NCBI GenBank assembly: GCA_018664825.1
Contig: JABJNO010000025.1
Coordinates: 3,022 to 67,021, forward strand
Length of the DNA stretch: 64,000 nucleotides
DNA from: Candidatus Parcubacteria bacterium
GTDB lineage: Bacteria; Patescibacteriota; Patescibacteriia; UBA1558; GWA2-36-10
Direction: 5' to 3'
Shown here: positions 1 to 64,000 of the stretch, one piece after another
Position numbering within the stretch: the first letter of the stretch is position 1
Layout of the letters: each line of letters opens with the position of its first letter
The notes under the pieces: model-generated
What the model was told of the DNA's origin: nothing
Seen by the model: the letters and a program-made list of their open reading frames with translations, nothing else
Database searches by the model: none
Position numbers and translations under genes: made by a program

Positions 1-31
1 AAATATCGAAAGATTGCCGCCTGAATTAATA

Positions 32-66
32 CCCCGTCTATTTCTTATATTGGACGGGGTTTTTTA
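32..66 (+). terminator. rho-independent terminator of a gene ending upstream of the window
   Basis: Stem CCCCGTC (32-38) / GACGGGG (53-59) followed by T-run 60-66. Confidence 0.55.
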
Positions 67-78
67 TTTTGCTAATAT

Positions 79-108
79 TTGACAAAAGTTTTCAAAACTA
101 GGTAAGAT
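79..108 (+). promoter_or_regulatory. putative sigma70-type promoter for the 157..837 gene
   Basis: TTGACA at 79-84, ~17-18 nt spacer, TAAGAT-like -10 at 103-108. Strong SD AGGAGG at 149-154 before ATG 157. Confidence 0.35.
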
Positions 109-156
109 AAGCACACTCCTTTGCATTTATAAATTGAAACTTAGACACATAAGGAG

Positions 157-837
157 GTGGTCATGAGAGGCCAAAAATGTCATTGTCTAAAATGTACCAA
201 GCCGAGAGTACTTACTAGACATCACGTGTTTCCGGCCAGGTTCTTTAAAATAAGAAAGAAAGGAGTAGGAATTCCAGTAACCTGGGTCTGTCGTACCTGT
301 CACGATGTTTTGGAAATTTGGATTCCCAAAGTTGAGATTTTGGACAGGACAGACTACTTGGTTATTTTTAATAGCTGGTTATTTTGGGAAAACGGTGCCC
401 ACAAAAGCAAACAAAGACGAATCAATGATATATTTACCTCTCTTAGAGACAATGGTCCTAAGATAATCACCAGTCCAGCAGACAGAGACTGGTCAAGCAT
501 GGGACACTGTGTATCGTGTGGTAATCGTCGTCGTTTGTTTACTTACAATGTTTTCCCGCCAGATATTTATGGAAATGAAATAGTCAGTCCATACATCAAG
601 GTCTGTGCTACTTGTTTTATGGCCCTTGAAGAAATGACGCCAGCAGTCCGCTTGCCCAGGAGGAGTGACTATATTTTACTCGCTCAATCATTTCTTTATC
701 GTCAGCATGGTCATAAAGCCCTGAGAAAACTTTTGAAGAAAATTGGTCCAATCATAGGAGTACAAAACCAAAGAGTTCGTCATAAGTTTTTTCCTGACGA
801 TAGTCCTTTCAACGATCTTATTCGCCCTATTCAATGA
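157..837 (+). CDS. small protein with tandem HNH-endonuclease-like zinc-finger motifs (first copy canonical, second degenerate)
   Basis: Repeat 1: CLKC...HHVFP...VCRTCH matches the CxxC...HH..P...CxxCH HNH signature. Repeat 2: CVSC...YNVFP...VCATCF carries the same spacing with catalytic His residues replaced. Ends with TGA stop. Confidence 0.5.
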   Translation: MVMRGQKCHCLKCTKPRVLTRHHVFPARFFKIRKKGVGIPVTWVCRTCHDVLEIWIPKVEILDRTDYLVIFNSWLFWENGAHKSKQRRINDIFTSLRDNGPKIITSPADRDWSSMGHCVSCGNRRRLFTYNVFPPDIYGNEIVSPYIKVCATCFMALEEMTPAVRLPRRSDYILLAQSFLYRQHGHKALRKLLKKIGPIIGVQNQRVRHKFFPDDSPFNDLIRPIQ

Positions 838-852
838 ATGGGGCGATTGTAT

Positions 853-888
853 CCCGTGTTTTTATTAAAAAGCACGGGATTTTATTTT
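853..888 (+). terminator. rho-independent terminator
   Basis: CCCGTG (853-858) / CACGGG (873-878) hairpin followed by a T-rich tract. Confidence 0.5.
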
Positions 889-974
889 AGAACAGTATTT
901 TGCGCTCTTGAAATATTTTTTAAATTAATGTATACTACTGCTGTTATTTTAATTAATTACTAAGAAAAAAGTAT

Positions 975-2294
975 ATGAACCAAAAACTGAAAGGATTAAT
1001 TTTCTTTATTTTGGAGATCGCTGTTATTTCTGCGATTTTGTATTTTGTGAGAGGTAAATTGGTAGACTCTCATCATCATGAGGTAAATACTTATTTACCA
1101 ATGTTGATTGATATTGCCTTTTTGGGTATTTTTGCTAGTTTTGGCGGTCGTTTGGCCAAGGCTCTAAAAATTGCCCCTATGGCCGGTAAAATTATTATAG
1201 GTATTATGGTTGGACCTGCTTTGTTGGGAGTGGTAGATCCTTATTCTTCTGGTGTAGAGCTAGCTAGGTTGGCTGGTGTGTTATTTATATTATTTGAAGC
1301 TGGGCTTCATTTTGATATGGAACTTTTGAAGAAAAATATTGGCATTGCTACTGCAGTAGCCTTTGGTGGTGTTTTGATTCCATTGCTTTCATTTGCAGCT
1401 CTAGGACATTATGTAATAGGTTTAGAATGGTTACCAAGTATTTTCTTGGGAGGTATTTTTACAGCTACTTCAGTTGGACTATCTGTCGAAGCCCTGAAGA
1501 GAGCTGGTAAACTAGAAACAAACATCGGTAATCAGATTGTAGGCGCGGCTGTGATTGATGATATTTTGGGTGTTATTATTTTGACAGTTTTAGCCAAGAT
1601 GTCTTCTACTGGAGGAGAGCATGGAGTAGAGGCCGCTGGCATGAATCCTTTTGTAATGTTGGCTATTGGTGTTTTGGTATTTTTGTTTGCCACCTATGCT
1701 CTATGGACATGGGGTATCGCTGATAAGATTGCCAAATATTTGAACAATCAGTATTCAAGCAACAGTACTGGCATTTTTACTAGATTTTTCTTTTTTATGT
1801 TGATGCTAGGTGGTTCTCTGGCTGCTATTTTGGGCTTAGAGCCTGTTTTGGGAGCCTTTGGTATAGGTGTAGTCCTATCAAAGGTAGATAACGAAATAAA
1901 GCACAGTGCTTGGGACAAGATAGAGGGCTATATGCATATTTTTGTGGGAGCCTTTTTGGTAAGTATTGGTACTATGTTACCCAGAGAAGCCCTGATGGAC
2001 TTCAAAGTCTGGATGTGGGCAATACTATTTACTATCTTGGGTTTTGTTGGTAAATATATCGTTCGTTGGTTCTTGAAAGATAAAAACGATGGTAAGCTCG
2101 TCGGTCTAGCCATGTCTATTCGTGGTGAAGTAGGGCTGGTATTTGTGGCGGTAGCCTTGGCTAATCATGCCCTAGATGAAACCATGGCCTCAGCTTCGCT
2201 CTTGGCTGTAATCCTAGTGACTGTCTTGGGAGCAATTCTATTTGAAAAAGAAGTCAATAAACAGATGGCTGAAGAGAAGAAAATAGAAGAGTAA
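975..2294 (+). CDS. monovalent cation:proton antiporter (CPA/Na+-H+ exchanger family) membrane protein
   Basis: About 12 predicted TM helices. Gly-rich helices (GIMVGPALLG, GGIFTATSVGLS, GNQIVGAAVIDDILG) are typical of Na+/H+ exchanger-KefB type transporters. Confidence 0.6.
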   Translation: MNQKLKGLIFFILEIAVISAILYFVRGKLVDSHHHEVNTYLPMLIDIAFLGIFASFGGRLAKALKIAPMAGKIIIGIMVGPALLGVVDPYSSGVELARLAGVLFILFEAGLHFDMELLKKNIGIATAVAFGGVLIPLLSFAALGHYVIGLEWLPSIFLGGIFTATSVGLSVEALKRAGKLETNIGNQIVGAAVIDDILGVIILTVLAKMSSTGGEHGVEAAGMNPFVMLAIGVLVFLFATYALWTWGIADKIAKYLNNQYSSNSTGIFTRFFFFMLMLGGSLAAILGLEPVLGAFGIGVVLSKVDNEIKHSAWDKIEGYMHIFVGAFLVSIGTMLPREALMDFKVWMWAILFTILGFVGKYIVRWFLKDKNDGKLVGLAMSIRGEVGLVFVAVALANHALDETMASASLLAVILVTVLGAILFEKEVNKQMAEEKKIEE

Positions 2295-2313
2295 AATATT
2301 ATATAATTTAAAA

Positions 2314-2356
2314 CCATCCACCCGTTCGACTTTGCTCAGGGTGGGTGGTTTTTTTA
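2314..2356 (+). terminator. rho-independent terminator
   Basis: CCATCCACCC / GGGTGGGTGG stem with a T7 run at 2349-2356. Confidence 0.6.
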
Positions 2357-2403
2357 TTGGCTATTTTATGGTAAAATAAACATAATATTAAAGATAAAAA
2401 AAT

Positions 2404-3432
2404 ATGCTCACAGTTTGGTTTATTGTTTTTGCGGCTAGTATCTGGGTTTTGGTAAAATCAGCAGATTATTTTACTGACTACGCAGAAAAACTGGGCAAGA
2501 TTTTTAATCTACCAAATTTTATTGTAGGCGTCATGATAGTGGCTGTTGGTACATCTTTACCTGAGTTTGCAACTTCTATAGTTGGTGCTTATAGAGGAGA
2601 GGCAGAATTTTTGAGTGGTAATGTACTCGGTACAGTGATAGTCAATATTTTATTGGGATTGGGAGTGGCTGTATTGTTTGTCCGTAAAAAAGCTGTTTTT
2701 GATTGGGATATAGTATCAAACGACCTGCCATTTTTTGCGGCAGCTATTTTTTTGGTAATTATTACTTTATCAGATGGTAAATTTACCTTTGTTGAAGCTT
2801 TGATATTTTTGGCTGGATATATAGTTTATATTTTTTATGCTTACCATATTCAAAAATCTATCAAGGAAAAAGCAAAAGAAAAATTTGAAAAACAGCAAAA
2901 AGAAGAAATCAAAAGTGATATAGCAGAAGTAAGTAGCGGTAAAGATCATGGTCATCATGAAAGGGATGCTGCCAAACGAAAAAAAAAGGTTTTGAAAATT
3001 GTTTTCTTTTTGAAAATAAGTTTGACTATTGTAGCGGTTAGTTCAAAATTTGCGGTTGAGGCCGTAATCAATATAGCGGGCATGTTAGGACTTGCGACTC
3101 CTGTTGTTGCGGCTAGTTTGGTGGCTCTGGGCACTTCTTTACCAGAGATTATAGTAGCTATTTCAGCGGCTCGTAGAGGTAATTTTGATATGGTAATTGG
3201 GGATATTATTGGTTCAAATATTTTTGACTTATTTGTCATATTTGGAGCAGTTGGATTATTTGCGGAGATTACTATTAGTAGAGATATGTTTATTATCTTG
3301 GGATCATTTTTGGTGGGATCATTTTTCTTGATGTGGTTAGCCTTTATAGACAAAAAAATGACCAAGACAGAAGCAGTTATGTTTATTTTGATTTACATAC
3401 TATTTGTAGGTAAATTATTTAATATATTTTAA
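2404..3432 (+). CDS. Ca2+/Na+ antiporter, CaCA family (YrbG-like)
   Basis: Two internal alpha-repeats, GTSLPEFATSIVGA and GTSLPEIIVAISAARRG...GDIIGSNIFD, separated by a charged cytoplasmic loop. This is the diagnostic CaCA architecture. Confidence 0.8.
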   Translation: MLTVWFIVFAASIWVLVKSADYFTDYAEKLGKIFNLPNFIVGVMIVAVGTSLPEFATSIVGAYRGEAEFLSGNVLGTVIVNILLGLGVAVLFVRKKAVFDWDIVSNDLPFFAAAIFLVIITLSDGKFTFVEALIFLAGYIVYIFYAYHIQKSIKEKAKEKFEKQQKEEIKSDIAEVSSGKDHGHHERDAAKRKKKVLKIVFFLKISLTIVAVSSKFAVEAVINIAGMLGLATPVVAASLVALGTSLPEIIVAISAARRGNFDMVIGDIIGSNIFDLFVIFGAVGLFAEITISRDMFIILGSFLVGSFFLMWLAFIDKKMTKTEAVMFILIYILFVGKLFNIF

Positions 3433-3447
3433 AAAATAAAAAAAAAT

Positions 3448-5070
3448 ATGGACGAAGTACAAAATCAAACTCCTCAAACACCACCTCAGCCAGTAGCGCC
3501 TCAGGCTGTGGCTAGTCCTGATCCAAGTGTACAACCAGTCAAAAGTAAAAGTAACAAGTCAAAGATTATTTTAGGAATAATTTTGTTTGTTGTTTTGGTT
3601 GTAGTTGGTGTAGGTGGTTGGTGGTATTATGCTTTTGGTAAAGCATTTTTATTAACCAACAGCGCAGAATTTCCTTGGGGTGAAGAAGTAAAAAATTATA
3701 AAACAACCACAGATTTTAAATTTTCTGTCCAAGGGATTACAAAAAATGAAGAGTTTACAAATGAAGTAGGGGGCATGTTTGGTCCTCAGGATAGTTTTGG
3801 TATTAGTGGTACGATAGCCCAACAAAACATTAGCGACAATTTTTCTAGTGAAGCAACATATGTCGTTGATTATGGAGATGCCTTTTCTTTGAATCTGGCT
3901 GCCAATTTCAAATTGATTGATAGCATCATGTACATCAATCCAGATTTGACTGCTTTAGAAGCTTTGCCGTTGCCATTTGAGCTAGACCTGGACCTTAAGG
4001 GTACTTGGGTTGAAGTTCCTGGTGACATGTTTGTGCAAGACGATGAAGATTCTCCTGAGCAAGAAGCCTATTCAGAAAGATTTGATAATTTTATAGAGAA
4101 ATTAGAAGATATGGACGCCTTAGGATTCAAAGATCCTCATGAAACCAAAGATAGTTCTCAGGGTAAATTGATGAAAGTAAATTATACAATAGATGGCACC
4201 CAGTTAGATGGTATAGTGATGGCCTCTATTGAATCTGGTCTTACTTCGGCTTATGATATCGTGCCAAGTGAGCTTAGTGGTGATGAGCTTAATGCAATGA
4301 TTAGTGGAGACAAAGAAGAGTTTGAAAAATTTAAAAAAGAAAATGAAGAGCAGTGGGAATTGATGAAACACTATCTTTCTAATATCACATTATCTGCTTG
4401 GATAAATACCAAGACAAAAAATATTCAGGTTATGGAATTGGTGGGTGAAAATCTACCAATAGATTTGGAAGAAGACAAGGGTACAATGAGTTTTACAATA
4501 AGTTCTTTTTATGAACCAATTGAAGAAATGACCATCGAAAAACCAACCGACACCATGACTGCCGAAGAGTTGATGACTGGTATAATGACTCAGATTATGG
4601 GTGGCGGAATGATGCCTGAGCAAGCAGTCGTTGATACCGATGGTGATGGCCTGAGTGATGATATGGAATTTTATTATGGTACAGAAGTAGCAAATCCTGA
4701 TACCGATGGTGATGGCTATCTTGATGGCGAAGAAGTTTTGGGCGGCTACAATCCAAATGGAGAGGGTCTTTTAGAAGAAGAAGAGGATTTATTTGGAGGA
4801 GAAGTTTTTTATAATACCAATGAAGAGGCTTGTGTAGCCACTGGTGGAACATGGGGATCAACAGACGAGGCTACTAATATTGCCTGTGCTGCTGTTGTGG
4901 TAGAAGATTTCGAAGATCCATATGATGGCTATGACACCTGTGAAAAAAAGAGAGGGTGTAGGTGGGATTTATATGAAGGCAAATGCGCAAGTGTATCAAA
5001 TTATTGTTCTTGTTCTAGTGGTACTGAATACTATATTTCGGGGAATGATTTATTTGTAGGGTGTCAATAA
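3448..5070 (+). CDS. membrane-anchored secreted protein with C-terminal thrombospondin-type-3-like Ca-binding module and Cys-rich tail
   Basis: Pro/Gln-rich N-terminus, single TM (ILGIILFVVLVVVGVGGWWYYAF). DTDGDGLSDDMEFYYGTEVANPDTDGDGYLDGEEVLGGYNPNGEG module (nt ~4625-4780). Terminal 90 aa rich in Cys. Confidence 0.5.
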   Translation: MDEVQNQTPQTPPQPVAPQAVASPDPSVQPVKSKSNKSKIILGIILFVVLVVVGVGGWWYYAFGKAFLLTNSAEFPWGEEVKNYKTTTDFKFSVQGITKNEEFTNEVGGMFGPQDSFGISGTIAQQNISDNFSSEATYVVDYGDAFSLNLAANFKLIDSIMYINPDLTALEALPLPFELDLDLKGTWVEVPGDMFVQDDEDSPEQEAYSERFDNFIEKLEDMDALGFKDPHETKDSSQGKLMKVNYTIDGTQLDGIVMASIESGLTSAYDIVPSELSGDELNAMISGDKEEFEKFKKENEEQWELMKHYLSNITLSAWINTKTKNIQVMELVGENLPIDLEEDKGTMSFTISSFYEPIEEMTIEKPTDTMTAEELMTGIMTQIMGGGMMPEQAVVDTDGDGLSDDMEFYYGTEVANPDTDGDGYLDGEEVLGGYNPNGEGLLEEEEDLFGGEVFYNTNEEACVATGGTWGSTDEATNIACAAVVVEDFEDPYDGYDTCEKKRGCRWDLYEGKCASVSNYCSCSSGTEYYISGNDLFVGCQ

Positions 5071-5106
5071 TATTTATATATAAAAATAAAAATAATTTTT
5101 TAAAAA

Positions 5107-8100
5107 ATGGAAAATCAAAATTATCAACCGGTAAATTTACCAGAGTCCCAACCGGCTCAAGTGCCACCGAGTCATACTCCGCCACCGCAGGCACCGCAGG
5201 CACAAAAGCCTCACAGAGGAATGTCAAAGAAATCAACTGGTATGATAGCTGTATTAGCTTTTATACTTTTGGTAGTTGGGGGAGGTGCTTATGCTTTTTT
5301 CTTTACAGACTTGAAGTACAAAATACCTTGGCTCAGACCAGATGAGTCTCAACTAGTCAATTTGATGTATAATAGATTGTCCACTCTAGATGGGGCGGAT
5401 TTTTCTGTTGAGTACAATCTCTATGTAGCAGACAGAGATCAGGATATTATAGGTGATAGTGGCAACAGTAAGAGTGAAAGGGAGATGAGAAATTTGGCCT
5501 ATGACGTCCGATCATACTTGGCCAATCCAAAATCAGTCTTGACTAGATGTATAAATGATGGCGGAGAGCTTTTGCATGATGGTAAAAATACCTGTGATGG
5601 TGATGATAAACCCAAAAAAGACACTACAATGTGCAAGGGTGCTGATGGTAAAGTATATACTGCTATATGGGCAAGTCTAGAGGAAAAAGAATGGGAATAT
5701 CAAGATGATTGTGATTTTTCAAAAAATGAATTAGGCAATGTCACTTGGTCATATTCTGCAAAATCAACTTATAACGAAGATGCAGTTGAGTGTACGGAAG
5801 TTGGGTGTATTTTGGCAAGAGAAAACGATACATTAGATTTAAACACATCAGATGCCTTGATGTTTGCAGCTGGCAATTATTTCCAAGAAATTTTGGAAGA
5901 ATTAGAAGATCAAATTCCAAAAAACTTTGATGCCAAATTAGAATTTTCTGGTAAAGGATTTTCTATTTCCAATAGAGAAAAAGGAGAAAAATATCTACCC
6001 GATATAGAAGTTGGCCTAAAAGGTGAGGGGGATTTTTCTTCTCTGAGCGTAAAGTTGGATTTAGCAGCCAAGGTGGTAGATGATAAATTTTATTATAAAG
6101 TAGATAGTTTCCCAATGTTGGATATCACCGAAGGACATATGGGAGAATGGATAGAGATGGATACCGAACAAAATAGATCGTTTGCTGATATAGTGCCTGA
6201 GTATCAAGAAGAGCAAAAAGAAATTATTGATGATTTTCGTAATTTTATAGCTCAAACAAAAGATTATGATATTTTAGAGTTTGTTCCAAACGGTAAAACC
6301 ATCAAAATAGAAGGGGTGACCAGTAAATTATTTGATGTGACAGTAAAGGCGGAAAATATTCCTACTTGGTTAGAAGATGTTGTTAAAAAGGTTAGAGATA
6401 ATCAAGAGAAAATTGTAGATTCAGGCTTGATGGATATAAAGATAGAAAGCTCTGATGAAATGACCGAAGAAGATAAGGTCAAAATTGTAAATTATATTAA
6501 TAAGACATTAAAAAATTTAAATATTACAGCTGGTATTAGCACCAACACAGGGGACTTGATGTATTTGGAATTATTCTCCAGAATTTTACCAACAGCAGAT
6601 TCCAAAAAATTTGCCGATAAACAATTTAATTCTGTTTTAAAAATAAAAGCCTGGAATCAAAATAGTCCTTCAAAGATAGAGGCGCCCGGCGAATTTATCA
6701 GCTATGATGAGATTGATCAAGAAAAAAAGGGCTTGGATGATTTGGAGTATGCTGATTATAAACAATCAATGAGAATTACCAGTGTCCGACAAGATCTGGA
6801 TAAATACTATAAAGAGCACAAAAAATATCCAGATGAATTGAAAAAAGCTACCAAGCAGTATAGAGACTTGATTACAGATAAGGAGTATAAATATAGTGTA
6901 GATGGCAATAATTATGCCCTGATCTATACCATGAACAACACTACTATTCCTCCAGGGCAATTGAATAATAAACCAAGTAGTGCTGGCAGTGCTGGTGAAT
7001 GGGGATACAACGACTTGGATTCTGTTAATTTGGGTTATCCGGGTGGTTATGACAGAAGTGCTAGTTATAAAAGATTTTATTCCTATAATTATGTTTTAGA
7101 AAATTATTTATATTGGCATAGTGGTGAAAATCAAGCTGATCGTTATTCTCCTGTTGCTGATCAACATAAAACATCTGATAAGCTTGTCGTTGAGGGGGAT
7201 TATACAGATCACGATGTTTATGTAGCTGTTACTCAGTCCAAAAATATTAGAGCTATTTTGAGCACACTCAAAAACAAAAAGAGCTCAGATGGTAAATATC
7301 CAGATAATATAGATCCAGAAGAAGATCGTGAAATAGGTAAATATTATTATAATAACTTTAGTTATTGTGAAGATTTGATGACCAGTAATAAATGTGATTA
7401 TAAATCAATTAATAATGGCGAAGATTTTGAGCTCAAAGTAAATTTTGGAATGGATAGTTCAGGTATTGCCAAGAGCCTCTCTGGCTATAACTATGTTACT
7501 GTTTTTGATAAAGGTATAAATACTTTCAATGAATTTTCTACTGTTGATGCCAACAAGGACACAGATAGAGATGGCTTACTTGATATAGACGAGCTCAAAT
7601 ATGGCACAGACATAAACAACAAAGACACAGATGGTGATGGCTATTATGACGGTGAAGAAGTCCGTGGTGGTTACAATCCATTGGGATCTGGACTTTTGGG
7701 ACAAGAGGGTGAGCAAGTTGATCAAGGGGAGACAATCACTGGGTATTCTGTTCCTGATTTTAGCAAAGATTGGTATAGAGGAGATAAAGATGCTGGGCTT
7801 ACAGTTATTACTTTTTCTGATGTTGATTGTCCTTTTTGTGCTAGGTTTCATACTACTATGAATGAGGCGCTAGATTATTATGAGGGCCAGGTAAATTGGA
7901 TTCATCGACATTTTCCTTTGACAACCTTACATCCTGACGCCAAAAAAAAGGCTCATGCAGCTGAATGTGTAGGTGAGCTTGGAGATAGTGAAGATTTTTG
8001 GGCGTTCTTGGATTATGTTTTTGAAAATAGTGAAAGTTTGGCAGATCTTGATACTTATGTAACTACTATTGGTATAGATTCTGCCAAGTTTAAAGCTTGC

Positions 8101-8277
8101 CAAGATAGTGGAAAGTATAATTCAAAAATAGAAACACAGGCAACAGAGGCTCAGGCAGCCGGAGGTAGAGGGACTCCATTTAGTGTAGTAATAAAAAATA
8201 ACAAGGTAGTGGCTGAAATTCCAGGAGCCTTGCCTCTGGAGAGTATAAAGGCAACCTTGAATCAATTTGTAGAATAA
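5107..8277 (+). CDS. large membrane-anchored secreted protein with TSP3-like Ca-binding module and C-terminal DsbA-like thioredoxin domain
   Basis: N-terminal Pro-rich tail plus TM. DTDRDGLLDIDELKYGTDINNKDTDGDGYYDGEEVRGGYNPLGSG (nt ~7558-7680). C-terminal ~165 aa match the DsbA/Thioredoxin_4 pattern: VITFSDVDCPFCARFH (CxxC active site), HRHFPL, AAECVGE, GTPFSVVI. Confidence 0.6.
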   Translation: MENQNYQPVNLPESQPAQVPPSHTPPPQAPQAQKPHRGMSKKSTGMIAVLAFILLVVGGGAYAFFFTDLKYKIPWLRPDESQLVNLMYNRLSTLDGADFSVEYNLYVADRDQDIIGDSGNSKSEREMRNLAYDVRSYLANPKSVLTRCINDGGELLHDGKNTCDGDDKPKKDTTMCKGADGKVYTAIWASLEEKEWEYQDDCDFSKNELGNVTWSYSAKSTYNEDAVECTEVGCILARENDTLDLNTSDALMFAAGNYFQEILEELEDQIPKNFDAKLEFSGKGFSISNREKGEKYLPDIEVGLKGEGDFSSLSVKLDLAAKVVDDKFYYKVDSFPMLDITEGHMGEWIEMDTEQNRSFADIVPEYQEEQKEIIDDFRNFIAQTKDYDILEFVPNGKTIKIEGVTSKLFDVTVKAENIPTWLEDVVKKVRDNQEKIVDSGLMDIKIESSDEMTEEDKVKIVNYINKTLKNLNITAGISTNTGDLMYLELFSRILPTADSKKFADKQFNSVLKIKAWNQNSPSKIEAPGEFISYDEIDQEKKGLDDLEYADYKQSMRITSVRQDLDKYYKEHKKYPDELKKATKQYRDLITDKEYKYSVDGNNYALIYTMNNTTIPPGQLNNKPSSAGSAGEWGYNDLDSVNLGYPGGYDRSASYKRFYSYNYVLENYLYWHSGENQADRYSPVADQHKTSDKLVVEGDYTDHDVYVAVTQSKNIRAILSTLKNKKSSDGKYPDNIDPEEDREIGKYYYNNFSYCEDLMTSNKCDYKSINNGEDFELKVNFGMDSSGIAKSLSGYNYVTVFDKGINTFNEFSTVDANKDTDRDGLLDIDELKYGTDINNKDTDGDGYYDGEEVRGGYNPLGSGLLGQEGEQVDQGETITGYSVPDFSKDWYRGDKDAGLTVITFSDVDCPFCARFHTTMNEALDYYEGQVNWIHRHFPLTTLHPDAKKKAHAAECVGELGDSEDFWAFLDYVFENSESLADLDTYVTTIGIDSAKFKACQDSGKYNSKIETQATEAQAAGGRGTPFSVVIKNNKVVAEIPGALPLESIKATLNQFVE

Positions 8278-8293
8278 TACAAGATAACAAAAA

Positions 8294-8326
8294 ACACCCC
8301 AAGCAAAATCGAGGGGTGTTTTTTTA
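8294..8326. terminator. bidirectional rho-independent terminator between convergent genes
   Basis: ACACCCC / GGGGTGT hairpin flanked by an A-run (8286-8293) and a T-run (8320-8326). Confidence 0.6.
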
Positions 8327-9646
8327 TTTTATATAGTTTAGTGGATTTTTTCTTACTTCGTTGACCCTTACTTCAAAGTGAAGGTGAGGCCCAGTTGACC
8401 AACCAGTATTTCCTATCAAGGCGATGGTTTGTCCACGAGAAACACTATCACCAGCGTTGACTAGTAACTGGCTAGAGTGAGCATAGAGAGTTTTGATGCC
8501 ATTGCCGTGGTTGATTACTACATTGTATCCGTAGCCTCGAGACCAGCCAGATCTTTCTACTTTGCCGGCTTCGGCTGCATATATAGGTTTACCAGTTTTG
8601 TCTCCAACATCTAGCCCACTATGTCCCCAGTGATAATATTGAGTAATACGTTTGCTGATAAGTGGCCATAAAAATTTTGTGCCAGTATTTATGTTGGCGG
8701 CAGGTGGAACATCTTTGTCACTATATACAGGGGCAGGAGGCTTATAAGAAGAAACAACTCGAGTTGGTTTTACACCATTTGGTATAAAGAGTAGATCACC
8801 AACAGCAATGTCTCCAGCATCGGCTAGTTTATTTATTTCTACTACCTCAGAAGCTTCTGTTTGATATTTTTTGGCAATAGCCAAGACGGTATCTCCTGAT
8901 TTTATTTCGTGGCTAATACCAGATGTAGGTAGTATGCTCAGTTTTTGTCCAGGACGAATAGTACTATTCCAACTAAGTTCATTTTCCCAAAGTATAGTAC
9001 TGACAGAAATATTATATTTTTCGGCAATTTTACCTATCACATCACCAGGTTGTACGACATAATCAATAGGACCTGTCCTGCCGGCGGGTGTATTACCGGA
9101 GCCTATACCCGTATCTTCTGGATTGAGTAAGACCAGGCTACCAGAGTCAGTAGAAAAATCAGCATTATCTATATAATCATCTTCAAAATTTGGATTGTTG
9201 ATCACGAGCTCTTGGACATTACCCTGCTCTTCGAGGTAGTTTACAATTTTTGGTTGGTTTATCGCTGGACCTTCTTCTTCGATTAGCTCACTCCATTGCT
9301 CTTCGTCGGCAGTCACCAGAGAAGAGAGTAGAGTACGACTGGCATATTCATCAGTATTGTATCCTTGGGCAAAAATTGTATTGGTAGTGACAGCTATCAA
9401 TACAATGGCTACTCCAATACGAGGTAAATATCTTTTTATAAAATAAAGATAGTTTATATTTTTAATATTTGAGTTTTTTATTTTTATTTTGCTAAGAAGT
9501 AAAGTCTTGTAACCAAACAAAATAAAAGGGAAAATAGTAAATTTTCCTATGTTCAACAAAATCCAGCCCAAAAACCTGCCTCCACGGCCTGATTTTGTTC
9601 TTAGCCACATGACTCCATCGGCTGTTTTTATAGCCAATTTAGTCAA
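8324..9646 (-). CDS. LysM-domain M23 (LytM-type) peptidoglycan endopeptidase
   Basis: Two LysM motifs (YVVQPGDVIGKIAEKYNISVSTI and HEIKSGDTVLAIAKKYQ). C-terminal M23 signature HSGLDVG...YNVVINHGNGIKTLYAHSS...GNTGWSTGPHLHFEV. The annotated N-terminus is translated from AT-rich low-complexity DNA, so the true start is probably downstream near the signal peptide RIGVAIVLIAVTT (~9430). Confidence 0.85.
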   Translation of the reverse strand: MTKLAIKTADGVMWLRTKSGRGGRFLGWILLNIGKFTIFPFILFGYKTLLLSKIKIKNSNIKNINYLYFIKRYLPRIGVAIVLIAVTTNTIFAQGYNTDEYASRTLLSSLVTADEEQWSELIEEEGPAINQPKIVNYLEEQGNVQELVINNPNFEDDYIDNADFSTDSGSLVLLNPEDTGIGSGNTPAGRTGPIDYVVQPGDVIGKIAEKYNISVSTILWENELSWNSTIRPGQKLSILPTSGISHEIKSGDTVLAIAKKYQTEASEVVEINKLADAGDIAVGDLLFIPNGVKPTRVVSSYKPPAPVYSDKDVPPAANINTGTKFLWPLISKRITQYYHWGHSGLDVGDKTGKPIYAAEAGKVERSGWSRGYGYNVVINHGNGIKTLYAHSSQLLVNAGDSVSRGQTIALIGNTGWSTGPHLHFEVRVNEVRKNPLNYIK

Positions 9647-9820
9647 TAATTTCTTGATAATTAAACTTATATACTTATCTTAATTTTTATCTATTTTTGT
9701 AATATAAATAATAACATATCATCATCAAAAATAACAGTCAAGGGACAAAATGAGCCCGATTTTTGTATTTGATTTTTTAGCTAACAAATGATAAAATTCT
9801 ACTATAATTTCATTATTTTT

Positions 9821-12682
9821 ATGGTAAAAAAGACAGATTATAATCCTAACCGCATTGATGCCAAATGGCAAAAATTTTGGGATAAAAATAAAACATATAC
9901 AACTCCTGATAAAAAGGGAGATAATTTTTATGCTTTGGTAGAATTTCCTTATCCTTCTGGTGATGGATTGCATACAGGGCATTTACGTTCTTATACTGCC
10001 CTGGATGTGATATCTAGGAAAAAAAGGATGGAAGGTAAAAATGTTTTGTATCCGATGGGATTTGATGCTTTTGGATTGCCAGCTGAAAATTTTGCTATCA
10101 AGACAAATACAGCTCCCGAAATAACTACAAAAAAAAATATAGCCAATTATATATCTCAGATGAAGAGCGTTGGTTTGAGTTTTGATTGGGACAGAGGCTT
10201 TTCTACCACTGACCCAGATTATTATCGGTGGACTCAATGGATTTTTATCCAAATGTTCAAAAAAGGCCTAGCTTACAAATCAGTAGAAAATATCAATTGG
10301 TGTAATTCATGTAAAATTGGCTTGGCCAATGAAGAAGTTGTTGCTGGAGTTTGTGAGCGTTGCGGGGGAGAGGTGGTCAAAAAAGAAAAAGAACAGTGGA
10401 TGCTCAAGATTACAGAATATGCAGATAGACTGATAGACGGACTTGATAATATAGATTTTCTAGAATCTATCAAAAAACAACAAAAAGATTGGATAGGCAA
10501 GAGCGAGGGAGCGGAGGTTGATTTTAAAATAAAAGATACAAAAGAGACATTAAAAGTATTTACCACGCGTCCTGATACCTTGTTTGGGGCTACTTTTATG
10601 GTACTTGCTCCTGAACATCCGAACGTTCATGCTTTGGAAGGTAAAATTAGCAATTTAGTAGAAGTAAAAAAATATATATCTCATGCCAAGAAAAAGACCG
10701 ATGAAGAACGAGGCGCTGAGGACAAGCCAAAAACTGGCGTTGAGCTAGAAGGTATCAAAGCTATCAATCCAGTCAACAATGAGGAAATTCCTATTTTTGT
10801 AGCTGATTATATTATGATGGGTTATGGCACAGGAGCTATCATGGCTGTACCTGGACATGATCAACGTGATTATGACTTTGCCAAAAAATATAATTTGGAA
10901 ATTCGAGAAGTAATAGAGCCTTTATTTAGCAAGAACGAAGGCAAGGATGCTTTTCGAGAAGATGAAAAGATTATTGAGAGAGATGCAGCTGTCTGTGTAG
11001 TCAAGCACTGGAAAGAAGATAGGTATATTTGTTTGCAGTGGAAAAATGTAGACTGGCATGGACTGATTGTGGGTGGCATCAAAGACGGAGAAGATGCAGT
11101 GGAGGCTGCCAAAAGAGAAATAGAAGAAGAAACTGGTTATGCTAGCGCCAAATTTGTCAAAGAACTTGGTGGTAAAATACATGCTCAGTTTTATCAAACC
11201 TTGAAAAAAGAAAATCGCCGAGCTCATTTTCATGGATTATATTTTGAGCTTGAGGATGACAAAAATGTTGGTATTTCTGAAAAAGAGCAGGCTATCCATG
11301 ATGTAAAATGGATAGATAAGGATCAAGTAGAGAGTTTTCTCAATGTACCAGACATGAAGCTAATGTGGAGAAGACTACATGAGTGCGAAGCTTATAGTGG
11401 AGACGGGATTGCAGTAAATTCTGGAGAGTTTGATGGTCTAGAAACACTTGAGTTCAAACAAAAAATAACAAAATGGCTGGAGAAAAATAAAGTAGGCAAG
11501 TCAGCTACAAATTATAAATTGCATGATTGGATATTTTCTCGTCAGAGATATTGGGGTGAGCCAATTCCAATGATAAAATGTACAGAATGTGGGTGGTTAC
11601 CAGTGCCAGATGATGAGCTACCGGTTACTTTGCCAAAAGTGGATGACTTCAAGCCTGGTGATGACGGAGAGTCTCCGCTGGCCAAGATGATTAGTTGGGT
11701 AAATACCACTTGTCCCAAGTGCGGTAAGTTTGCCAAGCGCGAAACTGACGTCATGCCAAACTGGGCTGGCTCAAATTGGTATTTTATTCGTTTTTGTGAT
11801 CCAAAAAACAGCCAAGAACTTGTAGATAAGGAAAAAGCCGAAATGTGGTTACCGGTTGATTGGTACAACGGCGGCATGGAGCATACTACTTTGCATCTTT
11901 TGTATTCTCGTTTTGTTTTCAAATTTTTATTTGATATTGGTGCAGTTCCAAAGAGTATTGGTGATGAACCATACAAAAAAAGAACAGCCCAAGGTATGAT
12001 TTTGGGTGAAGGTGGTATCAAGATGTCCAAATCAAAAGGCAATGTCATCAACCCAGATGATTATGTAGCAAAGTATGGGGCTGATACTCTGAGGGTATAT
12101 GAGATGTTTATGGGTCCTTTTGATCAATCGATTGCTTGGGACGACAAAGGTGTCAAAGGAGTACATAAATTTTTGAATAAAGCTTGGAGTTTACAATATA
12201 AAGTTGGGAAGTCAGACGTTGATCAAGGTACTCTTCATAAGAGTATCAAAAAGGTTAGCGAAGATATTGATAATATGCGTTTTAATACTGCAATTTCTCA
12301 GCTTATGATTTTATCAAATGAGCTAGATAAACAATCAAGTATCCCGAAAGATATTTTTGAAAAATTCGTTTTGATATTATCTCCATTTGCGCCGCATTTG
12401 GCAGAGGAGCTTTGGAATAGCCTAGGTCACAAAGATAGCTTGGCTCATGAAAAATGGCCTAAATATGATGGAGGTTTGGCCAAAGATGATAGTATTGTGA
12501 TTGGTATCCAGATCAATGGCAAAGTCAGGGACGAGATTGAGCTGCCTACTGATACAGAGCCAAGTAAAGAAATAGAAAAACAGATTTTATCTCAAGACAA
12601 AGTCAAGAAGCATATTGGAGATAAAAAAATTGTAAAATTTATACACATTAAAAATAAAATAATTAGTATCGTAGTAAAATAA
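9821..12682 (+). CDS. leuS: leucyl-tRNA synthetase carrying an inserted NUDIX hydrolase domain
   Basis: HIGH motif (HTGHLRSY), editing-domain motifs (TTRPDTLFGAT, GTGAIMAVPGHDQRDYDFA) and KMSKS (KMSKSKGN). About 160 extra residues (nt ~10919-11395) between the editing domain and the catalytic-core re-entry contain a NUDIX box GGIKDGEDAVEAAKREIEEETGY. Start set at the second ATG (9821) because the first 11 codons overlap a TATAAT -10 element. Confidence 0.9.
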   Translation: MVKKTDYNPNRIDAKWQKFWDKNKTYTTPDKKGDNFYALVEFPYPSGDGLHTGHLRSYTALDVISRKKRMEGKNVLYPMGFDAFGLPAENFAIKTNTAPEITTKKNIANYISQMKSVGLSFDWDRGFSTTDPDYYRWTQWIFIQMFKKGLAYKSVENINWCNSCKIGLANEEVVAGVCERCGGEVVKKEKEQWMLKITEYADRLIDGLDNIDFLESIKKQQKDWIGKSEGAEVDFKIKDTKETLKVFTTRPDTLFGATFMVLAPEHPNVHALEGKISNLVEVKKYISHAKKKTDEERGAEDKPKTGVELEGIKAINPVNNEEIPIFVADYIMMGYGTGAIMAVPGHDQRDYDFAKKYNLEIREVIEPLFSKNEGKDAFREDEKIIERDAAVCVVKHWKEDRYICLQWKNVDWHGLIVGGIKDGEDAVEAAKREIEEETGYASAKFVKELGGKIHAQFYQTLKKENRRAHFHGLYFELEDDKNVGISEKEQAIHDVKWIDKDQVESFLNVPDMKLMWRRLHECEAYSGDGIAVNSGEFDGLETLEFKQKITKWLEKNKVGKSATNYKLHDWIFSRQRYWGEPIPMIKCTECGWLPVPDDELPVTLPKVDDFKPGDDGESPLAKMISWVNTTCPKCGKFAKRETDVMPNWAGSNWYFIRFCDPKNSQELVDKEKAEMWLPVDWYNGGMEHTTLHLLYSRFVFKFLFDIGAVPKSIGDEPYKKRTAQGMILGEGGIKMSKSKGNVINPDDYVAKYGADTLRVYEMFMGPFDQSIAWDDKGVKGVHKFLNKAWSLQYKVGKSDVDQGTLHKSIKKVSEDIDNMRFNTAISQLMILSNELDKQSSIPKDIFEKFVLILSPFAPHLAEELWNSLGHKDSLAHEKWPKYDGGLAKDDSIVIGIQINGKVRDEIELPTDTEPSKEIEKQILSQDKVKKHIGDKKIVKFIHIKNKIISIVVK

Positions 12683-12691
12683 AAACAAAAA

Positions 12692-13849
12692 ATGCCCCTA
12701 ATTGATGATTATAAAAAAATAGGTTTTTCCAAAGGACTAATTTCTTTGTGGTTTGGAAAAATGTTTTTAGATTTTGGTGGTAATATTTTTGCTCTATTTT
12801 TCCCTATCCTATTGTATACTCATTTTGAGAGCTACAATTTGATGATTGCCTATTTTGTATTGGGGTCAATTTTTTATTTTTTTGCAGCTCCTCTGGGAGC
12901 CAAAGCAATGAATGTCATTGGTATCAAAAAGAGTATTTTGATTTCCAATATTTTCCGGATTCCTTATTTTTTGGCTATATACAAGTTTCCAGAAGAACCT
13001 TTGTTGTATGCTGCTATAGCTGTTGTTTCGGTCACATTTATGCGCAGCTCTTTCTGGCTACCCTTTCAGACGGATAGTGCCAAATTTTCTAGCAAAAAGA
13101 ATAGAGGCAAACAGTTCAGCGTTATATTTTCTATTTCCTCAGCCTTGGCGATTGTAGCACCGATAATAGGTGGATTTATTTTGGACACTTGGGACTTTGG
13201 AGTTTTAGCTATAGTCTCTCTGTGTGTTAGCTTGCTATCAACAATTCCGTTTTATTTTTTACCAGAAACCAAAGAAGAGGTTTCTTGGAGTTATCGAGAG
13301 ACGTTTAAATATTTTTTTCATCCTTTCAATCGACGCATGGTAGTGGCCTATATGTCTGATGGGGCAGTAGGGGTGATCGGTGGTGTATTTTGGCCATTAT
13401 TTATTTTTTCTATCTTTGATGAAAAGTTCAAAGCCCTAGGTCTAGTGTCAGGTGGAATTTTGTTGGTTGGTATGGTTTTACGTTTGGTGATGGGTGGTTT
13501 ACTTGATAAGTTCAAAAAAGTAAAACTGGTAAAAATTGGTACTTTTTTGAGTTCAACTGCCTGGTTATTGAAAGCTGCCGTAGTGACAACTTTTCATGTT
13601 TTTGCAGTTTCTATTTATCATACCTTGGCTATGATAGTTTTGCGGACATCTTTGGATACCCTAGTGTATGAAAAAGCGGCTGATAGAGGACATTATATTG
13701 ATGAATATACCCTAATCAAAGAAATGTCTATCCATCTGGGTAGGGTATTGATATTGTTGTTGATTGCTGGGTTACTAATATTTTTACCGATGCAAGCAAC
13801 GTTTATTTTGGCTTCAGTAGCTACATTATTTATTATCTTACTTAAATAA
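12692..13849 (+). CDS. polytopic membrane transporter, MFS-like (about 12 TM)
   Basis: Hydropathy pattern throughout. Paralogous in architecture to 14473..15648. Confidence 0.45.
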   Translation: MPLIDDYKKIGFSKGLISLWFGKMFLDFGGNIFALFFPILLYTHFESYNLMIAYFVLGSIFYFFAAPLGAKAMNVIGIKKSILISNIFRIPYFLAIYKFPEEPLLYAAIAVVSVTFMRSSFWLPFQTDSAKFSSKKNRGKQFSVIFSISSALAIVAPIIGGFILDTWDFGVLAIVSLCVSLLSTIPFYFLPETKEEVSWSYRETFKYFFHPFNRRMVVAYMSDGAVGVIGGVFWPLFIFSIFDEKFKALGLVSGGILLVGMVLRLVMGGLLDKFKKVKLVKIGTFLSSTAWLLKAAVVTTFHVFAVSIYHTLAMIVLRTSLDTLVYEKAADRGHYIDEYTLIKEMSIHLGRVLILLLIAGLLIFLPMQATFILASVATLFIILLK

Positions 13850-13851
13850 GA

Positions 13852-14460
13852 ATGGAAGAAATCAGATTGACTAGAGAGAATCGAGTAATTACTTTGCAGA
13901 AAGCTCTGGATGTTTTGAGAGGAGGAGGATTGGTTGTTTATCCTACAGAAACTTCATATGGCTTGGGTTGTGATTTTTACAACAAAAAAGCTATAGAAAA
14001 AATTTACAAAGTAAAAGAGCGTGAGGCTGGTAAGCCTCTTTCTGTGATAGTGCCAGATTTTGTTTACGCTACTTCATTGGTTGATTTTTCAGATGCAGCT
14101 AGAAGATTGGCTATGGAAAATTGGCCAGGACCACTGACACTGGTATTGCCTTTCAAATATTCTGATTGGCAAGGACATAGTGATAAGTATTTGGCCTTGC
14201 GTGTATCGAATCATCCTTTGGCCGGAGACCTGTCTATAAATTTTGGCAATCCGATAGTAGCGACGAGCGCCAATATTTCTCAAAAAGGTGATAGTTATGA
14301 TCCTTATTTTATAGTAGATCAGTTCAAGCAACAAAAATTAAAACCAGACCTGCTCATCAATGTGGGTGAATTGCCAAAAAAACTTCCTTCTACTATCATA
14401 AAAGTAGATGGAGATGATGTAGAAATTTTGCGACAGGGTGGATTGGAAATAAAAATATAA
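13852..14460 (+). CDS. tsaC: L-threonylcarbamoyladenylate synthase (YrdC/TsaC family)
   Basis: LVVYPTETSYGLGCD...KIYKVKEREAGKPLSVIV...LALRVSNHP...IVATSAN are YrdC/Sua5 signature motifs. Size ~200 aa. Confidence 0.8.
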   Translation: MEEIRLTRENRVITLQKALDVLRGGGLVVYPTETSYGLGCDFYNKKAIEKIYKVKEREAGKPLSVIVPDFVYATSLVDFSDAARRLAMENWPGPLTLVLPFKYSDWQGHSDKYLALRVSNHPLAGDLSINFGNPIVATSANISQKGDSYDPYFIVDQFKQQKLKPDLLINVGELPKKLPSTIIKVDGDDVEILRQGGLEIKI

Positions 14461-14472
14461 AAAAATAAAAAT

Positions 14473-15648
14473 ATGCTTCATTTTATTAAAAGTTTTTTGC
14501 CACATAGCATGAAACGTCAGGTTAAAGAGCTCTTTGTCTCTACCACTTTAGTCAACTTTGCTTTGGCTATGGTAATAATTTTTGAGCCGATTTATTTGTA
14601 CAAGATAGGTTACAATCTGCAACATATCATGCTTTTTTACTTGATTGTTTATCTTGTTTATTTTTTTATTATACCTTTTGGTGGAAAGTTTTCTCGAAAA
14701 TTTGGCTATGAGATAGGCCTCTTGGTAGGTACATTTTTGTATATAGCTTTTTATGTGGGGTTGTTTTTTATAGATCAGTTTCCGATGTTATTTTATATAG
14801 TACCACTTGTATATGCCCTACAAAAGACTTTTTATTGGCCAGCTTTTCATGCTGATTTTGCCCATTTTGCTGACAAAAAAGAAGAGGGCAGAGAAATTAG
14901 TGCTATGAACGCAGCTTCTTCGTTGGTTTATATCATTGGGCCTGTTTTGGCTGGTTTTATCATATCTCAATGGGGTTATGGAGCCTTGTTTACAGTTGCT
15001 TCTATTATATTTTTAGCTTCCAATATCCCTACTCTTATTACCAAAGAAAAGTTTAATCCAACTTATTTTTCTTATCGTCAATCCTATAAAAATTTGATAA
15101 AAAAAGAAAATCGTCAAAGTTTGTTTGCTTATGTAGGCTTTGGTGAAGAGCTGGTGGTGATGGTTGTTTGGCCAGTATTTATATCTATTGTGATTGCTGA
15201 TGTGTTCAATTTGGGCTTGGTAGTCACATTAGCCACTCTGATTACCACTGTGGTCACCCTGTATGTAGGCAAGCTTAGTGACTCAAAAGATAAAAGAAGT
15301 ATTTTGTCTTGGGGTAGCTATATTTATTCACTGGGTTGGTTTATTAGAATATTTATTGGCAGTACTGTTGGTGTATTTTTTGTAGATACTTTATCTCGTT
15401 TTGGTAAAAATATTATTTCTATTCCACTTATTGCCCTGACCTATGAAAAGGCCAAGGATGTAGAAGAGGGTAAGAAAAAATCAATTATGAGTAGGATCAT
15501 GTTTTTTGAGATGAGCCTAGTAGCTGGAAAATTATTAACTATTATAGTTATTTATTTAGCCTTATTCTTTATTGGAGACGAAATATTAGCTTTCAAAACT
15601 ACATTTATTTTGGCTGGTGGTATGACTTTGCTTTATATACTTTTATAA
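14473..15648 (+). CDS. polytopic membrane transporter, MFS-like (paralog of 12692..13849)
   Basis: About 12 TM helices with similar N-terminal arrangement to the upstream paralog. Confidence 0.45.
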   Translation: MLHFIKSFLPHSMKRQVKELFVSTTLVNFALAMVIIFEPIYLYKIGYNLQHIMLFYLIVYLVYFFIIPFGGKFSRKFGYEIGLLVGTFLYIAFYVGLFFIDQFPMLFYIVPLVYALQKTFYWPAFHADFAHFADKKEEGREISAMNAASSLVYIIGPVLAGFIISQWGYGALFTVASIIFLASNIPTLITKEKFNPTYFSYRQSYKNLIKKENRQSLFAYVGFGEELVVMVVWPVFISIVIADVFNLGLVVTLATLITTVVTLYVGKLSDSKDKRSILSWGSYIYSLGWFIRIFIGSTVGVFFVDTLSRFGKNIISIPLIALTYEKAKDVEEGKKKSIMSRIMFFEMSLVAGKLLTIIVIYLALFFIGDEILAFKTTFILAGGMTLLYILL

Positions 15649-15649
15649 T

Positions 15650-16483
15650 ATGACAAAAGACGAACTACAATTTTTATTAAAAAAATACAATTTGACCCCA
15701 AACAAGATCAGGGGGCAGAATTTTTTGGTTTCAGATGAGGTTTTGGACGATATTATAGTGGGTTCACAAGTTAACGATACGGATTTGGTGATAGAAGTCG
15801 GCGCTGGTTTAGGGGCTTTGACCCAAAAATTGACAGAAAATGCTGAACAAGTAGTATCTTTGGAAATAGACAAGAATTTGGCTAGACCTCTAGAAAAAAT
15901 AGTAAATCTGACAGATAATTTGGAGATAATCTGGCAAGACATTTTATCTTTTAGCGAGGGGCAGGTAGCTGATGTGTTGTCTAAGTATAAAAAAAGTAAA
16001 TATAAAATAATTGCCAATATACCATATTATCTTACGGGCAAGTTTATCCAAAAATTTTTGACTATAAAATATAAACCAAGCAACATGACCCTGATGGTCC
16101 AAAAAGAAGTGGCCGAAAGGATCATAGTGGGGGATGGTAAACATAGTAAGCTATCTTTGTCAGTGGCTCTATATGCTGAGTCTAAGATAGTAAGAATCGT
16201 AGAAAAAAATAATTTTTATCCTGCTCCAAAAATTGATTCGGCTATAATCCAGATAGATAATATAAAAAATTGGGACTACGATGTTGAAGAAAAAAAAGTT
16301 TGGCAATTGATAAAATTGGGCTTTGCTAGTAAGCGTAAAAAACTGATCAATAATTTGGCAAATGAAAAAAGTTTTGATAAGGATAAATTGAAAAAAGTTT
16401 TCGAAAAATTGGACTTGGACGAGACCATTCGAGCAGAAAAAATTACTGTAGAAAATTGGCTAAAATTGGCTAAAAATTTGTAA
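15650..16483 (+). CDS. rsmA: 16S rRNA (adenine1518/1519-N6)-dimethyltransferase
   Basis: RGQNFLVSDEVLDDII, VIEVGAGLGALTQKL (SAM motif I), ANIPYYLTGKFIQKFL (motif IV NIPY). Confidence 0.85.
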   Translation: MTKDELQFLLKKYNLTPNKIRGQNFLVSDEVLDDIIVGSQVNDTDLVIEVGAGLGALTQKLTENAEQVVSLEIDKNLARPLEKIVNLTDNLEIIWQDILSFSEGQVADVLSKYKKSKYKIIANIPYYLTGKFIQKFLTIKYKPSNMTLMVQKEVAERIIVGDGKHSKLSLSVALYAESKIVRIVEKNNFYPAPKIDSAIIQIDNIKNWDYDVEEKKVWQLIKLGFASKRKKLINNLANEKSFDKDKLKKVFEKLDLDETIRAEKITVENWLKLAKNL

Positions 16484-16496
16484 AAATAAGGGATCT

Positions 16497-16535
16497 TCAA
16501 AAACAACTTTATTAGAAGTTGTTTTATTTTTTAAA
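16497..16535 (+). terminator. rho-independent terminator after rsmA
   Basis: AAACAACTT / AAGTTGTTT hairpin followed by a T-run. Confidence 0.55.
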
Positions 16536-16614
16536 AAAAAGTTGGAGTTACTAAAAAGTCCTTTGGAAATTTGAGAAATTTATGTTATAATAAACATAAT
16601 TCAAAAGTTAATTA

Positions 16615-17403
16615 ATGGCAAAGAAAAATTTTAAAATTCAGGACTATCATAACTCTGAAGATGATCCAAAAGAATCAGCTGATTTTTTGCAACGAGCAAA
16701 TTTGGTAAAACAAAGTGATAGTCACAACCACAAGGTTATTTGGCCTTTTTTAATTTTAAGTATTTTTTTGGTTGCCTTTGGTTTTAGATTTATGTATGGC
16801 AATATCACTGATTCAGTTTCTTATGATGTGCCAGAGTGGGTAGAAGAAGAATTTGCACAAGAAACCGATGCGGAATTAATTGCTAAAATGCAAAAAGATG
16901 ACACAGACGAAGATGGTCTGAGTGATTATCAGGAGCTATATCAATATCATACCAGTATGTTTTTGGCGGATACAGATAGTGATGGCTATACAGATTATGA
17001 AGAGGTCACTTCTGGCAATGACCCGGCATGTCCAAGTGGACAAAGTTGTAATTTGCTCAAATTGATTACTCCTAAGTCAAAAATTAGTGAAGTGATTGAG
17101 GGTGTGGTTGATAATGATGATTTATCTATTGAAGATGCTGCCTTGGCAGAGTTCAAGAAATTTTTGTTGGACAATGGCATGACCCAAGAAGAGCTAGATA
17201 CCTTAACTGATCAAGAACTATTGGTAATCTTGGTAGAAGTGGGTAATCCAGAGGGTGTACCGATGGATATTTTGAGCAGTGAAACAACTCCTGAACAAGT
17301 CAGGAATTTTTTACTTAGTCAGCCAGATGCTGATGAAGAAGAGATAAATAGTCTCACAGACGAAGAATTAGCAGAGATCAAGGAAATTTTATTAACTCCA
17401 TAA
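16615..17403 (+). CDS. small membrane-anchored acidic protein with TSP3-like Ca-binding module (first gene of giant-protein operon)
   Basis: TM at aa ~43-60. DTDEDGLSDYQELYQYHTSMFLADTDSDGYTDYEEVTSGNDPACPSG. 27-nt gap to the next gene. Confidence 0.5.
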   Translation: MAKKNFKIQDYHNSEDDPKESADFLQRANLVKQSDSHNHKVIWPFLILSIFLVAFGFRFMYGNITDSVSYDVPEWVEEEFAQETDAELIAKMQKDDTDEDGLSDYQELYQYHTSMFLADTDSDGYTDYEEVTSGNDPACPSGQSCNLLKLITPKSKISEVIEGVVDNDDLSIEDAALAEFKKFLLDNGMTQEELDTLTDQELLVILVEVGNPEGVPMDILSSETTPEQVRNFLLSQPDADEEEINSLTDEELAEIKEILLTP

Positions 17404-17430
17404 TTTTTAAAATAAAACTAACATAAAAGC

Positions 17431-20400
17431 ATGAAAAGCTACAAAAAAATTCTCTTATTAATTATAGCTATTTTACTAGCTGTTACCCTCATTTTCCCAA
17501 GATTGACCAGAAGTCAATTTGCTACCGTCGATCAACCTTCAACGTTGGGAAACATTTGGAACAAAGTAGAAACGGCTTATGACAAAATTCAGGGTATAGT
17601 TGGGGCTGAACTAGCAAACCGTACTTTTGAAATGTTTTTCAATAGTCTAGCTTATGATGTGGCCACCGAGCTAGCCGAAGGTGGAGCGGGCGGCAAACCT
17701 CAGTTTCGGACAAAGACCATAGGTGAGTATATGGGTAACGCTGGCGGAGCAGCTGTCGGTGAGTTTATTGGTACTCTAAGTGAACAAGCTTTTGAAGATT
17801 TGCGTGTAAATCTCTGTAGTCCAAATGCACTTTCAGTAAAACTTACCTTGTCACTTTCATTGATAGACGAAGAAGCTCCTCCGAAACCGGCTTGTGATTG
17901 GCGTAGGATTCAAAGAGATTGGGGTGATTTTGCTGATAACTTATCTGCTGATTTGATAAAATTCCAGCTTGACCCAAAGAGGGGGGCTACTAGTACTAGG
18001 GCATTTTTCCAGAGTTTTACTATGGAGCAAAGTGATTATGGTGCTTATGCTATATTATTTCAAAAAAAAGAAGAGAAAAAAGAAGAAGCTATAGACGCCA
18101 GTAAGCTTAGTGCCGAAGAGTGTCAGGGGTATCTTGATAAAGCAACTCCAATTACAGATGAGGTAATTACACATTGTTCAGTCACCCAGAGCATGAGTAC
18201 TATGCAATGGTTTATGTCTTGGTCTGCTCAATCTCAAAAACAATGGGAGAAAAAAAATGCAGCTACTAGCAAGAAGTTGGGTACCATCCTAAAAGATGCT
18301 GCTGGTAAATTTTATAGTACTTTTACTTCAAAATTGATGAACAACTGGATCAAAAAAGGAATGTGGTCCTTGTATGATTTATTTGATGGCAATGGTGGTG
18401 GAAAATACAGAAAGGGTTTGATAGAAGCTTTGCGTGGTGATTCTAATATTCGTCAGCCTCGTAATGCTGATATTTTCAAGGAGTTCAAAAAAATAGAGAT
18501 AGTAAAATTGGACGATTATAGTTTTATGGATGATTTCTCTATTTGTCCACCAGAAAAAGATCTAAGAAAACCAGACAACTGCGTGATTGGTACAGATTTT
18601 GTCCAAGCTATTAATTCCAAAAAAACACTGAACGAAGCAATTGCAGAGGGTCTAATAGATCCAAAAACACCCTTGATTAGTCCAGAGGATTTGAATAAAA
18701 ACACTAGCGATAATTGTTATAAAGATAGTTTGTGCTATAAAGATTTGATTAAACTAAGGAAAACCAATGTCATACCAATTGGTTGGGAGATAGCAGCTCA
18801 AAGAAGTTCAGTAGCTTCTCCGGTAAGTTTGGCAGAGGCTATAGAGTGTTTTGAGGATGCTCCAAACTCAAATTGTATTCATGACACAACAGCGGTTTAT
18901 GATATAAATGGAGTTCCGCATAATCCTTTTTATCATTTAGTGGATGGTGATTGGGTGCTCAAAGCTCCAAAATCAAGTTGTGAGGCTTTGGTTTATGCAC
19001 CAGTCTTGGAATCATCACAAAGTACCAACCGTCAACAGTATTGTGCTGATATGACGGTCTGTCTACGTGAAGATGAAAATGGAAATTGTCTTGATGGACA
19101 ATATGGATATTGTACTAAATCAGAGAATATTTGGCGTTTCCGTGGGGATATGTGTGATGATGGTGATATATACAATGGTTGCCTAACTTTTGAAAGTAAT
19201 TATGTAGATGATCCGGGCTCATTTATAGAGAGTAGTTTGGAATATTGTAGTGCTGATCAAGCTGGGTGTAAGCGTTATTCCCAGGAAGTAACAAATAGCG
19301 GAGAATGGTCACTGGGAGTCATATATGTAGATCCAAATGATTTATATTTAAATAGAAGAGAGGAGTCTTGCAACGAAGAGTTTGCAGGTTGTTCTGAATA
19401 TATAGTTTTGGCTCCAAATAGAGGGGTCAATCTTGTGGCAAATGCTGGTTTTAATAATATGGATGGTGATTCGGATGTACCCTTTCCAGATGGTAGGCCA
19501 GATGGTTGGATTGATTTGGCTACTGGCGAAGATAGTGATGGTGTAGAGTATGATGGTGATAGAATAGCCAATGGATATCCGTGGGGAGGCTCGCCTCATG
19601 CGGGTACAGAAAGTCTTTATCAAACAATACCTCTTGTAGAAAATACTACTTATAGGATTTCAGCTTCTGCTGGTAGATATAATAACGCGGTAGCTTCATC
19701 AGGAAGGATATCGATATTATTGTGTGATGTTACGGGTAACTGTGCCAATAATAGTTTGGCAAAGCCTTTGGCAGATGGCGGAGATTGTACTATACCAAAT
19801 CCAGGAGACAACAACCCTAATCTAACTATTTTCCCACCTGCTAGCGGGGAAATGGAGAGGGCAAGTTGTTCTTTTACTACCAATAGTGCAGAAATCGGAG
19901 AAGCACAGTTGTATGTTGTGTCAAACGGTTCAAATGCTAGTTGGTTTGATAATATTAAAGTAGAAGTTGTTGGTGGTCCTGAGATGGCAGCTAGCTCTTA
20001 TACAGAATACGGTGTTGGTGGGGTAGTATATATGAGCGGTAGCACTTTTATGTGTGAACGAGAAGAAGTGGGTTGTCAAGGCTATACTCCTGTTAACGGA
20101 GGCCCTATGGTACCTGGTACTATTTCTGAAGGAGATTTATGTCCTAATGAATGCGTGGGTTATTCTACTTTTGCTCAGCAACCAAATATATATGATATTA
20201 TGGAAGATCCAGCTTCAAATCCACCAGTAGAGTATTATAATTTTATTCCAGATACTGCCAATAGTTGTCCAGATTCAGAAATTGGCTGTGAAGAATTTAC
20301 AAATCTTGATGAAGTAGCTCAGGGCGGTGAAGGAAGAGAGTATTATAGTTTCTTGCGTCAATGTGTAGAGCAGGACTTGGCTGCTACATTTTTTACCTGG

Positions 20401-23400
20401 GAAGGCAACGATACAACTGGTTACCAGATTATTACTAGAGATTTATTGGGTAGTGAAGTAGTTACTTTTCTTCCAGATGGAGTAGCTCCATGTACAAATA
20501 TTGCCCCAGGAGGCAATGTTTGCCAGGACACTATCGGTGTTCCTGCGATTTGTGGTGACGAAACTCCAGCTGATCCAACCGATGATCCAGATGTTGATCC
20601 AAATTGTCGTGAATATTTTGATACTACTGGACGTTCATATTTCCGTTTTCAAGACAGAGTTATTTATGCAGACAATGATTGTCATGACTATAAGAGGACT
20701 TCTACTGGGCAAATATACAAAGCTATCCCTAGTAGGAGCATTGCTTGTTCAGCCGAAAACGATGGCTGTCGCTCATACTATGGTAACGCAGCTAATAATT
20801 TGAGAGAAATTTTCTCAGATAATTTTGAGGTGGATATGTACTATTGGGAGGATGCCGCAGGACCAGCGCTTGCGTTGTCTCAGGAGTCACTGAATGACGG
20901 AGGGCAATCTTTGAGAACTCAAACAGGTGGAGTGATATTCAAAGATTTACTTGCTGCTGGTGCTCAGGTATACAATGAAAAAGAATATGAACTTTCTTTC
21001 TGGATGAGGGCAAACGCACCTTTGTCTGATATGCAGGCTAGCCTTCTTGCGAATGATGGAGCCAATCCTTTGGTTATTGTTCCTATGGTAGATCCAGCGG
21101 ATGCCAACTTTAGAAATATTGGAGGAGGCACTTGGAATTATTATACTACCTCTGTATATGTAGATACCCTTAATATTGATTTAAACAATCTTGTAGATTT
21201 ACAGTTGAGACTTTCCTTTAATGGGGGGATAGTGGATGATATTTTCTTGGACAATGTTACGATGAGAGAAGTGTATACTCATCTAGCGGTTGTAAAAGAT
21301 TCTTGGGACACTCCAGTGTCTTGTGATACCCCATACGAAGGTTATCATCTAGGTTGTCAATCTTATATAGATACAAATGGAGCACCTTATAACTTAAAAT
21401 CGTTTTCACACCTATGTAGAGAAGAGGCGATAGGTTGTGCTCCGGCGATTGATACTCAAAACTCAACTTATCCTTTTAGTGAGGAATTCAACACGGGTGA
21501 TTTATCACGTATTACCGTACCAGCAGACAGCTTGACTTTCTTGGTGCCAAATTCTGAAAATTATTGTCCGGAAAATTATAAGGGTTGTAGTGCCCTGGGC
21601 TTGCCTGATGATTCTCTCAATCCATCTTCTTTTGAGACTGTCTACAAAATGAATGACCCAGACGCATACGGAGCTACTTTGTGTGAATTTGAGGGTCTGG
21701 ACTGCGAAGAGTTTAATTCAGCCAAAGGTACGTATTATTTCAAGATTATTTCAGAGCAAGGCAGCTGTAGTTATTTACAAAATGTTTTGATAAATGACGG
21801 CTCAAATGATCAATTGATAAATGGTTGGTTCAATAATTTTTCTATTGCAAATGATACAAATATTGGTTGTTCTGATGATGGAGATGGCACAATAGAACAA
21901 TCAGATTATGACTTTATCTGGGACCATTGTACTGGTCATCCAGATGTCCACACAGAACAAGAATGTACGGTTGGTGGATGGTTTTGGGAAAATAGCCAAA
22001 CAGCCGCTTCTTGTCCACCAGACAGAGATATGTGTACAGCTTTTAGAGATCCACAAGATCCAGTTGGTTGTGATCCAAACATCCAAGATAGAAATATAGA
22101 AGGGTACTGTAGTGATTTTGCGCATACTGATGAAAGTGCTTGTCGTTCAAATGGTGAGACCTGGACTCCTGCTTGTGATGAATATTATTATTATAAAAAC
22201 GATAAAATAGACGAGACTTCTTGCAACGGTCAAGTCGATAGAAATAGTGGCTGTATATTATTGGCAGATGCCAATAATTGGAATGGCGAGCATTCAGAAG
22301 TAGCTTTGTATTATGATAGTAATCAAAGTTATGATCTAAATGTATCTAGAAATCAGCCATACAGTCCGACTACTTGTAATCCTGATATTGATCCAACGTG
22401 TACTTTGGATGCAAATCTTTTGGTCAGAGCCTCAAAGGACAGGCAATGCGCCGAATGGCTAACTTGTAAATCGTCTACCGCAGTGTTCAATAAACAAACA
22501 AATGATTATGATTTGATTTGTGATGGCCTTGATTCTTGTGTTGAATTTGACGATGACGACACTAGCCTTACTAGTTGTAAAAAATGGGCAGATTATAATG
22601 AGACCAATACAGAGGCTTTGACGGCAGAGGTATACCAAACTCGAACTACTGGTAGGTACAACCATCTGGATTGGAGTGATTTTGAATATACTGGATATGC
22701 TGTACCGGATATGCTACCACCTAGTGAATTGGTTACTTACAATTTTGGTGACGAGGATAATCCAGAACCACGTTTGACTTATAGTGTTTGGGATAGCGTG
22801 GCTATCAATACAAGATTTTATGATGCTTGTGTGATCGCCTCTGATCCTGCTCAGCCACTAAATGACGCTGTTTGTACAGCTGAAATATCTGGGGAGAATT
22901 TTTATGGAGATTGTGAAGATGGTATTTGCTGGGTAAACCCAATGGCTCAAAACACTGATATAGATCAATTTCAAGTAGAAACTAGAGGTTACGCCACACC
23001 AAGCGCTCCTTTTCCAGCAGCTATTTCTCCTGGATTGGACAAATTACAGGCTTACAGTAACGCCAATGAGTGTGACGCAGATGAAAATGGTTGTGAGGCA
23101 GCTTATGTCAAAGTGACCTATGGTGACGCTTTGGGTAGCGCTACTGTTTTCCATTATCCGAAAGGATATTCGCCTATTCCTGGTAGTATTTGTACAATGG
23201 GGCGCACTAATGCTGGAATTATATGTACTGAGAATAGTCAGTGTGATTCTGCCTCTGGTAGATTTGATGGTCAATGTGCTCAAAAGACAAAAGAAGAAAC
23301 ATTTTTCAATTGGCAGGGAGTTTGTATGGAAAAAGATAAATCAGAAACTCTAGTCAAGGATAACGAAGACAGTAATAGCTGTAATATATGGTATCCAACT

Positions 23401-26253
23401 GATAGTATAGATGGTATAAGTAGCTTATTCAACAACTTTCGTGAAGCTGGTTATCATGCTGAAGACGGTAATGATGCTTTATTCTGTGCTGTAGCTGAGC
23501 CGTTTGAATTTACTGAAGATACTTATTTTTGTGGTCATACACAAAGTACTGGAGGTCTTACTGTGTGTACGGTTTTGATAAAAGTACCAGCTGGAGCTAT
23601 GGTGAGTTTGTCAGGTATTCAAAATTATGGTGATGAGATAGTAAATGGTTACTTAAGAAACTATGCCGACCATGCCTTTGACGAGCCGATAGATTATAGT
23701 AGTGAATATTCAGGCGCAAGCTTTCCAAATGGCTTTGGTGTAGATTGGGTTGAGAAAAATGGTGTTGGTCCAGATGTATACTATAATCCAAATCAAACAA
23801 CTTCGTGTACGCACTATAATAATTATGATAGTTTGCCAGTGAGCTTTGGTGATGGATATGACTCATTTTTCCGAGATATGGATTTTACTGATGATGATAT
23901 ACCACCGATGAATGATATTCCAGTGATTCCATTTGGCAATGTAGCTGAAGTATTCAATACCGGAGTAACTAGTAATGCCTCTGGTCCAATAGATATATAT
24001 TATTATGATGAAGAAGTTTCTGATAATGGTAATTTTTCTTATACTGCCGGTATTTTGGTACCTGGTGCTGAGCGTTATCATTACGGAATAAGTACTATAT
24101 ATGATGGTAATGTAGTGGCCGATGTTGGCAAGAGCTGTGAAGACAAATGTAGAAATGATTGGGGTGTTTTCTATTGTCCTGACGGCTGGCACGAATCTCT
24201 ACTAAGGAGAAAATACACAGGTTCAAAATGTAAAACATGGGGACCTCGTGAACATTGGAGTTTCCGTTATTGTAATCCAGGCGACCATAACTATTATGTA
24301 AAGGCAGAATATCCACCAACTATGGCACCACCAGCTCAGTGTTCTGAATATGATTGTGGCGCAGCCAATAAAGGACTTAGTTGTTTACATACACCTGGTA
24401 GTACATATAATGACATGTTAACCGCAGTTATTGGCTCTTCCTATAGTTGGATGCTTCCGGTTGATATTGATCCGAATCCAATGGTCACTACTTATAGAGA
24501 TAGATTACCTATACCTAATATGGCATTGGCTGGATTACCTCAATATTGTTATAATAATCCAAACTGTCTATATATATATTGTGTAGAAAGAGCTAGTGTA
24601 TCAAATGATTATTGTAGTGAATTTGGTGAAATAAGAGAAAATACAAATGCAGATGGTGTGGTCACTAGTATTAGTATTATCGAATGTCTGGACAATCTTT
24701 ATGAAACAGACCCTGAAAATGGCGTTCAAGCATTCAAGGTAAAAGATGACACTGATAACGTAGATCCAAACCTTGGCTGGCCACTGGCTATTGACTTAGG
24801 TCTTTTGGATCAAGCCTATAATACAGATTTTGCTTGTTATAATGTATCAAATTCAACCAATCCAATATACGATGGTAGTATTAATAACGAGCTGACATGT
24901 AACAACACATTAAATAGATCTTGGCTAAACAGGGGCTCAGTACAGCCTGCCTTTATGGGTTGCCTGGAGTCTGATGTGGGCGTAGACTGCTCTACTAATT
25001 TTGCAATGGCCCCTGCCAATAGATGCTATTGGTGGAGAAGAGGAAATTGGATAGCTCCATACTATTGTAGTTCTGTCTATGCTACCACGAGAGATGGTGC
25101 AGATTGTACGGGTCTGGAATGTTTCCAACAATGTAGGATAGTGACTGAGCTTGATTCAGAGGGTGATAGGTCTTATGTGCGTACTGATATTTGGTGGAGA
25201 AACGAAGAAAGTACTACTCGTTTAGTGACAGACAACTGGACTTCCTATTATTATCACAACAATACTATTGGTTATGGAGTAGCCAATGGTAATGTAGATT
25301 GGGACAACATCAATGATAATGCAATTCCAGATGAGTTTGGTGATCCGGGTTCATTTGATACTTTTGGTGCTGCTAAGAATAGTATAGGAGATCAAAAATT
25401 ATTTGCTCGAGCACCACTTGATAGTACAAATAATTTTTCAGAGTACTTGACTGCTCACTTCTTTAGTTTTGTATCTGGTACTCCAGAGCCAGTTGTTGAT
25501 GCTTATGCTTTGGCCGAAGATCAGATGGAGTATCTATTTTTCAGAACCTTTAATTTTGAATGGAGATGGGACTTACTCACTAGTCAATATACATATATTG
25601 AGCCAGATACTGCGTACTCTGTAAATTTACGTACTGTAGAGATGCCAAACGGAAACAACAACAATCCATTTGCCGGGGCAGAGTTTGACCCGGTTGTGTA
25701 CAAGAGTTGTGAAAACAAGCTATGTCCAATCACAGATTTGGCAGGAGAGATCCAAAGCTATGAGCACGGTATCACGGTCAATAACTCAAATGTCGGTAGA
25801 ATAAATGGACACGAGTCATTGTTTGTGTCTACCAAGTTTTTCTATTATGCTCACCCGGATCATATGCCTATCGTAGATGTGGGAGTGGTTTGGGGTGATC
25901 AGGATGTCAATCTTGTTTCATCAAATCCTGGTAAATATAAAAATAGTTTGGAAACCTGTGATCCTAATTGGATGGCAAGTCCACCAACAGGCTTTGTCCT
26001 TGGATTTGGTGGTACCGTGGGTGCTTGTCAGGTAGGCTATAAAGTATTTTACAATGATTATGCATATGATGCAGATCCACATGATCCTACAGTAGGACAT
26101 CCTTGTAATGGCGCTACTTATGATATAGCTGCTGGGCCAACTCCAGCTATCAGTGATGCTTCTTGTTTCCGCCCAGGTATTAGAGTAGAGGATAGATGGG
26201 GTCGTGAAACTACAGCTTATTATGATGATTGGATAGTTATCCATAGAAATTAA
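17431..26253 (+). CDS. giant (2940 aa) cysteine-rich extracellular/surface protein
   Basis: Uninterrupted 8.8-kb ORF. N-terminal signal/TM (ILLLIIAILLAVTLIFP). Very high Cys, Asn, Asp and Gly content typical of giant surface proteins of CPR-type genomes. Confidence 0.8.
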   Translation: MKSYKKILLLIIAILLAVTLIFPRLTRSQFATVDQPSTLGNIWNKVETAYDKIQGIVGAELANRTFEMFFNSLAYDVATELAEGGAGGKPQFRTKTIGEYMGNAGGAAVGEFIGTLSEQAFEDLRVNLCSPNALSVKLTLSLSLIDEEAPPKPACDWRRIQRDWGDFADNLSADLIKFQLDPKRGATSTRAFFQSFTMEQSDYGAYAILFQKKEEKKEEAIDASKLSAEECQGYLDKATPITDEVITHCSVTQSMSTMQWFMSWSAQSQKQWEKKNAATSKKLGTILKDAAGKFYSTFTSKLMNNWIKKGMWSLYDLFDGNGGGKYRKGLIEALRGDSNIRQPRNADIFKEFKKIEIVKLDDYSFMDDFSICPPEKDLRKPDNCVIGTDFVQAINSKKTLNEAIAEGLIDPKTPLISPEDLNKNTSDNCYKDSLCYKDLIKLRKTNVIPIGWEIAAQRSSVASPVSLAEAIECFEDAPNSNCIHDTTAVYDINGVPHNPFYHLVDGDWVLKAPKSSCEALVYAPVLESSQSTNRQQYCADMTVCLREDENGNCLDGQYGYCTKSENIWRFRGDMCDDGDIYNGCLTFESNYVDDPGSFIESSLEYCSADQAGCKRYSQEVTNSGEWSLGVIYVDPNDLYLNRREESCNEEFAGCSEYIVLAPNRGVNLVANAGFNNMDGDSDVPFPDGRPDGWIDLATGEDSDGVEYDGDRIANGYPWGGSPHAGTESLYQTIPLVENTTYRISASAGRYNNAVASSGRISILLCDVTGNCANNSLAKPLADGGDCTIPNPGDNNPNLTIFPPASGEMERASCSFTTNSAEIGEAQLYVVSNGSNASWFDNIKVEVVGGPEMAASSYTEYGVGGVVYMSGSTFMCEREEVGCQGYTPVNGGPMVPGTISEGDLCPNECVGYSTFAQQPNIYDIMEDPASNPPVEYYNFIPDTANSCPDSEIGCEEFTNLDEVAQGGEGREYYSFLRQCVEQDLAATFFTWEGNDTTGYQIITRDLLGSEVVTFLPDGVAPCTNIAPGGNVCQDTIGVPAICGDETPADPTDDPDVDPNCREYFDTTGRSYFRFQDRVIYADNDCHDYKRTSTGQIYKAIPSRSIACSAENDGCRSYYGNAANNLREIFSDNFEVDMYYWEDAAGPALALSQESLNDGGQSLRTQTGGVIFKDLLAAGAQVYNEKEYELSFWMRANAPLSDMQASLLANDGANPLVIVPMVDPADANFRNIGGGTWNYYTTSVYVDTLNIDLNNLVDLQLRLSFNGGIVDDIFLDNVTMREVYTHLAVVKDSWDTPVSCDTPYEGYHLGCQSYIDTNGAPYNLKSFSHLCREEAIGCAPAIDTQNSTYPFSEEFNTGDLSRITVPADSLTFLVPNSENYCPENYKGCSALGLPDDSLNPSSFETVYKMNDPDAYGATLCEFEGLDCEEFNSAKGTYYFKIISEQGSCSYLQNVLINDGSNDQLINGWFNNFSIANDTNIGCSDDGDGTIEQSDYDFIWDHCTGHPDVHTEQECTVGGWFWENSQTAASCPPDRDMCTAFRDPQDPVGCDPNIQDRNIEGYCSDFAHTDESACRSNGETWTPACDEYYYYKNDKIDETSCNGQVDRNSGCILLADANNWNGEHSEVALYYDSNQSYDLNVSRNQPYSPTTCNPDIDPTCTLDANLLVRASKDRQCAEWLTCKSSTAVFNKQTNDYDLICDGLDSCVEFDDDDTSLTSCKKWADYNETNTEALTAEVYQTRTTGRYNHLDWSDFEYTGYAVPDMLPPSELVTYNFGDEDNPEPRLTYSVWDSVAINTRFYDACVIASDPAQPLNDAVCTAEISGENFYGDCEDGICWVNPMAQNTDIDQFQVETRGYATPSAPFPAAISPGLDKLQAYSNANECDADENGCEAAYVKVTYGDALGSATVFHYPKGYSPIPGSICTMGRTNAGIICTENSQCDSASGRFDGQCAQKTKEETFFNWQGVCMEKDKSETLVKDNEDSNSCNIWYPTDSIDGISSLFNNFREAGYHAEDGNDALFCAVAEPFEFTEDTYFCGHTQSTGGLTVCTVLIKVPAGAMVSLSGIQNYGDEIVNGYLRNYADHAFDEPIDYSSEYSGASFPNGFGVDWVEKNGVGPDVYYNPNQTTSCTHYNNYDSLPVSFGDGYDSFFRDMDFTDDDIPPMNDIPVIPFGNVAEVFNTGVTSNASGPIDIYYYDEEVSDNGNFSYTAGILVPGAERYHYGISTIYDGNVVADVGKSCEDKCRNDWGVFYCPDGWHESLLRRKYTGSKCKTWGPREHWSFRYCNPGDHNYYVKAEYPPTMAPPAQCSEYDCGAANKGLSCLHTPGSTYNDMLTAVIGSSYSWMLPVDIDPNPMVTTYRDRLPIPNMALAGLPQYCYNNPNCLYIYCVERASVSNDYCSEFGEIRENTNADGVVTSISIIECLDNLYETDPENGVQAFKVKDDTDNVDPNLGWPLAIDLGLLDQAYNTDFACYNVSNSTNPIYDGSINNELTCNNTLNRSWLNRGSVQPAFMGCLESDVGVDCSTNFAMAPANRCYWWRRGNWIAPYYCSSVYATTRDGADCTGLECFQQCRIVTELDSEGDRSYVRTDIWWRNEESTTRLVTDNWTSYYYHNNTIGYGVANGNVDWDNINDNAIPDEFGDPGSFDTFGAAKNSIGDQKLFARAPLDSTNNFSEYLTAHFFSFVSGTPEPVVDAYALAEDQMEYLFFRTFNFEWRWDLLTSQYTYIEPDTAYSVNLRTVEMPNGNNNNPFAGAEFDPVVYKSCENKLCPITDLAGEIQSYEHGITVNNSNVGRINGHESLFVSTKFFYYAHPDHMPIVDVGVVWGDQDVNLVSSNPGKYKNSLETCDPNWMASPPTGFVLGFGGTVGACQVGYKVFYNDYAYDADPHDPTVGHPCNGATYDIAAGPTPAISDASCFRPGIRVEDRWGRETTAYYDDWIVIHRN

Positions 26254-26283
26254 TAGGGAGATAAAATTATAAATATATTAAAA

Positions 26284-28854
26284 ATGACAACACTCGAAAC
26301 TTATCCATTGGTTAAAAAACCATTCAAGAAAATTACAGCCAATAAATTTTGGATCGCCTCCATGGTTTTTGCTGTTGTATTATTGTTGCCCCAAGTTGTT
26401 TCGGCGGGTATGGGAGACAAAATAGCAGTGGGAATTGGACAAATAGTGTACTACATAGGAGTTGCTTTTCCAGCTTGGATTTTGATGATAGAGCTAAAGT
26501 TATTGCCAATGATTGGTCAATACAACGACTTTACCCGTGAAAATGGTGTAGTGGTAGGTTGGACTGCTTTACGAGATTTGGCCAATATGTTTTTTATACT
26601 TATTTTACTCATTATTTCCTTTGCTACTATTTTGCGTATTGATCGTTTTGGTTATCGTCAGTTGTTGTCAAAGTTGATTATTATGGCTGTACTGATCAAT
26701 TTTAGTATGACCATAACTGGTCTACTGATTGATTTTTCGCAGGTAATAATGCTTACTTTTATTGATGCCGTAAAAGACGTGACAGCTGGAAATATTATGG
26801 TATCCCTAGGTTTGGGAAGTATTACGTCTTTTGGTGAACAAACAGGTAGTGTCCAAGGGATAGATTTTTTAAAGGCAGTACTTTTGGGATCAGTCATGAT
26901 GGTGATTGCTGTGGTTGTAGTAGCCGCTTTTATGCTTGTATTGACTGCTAGGATTGTAAAATTATGGATTCTAATAGTAGTTTCTCCGATGGTATTTTTG
27001 GCTTATGCTTTTCCTCTTACAGAAAAATATTATAGTCAGTGGGTAGATGAGCTTACCAAGCAGTTGATTTCTGGTCCGACCTTGGCATTTTTCTTGTGGC
27101 TTTCTTTTACTATTGTAGGTAGTGGGAATGTATCTGACAATTTTACAAAATATGCTCCACCGGGTGACAATGGCTCAGAGATAAGTGCAGCAGCTAGTAC
27201 GCCAAATATTGTAAATTATGTGATTAGTATATCTATGTTGGTAGGCGCCTTGGGATTTGCAGCCCAACAAAATAGCGCCGCCGCTGCTTTGTCAAACAAA
27301 TTTAAATCTGGTTCAAAGAAGCTTGGTGGAATGGCAGCTAAGCGTGTTTGGCAAGGTGGAAGATCTGCAGGTGGTGCAGGTGGCGTCAAAGGCGCATTTG
27401 TTTCTGCAGGTGGTGTGGTTGCGGGTAAACTCAGGGGACTTGGTGTTGGTATGCAAGGTAAAGATAAAGATGGTAACGATAAAAAAGGTAAGGGCAATGC
27501 TGTTCTTAGGAAGGTTCTTGGTGGTGCGGGTCGTAAGGCCGAAAGGGCTGGCATAGAAGGCGAGGCACACTCGGCTGCCGCAGCTTCTACTCGAGACAAA
27601 GGAATGCAAGAGGCGATGAAGAATATGAATCCAGCTCAGCAAAAAAGATATCTTGAGTTAAAAGGTGGAGACAAGGAATCTGGTGCAGCAAAAGGAAGGT
27701 TTAGTGGAGGTGATTCTGCTAGACGTCTTATGATTCAGATGAACATGGATTCTGGACACTATGATACAGATGCTGGTGCTGAACAAGTGCAAGATGATTA
27801 CAAATTTTTAGAAGAGAGAGGTGGTATGGAGTCTCACGAAACAATGAAAAAAATGAAATCAAAGTACGCTGTTTTGGATGATTCTAGTGAGGCTGACATA
27901 GCCAAGGACATTGCTACTGGTAAAGTAGAATCAGTTGACTTTAGTGGATGGCAGATGCCCGATGGAAGTATAAATACTAACGCCAGGAAGAAAATGGATG
28001 CTTTGGTAGATGGTATGGATTCAAAAGATTTACAGGCTTTGTTTGATAGGATGAACAAGCGCCAGCAAGATGCTTTCAAGGATGTGATGGCGAATATGGA
28101 GGCTCAGGATATAGGCTTGACCAAGGGAGTCAATGCTGATGGATCTACCAAAGAAGATGATAAAACACACAAAGCTAGAATGTTTATGATGAATAATGAT
28201 GCCAAGGGTTCTACGGCTTTATTTGATAAAATTGCAGCCAAAATCGGAGCTACTGGCACAAGCTCAGCTGATAAACTTAAATTCGAAAAAACGCGTGATA
28301 GCTTGGCAACTGCTAGAAGTGGTACCAAGTTTGATACTTCAACTTTACTCAAAGCAGATGCCGGCTCTTCATACGTGACGTCGATGGCAGGTTTATTGAC
28401 CGCTGGTCAATTGGGTACCGTAGCTAGTGAAGGTACCAGGGAGCAGAGACAGGCAGTTGTTGACGAACATATTACGGGTGGAGGACAACATTTATCTACT
28501 ATTTTAGCCAACAAACCCTTGGGAGACCTTATCAATGAAACAACTATACAACAAAATTTTAAAAATCAAATAGATGCTGCGCCTGATCCAGCAGTAATGG
28601 CCACAAAGTTGGCCAAGGGTAATTTGAATTTTGCTCAACAGGTATATCCTGATCCAAAAGACTTGGCTAAATTTATCAATGATAATCTAAAAGTTGATGA
28701 GGCAGTAAAGATAGATACATCAGAACTAAAAAAAGCCTGGGTGCATCTAGATGTTGCTATGCAAACTGCCCTTGAAAAGAAGGGTGTTACTGGCCCTGGC
28801 GGCTCTAGTGGTTCTGGTGGTGGCGGAGCAAATACAGGTGGAGGTGGTATATAA
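26284..28854 (+). CDS. polytopic membrane protein (~8 TM) with Gly-rich linker and long hydrophilic C-terminal tail, with TrbL/VirB6-like topology (speculative)
   Basis: N-terminal 330 aa strongly hydrophobic. GGRSAGGAGGVKGAFVSAGGVVAG Gly-rich region. Hydrophilic 500-aa tail ending GGSSGSGGGGANTGGGGI. 30 nt downstream of the giant protein. Confidence 0.45.
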   Translation: MTTLETYPLVKKPFKKITANKFWIASMVFAVVLLLPQVVSAGMGDKIAVGIGQIVYYIGVAFPAWILMIELKLLPMIGQYNDFTRENGVVVGWTALRDLANMFFILILLIISFATILRIDRFGYRQLLSKLIIMAVLINFSMTITGLLIDFSQVIMLTFIDAVKDVTAGNIMVSLGLGSITSFGEQTGSVQGIDFLKAVLLGSVMMVIAVVVVAAFMLVLTARIVKLWILIVVSPMVFLAYAFPLTEKYYSQWVDELTKQLISGPTLAFFLWLSFTIVGSGNVSDNFTKYAPPGDNGSEISAAASTPNIVNYVISISMLVGALGFAAQQNSAAAALSNKFKSGSKKLGGMAAKRVWQGGRSAGGAGGVKGAFVSAGGVVAGKLRGLGVGMQGKDKDGNDKKGKGNAVLRKVLGGAGRKAERAGIEGEAHSAAAASTRDKGMQEAMKNMNPAQQKRYLELKGGDKESGAAKGRFSGGDSARRLMIQMNMDSGHYDTDAGAEQVQDDYKFLEERGGMESHETMKKMKSKYAVLDDSSEADIAKDIATGKVESVDFSGWQMPDGSINTNARKKMDALVDGMDSKDLQALFDRMNKRQQDAFKDVMANMEAQDIGLTKGVNADGSTKEDDKTHKARMFMMNNDAKGSTALFDKIAAKIGATGTSSADKLKFEKTRDSLATARSGTKFDTSTLLKADAGSSYVTSMAGLLTAGQLGTVASEGTREQRQAVVDEHITGGGQHLSTILANKPLGDLINETTIQQNFKNQIDAAPDPAVMATKLAKGNLNFAQQVYPDPKDLAKFINDNLKVDEAVKIDTSELKKAWVHLDVAMQTALEKKGVTGPGGSSGSGGGGANTGGGGI

Positions 28855-28891
28855 ACCCACGTGAATAATAAGTTTTATTTTTGATACATAA

Positions 28892-30151
28892 ATGGAGGAC
28901 GAACTACAAAAATTACCAGTCGAGGTAAAGGAGGTTATTTTTAGTCAGGATTTTGTAAAAGCAAATAATGATATTGTTGATAAGTTTTCTTTCAATAGGG
29001 CTCAACAGGAGCTTATTTTAAGTTTGGAAGAATCTTTATTTTTAAAAAAGATCTCTCCCTTGGACTTGTCTTCTGAATTGGAGGATTTGGAGAGGGCGGA
29101 TTATTATGATTTACGAAAAGTAGGCTTAGAAATTGCTCTCAATATTTTGTGGCCATTACAAGAGTATCTCAAAACAGTGGATAGGCTTATTTTACGCTTG
29201 GGTGGTAAAGTGCCCAGATTGATTCGTCTCAAACGGACACCAGTCCAAAAAAAAGTATTTCCTGATCTCCACAAGGGCTATGTCAGGGAAATGATAAAAG
29301 AGTTTGATGATTTCAAAGATTTGAGGCTGACAGCAAAAAAAATTATAGATAAAAGTGGTAGGTTGGTAATTTCTAGTATTGATAACTGGATAAAAGATTA
29401 TATTCATTTTTTGGGAGCTGGTTATCACAACTCTTTACAACGGTCTCAGTACTTGGCCAAATCACCAAATGTCAAAGCTCTCAATTTGGCAGAAAAAGAG
29501 CTTATGCGTCATTTTATAACTTCTTATGATGACAACGTTGAGATTACCCTAGAAAACAAAAGTGGAGTATTGGTTGTAATAGAGGAGGAAGAAACTTCAA
29601 AAGAACGGGGTGTAAAAAAACCTACGGAAATAAAAATAGACAAAGTTGTTGCTAATTTGCAAAAACAATTGACTGCCCTAGAAGCTGACATTATGCCCAC
29701 TGATTTTATACTTTCAGAAGCAGAAAATGATATCAAAAAATTGGGAGATGTTTTGTGGAAGGCGGTTGGATTGCAAGATAAAAATAAAGTTCTAAGCTGT
29801 CTCAAGGTGATGGTTGAAAAAAAGTTTTTGGATAGTATGCTAGTTGAAAATAATAGGTTTAAAAATATTTTGAAAAGATTTGTAAATATCACCTATGGGA
29901 TTGAGGCCGAGAGAGGACTGTCTCAAAACAGTGACAAGTTGATTGCTAGACGTTTATTTTTGCAAATGTTATTGGCTGATAAATTGCGCCTAAAAGAACG
30001 TGAGGCAACATTGCTATCTTTTTATCTGACAAATTTGTTGCCAGGTTCGGGGCAAGTTGTATATTTGGATCAAAATGACGGTGAGCTCAAGTGGAGGGAG
30101 ATACACTCATCCGCTGGGCATCTGGCCTGGGTTGATCAAGTGACAGGATAA
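28892..30151 (+). CDS. hypothetical cytoplasmic protein (last gene of giant-protein operon)
   Basis: Long ORF with no recognisable motifs. Confidence 0.4.
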   Translation: MEDELQKLPVEVKEVIFSQDFVKANNDIVDKFSFNRAQQELILSLEESLFLKKISPLDLSSELEDLERADYYDLRKVGLEIALNILWPLQEYLKTVDRLILRLGGKVPRLIRLKRTPVQKKVFPDLHKGYVREMIKEFDDFKDLRLTAKKIIDKSGRLVISSIDNWIKDYIHFLGAGYHNSLQRSQYLAKSPNVKALNLAEKELMRHFITSYDDNVEITLENKSGVLVVIEEEETSKERGVKKPTEIKIDKVVANLQKQLTALEADIMPTDFILSEAENDIKKLGDVLWKAVGLQDKNKVLSCLKVMVEKKFLDSMLVENNRFKNILKRFVNITYGIEAERGLSQNSDKLIARRLFLQMLLADKLRLKEREATLLSFYLTNLLPGSGQVVYLDQNDGELKWREIHSSAGHLAWVDQVTG

Positions 30152-30182
30152 AAAAATTCAAGCTGCTGGCTTGAATTTTTTG

Positions 30183-31349
30183 TTATTTTATTTTCCAAAT
30201 TGTTATTTCTCGGTGAACTTTTTGATTGGGTCGATGGTATATCAGAGGCTTACCTACTAGCTCGAAACCTAAGTTTTGGATTATTTGTTTGTCTAGGGTA
30301 TGGAGTTGTTTATCATGGATATCAAATATCGGGAAAATAAATACTATTTTTCCAGATTTCTTTAATATTTTTTTGAATTGTTCAAAAGCATCATTGTACA
30401 ATTCTTGTAGTTCGTTTCTTATTTTATCTAGATGAGCTACACTTTTTTGTCTTTGAATAAAGCGAGCATCACCCATGTATGGTTCACTGACAATCAAGTC
30501 AAAATATTCATTAGAAAAACTTCTACTAATACTTTTTATATTGATTTTATTTATTTTTGGTTTGATTTTGAGGTTGAAAGTTTTGATTAGCCAGTCAGTA
30601 TTGGCTATAGCATCATTTACTGCCTTGTCAGAAACATCTGTACCGTATATTTTTTCAAAGCCCAAAAGCATCGCCTCCTGCAAAACAGTTCCAGATCCAC
30701 AGAAAGGGTCGAGTATTGTCTTATTTCGCTCAGAACCAGCCAAATTTAGCATCATTTGAGCCAATTTTGGAGGTAGCATGCCCGATTTGTCGTCTCGATT
30801 GGGTCTTTTCATGTCTCGTAGACCATATTTGGCAAAATCTTGAACAGCCTCGGTAATCCCTAGGATCCACTGCTCATCTTTTTTTATCACAACGAGCTCT
30901 GAACCAATCAATTTATTTTTTGTGACAATCACAGATGATAGTTGTTCTTCTCGGCTACTGACCAAACGAATTTTATGTTTTGATTTTAATTCTCTTTTTA
31001 TATCCAGGGCAATAGACTGGATGATGCTATATTCTTTGTGACTACCATCATAAAGGCTAAAGCCAAAATTTGTCTTTTGCTCGTTGGATAGGGGGATATT
31101 TTTTATCCAAAAACTTGCCAAATCTTCGAGACTTTTTAGTTTATCCAAGAGCCTGGCAACTTTTATAGTACCGCCCAAATTCTTCATGATTTCTTTGGCT
31201 TTGGACTCACTTTCTATAATCAAAAAATTACTTCCTGTCTCTAAGATTTTATTTGGTGAAGAACCTAGCCAGTTGGTTGCTTCTTGGCGAGCCAAATCAG
31301 TAGATTGACCCAATATTAGTATATATTTGTTCACTTGTTTAGAAATCAA
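30183..31349 (-). CDS. putative THUMP-domain RNA N2-guanine/N6-adenine methyltransferase (Trm11/RlmL-like, UPF0020 family)
   Basis: MLPPKLAQMMLNLAG...ILDPFCGSGTVLQEAMLLG (motif I) and IVSEPYMGD (motif IV). Confidence 0.55.
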   Translation of the reverse strand: MISKQVNKYILILGQSTDLARQEATNWLGSSPNKILETGSNFLIIESESKAKEIMKNLGGTIKVARLLDKLKSLEDLASFWIKNIPLSNEQKTNFGFSLYDGSHKEYSIIQSIALDIKRELKSKHKIRLVSSREEQLSSVIVTKNKLIGSELVVIKKDEQWILGITEAVQDFAKYGLRDMKRPNRDDKSGMLPPKLAQMMLNLAGSERNKTILDPFCGSGTVLQEAMLLGFEKIYGTDVSDKAVNDAIANTDWLIKTFNLKIKPKINKINIKSISRSFSNEYFDLIVSEPYMGDARFIQRQKSVAHLDKIRNELQELYNDAFEQFKKILKKSGKIVFIFPIFDIHDKQLHTLDKQIIQNLGFELVGKPLIYHRPNQKVHREITIWKIK

Positions 31350-31568
31350 TAGTTATTTTGTTCCGCACCCAGTAAGAGTGGCGGGATTCATAGGTACATA
31401 ATAGGTTAAATAGTGGATTTAGGCAACTTGCACAACCTTGACTTAAGGTTTTGGATATGTTAGAGTATTCAAAGTCTAATAGATCTTTATTTTAATTAAC
31501 CAAGTCTGTTTTGCTTTATGCAAAGCAACCCTTGATTCATCAAGAAATCAAGGTAATTAGGTAGATTT

Positions 31569-32060
31569 ATGAATTACGAACTATCTTTTATTATCAGTTC
31601 TGCAATTCCAGAAACAGAACATGATAAAGTACAACAAGAGATTTTGAGCTACATAGAAAAAGCTGGAGCCAAAATTTCTAAACAGCCACAAGTGATTGGC
31701 CGTCGAAAATTAGCTTATCCTATCAAAAAGCAAAAACATGGGTTTTATGTGTTTTTGGAATTTGAAACAGAGGATAAAACAGGTTTTGTAGAAATGGAAA
31801 CCAAGATTAAACATAATCCTGGTATTTTACGACATTTGCTTATCAAAAAAGATGTAAAAGTGTCAGCTGTGGCACCAGAAGTCAAACAAGCAAAGCCTAC
31901 CAAGCCAGCTTTTGAAGCCAAGCCAAAAACAGAGGAGAAGTCCGAGGAGAAGCCTCAAGAATCAGAAGCAAAGCCTGTTACTGAGGAAATCAAGCTTGAC
32001 CTAGGAGATATCGACAAAAGATTGGATGAGATACTGGGTTCTGATCCAAAAGTAGACTAA
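31569..32060 (+). CDS. rpsF: 30S ribosomal protein S6 (with Lys/Glu-rich C-terminal extension)
   Basis: MNYELSFIISSAIPE...GRRKLAYPIKKQKHGFYVFLEFE. Conserved rpsF-ssb-rpsR order. Confidence 0.85.
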   Translation: MNYELSFIISSAIPETEHDKVQQEILSYIEKAGAKISKQPQVIGRRKLAYPIKKQKHGFYVFLEFETEDKTGFVEMETKIKHNPGILRHLLIKKDVKVSAVAPEVKQAKPTKPAFEAKPKTEEKSEEKPQESEAKPVTEEIKLDLGDIDKRLDEILGSDPKVD

Positions 32061-32084
32061 GTAGATTATTAAAGAGATAATCAT

Positions 32085-32555
32085 ATGAATTTAAACAAAG
32101 CAATGGTCATAGGAAATGTAGTTCGCGATCCTGAAATGCGCTCTACAAACGGTGGCCAAAATGTTACTTCTTTTTCAATTGCCACCAATATGGTTTGGAA
32201 AGATCAAACTACTGGTGAGAAAAAAGAAAAAGCTGAATTTCACAATATTGTAGCCTGGAGACGTTTGGCTGAAATTAGTAGCCAATATCTAAAGAAGGGC
32301 AGTAAAGTTTATATTGAAGGTCGTTTACAAACCAGGTCTTGGGATGATCCAAATGGTGTCAAAAGATATCGTACAGAGATTATCACCGAAAACATGATCA
32401 TGCTTGATAGAGCAGGAGCCAATGTTGACGGAGGAGACGGTGGCTATACAGCTCAGCCAGCTCCAAAACAAGATGCGCCTGTACAACAACAAGCACAAAA
32501 AACTGATAACAATGTAAGCGAAGAAGAAATCAGTATTGAAGACATACCATTTTAA
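32085..32555 (+). CDS. ssb: single-stranded DNA-binding protein
   Basis: OB-fold motifs (MVIGNVVRDPEMR...FHNIVAWRRLAEI...YIEGRLQTRSWDD) and acidic C-terminal tip EEISIEDIPF. Confidence 0.9.
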   Translation: MNLNKAMVIGNVVRDPEMRSTNGGQNVTSFSIATNMVWKDQTTGEKKEKAEFHNIVAWRRLAEISSQYLKKGSKVYIEGRLQTRSWDDPNGVKRYRTEIITENMIMLDRAGANVDGGDGGYTAQPAPKQDAPVQQQAQKTDNNVSEEEISIEDIPF

Positions 32556-32575
32556 TAAATTTTTAAGTTTTAATT

Positions 32576-32794
32576 ATGCATAAAAAATTAATTAACAAAT
32601 ATTGCTATTTTTGTGTTAACAATATTTCACATATTGATTATAAAAATTGGCAACAACTACAAAAGTTTACCTCTTCTTATAACAAGATTGTTCCAAAAAG
32701 AAGAAGTGGAGCTTGTTCAAAACACCAAAGAAAGTTGACTACCGGTATCAAGAGAGCTCGTTTTATGGCTCTATTACCATTTGCTGCAAAATAA
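32576..32794 (+). CDS. rpsR: 30S ribosomal protein S18
   Basis: CYFC...IDYKN...LQKFTSSYNKIVPKRRSGACSKHQRKLTTGIKRARFMALLPF. Confidence 0.9.
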   Translation: MHKKLINKYCYFCVNNISHIDYKNWQQLQKFTSSYNKIVPKRRSGACSKHQRKLTTGIKRARFMALLPFAAK

Positions 32795-33356
32795 TATGTT
32801 ATCATTGAGTGATTTAAAATTAGGTAAGGTGATTAGTGTAAACAATGATCCGTATCAAATAGTTTTTACCCAACATATAAAAGTAGCCCGAGGTGGAGCA
32901 GTTGTTAAAACCAAATTAAAAAATTTGGCTGGTGGTTCTACTTTGGAAAAGACGTTTAATGGTTCGGATAGTATAGAGGATGCTGACATCGATCATCGTA
33001 AAGCAAATTTTTTGTACACGACTGATGATGATTATTTTTTCATGGACAACGAAGATTTTGAACAATTTCAATTTGCCAGTGACGTTTTGGGTGATATGAC
33101 AAAGTATTTGGTTGAAGGACAAGAAGTTGATGTTTTGATTTTCAATGACAAGCCAGTTTCTGTGGCATTGCCAACCAAGATTACTCTAAATGTAAAATCA
33201 GCCCCTGAAGGAGTCAAGGGAAATAGTGCCGGAGCAGTCACCAAGGTAATAGTTTTGGAAACGGATGTAGAAATAAGAACTCCACTTTTTATAAAGGCCG
33301 GAGACAAGGTGGTTGTCAATACTGAAACAGGAGAATACGTCGAAAGAACACAATAA
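32781..33356 (+). CDS. efp: elongation factor P
   Basis: LKLGKVISVNNDPYQIVFTQHIKVARGGAVVKTKLKNL... KOW/OB domains, ~190 aa. Overlaps the rpsR stop. Confidence 0.85.
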   Translation: MLQNNMLSLSDLKLGKVISVNNDPYQIVFTQHIKVARGGAVVKTKLKNLAGGSTLEKTFNGSDSIEDADIDHRKANFLYTTDDDYFFMDNEDFEQFQFASDVLGDMTKYLVEGQEVDVLIFNDKPVSVALPTKITLNVKSAPEGVKGNSAGAVTKVIVLETDVEIRTPLFIKAGDKVVVNTETGEYVERTQ

Positions 33357-33370
33357 CTTTTTATAAAAAT

Positions 33371-33410
33371 AACCTTCGAGGTTAAAAAAACCTCGAAGGT
33401 TATTTTTTTT
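33371..33410 (+). repeat. REP palindrome pair acting as the efp terminator
   Basis: AACCTTCGAGGTT (33371-33383), AAAAA loop, AACCTCGAAGGTT (33389-33401), then T-run. Same 13-mer as the repeats flanking the RAYT gene at 42.5-43.2 kb. Confidence 0.8.
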
Positions 33411-33480
33411 GTTTATATTGGTAATTAGCACTTAAATATGTTATAATATAAAACGAATGAACAACAATATAAAATAAAAA

Positions 33481-35019
33481 ATGCCAACATTAAATAATAC
33501 TAAAAATCAAACTTCTTCAAAAGATAATTGGTCTGATAATTTATTAATCAAGGATAAAGGTGGTAAATTGCACCACTTGAATTCATCAAATAAAGATAAA
33601 AATGTTGGTTCTTTTAGTAAAAAAAGTACAGAAATTGATCATAATTTGAGCTTAGCACCAGCTGATGATAGTTTTTCTGCCAATCAACTTATCGATGGTA
33701 CAGCCGAGACCAGGGCGGATCTTGTGTTTCACCCAGAAGATGATCAACAACTAAAAAAAATTGCCAAAAATATACCTCTCGATGGTAGTAAAAAATACAG
33801 CATTGATAAAATAGCGGAGAGGATAATCGAAAAGCAAGGATTAAAATTTGATACTGGAAATAAAAAGTTATTTATTGATATTCTTTTTGATTTTTTTCGT
33901 AATCGTAAAAAAGCATCAGGAGTACGAGAAATTTTATCTAGTAAAATAAAATCTGCAAAAAAGAGCCTAGCCTTGGAAGTTGTTGATAATATAGTATCCG
34001 TGATCAAAGGTATAAAGGCAAAAGTAGATTCTCAAAGTGGTCTAGTGGTTAGGATGTCAGAAATAGAAAAACCTCCTGTTAAAATTCAACCAGAAATTAC
34101 ACAAAAAATATTACCAGAAATTGGACCACCAAAAGTTGTTTATGATTTGGACGAAGAGGCAGATACTAGTGATATTCAAGAATTGGCTAAATTTGTTGGT
34201 GATATTCCAAAAGAAAAATTTGAAATTCCGGATAAAAAAGCACCTATTGTCAAAGATTTGGAGTCAGATTTGAAAGAAACATTGGAAATAGAAAAAGAGT
34301 TACCCAAAGATATTGAACAAGCTCCAAAGAAAGAAGAAGAGGAAAAGCCTCAGCCTATTCCTGTCAAAATTGTTGAGCCGCCAAAGCAGGAGCCAAAAGA
34401 AGACGTGGTCCTTGCCAAGGTTGCAGATGACAAGAAAGAACCAGGTGGAGGATTTGAAATTCCGGATAAAAAAGCACCTATTGTCAAAGGCTCTGGACAA
34501 ATCAAAGATCAGCCAAAACCGATTAAAAGTTCAGCTACACACGCCAAGGGACTTGAACAAATCAAAAAAGAACCAGTGACCGCTTCTTTGCCAAAAGTTG
34601 TTCGTCCTATGCAGGATGCTAAAAATCAGATTAGTGATGTAAAAACTCAACCAAAACCAGCACCAATGGCACCAAGAGCTGTTCCTAAACATGCTTTGAG
34701 TGGACCGGTGCAAGAGTTACAGGTTTTGGATTTGCACAATTGGAGAAATTTGGGTGACGATGCAGATAGTAGGGCTGAGAGATTGATGGAAAAGATAAAT
34801 ATGTTAGAAGAAGAATCGTTTACCAAAAAAGCCCAAGGTATAGATGCTTGGAGAAAGAGTCCTGTTCATCAAGAATATTTGGAGTTAGGGGCAGAGAGTA
34901 TGGGTCAGGGTAAAGAAGTATCAACCTTGATTACCGAATATGAGCAACAAGGTAAAGAAACCTTATCAATAGAAGAATTTGCCGCTGTATCTGATTTAAA
35001 TAAAAAATTAAGGTTCTAG
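33481..35019 (+). CDS. hypothetical Lys/Pro/Glu-rich low-complexity protein with internal duplicated FEIPDKKAPIVK segment
   Basis: Long ORF. Repeats at aa ~240 and ~330. Immediately upstream of the T4SS-like genes. Confidence 0.4.
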   Translation: MPTLNNTKNQTSSKDNWSDNLLIKDKGGKLHHLNSSNKDKNVGSFSKKSTEIDHNLSLAPADDSFSANQLIDGTAETRADLVFHPEDDQQLKKIAKNIPLDGSKKYSIDKIAERIIEKQGLKFDTGNKKLFIDILFDFFRNRKKASGVREILSSKIKSAKKSLALEVVDNIVSVIKGIKAKVDSQSGLVVRMSEIEKPPVKIQPEITQKILPEIGPPKVVYDLDEEADTSDIQELAKFVGDIPKEKFEIPDKKAPIVKDLESDLKETLEIEKELPKDIEQAPKKEEEEKPQPIPVKIVEPPKQEPKEDVVLAKVADDKKEPGGGFEIPDKKAPIVKGSGQIKDQPKPIKSSATHAKGLEQIKKEPVTASLPKVVRPMQDAKNQISDVKTQPKPAPMAPRAVPKHALSGPVQELQVLDLHNWRNLGDDADSRAERLMEKINMLEEESFTKKAQGIDAWRKSPVHQEYLELGAESMGQGKEVSTLITEYEQQGKETLSIEEFAAVSDLNKKLRF

Positions 35020-35023
35020 ATTT

Positions 35024-35485
35024 ATGCAAGATAAATTTATAGTGCCACAATTTATTGATTCAGAGGATAAGATTTGGGGACCGATTACTGTTCGTCAGTT
35101 TATTCTGGTTATTGTTGGAGGTTTATTTATTTTTTTAGCCTATAAATTTTCAGATTTTACTTTGTTTTTATTGCAAACTATTTCGATAGCTATATTTGTT
35201 GGTTTATTTGCTTTTTATAGAGTAAATGGAGCTCCTTTTCATCTTTTTGCCATAAATGTAATTCAAACTTATAAAAAACCAAAAATTAGAGTTTGGTTAA
35301 AAGAGTATATTCGAATAGAGCAAATAAAAAGCAAAGAAGAGGGAAAGGTAGAAAAAATTATTCCTCGTAGACCTTTTATTGCCCAAAGCAAACTTTCGGA
35401 GTTATCTTTGATTATAGATACGGGTGGCATTTATAAAGGAGAACAAAGGGCCAATGGTTTAAATAATGTAGAAGTAAAGAAATAA
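35024..35485 (+). CDS. PrgI-family (VirB3-like) small membrane protein of type IV secretion systems
   Basis: N-terminus FIVPQFIDSEDKIWGPITVRQFILVIVGGLFIFL matches the PrgI pattern (VPKDI..E.KI..GLT.RQ followed by two TM helices). Sits directly before VirB4. Confidence 0.55.
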   Translation: MQDKFIVPQFIDSEDKIWGPITVRQFILVIVGGLFIFLAYKFSDFTLFLLQTISIAIFVGLFAFYRVNGAPFHLFAINVIQTYKKPKIRVWLKEYIRIEQIKSKEEGKVEKIIPRRPFIAQSKLSELSLIIDTGGIYKGEQRANGLNNVEVKK

Positions 35486-35495
35486 TTGATAATAT

Positions 35496-36176
35496 ATGAA
35501 GAACAAAAAATTAGCAGGAGGCAAGCCAAATCAATCAACTCAAAAATATTTAGATATTGCAGAAATTCGAGATGATATCGTTATTTTAAATGACGGTACT
35601 GTTCGGGGAGTATTGTTGATATCATCTATCAATTTTGATTTAAAATCTGAAGATGAACAAAGAGCGATTATTGGTGGGTATGTTAGTTTTTTAAACACCC
35701 TGGATTATCCTTTGCAGATAGTTATCCAATCTAGGCCTTTGAATATTGATGATTATTTAGATAGGTTAAAAAAGGTAGAAAAAGAGCAGACCAATGAATC
35801 TCTTCGTATGCAGACAGTTGATTATCGACAATTTATCAATGAGCTGCTTACTTTGGAAAAGATTATGAGTAAAAAGTTTTTTGTAGTTGTACCTTATCGT
35901 CCAGTTAGTGACAAAAAGAAAGGCTTTATTGATAGATTTGGGTCTGTATTTTCTACAGCCAAAGTAGTCCAGTTGAGCCGTAAAAGATTTGATGAATTTA
36001 ATAGCAAAGTAAATAAACGTTGTGATTTTGTGATGTCTGGTTTGGCTAGTCTTGGTCTCAGGAGTCAGAGACTAAATACTCAGGCCTTGATTGAACTTTA
36101 TTACAATAGTTATAACCCAGATTTATTCCAAAGACAGCCTTTGGAAACAATGGATAAATTAAGAGTGGAAACATAA
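35496..36176 (+). CDS. VirB4/TrbE N-terminal domain encoded as a separate ORF
   Basis: YLDIAEIRDDIVILNDGTVRGVLLISSINFDLKSEDEQRAIIGGYVSFLNTLDYPLQIVIQS aligns with the N-terminus of VirB4 proteins (YLPY..HLSDHIVLLEDGS...I.G..FE...). Stop TAA at 36174-36176, next ATG at 36178. Confidence 0.55.
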   Translation: MKNKKLAGGKPNQSTQKYLDIAEIRDDIVILNDGTVRGVLLISSINFDLKSEDEQRAIIGGYVSFLNTLDYPLQIVIQSRPLNIDDYLDRLKKVEKEQTNESLRMQTVDYRQFINELLTLEKIMSKKFFVVVPYRPVSDKKKGFIDRFGSVFSTAKVVQLSRKRFDEFNSKVNKRCDFVMSGLASLGLRSQRLNTQALIELYYNSYNPDLFQRQPLETMDKLRVET

Positions 36177-36177
36177 A

Positions 36178-38109
36178 ATGTTTGGATTTAAAAAAATAAA
36201 AGAAGCAACCTCTAATCAGGCTAAGCAAGCAGGGCAAGTTGCCAACGCGTCTCAATCTGCTTTACCTCCCACCAAAGAAAACAAGGGGCAGGTAATGGAA
36301 AAAGACAAGGCTTTGTTGGAGGCAGAAAAAGTATTTAGAGAAGGCGTTGTAAGTGTGCGTGATGTGATAGCACCAGCTGCTTTCAAAGTAGATAGTAATT
36401 TTTTGAGACTCAATGATGTCTATGTGCGGACATTGTTTGTGATGACTTATCCTAGGTATGTGACCATTGGTTGGTTTGCTCCGATTATCAACGAGAGCCT
36501 GACCTTGGATATTGCTATGTTCTTTTATCCTCTGGATATTCAGTTGGTTTTGAAGCAATTGAGAAATAAAGTAGGTACAATGGAGGCTCAGATTATTTCT
36601 GATCATGAAAAAGGTGCTCCGCGTGATCCGATTGCCGAAACTGCCCTTCGAGACATTGAAGGTCTTAGAGATGGCTTGAGCCAGGGTACAGAAAAGTTTT
36701 TTCAATTTTCTTTGTATGTCACTATTTATTCAAAAGATAAAGATGAGTTAGAAACAGCTACTGATCGTATTGAAAATTTATTGGGCATGCAGTTGATTTA
36801 CTCTAGAAAATCTTTGTTTCAATCAGAGCAGGGATTCAACTCTACTTTGCCCTTGGGTAATGATGAATTATCTATTTCTACAAATATGAATAGTTCGCCG
36901 ATTGCATCTTCTTTTCCTTTTGTGTCTAGTGAGCTTACTTCAGATGAGGGTATTTTGTACGGTATAAATAGACATAACAATAGTTTGATATTATTTGATA
37001 GATTTAGCTTGCAAAACGCCAATATGGTAGTTTTTGCTACATCTGGTGCTGGTAAGAGTTATGCTATTAAGCTAGAAGTATTACGTTCAATGATGATAGG
37101 TTCGGATGTGATTATTATTGATCCAGAAAATGAATATAGACATCTTTCAGAAGCTGTAAATGGTGCTTATATCAATGTTTCTCTAAATTCAGAAAGTAAA
37201 CTAAACCCTTTTGATTTACCAAGAGGAGTAGGAGGAGAAAGTAAGCCAGAGGATATATTGAGATCTGCGGTCATCACCTTGAAAGGTTTGATCCGTTTGA
37301 TGATTGGTGATGTGACAAATGCAGAAGATTCTCTGCTTGATAGGGCATTGCTCGAAACTTATGCCAAAAAAGATATTACAGCAAGTAGTGACCTTTCAAA
37401 TATAGAACCACCTTTGATGTCTGACCTTGAAGAGGTATTACTTAGTATGGAAGGCGGAGAAGATATGGCCTTGCGCATCAAAAAATATACCGAAGGTACT
37501 TTTTCTGGACTATTCAATAGCCCAACCAATGTTCAGGTTGATAATCAGCTGATTATTTTTAGTATTAGAGATCTAGAAGATGAGCTGAGGCCTATTGCGA
37601 TGTATGTAATTGTAAATTATATTTGGAATATTATCCGTAGTGAGCTCAAACGAAGGATTTTGGTAGTTGATGAGGCCTGGATTATGATGAGGCACGAAGA
37701 TAGTGCCAAATTTATGTTTGCCCTAGTAAAACGTTGTCGAAAATATTATCTAGGTGTGACGACTATTACCCAGGATGTAAATGATTTTCTTACCTCTCCA
37801 TTTGGTAATGCTATTGTGACCAACTCTTCTATGCAAATGTTGCTCAAACAATCACCCGCATCTATTGGTCTTATTCAAAAGACATTTATGCTTACTGAGG
37901 GTGAAAAATATCTATTATTGGAATCTGGTGTTGGTGAAGGAATATTTTTTGCCGGATCAAAGCATGCGGCTATAAAGATACAAGCTTCGTATACAGAACA
38001 TCAGCTAATTACTTCTGACCCTCGTCAATTGTTGGAAATTGAAGAAGCCAAAAAAGAGTTTGAAGAGGCAATGATGCTGGAAGCAGAAGGTGGTACTACC
38101 AATGTTTAG
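36178..38109 (+). CDS. virB4: VirB4/TraC-family type IV secretion ATPase
   Basis: Gram-positive-type VirB4 N-region (VYVRTLFVMTYPRYVTIGWFAPI), Walker A ATSGAGKSYAIK, Walker B ILVVDEAW (DEAW hallmark of VirB4), C-terminal TITQD motif. Confidence 0.85.
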   Translation: MFGFKKIKEATSNQAKQAGQVANASQSALPPTKENKGQVMEKDKALLEAEKVFREGVVSVRDVIAPAAFKVDSNFLRLNDVYVRTLFVMTYPRYVTIGWFAPIINESLTLDIAMFFYPLDIQLVLKQLRNKVGTMEAQIISDHEKGAPRDPIAETALRDIEGLRDGLSQGTEKFFQFSLYVTIYSKDKDELETATDRIENLLGMQLIYSRKSLFQSEQGFNSTLPLGNDELSISTNMNSSPIASSFPFVSSELTSDEGILYGINRHNNSLILFDRFSLQNANMVVFATSGAGKSYAIKLEVLRSMMIGSDVIIIDPENEYRHLSEAVNGAYINVSLNSESKLNPFDLPRGVGGESKPEDILRSAVITLKGLIRLMIGDVTNAEDSLLDRALLETYAKKDITASSDLSNIEPPLMSDLEEVLLSMEGGEDMALRIKKYTEGTFSGLFNSPTNVQVDNQLIIFSIRDLEDELRPIAMYVIVNYIWNIIRSELKRRILVVDEAWIMMRHEDSAKFMFALVKRCRKYYLGVTTITQDVNDFLTSPFGNAIVTNSSMQMLLKQSPASIGLIQKTFMLTEGEKYLLLESGVGEGIFFAGSKHAAIKIQASYTEHQLITSDPRQLLEIEEAKKEFEEAMMLEAEGGTTNV

Positions 38110-38134
38110 TTTTAATAAAAAATAACATAAATAT

Positions 38135-38707
38135 ATGGATGAACAACAAAAGAAAAAAGCTTTTTGGTTGGCAGTAATAATTTTGATTGTTATTGGAGTA
38201 TTATTTTTCTTCCTAGTAATTAGGGACAAGAATAATACAGAGATTGAGGCAGAGGGGGATGAAGGAATACCGGAGTTTCAAGTACCTAGCGCAAACATCA
38301 AATTTGATCCAGAATTGCCACCCGTTGCTACCAATGCAGAGTTTTCAGCTATTAATTTGGCAAAAAATTATGTAGAGAGACTTGGTAGCTGGTCTACAGA
38401 CAATCAACTGCACAATTTGGAAGAATTAATACCACTTAGTTCAGCCAAGATGAGAATCAACTTGGATAGTGTAGAGGCAGATTACAGTAATGATGATTTT
38501 AGTGGTATTACAACCAAGAGTTTGACTACTGAGGTGTTATCCATGGATGAAAAATCTGCTGAGATAATAGTTGGTACACAGAGGATAGCTACAAGGGAAG
38601 AAAAGTCAAAGAAAGGTGTAACCGAAAATGTATATACACAAGAAGCAAAGGTAAGTCTGATAAAATCAGGCAATACTTGGCTAGTTGATGAAGTTGAGTG
38701 GCAATAA
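38135..38707 (+). CDS. N-terminally anchored hypothetical protein (possible VirB8/TcpC-like bitopic component)
   Basis: Single TM (FWLAVIILIVIGVLFFFLVI) plus ~150-aa extracytoplasmic domain. Position right after VirB4. Confidence 0.3.
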   Translation: MDEQQKKKAFWLAVIILIVIGVLFFFLVIRDKNNTEIEAEGDEGIPEFQVPSANIKFDPELPPVATNAEFSAINLAKNYVERLGSWSTDNQLHNLEELIPLSSAKMRINLDSVEADYSNDDFSGITTKSLTTEVLSMDEKSAEIIVGTQRIATREEKSKKGVTENVYTQEAKVSLIKSGNTWLVDEVEWQ

Positions 38708-38731
38708 TTTATAATTATTAAGAATAAGAAT

Positions 38732-39022
38732 ATGGCAGAGGTACAGATCAGGGAATTGGAAAAAGAAATAAAAGACCAATTAGATAGAATTTATAAATTA
38801 TTGGATGAAAAGAAAAGTGCGGAGTTTATTAAGATAGAGTATAAAAGGGTTGTTGAGTTAATCTCTCAAAAGTATTTATTGATGAAGGATGAGATGCAAA
38901 AGAGAAAAAATCAAACAGACCCAACCGAATTTGCTAAACAAATGGCAGGCTTGGATGCACATTATAAAGATGATGTAATTGCAATTGCTGTCGGCATTGA
39001 TAATACATTAGAAGGTAAATAA
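38732..39022 (+). CDS. small coiled-coil hypothetical protein
   Basis: 96-aa ORF with charged heptad-like sequence in T4SS-like cluster. Confidence 0.3.
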   Translation: MAEVQIRELEKEIKDQLDRIYKLLDEKKSAEFIKIEYKRVVELISQKYLLMKDEMQKRKNQTDPTEFAKQMAGLDAHYKDDVIAIAVGIDNTLEGK

Positions 39023-39037
39023 TTTTAGACAGAAGCT

Positions 39038-40135
39038 ATGGTTGGTCCTGGGAACATTTCAATGCCAATGCAGTCCTATCTACAAGGTGCTTTGGGTACT
39101 ATGGTAGGTGAGGTTTTGAGTGATGTCATGATAAGTGATTATGATATCCAGGCTTTTAAAGAGGGTGGCAAAAAAGATATAATGAAAACGGCTCTAGTGA
39201 GGGCCGTTGGTAAACTTACATCTTCTTTGACCTATGGCATGGTTCATGGTGGCGATATTCAAAATTATCGAGAAACTGGCTCTTTGAAAGAAACTTTGAT
39301 GAAAAAGGACCTGGTCGGAATGGCTCTGACTGCGGCTACTATAGCAATGCCTCAATTGGCTATAGCCACAGCAGTAGCTAGGAGAGTTGGTCCAGAGATT
39401 ACAGCTGAAGATATAGCCAAAAAAGCAGGCGAAGCAAAGGCTGGTATCCAGAGCAGGGTGATGGATTTAGAGATGGATCTTATGGAGGAGGATCCGGAGA
39501 TTGCAGATGCTTATGATCCCAACTTGGATCCGGACTTTCAAAAATCTAGAGAGGCAGGTGGTTATGTGCCTCCTGGTAATGAGAGGACAGTAGGGCGTCA
39601 GCTGAGAGCGATGCAAAAAGGTTCTGGTGATGATGACAATCAACCAGATTCAGGTGAGGACTCAGGTGAGGGTAAGGAGGGTGCATCACCCGATGGAAAT
39701 GAACAAAGTAAAATGAGAGCCTTAAAAGGAGAAAAGAGTAAGGCTCAAGCCAAAAAAAAGAAACAAGCTCAAGCCAAAGCCAAGAAACAACTTGAGGCAA
39801 AGATAAAAAAGAAGATAACCGACATGGCTCTTAAGGCAGGATTTAGGACGGCGGCAGCTGGCTCAGCAGCCACGTTGATAGGGCTTGTTGTTACTTATAT
39901 ATTGTGGGCTATTCAAATTATTGCTGGTAACTGGCTCAAATCACAAATAATTCCACCACTTGGTTTAGGAGAGAGGATTGCATTTGGTGTTGTTACATTT
40001 ATTATGGTACTTGCAGTTATTATCGCTTTTATTTTTGTCATGTTGACCTTTGTGTTGATGAATGGATGGGTTATAGCACTTAGTTATTTTGGTTCAGAGA
40101 TGGTATTATTTTTTAAAGATTTTTTAGGAATGTAA
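39038..40135 (+). CDS. hypothetical protein with Lys-rich region and C-terminal multi-TM anchor
   Basis: KAQAKKKKQAQAKAKKQLEAKIKKK stretch followed by 3 hydrophobic helices at the C-terminus. Confidence 0.4.
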   Translation: MVGPGNISMPMQSYLQGALGTMVGEVLSDVMISDYDIQAFKEGGKKDIMKTALVRAVGKLTSSLTYGMVHGGDIQNYRETGSLKETLMKKDLVGMALTAATIAMPQLAIATAVARRVGPEITAEDIAKKAGEAKAGIQSRVMDLEMDLMEEDPEIADAYDPNLDPDFQKSREAGGYVPPGNERTVGRQLRAMQKGSGDDDNQPDSGEDSGEGKEGASPDGNEQSKMRALKGEKSKAQAKKKKQAQAKAKKQLEAKIKKKITDMALKAGFRTAAAGSAATLIGLVVTYILWAIQIIAGNWLKSQIIPPLGLGERIAFGVVTFIMVLAVIIAFIFVMLTFVLMNGWVIALSYFGSEMVLFFKDFLGM

Positions 40136-40154
40136 TATAAATTAAAATTTTTAT

Positions 40155-41378
40155 ATGGATATTAAAAAATTGTTAGTAGTAATTGGATTTATAGTCCTAG
40201 TAGCATTAGTAGGCTTTGCTTTGTATTGGGTATTTTTTAAACAACCAAACGAAGAAAGAATATTACAAAATTACAACGGTGGAACAATACCTTCGGGCAA
40301 TGAGGGGAATCTAAATGTTGTAAATGATGACAATGCTAATAATGATCAAACTTTACCTTGGCAGGAATATTTGGAGGACAAAGTGTCGCCAGTTGCTGCT
40401 GGAGGACTTACCCAAGTGACTAGAATCACTGATTCAGAAGTCAGTGGGGTCATTTCTGGTATAGATGGAATACAATATTATGATGAAGAGGCTCAACAAT
40501 TTTATCGTATAAACGAAAAAGGGGAGGCAGAATTGATGTCCAACAACAAATTTTTTCAAGTTGAAAATGTAAATTGGGCCAAGTCAGGCAATAAGGCAAT
40601 ATTAGAATATCCGGATGGTTCAAATATTTTGTATAATTTTTCAAATGGAAAACAAGTGACTTTGCCACCGGAGTTGGAAGATTTTGGCTTTAATACTATT
40701 GGTAATCAAATAACAGCCAAGTGGATTGGTAATAATGATGATAACAATTGGTTGATAGCTGCCAATGATGATGGTTCTGGTATGTTTTTGTTGGAGCCTT
40801 TGGGTGATCAAGCACACAACACTCAGATGGGATTTTCTCCTGACAATCAGGTAGCTGCTTTACATAGAAAATATATTGATGCTCAGAGACAACAGGTATT
40901 TCCAATAGGTCTACATGGGGAAAACCTAAAAGCCTTTACAGTCAATGGATCGGGCTTTGTATCCGAATGGTCCCCAGAAGGAAATTCTATGATTTATAGT
41001 GTTTACCATGAAGATACAGATTATATGCCGAGTATGTATGTGACCAAAGGTAGTACATCTGAATTGGGAGATATAAAGATATCTTTGAATGTGGCTACAT
41101 GGCCTGAAAAATGTACTTTTTCAGGAGAAAGTACACTGTATTGTGCGGTTCCTCAGGGCTTACCTAGGGGCGCTGGTATGTATCCAGAAATAGCCCAGGA
41201 ATATCCTGATAATTTTTATCATATAGATTTGGAAAGTGGTACAAAAACATTAATTGCTAGTCCTATAGGAGACAGTGCTAGTTATTCGGCCAATGGTTTG
41301 TCTGTATCTGACGATGGATCATTTTTGTATTTTATTGATCAAAATACAGGCTTATTACAAAGTATTAGATTAAAATAA
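40155..41378 (+). CDS. N-terminally anchored beta-propeller (TolB/PD40-like repeat) protein
   Basis: TM (LLVVIGFIVLVALVGFALYWVFF). Repeated W/F-SP(D/E)G motifs (NWAKSGNKAILEY, GFSPDNQVAALH, EWSPEGNSMIYSV). Confidence 0.45.
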   Translation: MDIKKLLVVIGFIVLVALVGFALYWVFFKQPNEERILQNYNGGTIPSGNEGNLNVVNDDNANNDQTLPWQEYLEDKVSPVAAGGLTQVTRITDSEVSGVISGIDGIQYYDEEAQQFYRINEKGEAELMSNNKFFQVENVNWAKSGNKAILEYPDGSNILYNFSNGKQVTLPPELEDFGFNTIGNQITAKWIGNNDDNNWLIAANDDGSGMFLLEPLGDQAHNTQMGFSPDNQVAALHRKYIDAQRQQVFPIGLHGENLKAFTVNGSGFVSEWSPEGNSMIYSVYHEDTDYMPSMYVTKGSTSELGDIKISLNVATWPEKCTFSGESTLYCAVPQGLPRGAGMYPEIAQEYPDNFYHIDLESGTKTLIASPIGDSASYSANGLSVSDDGSFLYFIDQNTGLLQSIRLK

Positions 41379-41384
41379 TATATT

Positions 41385-42440
41385 ATGAAAAAAACAATTT
41401 TTGGACTATTATTTATTTCTTTTTTTGCATTGTTTTTTGTCTTCACTGTTAGTGAGGTCAATGCAGAGATTGTTTTCGAACCAAATGTCAGAATACCAGG
41501 TACCTCATTTGGAGGATCGGTAATAATTTCTGCCGAAGATAACTCCATAGGCCTTTACATAAAGGCTCTGTACGAATATGGAGCGGTATTTGTAGGAGCG
41601 GTAGCTATGTTTATGCTTGTCTTTGCTGGCTGGCAGTGGCTGATGGCTGCTGGCTCATCAGACAAAATTGGACGAGCCAAAGAAACAATAAATGGTACCT
41701 TGATAGGGTTGATATTGTTGTTTGGTGGTTATTTATTGTTATCACAAATCAGTACAAATTTGGTTGAGTTCAAGGATATCAATATTGTACCATTGGATTT
41801 GGAGACTACTAGTGATGAGACTTGCGATACCATGAATCAAAGGATTAAGAATGGCACAGCTCCTGATTATATACCTACAACACTTATAGATCCTGCCTCA
41901 AAGTATGCTTGCGGTAAGCCTTATCCTGTATGGAAAACAAATGAAGATGGTACGACTGATTTTAATAATAAAGAGGCAGATTGTACGTATAACCTTTCTA
42001 GCATAGACTCATCAAGATGTAGAGCCAAAAAGAACGGAGAGGAATTATGGAGTAAAGATTGTGTTTCTGTGCCTGATCCAGCCTATCCTTGTAAACAGTT
42101 GTCTGGTAATTGTACTTGGATTTTTTCTGGTAACAATAGGCCAGGTAACAAATGTGAAAATTATTTGAATAAGGATTGGTGTATTTCTAACTATTGTCGT
42201 ACTGAGCATCCAGAATATGAATGTGGCCTTGATCAAAACAATCCTAGAGCAAAATGTGAGCTCTTGGACAATGTCTGGTGTAATAGTAGTGAATATTGTG
42301 ATTTTGACGGTTCAAATAAATGGTGTTGCGAGGATAGCGGTGGTACTGATTACTGTCGTATAGACAAAACAGTTGATAGTGATAGAGGTAATCCGGATAA
42401 CAACAATGATAATATAACAGATAATTGTAGAACTATATAA
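41385..42440 (+). CDS. VirB2/TrbC-like pilin domain fused to a C-terminal cysteine-rich domain
   Basis: Signal peptide, then two hydrophobic helices separated by a short basic loop (AVFVGAVAMFMLVFAGWQWLMAAG - SSDKIGRAKETINGT - LIGLILLFGGYLLLSQI), as in VirB2 pilins. Followed by ~210 aa with >20 Cys. Confidence 0.4.
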   Translation: MKKTIFGLLFISFFALFFVFTVSEVNAEIVFEPNVRIPGTSFGGSVIISAEDNSIGLYIKALYEYGAVFVGAVAMFMLVFAGWQWLMAAGSSDKIGRAKETINGTLIGLILLFGGYLLLSQISTNLVEFKDINIVPLDLETTSDETCDTMNQRIKNGTAPDYIPTTLIDPASKYACGKPYPVWKTNEDGTTDFNNKEADCTYNLSSIDSSRCRAKKNGEELWSKDCVSVPDPAYPCKQLSGNCTWIFSGNNRPGNKCENYLNKDWCISNYCRTEHPEYECGLDQNNPRAKCELLDNVWCNSSEYCDFDGSNKWCCEDSGGTDYCRIDKTVDSDRGNPDNNNDNITDNCRTI

Positions 42441-42449
42441 AATAAAAAA

Positions 42450-42474
42450 CTACCCAGAGATGGGTAGTTTTTTT
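42450..42474 (+). terminator. rho-independent terminator
   Basis: CTACCCA-GAGA-TGGGTAG hairpin followed by T7. Confidence 0.65.
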
Positions 42475-42508
42475 AACCTTCGAGGTTGGATGTCCAACCT
42501 CGAAGGTT
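42475..42508. repeat. REP palindrome pair (5' flank of RAYT)
   Basis: AACCTTCGAGGTTGG-ATGT-CCAACCTCGAAGGTT, a 15-bp perfect stem. An additional single copy TGTCCAACCTCGAAGGTT sits at 42563-42580. Confidence 0.8.
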
Positions 42509-42619
42509 AAATTTGACGTAAATTAATTTATAGTCTACTCTAAAAAAGAAGAAAAGCGATTTTGTCCAACCTCGAAGGTTAGATAAGGTCGGTTATTTAT
42601 ATAATTTACCTTATTTTTT

Positions 42620-43189
42620 ATGCCAAATAAATCAAGGAACATTTATGCAGGTAACTATTACCATATTTATAATAGAGCAGTAGAGAAGAGAACTATATTT
42701 TATAGTGAAAGTGATTATGAATATTTTATTTCTAAAGCTATCTTATATAAAGAAATGACGGAGGTAAAGATATTGGCTTATTGTATTTTACCAAACCATT
42801 TTCATTTTTTATTGAAAGAACCAAAATCAACCTCGAAGGTTGAAATCTCGGCAATTTCTAAATTTATTTCTCTTTTGTCTAATTCATATACAAAACATTT
42901 TAACTTAACCAAGGAACATTCTGGTAGGCTGTTTCAGGGGCCATTCAAGTCTAAGTTAGTAGATGATGATAGTTATTTGAAAGTTTTATTAAACTATATA
43001 AATTTGAATCATTTAAAACATAAAATAACTGACAAAGTTAATGACTGGCCTTATAGTTCACATCATAATTATGTAGGGAAGTGGAAATATAATTTGATTG
43101 GGAAAGATTGTATAGTTGATTTTGAAGAATATAAACAGGTTATAAATTATTATAAAAATAGTTTATCTAGTTTATACGAAGAATTTTAA
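42620..43189 (+). mobile_element. REP-associated tyrosine transposase (RAYT, IS200/IS605-like Y1 HuH transposase)
   Basis: HuH motif LPNHFHFLL and C-terminal YINLNHLKH...NDWPYSS (catalytic Tyr, NPV-like motif and WPxSS typical of TnpA_REP). Gene contains one REP copy internally (42829-42841) and its stop codon overlaps another (43189-43201). Confidence 0.75.
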
Positions 43190-43201
43190 CCTCGAAGGTT
43201 G
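43189..43201. repeat. REP copy (3' flank of RAYT, between RAYT and recG)
   Basis: AACCTCGAAGGTT. Confidence 0.7.
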
Positions 43202-43203
43202 AT

Positions 43204-45273
43204 TTATTCCAAGTGCATTTCATCTTGTAGTTTCTTGATAGTTTCTACGATTTCATGTTGATATTTTTTGTCTTTCAAGACCAATTTTGCCCATTTTTGG
43301 GCTTTTTTTATTAGCTCGATATCTGATAATTTAGCTATTTTTAGCTTCATTAGGCCAGTTTGTTGGGTACCAAATATTTCTCCCGAGCCACGTAGCTCGA
43401 GGTCAAGCTCAGCTAGCTCAAAGCCATTGTTTGTTTCTGATAGAGCCTTGAGCCTTTCTTTGCTAAGTTGAGAATCGTCGGTAGTAAATAGCATACAAAA
43501 ACTTTCCAAATCATTGCGTCCTATCCTACCACGGAATTGGTGTAGCTGGGACAGGCCAAATCTCTCGGCACTTTCTATCATCATTAGTGTAGCATTTGGA
43601 ATATCCACACCAACTTCTATCACGGAGGTAGCTACCAATATTGGGAATTTATTATCCTTGAAATCTTTCATGATATTTTCTTTTTCTTCTGTTTTGAGTT
43701 TGCCGTGTAAATATCTTATTTCTATGTCAGGAAATATTTCTTCGTTTAGTTTTTTGTATTCTTGTTGGACTGACTTTACACCCAAGACGTCACTCTCATC
43801 TATAAGCGGACAAATCACAAAAGCTTGTTGTCCTTTTTTTATTTTATCCAAAATAAATTTATAGGCATCTTTTCTTTTTTTTTCTGGTACCAAAAATGTT
43901 TTTATTTCTTTTCGGCCAGCGGGCTTTTCTTTTATCAAGGATATATCGAGATCACCATATAGAGTCAGGCTCAAGGTACGGGGGATAGGTGTAGCAGTCA
44001 TAGATAGTAGGTGGGGTACGTGGTCGTCTATATTTTTATTTTTTATAGCCTGCCTTTGAGCTACTCCAAAACGATGTTGTTCGTCTATTACAACTAGTCC
44101 TAGGTTTTTAAAATTTGTTTTTTCTTGGATCAAGGCATGAGTACCAATTACCATCTTGATTTTACCAGAGGCGATATCTTTGTTCATTTTTGCCCTGGTC
44201 AGTTCGGTACCATCAGCCAAGACTTTTTTGACACGAGTAAGTAGGGCTATTTGTTTATGAAATTTTTTGGGAGCCAAGTCTTGGATTGACCCAAGGTGTT
44301 GATGAGCTAGTATTTCGGTGGGAGCCATAATAGCTGCTTGAAAACCATTGATAATTGTATTGAGAGCAGTCAACATAGCTACAATCGTCTTGCCTGAGCC
44401 CACATCACCCTCAAGTAGTCTATTCATGGGTTGTTTTTGGCTCAAATCAGCTAGGGCGTCATAGAGAGATTTTTGTTGGTCTACGGTAAGTTTGAAAGGT
44501 AAATCTTTTATTATTTTATTTAAAAATTTATCATCAAGCGGGATAACATAGCTGGGTTGGGATTGATAGTTTAGTTTGGCTAATTGATATTTTGCCTGTA
44601 GATAAAACAACTCTTGGAATTTTAATCTAGCAACTGCTTTATCCAGACTTTGTTGGTCGTTTGGAAAGTGTATTTCTTGTAAAGCTTCATGAAGCCAGGG
44701 AAATTTTTCTTGATTGAGTATATCTACTGGTAGCGGGTCATCTTCATAAATACCAGTCTTGAGAGCTCTGTCCATTAAAAAACGCAGTTGTTTTTGGGTA
44801 ATTTTACCACTAAGATGATATATGGGAACCAGGCGGGCACTGTGCAGAGGATTGTCTTTCACTTTTTCATAAGTTGGGTTGGTCATTTGCCAGATTAGGT
44901 TTTTTTGTTGGACCTTGCCACTCAAAAAAACTTCATCGCCACGGCTTAGCACTTGGCTGACAAATTTTTGTCGAAACCAAATAGCCTTCATACTATCAGT
45001 TGTGTCAGAGGCCAAAATTTCAGTAATCATCATTTTTTGTTTACGTGAACGATAACTACGGATATTGTCTATTTTTACTCGGACGGTTGTTATCTGATTT
45101 TCTTCTAGATCATCTATGTCTTTTATTTGACTCAAATCATCATAGCGAAAAGGAAAATGCCAAAATAAATCAGTAATAGTGCTGATTTTCATTTTTTTGA
45201 AACTAGCGCCAAGAGTATTTGTCATGGCGTGTAATTGCTCTATATTTTGCTTTGACTCGGTATTTTTTGGCAT
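43204..45273 (-). CDS. recG: ATP-dependent DNA helicase RecG
   Basis: Walker A LEGDVGSGKTIVA, DEQH box VVIDEQHRFGVAQR, helicase C-terminal motifs (QFRGRIGR), N-terminal wedge region. 689 aa. Confidence 0.85.
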   Translation of the reverse strand: MPKNTESKQNIEQLHAMTNTLGASFKKMKISTITDLFWHFPFRYDDLSQIKDIDDLEENQITTVRVKIDNIRSYRSRKQKMMITEILASDTTDSMKAIWFRQKFVSQVLSRGDEVFLSGKVQQKNLIWQMTNPTYEKVKDNPLHSARLVPIYHLSGKITQKQLRFLMDRALKTGIYEDDPLPVDILNQEKFPWLHEALQEIHFPNDQQSLDKAVARLKFQELFYLQAKYQLAKLNYQSQPSYVIPLDDKFLNKIIKDLPFKLTVDQQKSLYDALADLSQKQPMNRLLEGDVGSGKTIVAMLTALNTIINGFQAAIMAPTEILAHQHLGSIQDLAPKKFHKQIALLTRVKKVLADGTELTRAKMNKDIASGKIKMVIGTHALIQEKTNFKNLGLVVIDEQHRFGVAQRQAIKNKNIDDHVPHLLSMTATPIPRTLSLTLYGDLDISLIKEKPAGRKEIKTFLVPEKKRKDAYKFILDKIKKGQQAFVICPLIDESDVLGVKSVQQEYKKLNEEIFPDIEIRYLHGKLKTEEKENIMKDFKDNKFPILVATSVIEVGVDIPNATLMMIESAERFGLSQLHQFRGRIGRNDLESFCMLFTTDDSQLSKERLKALSETNNGFELAELDLELRGSGEIFGTQQTGLMKLKIAKLSDIELIKKAQKWAKLVLKDKKYQHEIVETIKKLQDEMHLE

Positions 45274-45331
45274 ATAGATTGAATAAGCTGAACATATTGT
45301 TCAGCTTAGGGAGTTTATTATTTGATGTAAC

Positions 45332-45895
45332 TTATAACTTTAAAAGACGGGATATACCCTCGGAGTTGGGTATTTCTTCTTTGTTCAAGTCTTCGTCCAA
45401 ATAATTTAATAATATTTTTCGGACAGCAACTGGATTTTGATCTTCTAGGGGGATAGTGAGTAGTTGTCCAAGAGAGCTTTTTGGTTGTAGGTAGAGACTT
45501 TTTATTTGCGGAGGATAGTAGAGTATATAAAATCTCTTGAATTTTTCAAATTCCAAAAATTTACCATGCAGGATAATGCCATCTTCAGCTATGATAACTT
45601 CGATATTTTCAGGGTGTTTCTTTTCTGTAAGAAAATACATGACTAAGAAAAACAAAATAATAACTGCAAAAAGAGGATTGTCTGAGAAATAAGAATATAC
45701 AAGCATTGCTATAGTGACTATTACTAGGAGAACATACCACCATTTTCCTCGTTCATGTTTGTGAAATTCAGGGAATTCCCAAGCAGCCATGATTTTACCA
45801 AATTCTTTTTCTACTGCCTCACCAAAAGTTTCGGGGCCATCAAAAAATTCTAAATCTTCTTTATTTTGCTCACTTTTTTCTTTATTTTTTACCAT
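45332..45895 (-). CDS. hypothetical membrane protein (2 TM)
   Basis: WWYVLLVIVTIAMLVYSYF and LFAVIILFFLVMYFL helices. No recognisable motif. Confidence 0.4.
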   Translation of the reverse strand: MVKNKEKSEQNKEDLEFFDGPETFGEAVEKEFGKIMAAWEFPEFHKHERGKWWYVLLVIVTIAMLVYSYFSDNPLFAVIILFFLVMYFLTEKKHPENIEVIIAEDGIILHGKFLEFEKFKRFYILYYPPQIKSLYLQPKSSLGQLLTIPLEDQNPVAVRKILLNYLDEDLNKEEIPNSEGISRLLKL

Positions 45896-45968
45896 ACATT
45901 TTTATTTTATAATGTAGCTATATTATAACATAACTAGGCCAATTTATCTATAAAGAGGGCAAGGGGGC

Positions 45969-45997
45969 TTGCCAAAAGGTATAAAATATACTATTAT
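45969..45997 (+). promoter_or_regulatory. putative promoter of the tRNA cluster
   Basis: TTGCCA (45969-45974), 17-nt spacer, TATTAT (45992-45997), ~20 nt upstream of tRNA-Ser. Confidence 0.35.
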
Positions 45998-46018
45998 GTA
46001 GCAGTCTTCGACATATTT

Positions 46019-46106
<88 letters not shown>

Positions 46107-46243
46107 TTCGATTCGCTTTTGCTTTGCAAAAGCTCACTCATGGTCTACGGTGCTAAAATAGCACCTCCAACCAGTTTATTTATAGAATCGAATGTCCTGA
46201 GCGAAGTCGAAGGACAGGAGACATTGAAATATTATTATTGCTA

Positions 46244-46319
46244 GTCCTCGTAGCTCAGTGGATAGAGCGTTTGGTTGCGGTCCAAAAGGTCGCAGGTTCG
46301 ATTCCTGCCGGGGACACCA
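46244..46319 (+). tRNA. tRNA-Arg (anticodon read as GCG), encoded CCA
   Basis: 76-nt cloverleaf: acceptor GTCCTCG/CGGGGAC, D-arm GCTCAGTGGATAGAGC, anticodon stem TTTGG/CCAAA with loop TTGCGGT, T-arm GCAGGTTCGATTCCTGC, ACCA. Anticodon assignment by hand. Confidence 0.65.
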
Positions 46320-46390
46320 AGCTTCGACAAGCTCAGCTTGGATAAGCTTGTCCTGAGCGAAGCCGAAGGGCATTATATTATCAACCAAAT

Positions 46391-46482
46391 GGAGAGGTGG
46401 CAGAGTGGTTGAATGCGGCACCCTGCTAAGGTGTTATTCCGTTTATTCGGGATCGAGGGTTCGAATCCCTCCCTCTCCGCCA
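46391..46482 (+). tRNA. tRNA-Ser (anticodon GCT), long variable arm, encoded CCA
   Basis: Acceptor GGAGAGG/CCTCTCC, anticodon stem GCACC/GGTGT with loop CTGCTAA, long extra arm, T-arm GAGGGTTCGAATCCCTC, GCCA. Confidence 0.8.
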
Positions 46483-46560
46483 CTTCGTGCTAGCACGAAG
46501 ATATTAAAAACAACTTCATTAGAAAGCTGTTTTTTTTTGATAAATCAAAAATATAATATT

Positions 46561-46591
46561 AAAAAACTATCCTGCGAGGGATAGCTTTTTT
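46561..46591. terminator. bidirectional terminator
   Basis: A6-CTATCC-TGCGAG-GGATAG-T6. Confidence 0.5.
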
Positions 46592-46619
46592 ATGTATCTT
46601 GTTTGATAGCTATAATTTG

Positions 46620-46895
46620 CTATACATTTTCCACACCAAGATCTCGTGCTATGTTTTTTAATGCTTCTACGGTAGTCATGACTTCATTTGTGTCAGTTAC
46701 AGTTTCCAAGTGTGCCACTAATTCGACAGCTTTTGCTTTTTTTCGTTCAACCTCTCCTTGTGCTACACTAGCTTCTCTTTCATCCACCAAGTTAGCATCT
46801 TCTCCTAATTACTCAACTGATGAATCTTCAATTTGTTTTAGTAAATCAAGTCCTGTTTCTTTCATTTTTCTCAAATCCTCTGCTGGATTTGGCAT
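46620..46895 (-). pseudogene. small ORF (28 + 62 codons) interrupted by a single in-frame TAA; possible pseudogene or two tiny genes
   Basis: Minus-strand frame from ATG 46895 reads MPNPAEDLRKMKETGLDLLKQIEDSSVE-TAA-LGEDANLVDEREASVAQGEVERKKAKAVELVAHLETVTDTNEVMTTVEALKNIARDLGVENV-TAG. Both halves have protein-like composition. The plus-strand ORF 46603..46929 is its antisense. Confidence 0.25.
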
Positions 46896-46982
46896 TGTGT
46901 CAAAACCTATAAAATATTTACGTTACTAATTATATAATTCTTAATAAAAGCTTAACAAAAATCTTATACTCTCGCAATACTA

Positions 46983-49046
46983 CTATTCCATACCCAAGAA
47001 ATCTTTTTCTGTCTTAGTGATATAAGATTTTAGATCCTGTAAAGAGCTAGCCAATTGTTCCGGGTTACTATAACTTGCTTGTATGCTGGTAGTTATGGTA
47101 GATAGATTTGTCCTATCTTCATCGTCGGTTTCGTCCAATATATCTTCGTTAAATTTGGCTATAGCTTCGACTACTTGCTGTTGATCTAATTCCGGATTAG
47201 CCAATACTCTTTCTAGAGCACTGATTTCATCTCGAATAGAAATATGTGTAATTTCTTCCATGACTACTTCAATTTCAGTACTAGCCTCACTGAAACTATC
47301 ACCAAAATCAAAGTTTGCTTTATCACTAATAAAAGATAACTCTGCCATCAAAACTTTTTTTTCTTCGGCAGAATCGGTTTCTCTAATTTTTCTAACAACA
47401 ATCCCTAGCTCTGCCATATGCTCTTTGGATATACCAAAATCCTCCATGGCCTTGGTAAAAGCTTTGATAGACATTTTATCGCCAAATAAATTGCCGAGCA
47501 AGGCTTGAGCTTGGGAAATTTCCATTTTAATCTTAGGGATTATTTTGCCAGCTACCTCCATCATTTCTACTCCTTTGACCACACCAGAAAATTGCCCCAA
47601 AGTCATATCTACGGTAACGGGACTAAATTGATTTTCAATAGCATCCAAATAACCTTTTCGCCTATCAGGATTTTGCTCTTTGCCTGCTATACCTCTTAAT
47701 TCCTCTTTATATTTATCTAGCATGATAGTATCTATTTTTCCATTATGAATCTCAGCATAAAGTTTCACTTTTTGAAGTACACGCATCACATCCGTTGAAC
47801 GGAAAAACGCAGGACATTTTATTTCGGCTGTCACTCCTAGGGCATCAACGGTAGAAGTGATAGATCTGACGGTGTCACGATTTATATCTTCAATTTGATC
47901 TGTAGATGGATATTCGGACATCACGTAGCTATGTTGTAAAATACCTTCGCGAATCATCTCATAACCCTCTTCACCAAATTTATCTATATAATAATCAGCG
48001 TTGTCTTCGACATATCTAGTACTAAACAATGGATGATCTTTGGAAGCATCAAAACTACCCTTAGCTTGAGCTACGCCAGCAGCATATCCTATATCATGAT
48101 CTATGATAATTTGACGAATTATAATTTTGTCTTTGGCAGAAACACGATCTCCCAAGCCATCCATCATGCTGTCAGCTATATTCATATTACCTTCCAAAAT
48201 ATGTCGCGTACCATGATCTGATCCAGAAAACACTCTCTTATCAAGAGAGGTTTGATAAACAAGTTTTCGAGCATTATCTTGAACCAAAGATTGAATTGTT
48301 TCGATGGTAGCCTCAGGATAAGCCTCTTGATATTGTTTAATATAAATACTCGATTCTCTTTCTATTAATTTAGCTTCTGATTCTTCAATAGAAACTTCTG
48401 GGCTATCAATAAATTCTTGCAACTCCTCACTGATAGCTGCCAAAATTTGTTCAGTATCGACTGCTTCAGGAATTTCTTTTTCTTTTACATTCAAATATAA
48501 CATCATGTCAGAATGAAAAGCTTCTGGATTGACTGCGCCAGAATCAATTTTTTGTTGTAATTCTTCATAGGCATTCAATTGCGCTTCTTCGTGTTCGGCG
48601 ATAGTTTCAGCCCCCTTATGATGCCTACTGACCAGTCCCTTAGCATAATCTTCTTTAGTTTTGGCTCTTAGTTCCATCAATTCCTCCTCGCTACTTCTAT
48701 CTATAAGACTAGATATTTCCTTAATTTGTTCAGAGTGACTAGTATTTATTTCGTCAATTTCTTGCTGCACAGTCAATAATTCAGCTTGTCCATTTTTCAA
48801 GTCTTCCTCTGTACCTCCGACTGATTCTACGATACTAGTTAAAATATTATTATTTTCTTGCTGCATAGTATCCACTTCTGCTGCTCTATCAGAAAGATCT
48901 TCAAGAGTTGCCTCTACATATTCCCTAAAATTTTCTTGACTTTCAGCTGCTTGATCTGCTAGTTGATCCAAATCAAGCTCAGTTTCTTGATCCTGACTTG
49001 GTTCTTCAATATTTTCTACTGCTGATAATTTGTCTTCTTTAAGCAT
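46983..49046 (-). CDS. acidic coiled-coil protein with putative HD-domain phosphohydrolase core
   Basis: N-terminal 250 aa highly acidic/coiled-coil. Central GSDHGTRHILEG and IIDHDIGY resemble the H...HD metal-binding motif. Confidence 0.4.
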   Translation of the reverse strand: MLKEDKLSAVENIEEPSQDQETELDLDQLADQAAESQENFREYVEATLEDLSDRAAEVDTMQQENNNILTSIVESVGGTEEDLKNGQAELLTVQQEIDEINTSHSEQIKEISSLIDRSSEEELMELRAKTKEDYAKGLVSRHHKGAETIAEHEEAQLNAYEELQQKIDSGAVNPEAFHSDMMLYLNVKEKEIPEAVDTEQILAAISEELQEFIDSPEVSIEESEAKLIERESSIYIKQYQEAYPEATIETIQSLVQDNARKLVYQTSLDKRVFSGSDHGTRHILEGNMNIADSMMDGLGDRVSAKDKIIIRQIIIDHDIGYAAGVAQAKGSFDASKDHPLFSTRYVEDNADYYIDKFGEEGYEMIREGILQHSYVMSEYPSTDQIEDINRDTVRSITSTVDALGVTAEIKCPAFFRSTDVMRVLQKVKLYAEIHNGKIDTIMLDKYKEELRGIAGKEQNPDRRKGYLDAIENQFSPVTVDMTLGQFSGVVKGVEMMEVAGKIIPKIKMEISQAQALLGNLFGDKMSIKAFTKAMEDFGISKEHMAELGIVVRKIRETDSAEEKKVLMAELSFISDKANFDFGDSFSEASTEIEVVMEEITHISIRDEISALERVLANPELDQQQVVEAIAKFNEDILDETDDEDRTNLSTITTSIQASYSNPEQLASSLQDLKSYITKTEKDFLGME

Positions 49047-49048
49047 AT

Positions 49049-49234
49049 TTATATATTATTAATACCTTCTTTAATTTTTCTTATTTTTTTATCTTCTATA
49101 TTCTTAACTGTTTTACTCATGATATTCTTTTGTTTTTTTTGAAGGGCTCGCAATTTAATCAAATAGTCCTCGTGAAGAGCCTTGATTTCATTGACCTTAT
49201 TTTGCAAATCTGTTCTTGATATTTTAGTATCCAT
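49049..49234 (-). CDS. small basic coiled-coil protein (tandem paralog 2)
   Basis: 61 aa. Shares ISRT..LQNKVNEIKALH / ISQEELKRRSQEIAKLH and IMSKTVKNI / IISRTVSDI pattern with 49237..49455. Confidence 0.35.
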   Translation of the reverse strand: MDTKISRTDLQNKVNEIKALHEDYLIKLRALQKKQKNIMSKTVKNIEDKKIRKIKEGINNI

Positions 49235-49236
49235 AA

Positions 49237-49455
49237 TTATTTTTTTAAAAAAGAAAGTAATCTTTTGATAAAGTTTCTGCGCTTAGTTTTGTTTAATTCT
49301 TGGCGATTTTGTATGTCACTGACTGTTCTAGAAATTATATTATCTTGCTTAATACTTAAATTATCCAAGTTTTTTTTCCAAGCAGCATGAAGTTTAGCAA
49401 TTTCTTGAGAACGACGCTTTAGTTCTTCTTGTGAAATATTTGTATCAATTTTCAT
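49237..49455 (-). CDS. small basic coiled-coil protein (tandem paralog 1)
   Basis: 72 aa, similar to the downstream 61-aa ORF. 3-nt gap between them. Confidence 0.35.
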   Translation of the reverse strand: MKIDTNISQEELKRRSQEIAKLHAAWKKNLDNLSIKQDNIISRTVSDIQNRQELNKTKRRNFIKRLLSFLKK

Positions 49456-49613
49456 AAAATAATTATACTAATATCGTTCTTCTGAGTCAAGTGAAGAATG
49501 TTCTTAAAAGAATCTCTTATTTTTTCAAATGACTTGATAATGCACGAGGATCTATTGATTTATAAATAAGAATAGTGTAGAATCTCCTTACCAGAATTAA
49601 CGGTTGGCGGTTC

Positions 49614-49741
49614 CAGCACGAGGAAGCCCGCCATTCGACTCGTCATAACTTTGTTATGACTCGCTCATAGTCTTCGACCACTCTTTGCTTTTGTAAATAC
49701 TTAGTGTCGAATGTTCTGAGTGAGCAGAGCGAACCAAGGGG
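49614..49741. repeat. ~128-bp structured repeat, copy A (upstream of thrS)
   Basis: GGCGG..CAGC..GCCCGCCATTCGACTCGTCATAACTTTGTTATGACTCGCTCAT(A/G)GTCTTCGACCACTCTTTGCTTTTGTAAATACTTAGTGTCGAATGT(T/C)CTGAGTGAGCAGAGCGAACCAAGGGG. 2 mismatches vs copy B over the 116-bp core. Confidence 0.85.
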
Positions 49742-49803
49742 CACGAGAATTTCGTGCTAGCACAATGAACTAAGCACCCAAATTGGGTGTTTTTGTCTTG
49801 CTA

Positions 49804-50019
49804 TTGGACTTTTATCAAAAAAGGTATATAATAAATAATGATTTAAGATGATTGGAATAGCTACCAACTATTCTTCTGTAAATATTACAGAATCCTTGTA
49901 GTAAAGGGCTAAATCAAAAATTAATGATAAAGAGGCTTGGGTTATTATAATACTCAGGCAACTTGGGTGGAACCGCCCCTAATTGGGGTCCCGAGACTTA
50001 ATAAGTCTGGGGTTTTTTT
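49804..50019 (+). promoter_or_regulatory. thrS leader: promoter plus T-box-like riboswitch with intrinsic terminator
   Basis: TTGGAC (49804-49809), 17 nt, TATAAT (49827-49832). Candidate specifier ACC followed by A (49863-49866) in loop context AATAGCTACCAACTATTC. T-box core GGGTGGAACCGC (49965-49976) matching AGGGUGGNACCGCG. Terminator CCCGAGACTT-AAT-AAGTCTGGGG plus T7 (49990-50019), 21 nt before the thrS ATG. Confidence 0.5.
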
Positions 50020-50040
50020 ATCCAAAATTAGTAAAAAAAT

Positions 50041-51795
50041 ATGCAAAATAACGAAAAAATACACAAAATACGTCATTCATTGTCTCATATCTTGGCTATG
50101 GCCATATTACGTAAATTTCCTGATGCTCAATTGGCCATTGGGCCAGTTATTGACAATGGCTTTTATTATGACTTCCTTTTGCCAGATAGTTTGTCTGAGG
50201 CTGATTTACCAAAGGTAGAAAAAGAAATGAAGAAAATAATTTCTCAGAAAATAAAATTTGAGAAAAGTGTTATTAGTAGAGAAGAGGCCTTAAAGAAATA
50301 TGAAGAACAAAATTTTAAAGTAGAGCTAATCGATGATTTGCCAAAAGACGAAAAAATAAGCTTTTATTCTTCTGGAGACTTTACTGATCTTTGCGCTGGG
50401 CCTCATGTAGAATTTAGTACCGAGATCAATCCCAAAGCTTTTAAATTGACTTCTACTGCTGGTGCTTATTGGCGTGGTGATGAAAACAGGCAAATGTTGA
50501 CTCGTGTGTATGGTGTAGCTTTTGAAAATAAAGAAGAGTTAGATGAATACCTAGCTGTTCTAGAAGAGGCCAAAAAGCGTGATCACAGAAAACTTGGTAA
50601 AGAATTAGATTTATTTTCTTTTTCAGATTTAGTGGGTTCTGGTCTGCCACTTTGGAGTCCCAAAGGAACAGTTATTCGTAATGAATTACAAAAGGCTCTA
50701 CTTGAAATTAGTACAAAATACGGTGTCACTCCGGTGACTATTCCTCATATTGCTAAACGAAAATTATATGAAATATCTGGACATGCTGAAAAATTTTCTA
50801 ATGAATTAATAAAAGTTATTAGTCATTATGGTGAATTTGTTATGAAGCCAGTCAATTGCCCTCATCATACCCAAATATATGATTCTCGACCACGTAGCTA
50901 TCGTGATCTACCGATTCGCTACATGGAATCAACCATGCAATATCGTGATGAAAAACCAGGAGAAATATCTGGTCTGACCAGAGTTCGTTCTATCACAGTA
51001 GATGATGGTCATACCTTTTGCCTACCCGATCAAATCAAACAAGAGGCCAAAAATTTAGCAAGTATTATCAAAGAATTCTACGGTAATTTAGGTTTATTTG
51101 GCCAGCACTGGGTTTCACTTTCAGTTCGTGATCCAGAAAAACCAGAAGCTTATATTGGCGACTTAAAGGATTGGGAAAAAAGCGAAAAAATGCTAGCTGA
51201 ATTATCTGACGAATTAAAACTTAATGCTAAACGTGTAGAGGGCGAAGCTGCTATATATGGGCCTAAGTTAGACTATATGTTTAAAGATTCATTAGGTCGA
51301 GAATGGCAATTAGCTACTATTCAGCTTGATTTTGCTATGCCCAAAAGATTTGAATTGACCTATACAGATAAAGATGGCAAAAATAAAACACCCGTCATGA
51401 TTCATCGGGCTATTCTTGGTTCCTATGAAAGATTTTTGGCTATATTAATTGAGCATTATGCGGGAGCTTTTCCAGTTTGGCTAGCCCCAGTACAGATAAA
51501 AATTATTTCTGTTGGAGAAGGTCATATTGAATATTGTCAAAAATTGGCTACTAAATTTATGGCCGAGAACATACGTGTTGAGCTAGATACTTCTGATGAA
51601 ACAGTCGGCAACAAAATACGTAAATCATCTCAGGAAAAGATATCATACACCTTGGTAATTGGTGACAAGGAGATGGATTCTAAAGATTTGGCTGTTAGAG
51701 TACGTGGTAAAAAAGATTTATTAAATATTGACCAAGAAGAATTTATCACAAAAATAAAAACAAACATAAAAAATCGTAGTTTGGAGCTTTTATAA
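50041..51795 (+). CDS. thrS: threonyl-tRNA synthetase (lacks N-terminal TGS domain)
   Basis: Class II motifs. Editing-domain start RHSLSHILAMAI...AIGPVIDNGFYYDF. HRAILGSYERFLAILIEHYAGAFPVWLAPVQ. C-terminal anticodon-binding domain. Confidence 0.9.
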   Translation: MQNNEKIHKIRHSLSHILAMAILRKFPDAQLAIGPVIDNGFYYDFLLPDSLSEADLPKVEKEMKKIISQKIKFEKSVISREEALKKYEEQNFKVELIDDLPKDEKISFYSSGDFTDLCAGPHVEFSTEINPKAFKLTSTAGAYWRGDENRQMLTRVYGVAFENKEELDEYLAVLEEAKKRDHRKLGKELDLFSFSDLVGSGLPLWSPKGTVIRNELQKALLEISTKYGVTPVTIPHIAKRKLYEISGHAEKFSNELIKVISHYGEFVMKPVNCPHHTQIYDSRPRSYRDLPIRYMESTMQYRDEKPGEISGLTRVRSITVDDGHTFCLPDQIKQEAKNLASIIKEFYGNLGLFGQHWVSLSVRDPEKPEAYIGDLKDWEKSEKMLAELSDELKLNAKRVEGEAAIYGPKLDYMFKDSLGREWQLATIQLDFAMPKRFELTYTDKDGKNKTPVMIHRAILGSYERFLAILIEHYAGAFPVWLAPVQIKIISVGEGHIEYCQKLATKFMAENIRVELDTSDETVGNKIRKSSQEKISYTLVIGDKEMDSKDLAVRVRGKKDLLNIDQEEFITKIKTNIKNRSLELL

Positions 51796-51896
51796 TTAAT
51801 TGTTTAGATCCAAGCAAATAATAAAAAATAAGGTGCTCTAATATTTTTTGATTTATAAATAAAAATCCCTTAGATAGGGTTAACTTATGGCGGCTT

Positions 51897-52024
51897 CAGC
51901 CCGATGTAGCCCGCCATTCGACTCGTCATAACTTTGTTATGACTCGCTCATGGTCTTCGACCACTCTTTGCTTTTGTAAATACTTAGTGTCGAATGTCCT
52001 GAGTGAGCAGAGCGAACCAAGGGG
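51897..52024. repeat. ~128-bp structured repeat, copy B (downstream of thrS)
   Basis: 98% identical to copy A over the 116-bp core. Starts with hairpin ATGGCGG...CCGCCAT. Confidence 0.85.
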
Positions 52025-52111
52025 TAGGAATACCATTGTTTGTGGTATTTTTTGTTTACAAACAGATTAATATTAGCTATGATAATTATATTGAGTATTT
52101 AAAATAAAAAT

Positions 52112-52285
52112 ATGGGAAAAGAAAAAGGAGCTGAAGGCGCAATCTATGGATTGGGTTTTATCGGTGCAGTAGTGTATTATATTCAACATGCAGATTCTTT
52201 TGCAACTGGAGTTATAGGCTTTCTAAAAGCATTGGTTTGGCCAGCAATGGTCGTGTACAAAGTGCTTGAATATTTGAATATGTAA
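52112..52285 (+). CDS. small hydrophobic protein (57 aa, 2 TM)
   Basis: MGKEKGAEGAIYGLGFIGAVVYYIQHADSFATGVIGFLKALVWPAMVVYKVLEYLNM. Followed by hairpin terminator 52294-52316 shared with convergent comFC. No SD. Confidence 0.3.
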   Translation: MGKEKGAEGAIYGLGFIGAVVYYIQHADSFATGVIGFLKALVWPAMVVYKVLEYLNM

Positions 52286-52312
52286 ACTAAAAATACGGCG
52301 TAAGCCGTATTT

Positions 52313-52987
52313 TTAGTTTTTGGCAATTACTAAACAGATTATTTTTTGGTGACCAATATTTTTGAGGGCTAACGCCGCTTGATTGAGAGTGGAACCAGTT
52401 GTAGCTATATCATCTATCAAGACTATGCTAGGGGCGTCGTGAGTTAGGTCTGTGCTCAAAGCTTCAAAAACTCCTTTTACATTTTTTTGTCGAGCTGTTT
52501 TTGATAGCTGAGCCTGAGTCTTTGTTTGCTTGATGCGTTTCAAAAGAGGGGAGTATTTCAGATCTAGCTTTTTGGCTAGTTTTTTTGCCAAAATTTCTGT
52601 TTGATCAAAGCCGCGTTGTTTTTTCTTTTTATTATGTAGAGGTATGTTGCTTATGATTGTATTTTTATCAAGCCCAGCTCTACGGGCTTGCTTTTCTAAA
52701 ATAGTTACCAAAAAATCAGCCATATTTTCTAAATAAGAATATTTGTATTTTTTTAGTATCTTTTGGACTATTTCATTTTGGTAATCACAGCAAACTAGAC
52801 ACTCTTCAAAATAAAAGTTATCTTCAGGCCATTTTATAGTAGCTTGTTCTTTGAGGATTATGTCATTTAGACAATAAGCACAACAAATAGAGCCCTCTCT
52901 ATTGCATCCTAGGCAAAATTGAGGCCAAATAAAATCAAGTAAATTTTTTAGTAAATTTATCATCGCTTTTCTTCTTATGTTTTTCAA
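52313..52987 (-). CDS. comFC: ComF family protein (ComFC-type phosphoribosyltransferase-domain competence protein)
   Basis: N-terminal Zn-finger CLGC...CCAYC plus PRTase motif VLIDDIATTGSTLNQAA. Confidence 0.75.
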   Translation of the reverse strand: MKNIRRKAMINLLKNLLDFIWPQFCLGCNREGSICCAYCLNDIILKEQATIKWPEDNFYFEECLVCCDYQNEIVQKILKKYKYSYLENMADFLVTILEKQARRAGLDKNTIISNIPLHNKKKKQRGFDQTEILAKKLAKKLDLKYSPLLKRIKQTKTQAQLSKTARQKNVKGVFEALSTDLTHDAPSIVLIDDIATTGSTLNQAALALKNIGHQKIICLVIAKN

Positions 52988-52989
52988 AC

Positions 52990-55464
52990 CTATTTAATCG
53001 CTATTTTTCCTTTTTGAACTTGCACGGTTATTTTTTTGGTATTTTGATTGTTCAACAAATGGGTAGCTACTGGATTGGTGATGTGCTGGTCTACTAGTCT
53101 TTTTAGGCTACGAGCACCTTCTTTGACTGGGGTCTTGGTTTTTAGGATGTGATTTACCACTTTACCATCAAATTCGATGCAAAGGTTTTGTTCAAACAAT
53201 TTTTCAGCTAGTGATCCAATTTCTTTTTTTACTATCCGTCGAGCAGATTTTTTGTCCAATGAATCAAAAGCAATGATATTGTCCAAACGATTGGTAAATT
53301 CAGGAGGGAAACGCTTGTGTAAAGACTTGGTTATTTTTTGTGTAGTATTTTTAAAATTCTTTTCTTTCTCTTCTTTACTTTCTATATCAAATCCCAAATT
53401 TGCTTCTTGGTTGAATTTTTCCAAACCAATATTTGAAGTCATTACTATGATACAATTACGGAAGTTTACTGTCCGTCCAGTAGCATCTGTCAGCTCTCCT
53501 TCTTCCAAAACAGGTAATAAAAGGTTAAATACTTCTTTGTGAGCCTTTTCTATCTCATCAAATAAAATCAGCGTGTAGGGCTTGTTTTTTACTATGTCAG
53601 TGAATTTGTTGCCTTCTTTGTAGCCAACATAGCCAGCTGGTGCGCCAATTAGTTTGGAAATATTGAATTTTTCAGAAAATTCGGACATATCTATGCGAAG
53701 CATGTTGTGTTGGCCACCAAATACATGATGAGCTATTTGTTTGGCTGCAAATGTCTTGCCAACTCCACTTGGTCCCAAAAACATAAAAGAGGCCATTGGT
53801 TTGTTTTTGTCTTGTAGTCCAGTTTTTGATTTGCGGATAGTTTGAGAAATAGTAGACAAGGCTTTTTCTTGTCCAAAAATTTCTTTAGCAATATTTTTTT
53901 CTAGATCAAGTAATTTTTTACCTTCATTGGTACTAATAGAGGATAGAGGTACGCCAGTCATGTCGGCAATAATTTCTTTTATGTGTTGGCTGCTGATATT
54001 ACCCAAAGAATTCTGACTCATCTCTTCTTCTTTGTTTTTTAGGCGAGCCAATTCTTTTAGTAAAGTATCTTCTCTTTTTTTATGCTCTAGTGCCTCGATA
54101 TATTCTTCATTGTAGATAGATTGTCTTTTTGTGTTTTGAATGACGTCTATTTCATCTACTAGTTTTTTGATTTTTTTACTCAGACTTTTTTTGGTATGTC
54201 TTACCTTGAAGCGAGAAGCCGCTTCATCAATCAGGTCGATAGCCTTGTCTGGTAATTTTTTGTCTGGTAAAAATCTTTTACTCAAAAGTACAGCATGCTT
54301 CAAAGCATCTTCGTCAATAGATACCTTATGAAATTTTTCATAATTTTTTTTGATGCCTTGTAATATTTCGTAGGTTTCATCTTCGGTTGATTCATCTATT
54401 ATAATAGATTGGAAGCGTCTTTCTAAGGCACGGTCGCTTTCTATGTGTTTTTTGTATTCTTCAAAAGTAGTAGCTCCAATACAACGTAAATGACCTCTAG
54501 CTAAGGCGGGCTTCAAAATATTAGCCGCATCTAGCGAACCACTAGTAGCGCCAGCACCCATGATAGTGTGCAATTCATCAATAAACAAAATGGTATTTGG
54601 ATTGCTTTTTATGTCGTTTATGACCTGTTTTAAGCGGTTTTCAAACTCTCCACGGTACATTGTGCCGGCTATTAAAGAAGAAATGTCTAGATTCAGAATT
54701 GTTTTGTTTAGCAAGACATCAGGAACCTTATTTTCGGTAATTCGTTTGGCTAGACCTTCTATAATAGCGGTTTTACCAACTCCGGGGTCACCCAGGAGGA
54801 CGGGATTATTTTTAGTGCGACGTGATAATATCTCTATCAAGCGATCAATCTCTCTAGCCCTACCTATCACAGGATCGATATCTTTTTGGATTTCTTTGTT
54901 GGTGAGGTTTACAGTAAAGTTTTCCAAGGTGTTTGATTCTTGATTGTGGTCATCAAAAATATGATCAACTTCTTTGATTTCATCTTCAGCTGCCAAGTCA
55001 CTAAACTTGGAAGTGCTTTTCATGATTAGATTTAGATGTTGCCTCAGGCTGTGTGTATTTATTTTTGCTTTTTGCAAAGTTTTGGTAATATTTTCATTTT
55101 CACTATGACTCAATCCCCACAAAAGATGCTCGGTACCAATATATTTGTGTTGATGTTTATAAGCTGTGATGACAGCTTTTTCAATAATTTTTTGAGATTC
55201 ATCAGAGGGCTGAGGCATAATTTCAGCATCAACAGAAGCATTTTGGTGGCTACTCATAATGGTAATGGAATTTGCAAAAGCAGGGTCGATTTTTTGTTTT
55301 ACCAAAATATCAGATCCTAGCGATCCTTTTGTTTTTACCAATGAAATCAATAGATCCTGTGGTTCAATAAACTCTCTTTTCTTGAAGTAGGCAAGATTTT
55401 GAGCATTGATCAGCACCTTTTTGAAGTGGTATGTGAATTTGTTTAGTATATTATGTGATTGCAT
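52990..55464 (-). CDS. clpC: Clp/Hsp100 AAA+ chaperone ATPase (ClpC/ClpB family)
   Basis: Clp_N repeats. NBD1 Walker A VLLGDPGVGKTAIIEGLA, Walker B ILFIDELH. NBD2 FMFLGPSGVGKTFAAKQIA. Short middle domain favours the ClpC type. Confidence 0.85.
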   Translation of the reverse strand: MQSHNILNKFTYHFKKVLINAQNLAYFKKREFIEPQDLLISLVKTKGSLGSDILVKQKIDPAFANSITIMSSHQNASVDAEIMPQPSDESQKIIEKAVITAYKHQHKYIGTEHLLWGLSHSENENITKTLQKAKINTHSLRQHLNLIMKSTSKFSDLAAEDEIKEVDHIFDDHNQESNTLENFTVNLTNKEIQKDIDPVIGRAREIDRLIEILSRRTKNNPVLLGDPGVGKTAIIEGLAKRITENKVPDVLLNKTILNLDISSLIAGTMYRGEFENRLKQVINDIKSNPNTILFIDELHTIMGAGATSGSLDAANILKPALARGHLRCIGATTFEEYKKHIESDRALERRFQSIIIDESTEDETYEILQGIKKNYEKFHKVSIDEDALKHAVLLSKRFLPDKKLPDKAIDLIDEAASRFKVRHTKKSLSKKIKKLVDEIDVIQNTKRQSIYNEEYIEALEHKKREDTLLKELARLKNKEEEMSQNSLGNISSQHIKEIIADMTGVPLSSISTNEGKKLLDLEKNIAKEIFGQEKALSTISQTIRKSKTGLQDKNKPMASFMFLGPSGVGKTFAAKQIAHHVFGGQHNMLRIDMSEFSEKFNISKLIGAPAGYVGYKEGNKFTDIVKNKPYTLILFDEIEKAHKEVFNLLLPVLEEGELTDATGRTVNFRNCIIVMTSNIGLEKFNQEANLGFDIESKEEKEKNFKNTTQKITKSLHKRFPPEFTNRLDNIIAFDSLDKKSARRIVKKEIGSLAEKLFEQNLCIEFDGKVVNHILKTKTPVKEGARSLKRLVDQHITNPVATHLLNNQNTKKITVQVQKGKIAIK

Positions 55465-55473
55465 ATTTTTTTA

Positions 55474-56349
55474 TTACATTTTTCTCAACGCACTTACTCT
55501 TTCTTGTATAGGAGGGTGGGTTGAAAAGAATTTATTTTGTTTTTTCTTTCCCTTGAACGGGCTTGAGATATAAAGATGGGCGGTTGCTTTGTTGGCATTT
55601 TTGAGAGGAGTATTTTGTTTGCTGATTTTTTCCAAAGCCGTAGCCAGACCTTCTGGGTAGCGAGTAAGTAAAGCTCCTGATGCATCTGCCAAAAATTCTC
55701 GTTTTCTAGATACTGCGAGTTGGATAAGTTTGGCGAAAAGAGGGGATAGTACAGCTAGTACCAGGCCAACAATCAATAAAATACCATTGCCTTTGTTGTC
55801 GTTACCTTTTCGGCCTCTCCAAAAGAAACTACGTAACATCCAATCAGCCAGGAGAGTGATTACTCCAACGCAGACAATCACAATCATCATCAAACGAATA
55901 TCATAGTTTTTTACATGGGATAGTTCGTGAGCTATCACACCTTCGAGCTCTTGATTTTCTAGGCCATTGATAATGCCGGTGGTCAGGGCAATAGAAGAGT
56001 GCTCAGGATCACGTCCAGTAGCAAAAGCATTCATAGCTGGATCATTGATAATGTAGACTTTGGGCATTGGTATGCCAGCGGTGATTGATAGATTTTCTAT
56101 CATCCGCCAGACATAGGGATTGTCGTTCTTTTTTATAGCCTTGGCACCCGCTTGAGCAAGGGCAATTTTGTCTCCACCAAAAAAACTTGTTAAGCTCATG
56201 ATTATGGCTAAAGCTAGCGCAAAAAATATCATAATATAACCATCTTGGGAATAGATACTCCAGGCCCAACCAAGTCCAACGATGACCAAAATAAACAGGG
56301 TCATCAAGAGGATACTTTTTCTCTTATTACTATCAATTTGTTGATACAT
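55474..56349 (-). CDS. htpX: zinc metalloprotease HtpX (M48 family)
   Basis: HEXXH motif VIAHELSHVKNYD. 4 TM. Classic htpX-lemA adjacency. Confidence 0.85.
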   Translation of the reverse strand: MYQQIDSNKRKSILLMTLFILVIVGLGWAWSIYSQDGYIMIFFALALAIIMSLTSFFGGDKIALAQAGAKAIKKNDNPYVWRMIENLSITAGIPMPKVYIINDPAMNAFATGRDPEHSSIALTTGIINGLENQELEGVIAHELSHVKNYDIRLMMIVIVCVGVITLLADWMLRSFFWRGRKGNDNKGNGILLIVGLVLAVLSPLFAKLIQLAVSRKREFLADASGALLTRYPEGLATALEKISKQNTPLKNANKATAHLYISSPFKGKKKQNKFFSTHPPIQERVSALRKM

Positions 56350-56412
56350 TTTTTATTTTTAATTCAGTTTAATATAACAATATTGCTGGTCTTTTGTCAA
56401 TCATAAAACCGC

Positions 56413-56445
56413 CCTTCGGCTAGCCGAAAGACGGTTTAAAAATCT
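56413..56445 (-). terminator. hairpin terminator after lemA
   Basis: AAACCGCCCTTCGGCTAGCCGAAAGACGGTTT, a long imperfect palindrome. Confidence 0.45.
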
Positions 56446-56447
56446 AT

Positions 56448-57005
56448 CTAGAATTTTACCTTAACGTTTTCTTTCTCTTCTTTGTTTTCGATTTCAAAGA
56501 AATCCCATGCTTTGAATTTGAGCATACCAACAATCATGTTGTTTGGGAAAATCTGAACCTTGGTATTGAAATCACGAACTTGTCCATTATAAAATCTTCG
56601 TGAGGCCTGAATTTTATTTTCAGTGTCAGAAATTTCATCTTGTAGCTGTAAAAAGTTTTGTGAAGCTTTTAGGTCTGGATAACCCTCAGCCACAGCAAAC
56701 AAACTTTTTAGAGTAGAGGACAACATGTTTTCCGCCTTACCCTTTTCTCCGATGCCTTTGGCCTGCATAGCAGAAGACCTAGCTTCGGTGACTTTGATTA
56801 GGACATCGTTTTCATGCTTCATGTATCCTTTGACTGTTTCCATCAAATTTGGAATCAAGTCATAACGTCTTTTTAGTTGGACATCGATATCTGACCAAGC
56901 TTCTTTGACGCGGTTGTTCAATTTGATCAAACCATTGTAGACGCCAATTAGCCATAGGACAATCAAGACCACTACAACCAATATGACGATAAGTGCTGTA
57001 CCCAT
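56448..57005 (-). CDS. lemA: LemA family membrane protein
   Basis: LIGVYNGLIKLNNRVKEAWSDIDVQLKRRYDLIPNLMETVKGY. Start taken at internal Met (MGTALIV...). The longer ORF 56448..57116 adds a non-conserved extension. Confidence 0.8.
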   Translation of the reverse strand: MGTALIVILVVVVLIVLWLIGVYNGLIKLNNRVKEAWSDIDVQLKRRYDLIPNLMETVKGYMKHENDVLIKVTEARSSAMQAKGIGEKGKAENMLSSTLKSLFAVAEGYPDLKASQNFLQLQDEISDTENKIQASRRFYNGQVRDFNTKVQIFPNNMIVGMLKFKAWDFFEIENKEEKENVKVKF

Positions 57006-57154
57006 AATAATAAATTTAATTGTTAAAGCAATTAATATAATTTTACTAAATCTTAGAGCTTTTGGCAATCTTTGAAATATTTTTATTTCAGACTGAAATG
57101 TGGTATAATATATCAAGAAATCGGAACAAAAAAATAAAAGTTAAAAATAAAAGT

Positions 57155-59260
57155 ATGTTCAAAAAAATCAATCATTGGCATTTGTCAATTTTAGTACTAA
57201 TAGCTTCGATTTTTGGTTTAATATTGGTACAAAAAGTGGTATTTGCACAATGGGAAGATCCGATTGGTTTACCTGGAGAATCAGGAGATTGGCATTTTGT
57301 AATCAATCCATTGGCTGAGGATTTAGAAATGAATAATTTTAAAATTTATGATACAGACCTAAGTATTGATCCTGCAGCTACTGACAAAATTTTGGTAAAT
57401 GACGGAAATATCAGGGTGACCAATGGACAGATTTGTCTCAATGGAGAGTGTCAGATTACCTGGCCATCTGGCGGGGGAAGTGGTGGATATTGGACAGAAA
57501 ATCCAGCTGACAGTACAGAAATTTATTATAGTGCTGGTAATGTAGGCATCGGCACATCCGATCCACTTCACAATCTATCTATTGTAAATACTACAGGAAA
57601 TCCAGAAATTACCTTTGATGATTTGGATGGAGATACTCATTGGGGCATTTACCATGATACAGGTAGCGAAGAATTGAGATTTTGGAATGATGGTACAAAT
57701 ATTTTATCTTTGAGAACTAATGGCTCAGCTGAGATGGGCTACAATACTGTCGCTACCGGAAACAATGCTATGGCTATTGGTATTGGTGCTCAAGCAACGG
57801 GAAATTATTCGGTTGCTATTGGTAATAGTGCTAGAGCTAGTGGGCAGACTTCTTTTGCTAGTGGATATCAAAGTAGGGCCACTCAAGACACTTCGACTGC
57901 TATAGGTTATTGGACAGTAGCTGACGGCCCTCAATCTGTAGCTATGGGCAGTCAGGCTAGCACGACTGCTTATTATGCAGTTGCTATAGGTAGATTGGTA
58001 GAGGCCAATGGCGCGGCTTCTGTGGCCATGGGTATAAGTTCAGTGGCTAATAGTAGTGGTTCAGTGGCTATAGGGCATCAAGTAACTGCCAATGGAGGTA
58101 GTTCTACGGCTATGGGCTACCAGACACGGGCAGTTGGAAATTATTCTTTTGCCGCAGGCTATGGCTCAGATGCAGTTGGAAATTATTCTTTTGTTGGTGG
58201 ACAAGACAACTGGGCTAGTGGTGCTGGTTCTACGGCTCTTGGTAGAGGAAATACAGCTAGCGGTGAAAAATCTTTTGCTGTTGGATTCCAAAATACAGCT
58301 AGCGGTCACGAATCAGTGGCTATGGGCAATGGTACTAGAGCTGAAGGTAATAACGCATTTTCTATGGGCGAAGATGCAGTAGCCGCGGGGCTAAATTCTA
58401 TAGCTATGGGACAAAATATACTCGCAAGTGGAATCAACTCTACAGTTATAGGCAGGGACGCAATTTCTCTTGGTATGGGTTCCGTTGCTCTTGGTCGTTA
58501 TTCAGAGGCTAGCGGTGATTATGCATTTGTATTTGGAGGAGGAGATAATATATCAGATACTGTGGCTAGTGGTAACTATTCTATAGCCATGGGTTTCAAA
58601 ACAGAGGCTACCAACAGTTATGCTGTAGCCATGGGTCAGGGCTCAATAGCTAGCGGAGAACATTCTGTAGCCATGGGAAGAAATACAAGGGCCTCAGGAG
58701 CCGCTTCTTTTGCCAATGGATATCAGGCAAACGCTGTAGGAGGAGTTTCTTTTGCTAGTGGTTGGATAGTAGATGCTGAAGGTCAATTTTCTACAGCAAT
58801 GGGCTATCAAACAAATGCTATGGGAGATTATTCTACGGCATTGGGTGTTTATGCTGATGCTAATCATAACAATTCTTATGTCATAGGCTTGGATGCGGGT
58901 AGTACTACTAGGTGTGAAAGTAGTATTGAAAATCAGTTTAAAGTTTGTGGTGATACATCTTTGGAGGGTGAGCTTTGTTTGAATGGAGATTGCATCAGTG
59001 ATTGGTCTACAGCAAGTAAATTAGAAGATTATAATATTGTTTGTACAGCTCCTAGTTTTGGTGGGGCGTGCTCTGTTAGTTGTGCGCCTGGCTTTGTACT
59101 TACATCTTGGGAATGTACAGATCATCTTGGTGGTTATTTACCGGGCGGAATTTGCATTCAAGGAGTCACAGAGGGTAGCATAATAGACACAGTAAGCCCT
59201 TTTGGTTGTCCAGATTCTCATGGTGATTGTGTTGGTAATGGAGTCTGCAGTAGACTTTAA
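57155..59260 (+). CDS. secreted surface/adhesin-like protein with Hep_Hag-type (YadA-head-like) repeats and Cys-containing C-terminal domain
   Basis: Leader MFKKINHWHLSILVLIASIFGLILVQKVVFAQWEDP. Tail-fibre-like motif GNVGIGTSDPLHNLSIV. About 20 copies of S/N-x-A-x-G-x-x-A-x-A-x-G repeats (NNAMAIGIGAQATGNYSVAIGNSARASGQTSFASG...). ICLNGECQITW and CLNGDCISDW motifs. Start at ATG 57155. Confidence 0.6.
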   Translation: MFKKINHWHLSILVLIASIFGLILVQKVVFAQWEDPIGLPGESGDWHFVINPLAEDLEMNNFKIYDTDLSIDPAATDKILVNDGNIRVTNGQICLNGECQITWPSGGGSGGYWTENPADSTEIYYSAGNVGIGTSDPLHNLSIVNTTGNPEITFDDLDGDTHWGIYHDTGSEELRFWNDGTNILSLRTNGSAEMGYNTVATGNNAMAIGIGAQATGNYSVAIGNSARASGQTSFASGYQSRATQDTSTAIGYWTVADGPQSVAMGSQASTTAYYAVAIGRLVEANGAASVAMGISSVANSSGSVAIGHQVTANGGSSTAMGYQTRAVGNYSFAAGYGSDAVGNYSFVGGQDNWASGAGSTALGRGNTASGEKSFAVGFQNTASGHESVAMGNGTRAEGNNAFSMGEDAVAAGLNSIAMGQNILASGINSTVIGRDAISLGMGSVALGRYSEASGDYAFVFGGGDNISDTVASGNYSIAMGFKTEATNSYAVAMGQGSIASGEHSVAMGRNTRASGAASFANGYQANAVGGVSFASGWIVDAEGQFSTAMGYQTNAMGDYSTALGVYADANHNNSYVIGLDAGSTTRCESSIENQFKVCGDTSLEGELCLNGDCISDWSTASKLEDYNIVCTAPSFGGACSVSCAPGFVLTSWECTDHLGGYLPGGICIQGVTEGSIIDTVSPFGCPDSHGDCVGNGVCSRL

Positions 59261-59307
59261 TAAGCATATAAAATTTTAAAATATAAAAAATTAAATAAAA
59301 TAAGAGT

Positions 59308-61152
59308 ATGTTGAAAAAAATTAATAGTTGGCATTTGTCAGTTTTGGTACTTGTAGCTTCTGTGCTGGGTTTGGTCCTAGTACAACAACAAGTATTGGCA
59401 CAATGGCAAAATCCTACTGATACACCAGGACAAGCTGGTGACAGTAGTCTAGTTTTAAATCCTTTAGTTGAAGATGTTGACCTTAGTGGTTCAAAATTTA
59501 CAGATAGCGCAAACGCTACTTTTGTACTTGAGCCAGGTGGTGTGACGGGTATGAATATTACGGGTACCGGCTATGGCATCAATGCCACAGGCGCTACTTA
59601 TGCAGGTTATTTCAATGGTGATATGCATGTTACCGGAGACCTTACTGTCGATGGATCTAGTCCAGGCGGCGCAGGTGGAGGCTTTTGGTTAGAAAGTCCT
59701 ACTGATCCTGGTGATATCTATTATGATGGTGGATATGTGGGTATTGGTACTTCAGATCCCGCTGCACCCCTACATATAATTAAGAGCGGTAGTCAGCTAA
59801 AAGTTACACCTGATTATATCTGGCACTTAAGTAATTCACGTTTCAAAATATCATCAGGCGGAGACGTGTCAATCAGGCCAGACAATAGTGAGTCTGCTTC
59901 ATCTACTTTTTCAGAGCTTGGTAGGCTTGGTATTCGTGTTGAAGACCCTGGCTATCCACTACATGTAAGAGATGATGATTCAACCTCAATATTGAATATA
60001 GATAACCAAGATGGTCATCTTTGGACAGGCACTCGTTTGGAAAGGGATGATCAAGAAAAATGGTTTATTGGTATGGACAATACTACTGATACTTTAAACT
60101 TTAGAGCTAATAATGCTACCAATACCGTATCAATCAATATTGATTCTAATGAAGCAGAATTGACTTTAGAATCTTATGAAAGATCATTTATAAATCTTCT
60201 TGTTTCAGATCCATGGGTTACTACTATTGATAATGTAGGTATTGATTTTACACGTAATAATTGGGCAACAGATCAATATACTGATTATAGGATGCTTGTA
60301 AACAACGGAGACTTTATTCTCAATTCATACTATCAAGATGTTTATAATCCTGTTCCCGCTATTGTTGGTACACCTTTGTTTATCCGAGATATTGGTTTGG
60401 GTACTGGTGGAAATTCTGTGGCTGGGTATATGGGTATCAACAAGACTGATCCTTCAGCACAATTGCATGTTTATGATGATGAGGCTGCTTCAGTTAGTGC
60501 AGACGGAGGAATAGCTATCTTAGGAAACAATGACAATGCCAGTGGTGGTGTCGGTGTGATTGGCTTGCAGACAAATGGCTCTGGAATCCCCAACGCAATT
60601 GGTGCACTGGGTATGAGTGGGCCAAATGGTTTTTCTAGTGGTAACTTAGATATTGGTGTTTTTGGCGCTGTTACCAATGATACAGCTTTAGGTGTTTATG
60701 GTTATAATAATTCTACTCCTGGCGGTGGCGGAGACTACACAGACAAAAGTGTCGGTGTACTTGGCCAAGGTCATTGGGCGGTAGTTGGTGATAGTACTAC
60801 TTCAAATGGACGTGGTGTTTATGCTGAGGGTTATTATGGTGTAAAAGCAAGGTCTACCGTGGCTGGTGGTTATGCTATCTACGGCGAAGAAGGTAGTGGT
60901 GACTATGCTGGTAAGTTTGTTGGTGATGTTTGGGTAGCCAGTGGTGGTGATCTAAAAATAGATGACTCCAATGCTAACACCCCTGCCTATCTTAGGCTTG
61001 ATGTCACAAGTACTGTTCCAAATAGCGTTGATTGTGATTCTGATGTTGATGAACCTGGTAGGATGGTATTTGATAATACTGCTAATGTTATATACATATG
61101 TACAGGTAATACTACTGGTTGGCAGGCCCTTTTCCCCAATACTGTGAAATAG
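59308..61152 (+). CDS. secreted surface protein, paralog sharing the N-terminal leader of 57155..59260
   Basis: MLKKINSWHLSVLVLVASVLGLVLVQQQVLAQWQNP leader (~60% identical to upstream gene over the first 65 aa). GYVGIGTSDPAAPLHII motif. Gly/Ser/Thr/Asn-rich, predicted beta-rich. Confidence 0.6.
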   Translation: MLKKINSWHLSVLVLVASVLGLVLVQQQVLAQWQNPTDTPGQAGDSSLVLNPLVEDVDLSGSKFTDSANATFVLEPGGVTGMNITGTGYGINATGATYAGYFNGDMHVTGDLTVDGSSPGGAGGGFWLESPTDPGDIYYDGGYVGIGTSDPAAPLHIIKSGSQLKVTPDYIWHLSNSRFKISSGGDVSIRPDNSESASSTFSELGRLGIRVEDPGYPLHVRDDDSTSILNIDNQDGHLWTGTRLERDDQEKWFIGMDNTTDTLNFRANNATNTVSINIDSNEAELTLESYERSFINLLVSDPWVTTIDNVGIDFTRNNWATDQYTDYRMLVNNGDFILNSYYQDVYNPVPAIVGTPLFIRDIGLGTGGNSVAGYMGINKTDPSAQLHVYDDEAASVSADGGIAILGNNDNASGGVGVIGLQTNGSGIPNAIGALGMSGPNGFSSGNLDIGVFGAVTNDTALGVYGYNNSTPGGGGDYTDKSVGVLGQGHWAVVGDSTTSNGRGVYAEGYYGVKARSTVAGGYAIYGEEGSGDYAGKFVGDVWVASGGDLKIDDSNANTPAYLRLDVTSTVPNSVDCDSDVDEPGRMVFDNTANVIYICTGNTTGWQALFPNTVK

Positions 61153-61190
61153 AATAGTTTTTAATAAATTTTTAAGACCCTAAAATATAA

Positions 61191-64000
61191 ATGAAAAAAG
61201 TTTTTCACTTTCATTTTTATAGTCGTATTGCTATTATGGCTGTTTTGGCTTTAGTGGTCTTTTTTTTACAATACTCAGCAAATATCGAGGCTCAGCAAAT
61301 ACCAAATAGTGTTCGATTGGCCGGCTGGGCTTGGTCAGATCAAGTTGGTTGGGTGAGTCTTAATTGTCGAAATGATTTTGATGGAGATGGTTTGATAGAA
61401 AATACCTGTGCTAGTGGGGGAGGAGTAGATTATTGGCTTGAAGTAGTTGATGTAAGTGGTGAATACCATGTCCAGGGTTGTGCTTGGGCGGGTGTTTCAG
61501 TAGATGGAAATCCTGGAAATGTTTTGGGCTGGATATGTTTCAATGACTGGAATGGAGCAGATACTCAAGCTCCTACAAATGGTATTAGAATAAACGATGA
61601 CATTGTAAATTCTCTTTGCTTTGATACTGCTGGTGGAGTTTGCAATACAAGTAATAGCTTTGCCTCAATAGCCAATCAAGAAGGTCAGTGTAATTCAGGG
61701 CCTTTTGAAGGAGACCCTTGCAACATAGATGCAGATTGTGGGGGAGCAGCAGGAAGTTGTGTGATACAACCCGATGCTTGGAAACTAGGATTTAATATTC
61801 AAGACCCAGTACCTGTCATAGACCCTGATTATCCTTCGGATAGCAATCCGTTAGAGGGTTGTTTTAATTGTCATATAGATAGGATAGCAGAGTGTACGGA
61901 CAATAGTGCTATAGATTGTTCGCTTGATGATGCCCTGTGTGACGTAGACGAGCTACGATGTGCTGGTAATACCAATGTATCTTGTACTCTGGCCACAGAA
62001 AATGCCGATTGTTATAGTGCGGGTAATTATGACTGGAGACCTTGTCAGGAGACAACTATAAATTATGGTGCTTGTATCCAGACGGGGCAAGAAGAAAAAT
62101 GTGAAAATTGTTTGGAATATTTTTATTATGAAGAGGGTGACTCAGATTTATATACAAATGGTTATGAGCATAGACGAATTTTAACAATAGACAACAATTA
62201 TGTAGCAGGAGCTTCAAATTATAATAATTTCCCAGTTTTAGTTTCTTTGACTTTGGATGATTTGAGATACTTTACTTCAGCCGGAGATGTCACTAGTCCC
62301 AATGGCTATGATATCGTTTTTACTCAAAATGCAGATGGAACCGGTCAACTAGATCATGAAATAGAAGATTATAGCTCAACGACAGGGGCTATACGTATGT
62401 GGGTAAGGATTCCTACTCTAGTAGCAGCCTCAGATACTACTTTTTATATGTTTTATGGCAATAATGCTATCAACACCTCTCAAGAAATAGGTGATGTTTG
62501 GTCAGATGGATTTGAAGCTGTTTATCATCTGGGAGATAATCTAGATAGTACAGCAAATAGCAATGATGGTACCTGGAACGGAAGTTTACCAGATAATTCA
62601 CTTGGTGCAATAGGTGATGGGCAACATTTTGATGGAGTAGATGATTATTTATTGGTGCCACATCATGGTTCAATATCAGGATTACCAGCAGTCAGTCTGT
62701 CGGCTTGGATCAATGTAGGTGCTTGGTCAAACAATTTAGGAGACATCAATTTTTTGGCTGCAAAAAGTAATTGGAGTAGTCAACGAGAATATAGAATAAG
62801 GCATCAGGGAAGTACGGGGCAGGTTTATTGGCAGGTGAGTGATAACGGGACAAATGTTGCGGAGACCACAGTAGATGATTCAAGTATTTCAGTTGGTGAA
62901 TGGCATTATTTGACGGGTACATGGCAAACAGGTGCAGACAATCTTATTTTTTATTTGGACGGTGTAGCTGTGGATACAAGTACTCTAACTGTGGCTTCTT
63001 TATTTGGTGGATCAGCTGATTTTGCTATAGGTAGTTCTGCGGACGGTGGGTCACTTGATGATAGAGATGATTGGGATGGATATATAGACGAGGTAAGGGT
63101 TAGCTCAATTGTACGCAGTAGTGATTATATTGCTACCGAATTTAGCAACCAAAGATATCCGGGTAATTTTATGACCGTTGGACTTGATGATCCGCGAGCT
63201 ATCGGGGGCCTAAAATACGTGATTGGAGGATATAGTTGTGAGTTGTGTACTATTGAAGACACAAACAACAATTGTGGTACCAATCCATACAATCTCAATA
63301 TAAATAGATGTGAGGTTTGTAATGATGGTGTTTATTATACTCCTGGGTTGATGATAGATCACAAATACAACAATATAGATTCAATAGTCGATCAGGTTGC
63401 AGGAGGCTGTGATATCAATCAAACAGATCCAGATATGGATGATTATTGCGAGGTTGGTTATATGTGTGGCTGGGGTTGGAATGCCTGGCAAGATGCAGGC
63501 GTAACGCAGGGATTGGGTTGGTTTCAGTTTGGAGCTAGGATAAATACCAGTACTAGGCCGTATTTTACAGCTGATAAGGGTAGTATATATTCTAGAGGTA
63601 GTGTTTTTAGCCGTTATAACGCTCCTTTTGGGAGGTACAACGCTAGTTATCTTATAGAATCTGGCGGCACTATTACCAATATAGTGAGCTCAACTACTTT
63701 GGCTGATTTATATCAAGGTGAGCTAGCCAACAGGCCTTTGCTAGATTTTTTCAATATAAAATCCAATAATAAATATACCAATGCCCTAGGTACTATAGAT
63801 TACCTGGGATTGACCAAGGTTTCTGAACAGATTTTGGGTACCGATTATAATAAATATAACTCAGAAATAATTACTAACCCAATATCACTAACGCTATCAG
63901 CCCCTATGGATGGAAAAGTGATATATTTTGATGACACTTATGGAAACGTAACTATAGATGCTTATGTAGAAGTACCTGTTGGTATTGACTCGGGAGCGTC
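61191..64000 (+). CDS. large secreted Cys-rich protein with LamG/concanavalin-A-like lectin domain (partial, runs off the 3' end of window)
   Basis: Open frame from ATG 61191 to window end with no stop (>930 aa), so absent from the ORF track. Signal peptide MKKVFHFHFYSRIAIMAVLALVVFF. Many Cys pairs. LamG-like block VYHLGDNLDSTANSNDGTWNG...LSAWIN...GEWHYLTGTWQ...IFYLDGVAVDTS. Confidence 0.6.
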   Translation, partial: MKKVFHFHFYSRIAIMAVLALVVFFLQYSANIEAQQIPNSVRLAGWAWSDQVGWVSLNCRNDFDGDGLIENTCASGGGVDYWLEVVDVSGEYHVQGCAWAGVSVDGNPGNVLGWICFNDWNGADTQAPTNGIRINDDIVNSLCFDTAGGVCNTSNSFASIANQEGQCNSGPFEGDPCNIDADCGGAAGSCVIQPDAWKLGFNIQDPVPVIDPDYPSDSNPLEGCFNCHIDRIAECTDNSAIDCSLDDALCDVDELRCAGNTNVSCTLATENADCYSAGNYDWRPCQETTINYGACIQTGQEEKCENCLEYFYYEEGDSDLYTNGYEHRRILTIDNNYVAGASNYNNFPVLVSLTLDDLRYFTSAGDVTSPNGYDIVFTQNADGTGQLDHEIEDYSSTTGAIRMWVRIPTLVAASDTTFYMFYGNNAINTSQEIGDVWSDGFEAVYHLGDNLDSTANSNDGTWNGSLPDNSLGAIGDGQHFDGVDDYLLVPHHGSISGLPAVSLSAWINVGAWSNNLGDINFLAAKSNWSSQREYRIRHQGSTGQVYWQVSDNGTNVAETTVDDSSISVGEWHYLTGTWQTGADNLIFYLDGVAVDTSTLTVASLFGGSADFAIGSSADGGSLDDRDDWDGYIDEVRVSSIVRSSDYIATEFSNQRYPGNFMTVGLDDPRAIGGLKYVIGGYSCELCTIEDTNNNCGTNPYNLNINRCEVCNDGVYYTPGLMIDHKYNNIDSIVDQVAGGCDINQTDPDMDDYCEVGYMCGWGWNAWQDAGVTQGLGWFQFGARINTSTRPYFTADKGSIYSRGSVFSRYNAPFGRYNASYLIESGGTITNIVSSTTLADLYQGELANRPLLDFFNIKSNNKYTNALGTIDYLGLTKVSEQILGTDYNKYNSEIITNPISLTLSAPMDGKVIYFDDTYGNVTIDAYVEVPVGIDSGA

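Follow-up and report, generated by a model that had tools for sequence, protein, structure and literature searches.

Results

The pilin-like gene and its operon

The window, a 64-kb stretch of Candidatus Parcubacteria DNA, carries an operon with the following genes and features.

33481..35019, forward strand: first gene of the operon, 512 aa, no TM segments, no Pfam match; an orthologue is present in all full-length loci (35-50% identical)
35024..35485, forward strand: PrgI / VirB3-like protein (PF12666, E 1.8e-10)
35496..36176, forward strand: TrsD-like protein resembling the N-terminal part of VirB4 (NF041427 TrsD, E 8.5e-10; VirB4_plasma N-terminal match)
36178..38109, forward strand: VirB4-family ATPase (PF19044, E 5e-28; NF045971, 349.5 bits against a cut-off of 325), 81-91% identical across loci
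38135..38707, forward strand: 190-aa protein with one N-terminal TM helix; syntenic, 36-48% identical
39038..40135, forward strand: 365-aa protein with C-terminal TM helices and a weak DUF2207_C match; syntenic, 27-41% identical
40155..41378, forward strand: 407-aa protein directly upstream of the pilin-like gene, with an N-terminal TM anchor (residues 1-31) and faint beta-propeller-like SGL/PD40 matches; syntenic, 54-65% identical
41385..42440, forward strand: whole gene for a pilin-like hairpin fused to a Cys-rich domain (ORF list; database identity)
42444..42473, forward strand: intrinsic-terminator-like hairpin that closes the operon, a 13-bp stem AAAAAACTACCCA/TGGGTAGTTTTTT plus a T-run (sequence)

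The ORF at 41385..42440 is a genuine gene. It starts with ATG, encodes 351 aa plus a stop with coordinates exactly as listed in the ORF list, and is separated from the stop of the preceding gene by 6 nt. The product is 100% identical to the NCBI entry 'hypothetical protein HN859_03070, partial [Candidatus Parcubacteria bacterium]', and an NCBIfam scan of the 351-aa protein assigned no family.

The operon order (512-aa ORF, PrgI, TrsD, VirB4, three envelope proteins and, in last position, the pilin gene) is found in 16 species genomes and is identical in loci L001 and L019 and in all loci of the GTDB set long enough to show it. The VirB4 gene lies 3.3 kb upstream of the pilin-like gene on the same strand, an arrangement kept in every related locus that reaches virB4. 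Housekeeping genes (S6, SSB, EF-P and RecG) lie on either side of the operon, and VirB4 is better conserved than EF-P. Among the operon ORFs scanned, Pfam matched neither a relaxase nor a VirD4 coupling protein, and the operon showed neither an outer-membrane complex nor a VirB5 tip protein. The clustering of VirB4, TrsD and PrgI/VirB3 on the chromosome without relaxase or coupling protein is that of a Patescibacteria T4SS, a system related to MPF-FATA (PMC12102498).

Signal peptide and helical hairpin

The 351-aa protein is organized as follows.

41385..41465, forward strand: signal peptide, residues 1-27 (MKKTIFGLLFISFFALFFVFTVSEVNA, then E), with a Sec-type A-x-A site cut at VNA/E (hydropathy, sequence; helix 3-21 in the AlphaFold2 model)
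41466..41564, forward strand: mature N-terminal segment, predicted to be extracellular, residues 28-60, with a conserved F-x-P-N-x-x-I-P-G motif (homologue alignment)
41565..41648, forward strand: hydrophobic helix 1, approximately residues 61-88, core AMFMLVFAGWQWLMAA (hydropathy; AlphaFold2 helix 54-87)
41649..41690, forward strand: short basic inter-helix loop, residues 89-102 (GSSDKIGRAKETING; GSSDKIGRAKETIN), predicted to be cytoplasmic in the membrane form (hydropathy, alignment)
41691..41753, forward strand: hydrophobic helix 2, approximately residues 103-123 (GLILLFGGYLLLSQIS) (hydropathy; AlphaFold2 helix 92-125)
41754..41804, forward strand: flexible linker, residues 124-140 (pLDDT <50 for residues 125-140)
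41805..42437, forward strand: Cys-rich domain, predicted to be extracellular, residues 141-351, with a folded core at about 141-333, a low-complexity D/N-rich tail and a final Cys348 (Cys positions; AlphaFold2)

The original prediction of a signal peptide followed by a helix, a basic loop and a second helix was borne out by hydropathy and by the AlphaFold2 model of the 351-aa protein, in which residues 54-87 and 92-125 form a helical hairpin. A signal peptide, two hydrophobic helices and a short polar or basic loop, as found here by the same two methods, characterize the Pfam family PF18895 (T4SS_pilin). In an alignment of 20 homologues, P33, I37, P38 and G39 were nearly invariant, and invariant residues were found in helix 1 (F76, M77, L78, V79, A81, W85, L86 and A88), in the loop (G90, A98 and K99) and in helix 2 (G108, L111, L112, F113, G114, L118, I122 and S123).

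Type IV pilins (T4P or T2SS pseudopilins) have only one hydrophobic helix, at the N terminus, and a class III signal peptide that prepilin peptidase cuts at a G/F or M-xxx-E site. The window protein has instead an ordinary Sec leader (VNA/E), which is not a type IV prepilin leader, and two internal hydrophobic helices. In a Foldseek search with the full-length model, pseudopilin folds were matched only non-significantly (E 1.6-2.8) and no solved pilin structure was matched significantly.

Pilin family assignment

The Patescibacteria family PF18895 matched residues 69-113 of the window protein at 22.9 bits (E 8.9e-5; gathering threshold 26.6), and the relatives tested scored 18.6-24.9 bits, all below the threshold. 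Three same-slot orthologues exceeded it (L010, 30.7 bits; L017, 30.1 bits; L013, 28.5 bits), and their hairpins are 46-59% identical to that of the window protein. Judged by these scores, PF18895 membership holds at the level of the family and not through the window protein's own score.

The proposed kinship to pilins thus stood in part: the PF18895 match and the T4SS operon setting speak for it, while TrbC/VirB2 (PF04956) gave no match at E<=1, with two relatives at E 0.13-0.18. TrbC/VirB2 proteins, which polymerise with phospholipid into a helical pilus, are small when mature, are often trimmed at the C terminus and end soon after helix 2, whereas 227 residues follow helix 2 in the window protein. 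Alignment of the hairpin profile with a VirB2 profile by hhalign gave a probability of 0.4% (E 0.14); this negative is weak evidence against homology because the VirB2 profile (20 sequences) was narrow and dominated by Rhizobiales. A PDB sequence search with the hairpin profile returned nothing at E<=10 and no pilin match. A profile search with the hairpin alignment in a set of 5.8 billion proteins gave at least 10 proteins among the matches listed.

The gene appears to have no companion in the window. A hairpin HMM searched against every ORF of 40 aa or more in the six frames found only 41385..42440, a hydropathy screen of intergenic ORFs yielded no candidate with a signal peptide plus hairpin, and neither the operon nor the 64-kb window holds a separate short major pilin.

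The Cys-rich C-terminal domain

Of the 227 residues beyond helix 2, about 190 are folded. The protein has 18 Cys, fewer than the more than 20 originally counted, and all lie within residues 147-348; most relatives have 20. The Cys content over 205 residues is 8.8%, whereas it is 1.1% in the window's remaining ORFs (binomial P about 2e-11). The family has 20 canonical Cys columns, of which Cys4 and Cys8 are both missing in the window protein. Disulfide pairing was judged from the co-loss of Cys columns: these two have been lost together in at least four lineages, the window protein included, as would be expected if they formed a disulfide pair. The window also encodes a DsbA-like CxxC domain (ORF 5107..8277).

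Modelling of the domain alone, a check proposed with the original prediction, gave a confident AlphaFold2 model (pLDDT 86.7, pTM 0.76). In Foldseek searches with this model the best E was 1.3 against PDB and 0.44 against BFVD, TM-scores did not exceed about 0.2, and the best match of the C-domain profile to PDB sequences was an unrelated protein (E 0.066). Pfam matched no family to the C-domain, and among 30 relatives there were only single-member matches (E 0.006-0.1). Known Cys-rich extracellular families (EGF, TIL, lustrin, squash inhibitors and others) were rejected, as none was matched significantly by Pfam, PDB sequence or fold. The model suggests a compact fold that matches no known fold and is probably rich in disulfide bonds. 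Because the C-domain matches no known family or fold, its ligand, host and binding activity are not inferable.

ORFs 3448..5070 and 57062..59260 also have Cys-rich tails, and a comparison with them had been proposed to look for a shared fold. HMM scores (3 bits or less) and BLASTP (E>25) gave no support for such a link. The C-domain HMM and BLASTP likewise found nothing in ORFs 5107..8277 and 17431..26253, and kinship with all four was rejected at the sequence level.

The fusion across relatives

The fusion of a Cys-rich domain to a pilin-like N-domain was confirmed in relatives. The hairpin plus Cys-rich architecture recurs in 27 database clusters, and the C-domain was found in 31 clusters at 50% identity (1.84 billion representative proteins searched), nearly always after the hairpin, at residues ~130-340 of 300-400-aa proteins. 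Among GTDB species-representative genomes, 16 loci have a hairpin gene with a Cys-rich extension, which is the 20-Cys domain type in 11. In the family, the extension past helix 2 is a Cys-rich or M15 peptidase domain of 100-280 aa. Every member of the hairpin subfamily with complete sequence has a Cys-rich extension, and no credible short form was found. One candidate for a short hairpin pilin (P0047, 139 aa) proved to be the 5' half of a split gene; the ORF after it lies in a different frame, is 142 aa long and is Cys-rich.

It had been considered that the Cys-rich part might prove to be a separate ORF once a sequencing error was corrected. An artefactual fusion of two genes could draw on L019, a single metagenome contig in which hairpin and Cys-rich part occupy two ORFs in different frames. 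However, the single-ORF form occurs in about 30 independent clusters and in 16 species genomes from different studies, and the hairpin subfamily lacks a credible short form. The comparative data refute such an artefact and leave it next to no probability; the frame split in L019 may itself be an assembly error. On comparison of sequences, the Cys-rich domain is a genuine and conserved part of the protein.

Conservation differs among the parts of the locus. Identity to the window across loci is 81-91% for VirB4, 52-66% for the hairpin (mean column identity 54%) and 20-30% for the C-domain. Sister lineages have two hairpin genes, one with an M15 (VanY/VanX-like) cell-wall peptidase domain instead of the Cys-rich domain; the M15/VanY domains are above Pfam cut-offs, and the sequences show the metal/catalytic motifs SxHxxGxAxD and EWWH. 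This paralogue is absent from the window. The slot shows domain swapping and duplication (Cys+Cys, M15+Cys and several Cys-domain types).

Discussion

VirB2-like pilins are linked to T4SS and are essential in Saccharibacteria; an essential pilin array is present in Southlakia epibionticum ML1, and pilins lie near virB4 in 1,135 assemblies (PMC10633639, PMC12102498). Patescibacteria arrays consist of small pilins in 2-11 highly divergent copies with ~25% identity (PMC12102498). The window protein resembles these PF18895 pilins in its signal peptide and hairpin, its PF18895 match, its clustering with VirB4, TrsD and PrgI/VirB3, and its monoderm, host-dependent lineage. It differs from them in occurring as one or two copies, in a hairpin that is 52-66% identical between loci and in its large C-terminal domain. 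The searchable texts on Patescibacteria T4SS pilins hold no mention of hairpin fusions to Cys-rich or M15 domains.

VirB2 of the Agrobacterium T-pilus, TrbC of RP4 and TraA of F share with the window protein the overall topology, a basic loop residue and association with a VirB4 ATPase. However, there is no significant sequence or profile similarity to them, and canonical pilins stop shortly after helix 2 (VirB2 of A. tumefaciens has 121 aa). The T-pilus is 76 A in diameter with 5 subunits per 13.4 A and the subunit termini on the outward side, and the inter-helix loop of VirB2 faces the lumen and binds lipid (R91) (bioRxiv 10.1101/2022.09.25.509369). The loop of the window protein, with the invariant K99, takes the position of this lipid-binding loop. 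Since both termini of the T-pilus subunit point outward, a C-terminal addition to such a subunit would be displayed.

PrgB-type adhesins are reported absent from Patescibacteria (PMC12102498). PrgB (pCF10) and the VirB5-type tip adhesins of diderms are alike only in the proposed role, T4SS-encoded contact with a target cell; they have no sequence or fold relationship to the window protein, whose putative adhesin forms one polypeptide with the pilin-like hairpin. Like VirB1-type hydrolases, the hairpin::M15 paralogues of sister loci place a domain predicted to act on peptidoglycan in a T4SS operon, although it is an LAS/M15 metallopeptidase, not a lytic transglycosylase or CHAP domain, and is membrane-tethered via the pilin-like hairpin.

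We favor, with some reserve, the reading that the product of this gene is a VirB2-like subunit of the PF18895 pilin family, that it belongs to a Patescibacteria T4SS which is chromosomal and vertically conserved, and that it presents a host-contact module on the outside of the cell. The protein would be exported by Sec and its signal peptide cleaved after VNA. The two hydrophobic helices would then enter the membrane as a hairpin whose basic loop faces the cytoplasm and whose ends both lie outside, so that the C-terminal end would present the domain extracellularly. There, the ~190-residue domain would sit on a flexible tether of ~16 residues, and 9 disulfides (in most relatives 10) would lock its fold. 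Engagement with the T4SS would fall to the conserved hairpin, present as a membrane pool, as a stub or, once polymerised, as a VirB2-type filament with both termini outward. Exposed and turned towards the host, the fast-diverging Cys-rich domain would most likely act as an adhesin or receptor-binding head that determines the host surface engaged by the machine, and it probably touches the host cell. The same hairpin bears an M15 D-Ala-D-Ala peptidase domain in sister lineages, and it may thus serve generally to bring extracellular modules to the T4SS. We infer disulfide bonding, surface display, host binding and any polymerisation, and with them the originally proposed tip or adhesin on a T4SS filament. 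A conserved ATPase combined with swapped, duplicated and fast-evolving outer domains is the pattern expected of a host-specificity determinant. On the other hand, the fast divergence of the C-domain could reflect relaxed constraint rather than host adaptation.

It is possible, though we consider it rather doubtful, that the protein is an envelope component that forms no filament, with the hairpin staying in the cytoplasmic membrane as a two-helix anchor or docking element. The C-domain would then act in the cell's own envelope without host contact, for example as a rigid piece that spans the wall or lines the channel in place of the absent VirB8/9/10-type parts, or it might partner or regulate the M15 paralogue. 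Pili are normally absent from monoderm T4SSs (PMC12102498, PMC12857230), VirB8-like parts are rarely detectable in Patescibacteria, and the sole pilin-like gene of the operon and window bears a bulky domain, as does every copy. The hairpin is also unusually conserved (54% mean column identity against ~25% for pilin arrays; PMC12102498), and the peptidoglycan peptidase of the paralogues would act beside the membrane in a VirB1-like manner. However, an internal structural part would be expected to evolve nearer to the rate of the adjoining envelope proteins, whereas the C-domain, at 20-30% identity, stands at the low end, close only to the 365-aa membrane protein (27-41%). The domain swapping and duplication in the slot are also typical of exposed modules that specify interactions.

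Very improbable, in our judgement, is a precursor of a released Cys-rich effector or toxin, in which the hairpin would carry the protein to the T4SS and the C-domain would be cut at the linker and delivered to the host or medium. Residues 125-140 of the linker are indeed disordered, a small and very stable disulfide-rich domain recalls many secreted toxins and inhibitors in general character, and L019 has the two parts as separate ORFs; that split is, however, the frame change in one metagenome contig discussed above. The stray weak Pfam matches of one or two family members to Cys-rich inhibitor or EGF-type domains are single-member and non-significant, and neither a protease site nor a conserved cleavage motif was seen. 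Moreover, the domain would already be outside after Sec export, and T4SS delivery would be unneeded.

In the only species tested, the Patescibacteria T4SS is essential to epibiotic life (PMC10633639, PMC12857230). This operon of an ultrasmall Parcubacteria bacterium gives a concrete way into the study of such a system, and the C-domain should be easy to express and test for binding. For the pilus question two options are left: a VirB2-like filament that can bear a ~21-kDa domain on every one of its subunits, or 'pilins' that in these lineages serve as membrane anchors and not as filament subunits.

A filament has not been shown for any Patescibacteria T4SS (PMC12857230). We regard as unlikely the more specific proposal of a true VirB2-type polymerising hairpin, which would build a filament or stub whose every subunit bears a 10-disulfide module of unseen fold or, in sister lineages, an M15 peptidase. 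If true, it would amount to a decorated and enzymatically armed conjugative-type pilus in a monoderm, recognising and breaching the host envelope, with the polymerising hairpin as a general-purpose carrier on which extracellular domains could be exchanged and displayed. Because no short shaft pilin is present in the operon or window, every subunit of such a filament would carry the ~21-kDa domain. A packing estimate from T-pilus geometry gives ~640 A2 of surface per subunit against a domain cross-section of ~1000 A2, and a decorated filament would therefore be possible only as a close-packed sheath at a radius of about 62 A or more.

Results

The gene examined here encodes a two-helix hairpin fused to a C-terminal Cys-rich domain (C-domain). 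It begins 6 nt after the stop of its upstream neighbor and is the last gene of a co-directional run. NCBI holds a 100% identical entry for the product, a partial 'hypothetical protein' from a Candidatus Parcubacteria MAG, and labels one relative just 'pilin'.

Layout of the pilin-like gene and its product (protein segments from hydropathy)
41385..42440, + strand: pilin-like gene, ORF of 351 aa
42444..42473: terminator 3' of the gene, 13-bp stem, T-tailed
Residues 1-27: Sec-type signal peptide, ending in VNA followed by E
About 30 residues after the signal peptide: mature N-terminal segment
Residues ~61-88: hydrophobic helix 1
Between helices 1 and 2: loop GSSDKIGRAKETING
Residues ~103-123: hydrophobic helix 2

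The pilin-type topology of the original prediction (signal peptide, helix, short basic loop, helix) is present in the hydropathy profile and recurs in an AlphaFold2 model built with 20 homologues as a helical hairpin (H54-87, H92-125), followed by a disordered linker (residues 125-140). The protein continues for 227 residues beyond helix 2. PF18895, the T4SS_pilin family of Patescibacteria, matched residues 69-113 (E 8.9e-5, 22.9 bits; gathering score 26.6), and a sub-threshold match was likewise found in every relative tested. Three same-slot orthologues exceeded the threshold (30.7, 30.1 and 28.5 bits), and their hairpins are 46-59% identical to that of the window. On these profile matches, the hairpin is accepted as a family-level member of PF18895. 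The suggested likeness to VirB2 did not extend to the classical TrbC/VirB2 profile PF04956, which gave no match at E<=1 for the window protein and E 0.13-0.18 in two relatives. No solved pilin sequence matched the hairpin at E<=10, and when 20 Agrobacterium-type VirB2 proteins were made into a profile and compared by hhalign, the probability was 0.4%. The short stretch that aligned was nevertheless the topological counterpart, from the end of helix 1 through the loop to helix 2. The hairpin thus shares the topology and genomic association of VirB2, homology to which is not demonstrated by the sequence and profile comparisons made here. A type IV (T4P) pilin was excluded because a prepilin leader is absent.

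Genes of the co-directional run upstream of the pilin-like gene
33481..35019: 512-aa ORF, first of the run
35024..35485: PrgI/VirB3-like (PF12666)
35496..36176: TrsD-like
36178..38109: VirB4 (NF045971, 349.5 bits, above cut-off)
38135..38707: 190-aa protein, one TM helix
39038..40135: 365-aa protein, C-terminal TM helices
40155..41378: 407-aa protein, TM anchor and a domain with faint propeller-like matches

The operon, on a low-GC Patescibacteria chromosome (window GC about 33-43%), is flanked 5' by S6, SSB and EF-P and 3' by an IS200-like Y1 transposase gene, then RecG on the opposite strand. It is a chromosomal, relaxase-less, MPF-FATA-related T4SS of the kind reported for Patescibacteria (PMC12102498). 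Every related locus long enough (L001-L019, other genomes with the same operon) has the order methyltransferase(-), S6, SSB, EF-P, 512-aa ORF, PrgI, TrsD, VirB4, 190-aa protein, membrane protein, 407-aa protein, one or two pilin genes and RecG(-), with the Y1 transposase between pilin and RecG(-) optional.

A 13-nt palindromic unit, AACCTTCGAGGTT, occurs in seven copies against 0.1 expected (33371-33401, 42475-42508, 42568-42580, 42829-42841 and 43188-43200), gathered just 5' of the operon and around or inside the Y1 transposase ORF (42620..43189). The transposase gene adjoins the pilin gene, a position kept in L001, L002 and L009. Together, repeats and transposase resemble a domesticated system of REP/RAYT type that brackets the operon. 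Also 5' of the T4SS block, 26284..28854 encodes an 856-aa protein whose first 330 residues hold at least 8 hydrophobic segments. Its large remainder is hydrophilic, and the protein has no Cys and no Pfam match; it could be an envelope component, either extended VirB6-like or of another type.

A full-length search returned 27 clusters, and most of them aligned over about 90% of the query with 29-36% identity; among 185,579 species genomes, 16 loci were recovered. The same fusion recurs across these, so the objection that the Cys-rich part is a separate ORF joined by sequencing error was not borne out, and an assembly artefact has next to no probability. A C-domain-only profile found only 31 clusters among 1.84 billion representative proteins, in nearly all of them at residues ~130-340 of 300-400-aa proteins whose N-terminus is the signal peptide and hairpin described above. 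The domain is therefore rare, and outside this fusion it is essentially absent. The sole apparent short form, P0047 (139 aa), was rejected, since it represents just the N-terminal half of a gene that is split. L019 has its second pilin gene broken into two ORFs in different frames, one for the hairpin (139 aa) and one for the Cys-rich part (142 aa); the hairpin::M15 (VanY/VanX-like) region of that locus, including the split gene, spans 8898..10870.

The window protein contains 18 Cys, all within residues 147-348; the earlier figure of more than 20 was an overcount, 20 being the norm among relatives. Cys makes up 8.8% of this stretch versus 1.1% in the window's other ORFs (P about 2e-11). A domain-only AlphaFold2 run with 30 homologues was confident (mean pLDDT 86.7, pTM 0.76). 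The family has 20 canonical Cys columns, of which Cys4 and Cys8 are absent from the window's clade and co-absent in at least three further lineages (L003, L010 and the relatives' proteins P0041/P0043) that keep the remaining Cys, the behavior expected if the two are bonded together. Conservation is highest in the half formed by Cys11-20, which is retained in shortened variants such as those of L012 and L014. The C-domain had no match in Pfam, in PDB sequences or in Foldseek (best E 1.3 in PDB and 0.44 in BFVD, TM-scores about 0.2 or less), and the Cys-rich tails of other window ORFs that had been proposed for comparison were unrelated to it.

Several other Cys-rich exported proteins are encoded in the window. 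A 1,056-aa protein (5107..8277), which also has a bacterial TSP3 repeat, carries a C-terminal DsbA-like thioredoxin domain (CxxC at residues 908-911) and is a candidate for the extracytoplasmic disulfide oxidoreductase that serves them; together they are consistent with an oxidising extracytoplasmic compartment. A giant 2,940-aa ORF (17431..26253; 110 cysteines, weak CBM_4_9 match only) probably encodes a surface protein. Two exported proteins encoded side by side (57062..59260 and 59308..61152) are almost identical at the N-terminus. The first combines 12 YadA-head repeat stretches (PF05658, E 9e-63) with a tail of 12 Cys, an unusual feature in a monoderm lineage.

Identity to the window across related loci
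VirB4: 81-91%
TrsD: 69-84%
EF-P: 66-76%
407-aa protein: 54-65%
PrgI: 55-65%
Hairpin: 52-66%
C-domain: 20-30% (53% for the closest relative)

Content of the terminal slot
One Cys-domain gene: window, L001, L003, L004, L006, L007
Two Cys-domain genes: L005, L013
Hairpin::M15 peptidase gene, directly followed by hairpin::Cys-rich gene (sister lineages): L008-L012, L014, L016, L019

S6 identity was 36-67% across L001-L018, compared with 81-91% for VirB4 and 66-76% for EF-P; judged by identity, the T4SS motor VirB4 is more strongly constrained than core translation factors. VanY/Peptidase_M15 exceeded Pfam cut-offs in several hairpin::M15 proteins, in which the metal-binding motifs SxHxxGxAxD and EWWH are visible and intact. 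Some hairpin proteins carry one of several shorter Cys-rich domain types (8-16 Cys), and P0046, the second pilin gene of L013, has an extra domain on its N-terminal, likewise extracellular, side. Since the slot varies and the short form is only a split gene, the hairpin behaves like a conserved carrier whose extracellular modules are interchangeable. Six MAGs with this operon (L003, L005, L009, L011, L012, L018) were deposited as 'uncultured Gammaproteobacteria bacterium'; the operon is typically Patescibacteria, and the label of these TPA assemblies is probably a taxonomic mislabel.

Discussion

The facts presented fix the predicted topology of the hairpin, with both ends outside and the basic loop, which holds an invariant Lys (K99), inside. 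The solved structure of the T-pilus places the VirB2 termini on its outer face, with an Arg of the loop bound to lipid in the lumen (bioRxiv 10.1101/2022.09.25.509369). Given such outward termini, a C-domain on a VirB2-like subunit would be displayed outside in either state, membrane-resident or polymerised. The combination of a highly conserved machine and carrier with a fast-changing, swappable outer module points to that module as the specificity element for contact with a host cell, the reading toward which we lean.

It is less probable, although the main competing explanation, that the hairpin is just an anchor and the C-domain acts in the bacterium's own envelope. The operon has no other pilin-like gene, every copy is bulky, monoderm T4SSs are normally without pili and a paralogue bears a wall peptidase, all of which argue for such an anchor. 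Geometry bears on the polymerised state: estimated from T-pilus parameters, each subunit would have about 640 A2 of surface, versus a cross-section of about 1000 A2 if the domain is a 21-kDa globule. To decorate every subunit, the domains would have to pack closely into a sheath at a radius of about 62 A or more, which would be possible yet demanding. Beside host contact and anchoring, release of the protein as an effector seems quite unlikely.

VirB2-like pilins are already known in Patescibacteria T4SS clusters, and one Saccharibacterium depends on arrays of them (PMC10633639, PMC12102498, PMC12857230). The papers searched contained no mention of pilin-like subunits fused to globular domains, whether Cys-rich or peptidase. 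The fusion adds a new, uncharacterised domain family and bears clearly on whether and how Patescibacteria T4SSs reach the host. Elsewhere in the window, residues 399-520 of a leucyl-tRNA synthetase (9788..12682) match a NUDIX hydrolase domain (PF00293, E 1.2e-13), placed directly C-terminal to the editing domain.

Follow-up and report, generated by a model that had tools for sequence, protein, structure and literature searches.

A RAYT-like Y1/HuH enzyme gene with matching 13-nt hairpins forms a probable REPtron-like locus in a Candidatus Parcubacteria genome

Results

The enzyme gene and its product

The window, meaning the whole stretch of 64,000 nucleotides of Candidatus Parcubacteria DNA that was analysed, carries one copy of a gene for a RAYT-like, class-2 Y1/HuH enzyme (42620..43189, + strand, 189 aa). 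It lies between a gene for a 351-aa protein and a convergent recG, amid copies of a 13-nt unit. The two motifs claimed for this ORF by an earlier reading of the letters (the sequence-only reading) were both located in the translation, NHFHFLL at aa 59-65 and the Y…N…WPYSS signature as YINLN (aa 126-130) and WPYSS (aa 143-147). H60 and H62 make up the HuH motif, Y126 is the catalytic tyrosine and N130 the polar ligand, and all four were invariant in an alignment of 26 homologs. The tyrosine motif, Y-x3-N, is of the class-2 type.

The ORF passed the proposed check against the Y1_Tnp profile (PF01797, 36.2 bits, gathering score 23). The match covers aa 13-128 and profile positions 6-119 of 121, and is the sole domain found by Pfam in the protein. 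The RAYT profile NCBIfam NF047646 gave 67.5 bits, below its cutoff of 80, although PF01797 and the E. coli TnpA_REP structure (4ER8) uphold the TnpA_REP/RAYT-type reading; nine relatives, Bacteroidota among them, scored 51-74 against this equivalog, all likewise below 80. In a PDB profile search the best match was 4ER8 (E=2.2e-13), whereas the ISDra2 transposase 2XM3 reached only E=5e-3. The AlphaFold2 model (pLDDT 86) predicts the HuH strand at E60-66 and the tyrosine helix at H117-128. Its top Foldseek match was again 4ER8 (E=1.3e-9, target-normalised TM 0.74), with IS608 and ISDra2 behind at a target-normalised TM of ~0.6, and every one of the top 30 PDB matches was a TnpA_REP or an IS200/IS605 family transposase, in line with the HuH/Y1 fold. 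Sequence and predicted fold identify the product as a TnpA_REP/RAYT-type Y1 HuH enzyme, and on both it is nearer to TnpA_REP than to the IS200/IS605 TnpA.

The 13-nt unit and its copies around the gene

The exact 13-mer AACCTTCGAGGTT or its complement AACCTCGAAGGTT occurs seven times in the window, five times at the gene and twice near efp. The 13-mer is itself near-palindromic (AACCT, a 3-nt loop and AGGTT, giving a 5-bp stem), and its two 'orientations' are distinguished by the loop alone, TCG versus CGA. The copies and complements said to bracket the ORF are present, with coordinates slightly corrected. They lie at -145, -124 and -52 relative to the gene and over its stop codon, a layout repeated in the majority of 18 homolog loci.

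The REPIN-like upstream doublet (42475..42508) consists of units at 42475-42487 (+, loop TCG) and 42496-42508 (-, loop CGA). The pair is perfect, as first described, but its arms measure 16 nt (42475-42490 and 42493-42508), not 15 bp. As ssDNA it folded at -19.7 kcal/mol (z = -9.1), and a doublet upstream of the gene was also present in the homolog loci L131 (an ortholog), L135 and L137. Because the 351-aa gene has a hairpin of its own at 42450..42467 (+, CTACCCA-GAGA-TGGGTAG and a following T-run, flanked by A and T runs), the doublet is unneeded as the terminator of that gene. On the minus strand (42473-42444) the scan called this palindrome terminator-like; read directly on the plus strand, its stem is followed by seven T's. 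Sub-threshold Rfam matches at 42.44-42.53 kb (Phe_leader, RNAI and miRNA precursors) were rejected as generic hairpin matches, and three tRNAs alone reached the gathering score in the window.

A single unit, TCC-AACCT.CGA.AGGTT at 42565..42580 (exact 13-mer 42568-42580, -), stands in gene-sense orientation 52 nt 5' of the ATG, probably within the 5' UTR. A copy had been placed at 42563-42580; it exists, with a true start at 42568, the earlier start having taken in flanking bases. In the L131 ortholog both this unit and the unit inside the coding sequence have the loop CGG. The 5' UTR unit and positions 42581-42619 are missing in L137 and L267, where the ATG abuts a conserved block. This purine-rich, RBS-like block, GAAGAAAAGCGAT (42548..42560, +), was also found in L266 and L267 and abuts the start codon in lineages lacking the 5' UTR unit; its core AAGAAAAG was invariant in five aligned loci and the remainder nearly so. 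A second conserved hairpin, ATAAGGT(18 nt)ACCTTAT (42583..42614, +), ends 5 nt 5' of the ATG, and its arms are kept, with varying loop length, in L131, L133 and L266.

The unit at the other end of the gene (43188..43200, exact 13-mer listed as -, same orientation as the gene) overlaps the TAA at 43187-43189, so that its first two A's are the final two bases of the stop codon, and lies 3 nt away from the end of recG. The overlap with the stop codon had been recognised and only the coordinates, given as 43189-43201, required correction. A stop-overlapping unit was also seen in L131, L026, L049 and L266, and its loop is CGT in one strain variant (L007).

No GTAG or GTGG foot was found at the seven units, whose flanks are tcc, atc, ttt or A/T runs. 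By their sequence we class them as mini-hairpins with a 5-bp stem and a 3-nt loop, not as canonical REPs. What had been described as a REP/REPIN-RAYT arrangement thus stands in its enzyme type and in its cognate palindromes, which are able to form hairpins and are present as two inverted doublets, and fails in the canonical REP, which calls for the GT[AG]G foot. All experimentally tested TnpA_REPs need that foot for cleavage (PMC8266576). Four of the five residues that contact GTAG in E. coli are replaced in the window protein (W94, E100, H101 and R104 of E. coli TnpA_REP align to F105, S111, K112 and D115), so the rules of recognition and cleavage must differ.

The distal doublet at efp

The two units near efp form a doublet at 33365..33407 (+; units 33371-33383, +, and 33389-33401, -) flanked by an A-run and a T-run. 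Where the sequence-only reading made this pair (33371-33401) the efp terminator, the pair and its terminator position were borne out, and termination is a putative activity. The scan found the doublet terminator-like, with a 19-pair stem and a T tail, and it folded at -19.4 kcal/mol (z about -9). An ortholog genome has at this position an unrelated, ordinary terminator hairpin between conserved flanks, and the comparison of the two sequences indicates that the doublet took the place of an ordinary hairpin of the kind kept in the ortholog. The efp intergenic sequence was identical in 10/10 contigs of this species; the doublet is without polymorphism there and therefore gives no evidence of recent mobility. 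Away from the gene, the efp doublet holds the only copies in ~72 kb of this species, and no more units were found in the ~8 kb of species sequence beyond the window ends. A composite transposon, with the two doublets bracketing a T4SS-like block, was rejected, as the block is also present in the ortholog genome, where the efp-side doublet is missing.

Synteny and inheritance

The order 351-aa gene, RAYT, recG was found in 10/10 places shown, of 22 contigs with an identical protein, and the synteny was identical for orthologs at 70% and 62% identity. The divergence of the RAYT-like gene is about that of RecG, EF-P and SSB. One related genome has two paralogs 11 kb apart, each with ~53% identity to the window protein and with different hairpin stems. 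No relic of the paralog present in this relative was seen between the methyltransferase gene and rpsF, a stretch that contains no AACC[TC]...[AG]GGTT unit. As far as the contig sequences reach, the gene is single-copy and vertically inherited at a fixed locus.

These data bear on whether the gene is an autonomous insertion sequence of the IS200/IS605 type, bounded left and right by the flanking hairpins and transposing as one unit. Enzymes of that family (the TnpA of IS608 and ISDra2) have in common with the window protein the HuH/Y1 fold and the logic of recognising a sub-terminal ssDNA hairpin. The Pfam match is named 'Transposase IS200 like', hairpins in the same orientation stand on either side of the gene (42568 and 43188), and the two paralogs of the related genome could be taken as copies. 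Those paralogs, however, have ~53% identity to the window protein and other stems, and are therefore not recent transposition copies. IS200/IS605 elements move and exist in multiple copies, often together with tnpB, whereas the window gene occurs once in 64 kb, keeps a constant position in the contigs shown and its synteny with the 62-70% identical orthologs, and has no adjoining tnpB; the hairpins are also found elsewhere without the gene. The enzymes of that family have Y-x3-Q, not the Y-x3-N of the window protein, and resemble it less than 4ER8 does in both sequence and fold. We regard an insertion sequence of this type as very unlikely.

A hairpin inside the coding sequence

The copy reported inside the gene at 42829-42841 is present (-), as the centre of the unit TC-AACCT.CGA.AGGTT-GA (42827..42843, +), which has a 7-bp stem and folds at -4.9 kcal/mol. 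It codes for S70-T-S-K-V-E75, which falls in the loop that links the HuH strand to the following helix; the model shows this loop (aa 67-77) at lower confidence, leading from strand E60-66 to helix H78-97.

The in-CDS unit agrees with the units flanking its own gene in nine lineages, though the unit itself varies between lineages. At least the stem was common to in-CDS and flanking units in seven of the nine. In L135 the loop matches the flanks and the outer pair has changed compensatorily; L011 had no flanking units within its locus. The units seen across lineages were AACCT.CGA, AACCT.CGG, AACCC.CTG, AACCC.GTC, GACCT.CGC/GCG, AACGT.CGG/CCG, AACCT.CCA/TGG and AACCT.GAC/GTC. Inside the coding sequence they are single or in doublets and their reading frame varies between lineages, so that the peptides encoded include TSKV, NPSGW, NLQG and PTSQV; the homolog P0027 has NPTGW at the insertion site.

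A unit this short, in DNA of low GC (36.9%), might be a chance palindrome of AT-rich sequence, and its in-CDS copy nothing but a conserved T-S-K-V peptide. Yet there are seven exact copies against 1.3 matches expected even with two mismatches allowed (8 were found at that tolerance, a number reached in 0/100 shuffles), and by our own estimate ~0.002 exact matches would arise by chance. Compensatory stem changes preserve the in-CDS hairpin, which is moreover read in differing frames and as differing peptides by lineage. Chance is effectively refuted, with practically no probability left to it.

Distribution of the doublets

Doublets of the same architecture were found in Bacteroidota, Ignavibacteria, relatives of Beggiatoa and Patescibacteria, often beside homologous genes. 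The doublet pattern alone yielded at least 120 genome loci and at least 120 metagenome loci; among the matches listed, a homolog lay within the fetched stretch at 8/120 genome loci and 6/120 metagenome loci. The doublets are mostly extragenic, with 14% inside long open frames versus 77% of random positions (at the class level, among the matches listed). For the loop-free doublet pattern in genomes, the matches listed came from other phyla and did not include the source genome; for the exact TCG/CGA doublet in metagenomes, none of the 120 matches listed overlaps the window.

The scarcity of units in the sequence covered leaves another reading to be weighed, in which the hairpins are selected as nucleic-acid structures (terminators, mRNA stabilisers of the 5' UTR and stop region, translation controls) and homogenised by ordinary short-tract gene conversion, and the protein, a nuclease domesticated for a different function in the host, no longer moves them. 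The single distal doublet in ~72 kb suits this reading, as does its being fixed and invariant in 10 contigs exactly at a terminator site. So do the three units of one orientation in the gene's own transcript (5' UTR, CDS and stop), the other conserved hairpin before the ATG, and the housekeeping-like evolution of the gene at a fixed locus. Gene conversion alone, however, hardly accounts for in-CDS copies that vary in number, length and frame and still match their flanks, and the catalytic residues are invariant. Extragenic doublets are also over-represented thousands-fold in many phyla, often beside homologs, which argues that, in relatives at least, the hairpins are actively spread. We consider selection of the hairpins as structures, with an enzyme that has ceased to move them, an unlikely account.

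Discussion

Given the demonstrated family, fold, catalytic residues, repeat anatomy, replacement at a terminator position, covariation, association across phyla and fixed synteny, the locus is probably REPtron-like, with a class-2 Y1/HuH enzyme gene, present once and inherited vertically, and cognate DNA hairpins that the enzyme would spread and homogenise. The cognate element would be the 13-nt mini-hairpin, either single or as an inverted doublet refolding into a hairpin of ~16-19 bp. From the likeness to the TnpA_REP enzymes of E. coli, Stenotrophomonas and Marinomonas, the enzyme may bind the folded hairpin on ssDNA, and the DNA beside it would be cleaved and rejoined by Y126 with the help of a metal ion bound by H60/H62 (and N130). 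Such cleavage and rejoining would spread the hairpins and homogenise them. Binding, cleavage and mobilisation are inferred, as is real termination at the doublet.

Under the proposed REPtron-like mechanism, a doublet stands at the efp terminator position because the enzyme spreads hairpins, and units in the 5' UTR, within the CDS and across the stop codon match the flanks despite drift between lineages because it homogenises them. Inserted in frame into a peripheral loop, the in-CDS copy would therefore be tolerated by the protein. Against the explanation stand the minimal dispersal, with one distal doublet in ~72 kb that is fixed in 10 contigs, the sub-cutoff NF047646 score, the lack of a GT[AG]G foot and the replacement of four of the five GTAG-contact residues.

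REPtrons as a kind, and REPs within the coding sequence, are already known, and it is the hairpin type that appears unusual. New in the sequences compared are the doublets of one architecture in several phyla and the in-CDS hairpins that match their own flanks in nine lineages. A wider reading, which we put forward tentatively and think may well not hold, is that of a REP superfamily extending over several phyla and working without a GTAG guide, read by a sister group of the curated RAYTs, whose enzyme rewrites in cis the copies in its own transcript. Were this superfamily real, its fixed architecture would be a 5-bp stem, a 3-nt loop and doublets usually 5 nt apart, and the rewriting of copies in the 5' UTR, in a surface loop of the enzyme's own coding sequence and at the stop codon would amount to self-targeting or autoregulation. 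A ~1-Mb genome with only a few copies would in that case offer a minimal natural system, in which REP copying and the choice of cleavage site could be seen without a GTAG guide.

The TnpA_REPs studied biochemically all rely on a GTAG guide by the hairpin. The window locus and its relatives represent a widespread sister group with no GTAG and a far smaller hairpin. The drift of matched hairpins offers a comparative handle on recognition, setting stem against loop and pointing to the protein residues that track them. REPtron-type systems would be extended to the reduced genomes of Patescibacteria, where repeats are scarce and each copy can be enumerated. Practical relevance is modest and concerns hairpins at terminator positions, assembly breaks and confusion in gene calling; present NCBI rules would name the gene just 'transposase'.

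Comparison with known systems

REPtron organisation, in-frame REPs in tnpA_REP and cleavage of ssDNA hairpins by TnpA_REP are documented (PMC6006769, PMC8266576). Literature searches for six of the hairpin sequences, and for RAYTs in Patescibacteria, returned nothing relevant. The nearest structural comparison is with E. coli TnpA_REP (RAYT group 2, subclass 2.2; 4ER8), which has in common with the window protein the HuH/Tyr core fold and a Y-x3-N-P-type tyrosine helix at ~20% identity in the structural alignment. As in the E. coli REPtron, a single-copy gene sits amid its own palindromes, inverted doublets included, and palindromes occur at gene ends elsewhere in the genome too. The E. coli REPs, however, are ~35 nt long and bulged with an essential 5' GTAG foot, whereas the window unit has 13 nt, a perfect 5-bp stem and no foot, and the E. 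coli gene is without the internal hairpin that the window gene has.

The sequence-only reading had called a REP inside the transposase gene notable, but this is a published trait of TnpA_REP subclass 2.4, in which in-frame REP insertions of variable length and sequence lie between beta3 (HuH) and alphaC (Quentin et al. 2018). Subclass 2.4 of Quentin 2018 corresponds to RAYT group 4 of Bertels 2017. The window protein resembles it in the site of its insertion (aa 70-75, between E60-66 and H78-97), in its length of ~190 aa, in the HuH motif NH[IFV]H (NHFH in the window) and in occurring outside Proteobacteria. It differs in that the REPs of subclass 2.4 are GT[AG]G-footed, with stems of ~6-13 bp, or 'double-foot', whereas the window units are footless, and in that the HuH-to-Y distance is 66 aa against a subclass median of 88. 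The hairpin type AACCT.NNN.AGGTT was absent from the REP table of Quentin et al. 2018. By motif comparison only, the subclass 2.4 signatures WQ and YIxNNP are matched by FQ and YINLNH in the window protein and by YINLNP in homologs. Both FQ and Y..LN are reminiscent of signature 2.1b, although members of subclass 2.1 (TIRYT-like) have ~238 aa, a C-terminal HTH and no REPs, unlike the window protein with its 189 aa and REP-like units. On the published motif signatures the subclass is mixed, with 2.1b-like motifs and a 2.4-like insertion.

The closest parallel to the hairpin itself is the group 3 REPtron Mb of Marinomonas MWYL1. Its REPs have a GTAG two bases from the stem that guides cleavage at CT/CA, whereas there is no conserved tetranucleotide beside the window units. 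They are nevertheless perfect 5-bp palindromes that are processed by the cognate TnpA_REP (Corneloup et al. 2021, PMC8266576), and a 5-bp stem is therefore sufficient for a real substrate.

The RAYT-like gene and its product

The open reading frame at 42620..43189 (+) encodes 189 aa and contains the motifs NHFHFLL (aa 59-65), YINLN (126-130) and WPYSS (143-147). The Pfam Y1_Tnp profile matched the protein at 36.2 bits (cutoff 23), in agreement with its initial description as a Y1 transposase. When a profile of 26 homologs was compared with the PDB, E. coli TnpA_REP (4ER8) was obtained at E = 2.2e-13 and IS200/IS605 transposases only at ~5e-3. The AlphaFold2 model was confident (pLDDT 86.3, pTM 0.83), and in a Foldseek search 4ER8 likewise ranked first (target-normalised TM 0.74, E = 1.3e-9), with ISDra2/IS608 scoring lower (~0.6). 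Residues H60, H62, Y126 and N130 are invariant across the family in the homolog alignment. These profile and fold matches and the invariant residues identify the protein as a RAYT-like Y1 enzyme of class 2 whose active site is intact.

A match to RAYT profiles had also been proposed, and this held in part: TnpA_REP is the nearest profile and fold, but with the NCBIfam equivalog NF047646 (cutoff 80 bits) the protein reached 67.5 bits and nine relatives from Patescibacteria and Bacteroidota 51-74, and it does not fit cleanly into the curated RAYT family. Several homologs are labelled 'REP element-mobilizing transposase RayT' by JGI and just 'transposase' by NCBI. The NHFH, FQ, YINLN(H/P) and SS motifs resemble subclass 2.1b, but the C-terminal HTH and the length of subclass 2.1 are both missing; the in-frame insertion of subclass 2.4 is also present here, and the motif signatures are mixed between subclasses 2.1b and 2.4. 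A homolog on another contig (L182, JGI20214J51088_10000451, ~3446-3973), with exact TCG/CGA doublets on both sides, carries an in-frame stop right after the HuH motif (NHFHLFVKQTLDD*TISKF), which means that the gene is either recoded or a pseudogene.

Repeat units in the window

Exact matches to the 13-mer AACCTTCGAGGTT or its complement occur seven times in the window. One inverted pair (doublet) follows efp, with units at 33371 and 33389, and another, with perfect 16-nt arms, lies upstream of the RAYT gene at 42475 and 42496. A single unit at 42568 stands 52 nt before the ATG, another lies within the coding sequence at 42829, and the first two bases of the unit at 43188 complete the TAA stop. 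The ORF motifs and repeat copies noted in the sequence-only reading were thus found in place, the coordinates being off by no more than a base or a few flanking positions. With up to 2 mismatches allowed, shuffled sequences averaged 1.3 matches and never reached 8, and a chance origin of the repeats is very improbable and essentially excluded.

A property overlooked in the sequence-only reading is that each unit forms a small hairpin by itself (AACCT/AGGTT stem, 3-nt loop); 'forward' and 'reverse' copies are therefore distinguished by the loop alone, TCG versus CGA. Folding of a single unit as ssDNA is weak (-2.1 kcal/mol), the 7-bp stem of the in-CDS copy reaches -4.9 kcal/mol, and the doublets refold into long hairpins (~-19.5 kcal/mol, z ~-9). 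In L007, a conspecific strain, the stop-overlapping unit (1906-1918, corresponding to window 43188-43200) has one loop substitution, CGA to CGT, with stem and protein unaltered; this within-population variation sits in the loop.

Covariation of flanking and in-CDS units

Eighteen loci with homologs were compared beside the window, 8 found via protein identity and 10 solely via the DNA doublet pattern. In the majority, 13-nt hairpins with a 5-bp stem and a 3-nt loop flank the gene. The unit varies among lineages, and the in-CDS unit tracks the flanking units of its own gene. In the window, flanks of AACCT.TCG/CGA (stem arm.loop) accompany an in-CDS AACCT.CGA; the 70% ortholog (L131) has the same flanks plus AACCT.CGG at -45, and AACCT.CGG in the CDS. 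Its paralog in the same genome (L133) has AACCC.CTA and AACCC.GAC flanks and an in-CDS AACCC.CTG, and L266 carries AACCC.GTC upstream, over the stop and in the CDS. L135, flanked by AACCT.CGA/TCG, holds an in-CDS GACCT.CGA.AGGTC, a compensatory change of the outer pair. In-CDS doublets are found in L137 (GACCT.CGC + GACCT.GCG; flanks GACCT.TCG/CGA), in L267 and Gracilimonas (L058), where flanks and CDS share AACGT.CCG/CGG and AACCT.CCA/TGG, respectively, and in Saccharicrinis (L011; AACCT.GAC/GTC, no flanking units within the locus).

All in-CDS copies lie directly after the HuH strand, where P0060 and similar relatives have no insertion; here the AlphaFold2 model has a loop of lower confidence (aa 67-77), which connects strand 60-66 to helix 78-97. 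The copies are single or double and are translated in differing reading frames, so that the peptides vary (STSKVE, DNPSGW, PTSQVERPARS, ENLQGFKNLGG). The conserved entity is therefore the nucleic-acid hairpin and not the peptide, and the hairpin evolves in concert with the flanking copies. A unit supplies the stop codon in five lineages (window, L131, L026, L049, L266). This covariation is the strongest result on the hairpins being cognate to the gene.

A purine-rich conserved block, GAAGAAAAGCGAT (from 42548), directly abuts the ATG in L137 and L267 and is separated from it by ~60 nt in the window, L131, L133 and L266. The ~60-nt stretch holds one hairpin unit and a second conserved hairpin, ATAAGGT...ACCTTAT (42583-42614), ending 5 nt before the ATG. 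The RAYT start codon has no Shine-Dalgarno-like sequence nearby, and 42548-42619 may act as a structured 5' UTR that controls translation.

A wider class of hairpin doublets

The pattern AACCTNNNAGGTT-N(0-30)-AACCTNNNAGGTT was scanned in 185,579 species genomes and gave at least 120 genome loci, against ~30 chance matches estimated for the whole collection. Among the matches listed, the gap was 5 nt in 108 of ~160 doublets, the two loops were usually mutual reverse complements, and the hosts were mainly Bacteroidota, with Beggiatoa relatives, Ignavibacteria, Omnitrophota, Chloroflexota and others. In metagenomes the exact TCG/CGA doublet (26 specified bases) occurred at no fewer than 120 loci, against an estimated ~0.01 by chance. 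Homologs of the window protein were found in 8/120 genome and 6/120 metagenome stretches listed, often directly abutted by doublets, a co-occurrence far above chance for a single-copy gene. The doublets are extragenic: open frames of at least 120 codons contain 14% of them versus 77% of random positions. The AACCT/AGGTT stem was preset by the search pattern; loci found by protein have the other stems AACCC, GACCT, AACGT and GACTT, and the constant feature of the class is its architecture, not the stem sequence.

The exact TCG/CGA doublet also has a second form with a 21-23 nt spacer (element 47-48 nt), at L153 (55-277), L023, L157, L176, L228, L254 and L212 (Ga0265292_1000728, 3429-5115), where it forms arrays repeating every 99 nt. 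The spacer is itself conserved (..AATACCACCAACGATGTGTC) in several Ignavibacteria-like contigs, with both orientations present.

Inheritance, the efp doublet and a proposed mechanism

Homologs of the window protein are overwhelmingly from Patescibacteria (window GC content 36.9%). The identical protein occurs on at least 22 contigs, with the gene order 351-aa gene, RAYT, convergent recG in 10/10 places listed. Orthologs P0002 (70% identity) and P0027 (62%) keep the synteny downstream of an efp/T4SS-like block, and neighbours are about as similar as RAYT in the 70% ortholog genome (RecG 67%, EF-P 76%, SSB 75%). RAYTs have been described as vertically inherited, domesticated genes (PMC5581495), and the window RAYT behaves as one, unlike an insertion sequence. 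With this behaviour, and no tnpB adjacent to the gene, an autonomous IS is very improbable and essentially excluded.

The inverted pair had been read as the efp terminator, and a terminator scan found 33365-33407 terminator-like (19-pair stem, 5-nt loop, T tail). The ortholog genome has an unrelated ordinary terminator hairpin at the equivalent site (CAAGC...GCTTG + T's), with conserved flanks on both sides and, downstream, a TATAAT-containing promoter-like sequence common to both genomes. The doublet thus occupies exactly the position expected of a terminator; either it took the place of a conventional one or a conventional one took its place. It presumably has terminator activity.

In 10/10 contigs that encode the identical EF-P, the 124-nt intergenic sequence after efp is unchanged, and the population is fixed for the doublet. 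It is also the sole distal doublet in ~72 kb of the species, and the RAYT transcript carries three same-orientation units. All three observations would suit the main alternative, which we regard as rather unlikely: that the hairpins now persist mostly for a structural or regulatory role, are homogenised through gene conversion and are no longer mobilised. A related 847-kb contig has at least one additional doublet (L205) distant from its RAYT genes. We consider it likely that this is a REPtron-like locus. By homology, the enzyme would bind the folded hairpin on ssDNA, then cleave and rejoin the DNA next to it; mobilisation would carry doublets to places like the efp terminator, with ongoing homogenisation or re-insertion of units around and within the RAYT gene. 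Such activity would account for both the dispersed doublets and the matched units.

Other features of the window

The two window doublets bracket a ~9-kb T4SS-like block (33481..42440: PrgI, TraC-like, VirB4-like ATPase, unknown genes), whose first gene (33481..35019) contains a perfect 38-nt direct repeat (34218-34255 and 34452-34489, 234 nt apart). In the related 1-Mb genome (Ga0180009_10000001; L131, L133), two divergent, inverted RAYT paralogs, one with AACCT-type and the other with AACCC-type hairpins, bracket a larger rpsF-ssb-rpsR-efp-T4SS-like block; the window genome has no second paralog, and no relic unit at 31349-31569. The threonyl-tRNA synthetase gene (50041..51795) lies between two direct repeats of 150 nt (49597-49746 and 51880-52029, 92% identical); these repeats have no Rfam match and share a 49-nt core ~72% identical to 46101-46149, which starts at the tRNA-Ser(tga) 3' end; they could be att-like remnants of tRNA-site integration or a repeated leader. 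ORF 57062..59260 contains imperfect coding repeats of G-x-x-S-x-A-M-G type (57752-58860, spacings multiples of 42 nt), and its 732-aa product, with no Pfam match, is probably a surface repeat protein. The motif GAYACNGATGGTGATGG (4633-4737, 7558-7662, 16969-17007) encodes D-T-D-G-D-G repeats of the thrombospondin type 3-like calcium-binding type in three different large secreted-protein genes.

Comparison with known systems

Both REPtrons, in which a tnpA_REP gene has its own REPs on its flanks, and RAYT-REP co-evolution are established (PMC6006769, PMC3733652, PMC3116915). Canonical REPs have a 5' GT[AG]G foot, which each of the three systems assayed in vitro needs for cleavage (PMC8266576), whereas the window units have none beside them. 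The GTAG-contact residues W94, Q95, E100, H101 and R104 of E. coli TnpA_REP align to F105, Q106, S111, K112 and D115, so that Q alone is retained. The AACCT.NNN.AGGTT-type unit is absent from the published REP table for subclasses 2.2-2.6, and six such sequences had no occurrence in the searchable literature. Neither a treatment of RAYT/TnpA_REP together with Patescibacteria nor the multi-phylum hairpin class to which the window units belong was found in the literature searched, where RAYT and CPR terms co-occurred in two SSU rRNA primer-coverage studies only. The sequence-only reading of a REP/REPIN-RAYT arrangement was correct in its core, a RAYT-like enzyme amid cognate hairpins; it is a non-canonical variant, located in a Patescibacteria genome and with mini-hairpin REPs that lack GTAG. 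The REP inside the transposase gene, which had been singled out, is present but not novel, since Quentin et al. (2018) described REPs inserted in frame inside tnpA_REP in subclass 2.4, equivalent to RAYT group 4, of Cyanobacteria, Bacteroidetes and scattered phyla (PMC6006769). An in-CDS REP is therefore not new in principle; what the present analysis clearly documents is how tightly it covaries with the flanks.

Follow-up and report, generated by a model that had tools for sequence, protein, structure and literature searches.

Introduction

Members of the IS200/IS605 family insert precisely, 3′ of a short motif, and leave no target duplication. Mini-hairpins of the GCGAAGC type, with GNA loops, are very stable in DNA too. 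For REP families, a core that stays nearly identical across phyla would be unusual. REP and REPIN elements are mobilised by RAYT transposases, which are of the Y1 (HUH) type (Bertels and Rainey, 2011; PMC3116915). At the RNA level, the HDV-like theta ribozymes are structured RNAs that begin beside the 3′ end of phage tRNAs, and they are thought to aid removal of the trailer (PMC10879173).

The locus described here resembles each of these systems in part. The window, by which we mean the whole stretch of 64,000 nucleotides that was analysed, carries a threonine-tRNA ligase gene (thrS), and the NCBI name of its product gives the origin as Candidatus Parcubacteria bacterium. The gene is bracketed by two copies of a folded non-coding element, and relatives of this element have the CCA of tRNA and tmRNA genes as their anchor.

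Two near-identical repeats bracket thrS

A repeat finder assigned the sequences on either side of thrS to one 150-nt direct repeat family (49597–49746 and 51880–52029, 92% identity, spacing 2283 nt). The first-pass annotation had described near-identical direct repeats at this position, and base-by-base comparison confirmed them as 118-nt cores, running from AGCCCGCCATTCG to AAGGGG (49624–49741 and 51907–52024), with two differences only: A at 49669 against G at 51952, and T at 49715 against C at 51998. The hairpin-forming stretch of about 30 nt upstream of the core is far more diverged between the two copies, which we call A and B. Copy A ends 300 nt upstream of thrS and copy B starts about 100 nt downstream. 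The relevant features of the window are as follows.

46107–46215, + strand: diverged full copy S, directly 3′ of the CCA of tRNA-Ser(tga) (gene 46019–46106)
46317–46371, + strand: mini version (A) after tRNA-Arg(gcg) (gene 46244–46319); covariance model match of 21.8 bits, E=3e-4
46483–46500, + strand: palindrome CTTCGTGCTAGCACGAAG, directly 3′ of the CCA of tRNA-Ser(gct) (gene 46391–46482)
49555–49583, + strand: promoter-like site of copy A (TTGATT, 17 nt, TAGAAT), from a consensus scan and a consensus match only
49605–49633, + strand: GC hairpin of copy A, TGGCGG...CCGCCA, with CCA at 49631–49633 (sequence and fold)
49634–49742, + strand: element copy A (covariance model match 49627–49746, 101.7 bits, E=1e-26), comprising head TTCGACTC, P2 (49642–49660), conserved TCGCTCA (49661–49667), P3 (49668–49680), an AU-rich linker, P1b GTCGAATG (49706–49713) and the tail hairpin or T-module (49713–49742)
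49743–49797, + strand: region starting with an extra hairpin, GCACGA..TCGTGC, that includes TCGTGCTAGCAC (49752–49763)
49772–49797, + strand: intrinsic-terminator-like hairpin of copy A, CACCCAAATTGGGTG, with a T run
49805–50020, + strand: thrS promoter-like site (49805–49832) and T-box leader with terminator
50041–51795, + strand: thrS, threonine-tRNA ligase, 584 aa (ORF; Pfam tRNA_SAD, tRNA-synt_2b and HGTP_anticodon)
51848–51876, + strand: promoter-like site of copy B (TTGATT, 17 nt, TAGATA), read from the sequence and homologous to the copy A site
51888–51916, + strand: GC hairpin of copy B, TGGCGG...CCGCCA, with CCA at 51914–51916 (sequence and fold)
51917–52025, + strand: element copy B, with parts as in copy A and its tail hairpin at 51996–52025
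52030–52056, + strand: intrinsic-terminator-like hairpin of copy B, ATACCA..TGGTAT, with a T run, read from the sequence

All of the finer detail reported at first pass was likewise recovered. This includes the TGGCGG...CCGCCA hairpins at the repeats, the internal palindromes (GTCATAAC-TTT-GTTATGAC and the ATTCGAC/GTCGAAT pairing), the related sequence 3′ of tRNA-Ser(tga) at 46104–46215, the short GTCCTGAGCGAAGCCGAAGG 3′ of tRNA-Arg at 46350–46371, and TCGTGCTAGCAC, which is common to the 3′ flanks of copy A and tRNA-Ser(gct) (46485–46496). The TCGTGCTAGCAC motif has four matches at no more than one mismatch over the two strands together where 0.11 are expected, and CCGCCATTCGA, with three occurrences against 0.37 expected, is also above chance.

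The same block, TTGATTTATAAATAA(G/A)AAT, precedes copies A and B alike. Promoter-like sites in the window number 40 against 24 expected, these being consensus matches in an AT-rich genome. In copy A the GC hairpin occupies the place that the tRNA 3′ end holds in other copies of the family; its loop has many differences from that of copy B, and its stem is kept. The order of element, TCGTGCTAGCAC and a CACCC..GGGTG terminator recurs at a stand-alone copy on another contig (L060). Copy B gives the covariance model match of 51910–52029 (110.4 bits, E=4.5e-29), and copy S, which fills the spacer between tRNA-Ser(tga) and tRNA-Arg, that of 46100–46219 (73.5 bits, fold z-score −5.5). The mini version consists of a CCA-including hairpin, CCAAGCT..AGCTTGG, followed by the tail hairpin GTCCTGAGCGAAGCCGAAGGGC, and the same type is found after tRNA-Pro in L026. 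The T-box leader of thrS is a unit separate from the repeat. Its Rfam match (49839–49996, 42 bits) lies under the gathering score, and the leader is conserved in a relative whose ThrS is 92% identical and which has no repeats.

Metagenome-assembled genomes can hold collapsed or duplicated repeats, and the first-pass annotation had itself raised assembly duplication as a concern. However, the two-copy arrangement recurs at 99.9–100% identity in L001–L005, L158, L160–L163 and L165, which come from NCBI, JGI and several ENA assemblies. Five contigs of different projects span both copies and show the two differences again, and the copy B side is present on additional contigs. Because the arrangement is found in at least 10 independent contigs, the repeat pair is not an assembly artefact. 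The element family has furthermore been recovered from more than 100 unrelated contigs, and we regard assembly duplication or chance similarity as an extremely improbable source of the repeats.

The repeats belong to a family anchored at tRNA CCA ends

The thrS repeats are two copies of a widespread family of folded non-coding elements of ~110 nt. A genome scan returned 19 true matches in Komeili-, Sacchari-, Parcu-, Gracili-, Uhrbacteria and other MAGs, and a metagenome scan returned at least 120 loci with the element. The covariance model finds 95 strong copies (E≤1e-8), whose hosts are Patescibacteria and high-GC contigs, one contig being Armatimonadota-like. Among 112 pattern-defined copies, 69 begin exactly after the CCA of a tRNA called by ARAGORN, with 29 anticodons represented; the remaining sites include tmRNA, tRNA 3′ fragments, or a plain GC hairpin ending in CCA, as at thrS. 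The CCA junction is exact in every copy, and all copies lie on the tRNA-sense strand. Invariant blocks (CCA|UUCGAyUC, UCGCUCAUGG, GUCGAAUG, GUCCUGAGyGA and GArUCGAAGGrC) are separated by hairpins that vary freely in sequence, with compensating changes, and some copies lack P2 or P5. Conservation of these blocks is partly imposed, because the search patterns fixed some of them.

The tail module almost never occurs by itself. In 581 kb, 107 of 111 tail modules lie inside CCA-anchored composites and one is a clear solo; all four in the window are at tRNAs or at the two thrS copies. No Rfam match overlapped any copy (E≤10 for the window region; E≤1 for 15 high-GC loci). Searches of plasmids, phages and IMG/VR returned nothing real, and the literature searched gave no description of the element. 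A cross-phylum element family with the CCA end of tRNA and tmRNA genes as its anchor is apparently undescribed. The first-pass annotation had missed this cross-phylum, CCA-anchored family.

Many copies are preceded by tRNA 3′ fragments, and a tRNA-Ser 3′ remnant is present at the alternative junction of the thrS block. It had been suggested at first pass that the repeats could be integration scars derived from tRNA 3′ ends. On such a reading they would be left-over attL and attR sites, and thrS would have entered a tRNA-like site on an island of the integrase type. Copies that follow tRNA or tmRNA 3′ fragments do look like island borders. The block at about 46483–52300 is absent beside the tRNA cluster in L014, three contigs (L001, L002 and L005) join it to a BipA-like gene via the tRNA-Ser remnant, and thrS has another neighbourhood in the 92% relative. 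However, the proposal is not supported for the element itself, whose core lies 3′ of the CCA and has no relation to tRNA sequence. Identical family members also fill 100-nt spacers in tRNA operons where there is no island, the ORFs of the block include no integrase gene, and a fragment next to an element is more simply accounted for by an island entering a tRNA that already carried the element. We therefore consider integration scars a very improbable explanation.

The element folds on the tRNA-sense strand

A fold on the tRNA-sense strand comprising P1, which pairs with the CCA, P2, P3 and the GA-rich tail hairpin is strongly supported. Covariation was tested on 93 distinct copies in an alignment fitted to the model, which favours structure; paired cells made up 94.3% against 81.7% in shuffled and at most 49% in slid controls, and the covariation score was 0.315 against 0.130, a value that 0 of 500 shuffles reached. 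Sixteen pairs show two-sided changes, with 347 cells of this kind where shuffles have 95, and all 7 pairs of P2 show them. Individual pairs alternate between CG (39) and UA (37) in P3, GC (51) and AU (18) in P5, and CG (80) and UA (7) in P1, while the Y:R pair of the tail is CG in 72 copies, UA in 18 and other in 3. G·U pairs outnumber A·C combinations by 100 to 28, which identifies the folding strand as the tRNA-sense strand. Where the first-pass annotation suggested a structured small RNA, the structured part is thus borne out by covariation across the 93 copies; each thrS-flanking copy has its own promoter-like site and intrinsic-terminator-like hairpin.

A second, long-range fold is 93–97% complementary (helix A, helix C) and is the more stable one in 75 of 95 copies, by a mean of 5.7 kcal/mol. 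At variable positions it shows no compensation (13:243, 19 mismatches; 79:197, 8). The head half of the element corresponds to a tail-like unit in reverse complement, covariation is as good at pair 13:79 as at 13:176, and reverse-strand shadow matches of the covariance model reach 41 bits. The head/tail inversion and the 13:79 covariation fit two-strand recognition at the DNA level as well as they fit an RNA fold.

Several more specific structural readings were rejected. A pseudoknot between UCGCUCA and UGAGYGA mismatches at variable positions (A opposite C in 8 copies) and is not a conserved fold; this pairing is retained only within the alternative fold. As for the two positions at which copies A and B differ, they form a compensating pair in one ad hoc register only; under the supported fold, one of the changes weakens P3 and the other gives a G·U in the tail stem. 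For a hammerhead reading of CUGAGYGA..GAA the core is 1 nt too long and stem II is missing in many copies, and the Rfam hammerhead had no match among the copies checked. An HDV-like topology has the wrong helix order, with P1b coming after the variable linker and not after P3, and the tail hairpin has the wrong spacing for a K-turn or box C/D motif.

These structural features bear on whether the element could be an RNA processing module that is useful to its host. It would be a new self-cleaving ribozyme, or a substrate mimic for RNase P or RNase Z, that is cut at CCA|U and so releases the tRNA with a finished 3′ end and no exonuclease trimming; the stand-alone copies at thrS would then encode small RNAs that share this chemistry. 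The exactness of the CCA junction in every copy would suit such a module, as would strand-specific folding and invariant junction nucleotides combined with freely varying peripheral stems, a pattern typical of ribozymes and riboswitches. The alternative folds mask or expose the CCA, the second setting a helix right after it, and the architecture of stand-alone copies, with promoter-like site and terminator, is kept in another species. There is also precedent in the theta ribozymes that adjoin phage tRNAs (PMC10879173). Nevertheless, no Rfam ribozyme or other family matched the element even at E≤10, P2 or P5 is missing in some copies, and a standard small ribozyme would leave a 2′,3′-cyclic phosphate on A76 that blocks aminoacylation. 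Furthermore, since the majority of tRNAs on element-bearing contigs are without the element, as are the corresponding tRNAs in relatives, it is not needed for tRNA maturation. On this evidence a host-useful processing module is unlikely.

Patchy distribution suggests mobility

Roughly three quarters of the other tRNAs on element-bearing contigs have no element, and at element-free sites the CCA is followed by unrelated sequence. The window carries a full copy after tRNA-Ser(tga), the mini version after tRNA-Arg and none after tRNA-Ser(gct). In L014, tRNA-Ser(tga) and tRNA-Arg are without the element and tRNA-Ser(gct) has a full copy, which is the counterpart of copy S. The Ile-Phe-Pro-Gly operon differs between L026 and L033 at both Pro and Gly. 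One subfamily, S, recognised by a GAUUC head, UCACUCA and a P3 insertion, is found after Ser, after Ile and standing alone, and tandem and nested partial copies occur. From this patchy distribution we infer mobility, although an ancient origin with frequent loss and gene conversion would look similar.

The behaviour of the family is in keeping with the earlier suggestion that the repeats could be MITE-like, given its many tRNA sites, its patchiness between related operons, its shared subfamilies and the occurrence of partial copies in tandem or nested form. Without a target-site duplication or a known transposase partner, it nonetheless falls outside the classical MITEs. Its ends resemble inverted repeats (TTCGACTC / GAGTCGAA), the flanks are without duplication, and what follows GGRC bears no relation to the CCA side. 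No transposase, recombinase or reverse transcriptase was found linked to the element. In the window, a Y1 transposase is encoded once only, at 42620–43189 (Y1_Tnp, Pfam E=7.5e-9), and this ORF is flanked by a different palindrome, AACCTCGAAGGTT, which has 7 sites in the window. No homologue was found in 0.9 Mb of element-bearing loci besides the window's own gene. A link between the element and this RAYT-like gene was therefore rejected, since the palindrome differs and no homologue lies near other copies.

The same observations weigh on a reading in which the family is a miniature element acting at the DNA level, similar to REPINs or PATEs, and in which the RNA fold would be a by-product without a role. 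A HUH (Y1) transposase would read the inverted hairpin modules as single-stranded DNA and insert them 3′ of a hairpin-adjacent CCA. The inverted modules can pair over 15 bp, the head half being the reverse complement of a tail-like module with shadow matches of up to 41 bits, and the head module's internal pair shows covariation similar to its counterpart in the tail module. The stability of GNA mini-hairpins in DNA, precise insertion of the IS200/IS605 kind and the presence of a Y1 transposase gene in the window point the same way. REPINs are, moreover, known mobile doublets (PMC3116915). In contrast, the window's Y1 gene has its own palindrome, REPs are dispersed whereas the tail modules are almost never alone, and P2 and P5, the hairpins that a transposase would have to recognise, are free to vary in sequence and length or may be missing. 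With a core that is near-identical across phyla, and plasmid and phage searches without any copy, we judge a purely DNA-level element to be improbable.

Possible recombination between the repeats at thrS

Being near-identical direct repeats of 118 nt, the thrS copies can recombine, and recombination between them would explain same-species contigs that miss thrS and one repeat. Two such contigs, L159 and L164, are without thrS and 2283 nt shorter, which is exactly one repeat spacing. They join the left side of copy A to the right side of copy B through a core with the two copy-B bases. The first-pass proposal that the repeats could mediate excision or duplication of thrS is supported by these contigs, although an assembly jump across the repeat could also account for them. 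Their coverage is only 2–3×, and should some strains have a copy A without the mutations, the contigs could be mis-joins. Their flanks hold one private SNP only (48502, L159), and flank SNPs do not show them to be separate strains. Mismatches in the right flank were rejected as SNPs, since there the copy A hairpin had been aligned to copy B. In the relative with 92%-identical ThrS, where no repeats are present, the gene is in its other neighbourhood, and thrS is probably bracketed here only because one element copy lies on either side.

A proposed mechanism and its significance

Taking these results together, we propose, with moderate confidence, that the family is a mobile structured trailer element residing in the 3′ trailer of tRNA-type genes. 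It would be a selfish, non-autonomous module, spread between CCA-ending sites within and between genomes by a putative mobilising enzyme. Transcription would occur within the tRNA precursor or, at thrS, from the element's own promoter to its own terminator. Two folds would then be possible. In the one kept by covariation, the CCA and the first 6–13 nt would pair with a guide-like internal segment, GUCGAAUGG, to form P1, with the addition of two small hairpins and a tail hairpin on tandem G·A pairs. In the more stable long-range fold, the head would pair with the tail, freeing the CCA and placing a helix immediately 3′ of it. Such a helix could allow an RNase P-like or RNase Z-like nuclease of the host to cut at CCA|U, and a cut at this position would leave the host tRNA unharmed.

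A stronger version, which we find rather doubtful, is that the element represents a new functional RNA class fused to the CCA of tRNA and tmRNA. Here P1 would mask the CCA, refolding of head on tail would yield a tRNA-like or rod-like substrate, and removal at CCA|U would follow by the element's own catalysis or by RNase P or RNase Z. If so, it would amount to an RNA-level ‘self-erasing’ parasite or a processing cassette shared across bacterial phyla, and an RNA intermediate using the tRNA 3′ end might be its route of movement.

If the trailer element reading is correct, annotation has overlooked a conserved folded element that takes up the nucleotides immediately 3′ of the CCA in tRNA and tmRNA genes. 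Its hosts would include Patescibacteria, many soil bacteria and an Armatimonadota-like lineage. This would bear on tRNA 3′ end maturation in organisms with reduced RNase sets. The family is a candidate for a new ribozyme or nuclease-guide RNA, and equally a candidate mobile element with an undescribed target rule, the CCA end of tRNA-like genes. In practical terms, it may be a source of spurious ORFs, assembly breaks and rearrangements that move essential genes such as thrS.

Comparison with known systems

Classical MITEs combine terminal inverted repeats with target-site duplication, a combination that the element does not have. It is closer to REPs and REPINs, which are likewise short, intergenic, non-coding units of imperfect palindromes with variable copy number and strand-specific folding. 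As in REPINs, two inverted modules can pair into a long hairpin (helix A/C, 93–97% complementary). However, REPs are dispersed and species-specific, while this composite is fixed to the CCA end with a core that is nearly the same across phyla, and 107 of its 111 tail modules sit in CCA-anchored composites. The RAYT-like gene here is flanked by AACCTCGAAGGTT and not by the element.

The miniature elements of the IS200/IS605 family (PATEs) also have no classical terminal inverted repeats and no target duplication. Their subterminal hairpins are read on one strand, and the element folds on one strand (G·U 100 vs A·C 28); their insertion is precise and 3′ of a short motif, and the CCA is always immediately 5′ of the element. 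Unlike PATE hairpins, those of the element differ freely from copy to copy; the loci searched yielded no TnpA, TnpB or omega-RNA partner, and there was no match to IS605-type RNAs in Rfam. The geometry of the element's ends and hairpins is one that we take not to match IS608.

With an integron cassette the thrS locus shares the placement of one gene, here thrS with its leader, between two folded, strand-specific, structure-conserved sites resembling attC, and the gene-less form keeps a single site. In contrast to integrons, there are no R/L boxes, integrase or array, and the site family is otherwise tied to tRNAs and not to cassettes. Integrase attachment sites at tRNAs differ too, in that the core has no tRNA similarity and the block no integrase.

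Two further comparisons concern RNA. In T-box antiterminators, UGG(N) pairs with the (N)CCA of a tRNA, much as P1b, GAAUGG(U), pairs with (A)CCAUUC in the element. Here, however, the pairing is in cis with a tRNA encoded just upstream, and the element has neither a specifier loop nor a regulated downstream gene, the real thrS T-box (49839–49996) being a separate neighbour. Like the theta ribozymes, the element begins at the tRNA 3′ end, but its predicted fold is a three-way junction with a GA hairpin and not a nested double pseudoknot. It has no HDV-type Rfam match, and its hosts are cellular, with no match in IMG/VR or phages. What the element does share with structured non-coding RNAs in general is a set of compensating changes beyond those seen in controls.

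Two near-identical repeats bracket thrS

The single long direct repeat of the window spans 49597–49746 and 51880–52029, two copies of 92% identity with a spacing of 2283 nt that flank thrS (50041–51795). In their final 118 nt, the upstream copy (copy A) and the downstream copy (copy B) differ only at 49669 (A/G) and 49715 (T/C); the preceding ~30 nt, a GC hairpin of the form TGGCGG...CCGCCA, is much more diverged. The first-pass annotation had described these repeats, related sequence after tRNA-Ser(tga), a short tail after tRNA-Arg, and TCGTGCTAGCAC as common to the flanks of copy A and tRNA-Ser(gct), and all of these details are present. An assembly duplication, which it had named among the refuting outcomes, is ruled out because the same two-copy arrangement recurs at 99.9–100% identity in NCBI (where the source organism is named Candidatus Parcubacteria bacterium), JGI and several ENA contigs, and an artefact is a poorly supported reading. 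Based on matches to consensus sequences, each copy looks like a small transcription unit of its own.

Features around thrS (window coordinates)
49555–49583, promoter-like site of copy A, TTGATT-17-TAGAAT (consensus match)
49631–49633, CCA ending the copy A hairpin
49634–49742, copy A element, 109 nt
3' of the copy A element and before the terminator-like hairpin, second hairpin with TCGTGCTAGCAC
49772–49797, terminator-like hairpin and T run of copy A
49805–49832, promoter-like site of thrS, downstream of the copy A unit
49839–50020, T-box leader of thrS with GGGTGGAACCGC and a terminator hairpin, downstream of the copy A unit (42 bits in Rfam, under the gathering score of 93)
51848–51876, promoter-like site of copy B, TTGATT-17-TAGATA (consensus match)
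51914–51916, CCA of the copy B hairpin
51917–52025, copy B element
52030–52056, terminator-like hairpin of copy B

A small palindrome, TCGTGCTAGCACGA (window 46483–46500 and 49752–49763; 10798–10809 of contig L060), occurs directly after tRNA CCA and also 3' of the tail in copy A and in the stand-alone copy on L060. This palindrome may be a further small module of that system.

A large CCA-anchored family

Both repeats are members of a large family of elements anchored to CCA ends. A scan of a genome collection with two conserved blocks as the query returned 28 loci, 19 of them true, from Komeili-, Sacchari-, Parcu-, Gracili- and Uhrbacteria and other MAGs, and in nearly all 19 the element starts immediately 3' of a tRNA. 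A metagenome scan anchored on the head and tail of the element yielded at least 120 loci; roughly 85 of those listed are true, many at 60–70% G+C. Among 112 pattern-defined copies, 69 directly follow a tRNA called by ARAGORN, with 29 different anticodons represented, and others follow tmRNA (L080 and others), 3' fragments of tRNA or tmRNA, or a simple hairpin and CCA. Six tandem copies follow tRNA-Gln on an Armatimonadota-like high-GC contig (L142 10732–11356, L128 432–745), each unit consisting of the element and a 25-nt spacer ending in TGACCA. Rfam 15 returned no match to the low-GC or high-GC form, plasmids, phages and IMG/VR held no real match, and full-text literature searches by sequence and by keywords found no description.

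Some element-bearing MAGs (L014, CAZEWH010000008.1; also L006, L012 and L015) are labelled ‘uncultured Gammaproteobacteria’. This label looks wrong at least for L014, since it is syntenic with the window over RecG, the tRNA cluster, ComF-like and ClpB at 73–78% identity. Separately, other CCA-initial hairpins (for example CCAGACTTCGCTCGCG..CGCGAGCTTCGTCTAG and CCARGCT-TCGACARGCTC-AGCYTGG) lie in the flanks of tRNA-Asp (L079), tRNA-Arg (L064), tRNA-Lys (L122) and tRNA-Thr (L042), and at window 46317–46341 and L026 3470–3494, which suggests that there may be further related families of CCA-anchored elements.

A compensated local fold and a second, predicted long-range fold

Consensus of the element (tRNA strand, 5' to 3')
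Start, (N)CCA | UUCGAyUC (the bar marks where the element begins)
P2 hairpin after UUCGAyUC, free in sequence and length
UCGCUCA block, after P2
P3, (A)UGG...CCA(U), followed by a linker or hairpin that varies
(GA)GUCGAAUG(GU), between the variable linker and the tail hairpin
Tail hairpin, GUCCU GAG y GA, P5, GA r UCGA AGGrC

In many copies P5 is a 2-bp stem capped by a GNA loop; it is long in some and missing in others. Helix P1, in which the start of the element pairs with an internal segment, is lengthened in many copies by additional pairs of free sequence, and at its other side it extends into the CCA and discriminator base (GAAUGGUG opposite CACCAUUC). Trained on 11 copies, a covariance model recovered three full copies from the window, the mini copy after tRNA-Arg (a shortened version), and 95 copies at E ≤ 1e-8 among 99 sources. 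Paired cells reach 94.3% in the model alignment, falling to 81.7% in shuffles and to no more than 49% in slid controls, subject to the caveats that model fitting shaped the alignment and that part of the conserved blocks was fixed by the scan patterns. Both sides change at 7/7 P2 pairs, and single pairs alternate in P3 (CG 39, UA 37), the tail Y:R pair (CG 72, UA 18, with 3 exceptions), P5 (GC 51, AU 18) and P1 (CG 80, UA 7). Covariation thus supports the conserved structure for which the annotation asked, the pairs of the local fold being kept by compensating changes beyond both controls. Because G.U outnumbers A.C (100 vs 28), the folding strand is the tRNA-sense strand. Nested tails at L021 2410–2455 and L029 4921–4960, where one tail hairpin sits within another (GTCCTGAGCG-[GAGTCCTGAGTTTATCGGAGGAC]-GAAGTCGAAGGAC), indicate that the tail module can accept another tail at its apex.

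The head half (CCAUUCGACUC-P2-UCGCUCAUGG) is a tail-like unit in reverse complement, so the covariance model also weakly matches the opposite strand, and head:tail pairing (8 bp) and UCGCUCA:UGAGyGA pairing (7 bp) become possible. These long-range helices show 93–97% complementarity, and by nearest-neighbour energies the long-range fold is more stable than the local one in 75/95 copies, by a mean of 5.7 kcal/mol. However, it is not compensated at variable positions (19 and 8 mismatches at two informative pairs), whereas the local fold is. As modelled, the CCA would be masked in the local fold and freed in the long-range fold, with a helix directly 3' of it; the two folds could form a working switch or simply follow from the inverted modules. 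The pair internal to the head covaries as well as the head's P1 pair, which fits DNA-level recognition of both strands as well. A purely DNA-level, HUH-type miniature element is a rival reading that we consider less likely than the main one.

Occupied tRNAs differ between relatives, and the thrS neighbourhood is fluid

Occupancy differs between relatives. The window has a full copy (S) at Ser(tga), the mini copy at Arg(gcg) and nothing at Ser(gct), while L014 has a full element at Ser(gct) and none at Ser(tga) or Arg. The Ile-Phe-Pro-Gly operon common to L026 and L033 likewise differs between the two in element occupancy at Pro and Gly. About three quarters of 48 other tRNAs on element-bearing contigs lack the element, although CCA is encoded in every case. 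A subfamily marked by a GAUUC head, UCACUCA and an insertion in P3 is found after Ser, after Ile and stand-alone, and tandem arrays and nested partial copies are present. Tail modules lie within composites in 107/111 cases and almost never occur solo, so that a dispersed REP does not describe this family. The proposal that the repeats are integration scars derived from tRNA 3' ends is poorly supported.

The comparison of related contigs called for by the annotation found two contigs that have a single repeat copy and lack thrS and, in a relative, thrS located elsewhere without the repeats. This relative's ThrS is 92% identical and keeps the same T-box leader; its neighbour genes are different, neither side carries a repeat, and homology to the window is confined to 49804 to 51830. 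In L159 and L164, contigs of the same species as the window, a single element copy joins the 72-aa ORF to the 57-aa ORF. It combines the promoter-like site and hairpin of A with a core bearing the two copy-B bases and with the right flank of B; the A-to-B switch falls within a 45-nt identical stretch, and the contigs are shorter by 2283 nt, exactly the repeat spacing. Coverage is 2–3x, and the only private SNP is in L159. We consider a real recombinant likely and an assembly mis-join less so. The suggestion that the repeats could mediate thrS excision thus draws support from the shortened contigs and their hybrid copy, tempered by the mis-join alternative at this coverage. Since the cell normally cannot do without thrS, a chromosome truly lacking it would imply a second thrS locus or a transient product.

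The block at ~46483–52300 is missing beside the tRNA cluster of L014. In other same-species contigs, the block beginning at the 55-aa ORF adjoins a BipA-like GTPase gene through a junction (L001 1270–1330, L005 2860–2925; compare window 46458–46500) whose place in the window is occupied by the full tRNA cluster. Overall, then, this neighbourhood is fluid. The junction consists of a 3' remnant of tRNA-Ser, comprising the T arm, acceptor and CCA and carrying two base changes, and of the CTTCGTGCTAGCACGAAG palindrome; it has the appearance of an island border or of a rearrangement at the 3' end of a tRNA.

A separate REP-like system in the window

The window also encodes a 189-aa Y1 (IS200-like, RAYT-like) transposase ORF (42620–43189). 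A palindrome unit, AACCTCGAAGGTT, flanks and occurs within this ORF (region 42475–43203), forms inverted pairs at 42475–42508 and 33371–33401, and has 7 sites in the window against 0.04 expected. Together they look like a genuine REP/RAYT-like system, whose palindrome differs in sequence from the thrS repeats. Other features are a perfect 38-nt direct repeat (34218–34255 and 34452–34489, 234 nt apart) within ORF 33481–35019, and one ORF of 2940 aa at 17431–26253.

Interpretation and comparison with known systems

The best-supported reading is that the element is a non-autonomous, mobile, structured unit residing in tRNA-type gene trailers. The thrS copies would then be family members with their own predicted promoter and terminator; their position on either side of thrS would be incidental, and being direct repeats they can recombine. 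We infer both the mode of movement and the fate as RNA: the element would refold and then be cut off between CCA and U, either by a host enzyme of the RNase P or RNase Z type or through its own activity, a cut we propose because an element blocking maturation at that site would be harmful. A processing RNA or ribozyme useful to the host is a less likely rival. We found no description of the CCA anchoring, the cross-phylum core or the two-fold design in the sources searched. In form the element is close to REPINs and IS200/IS605-type miniature elements, in position to theta ribozymes (PMC10879173), and in the pairing of a UGG segment with the CCA end to T-box leaders; for those of these families whose defining features were open to a test, it fails that test.
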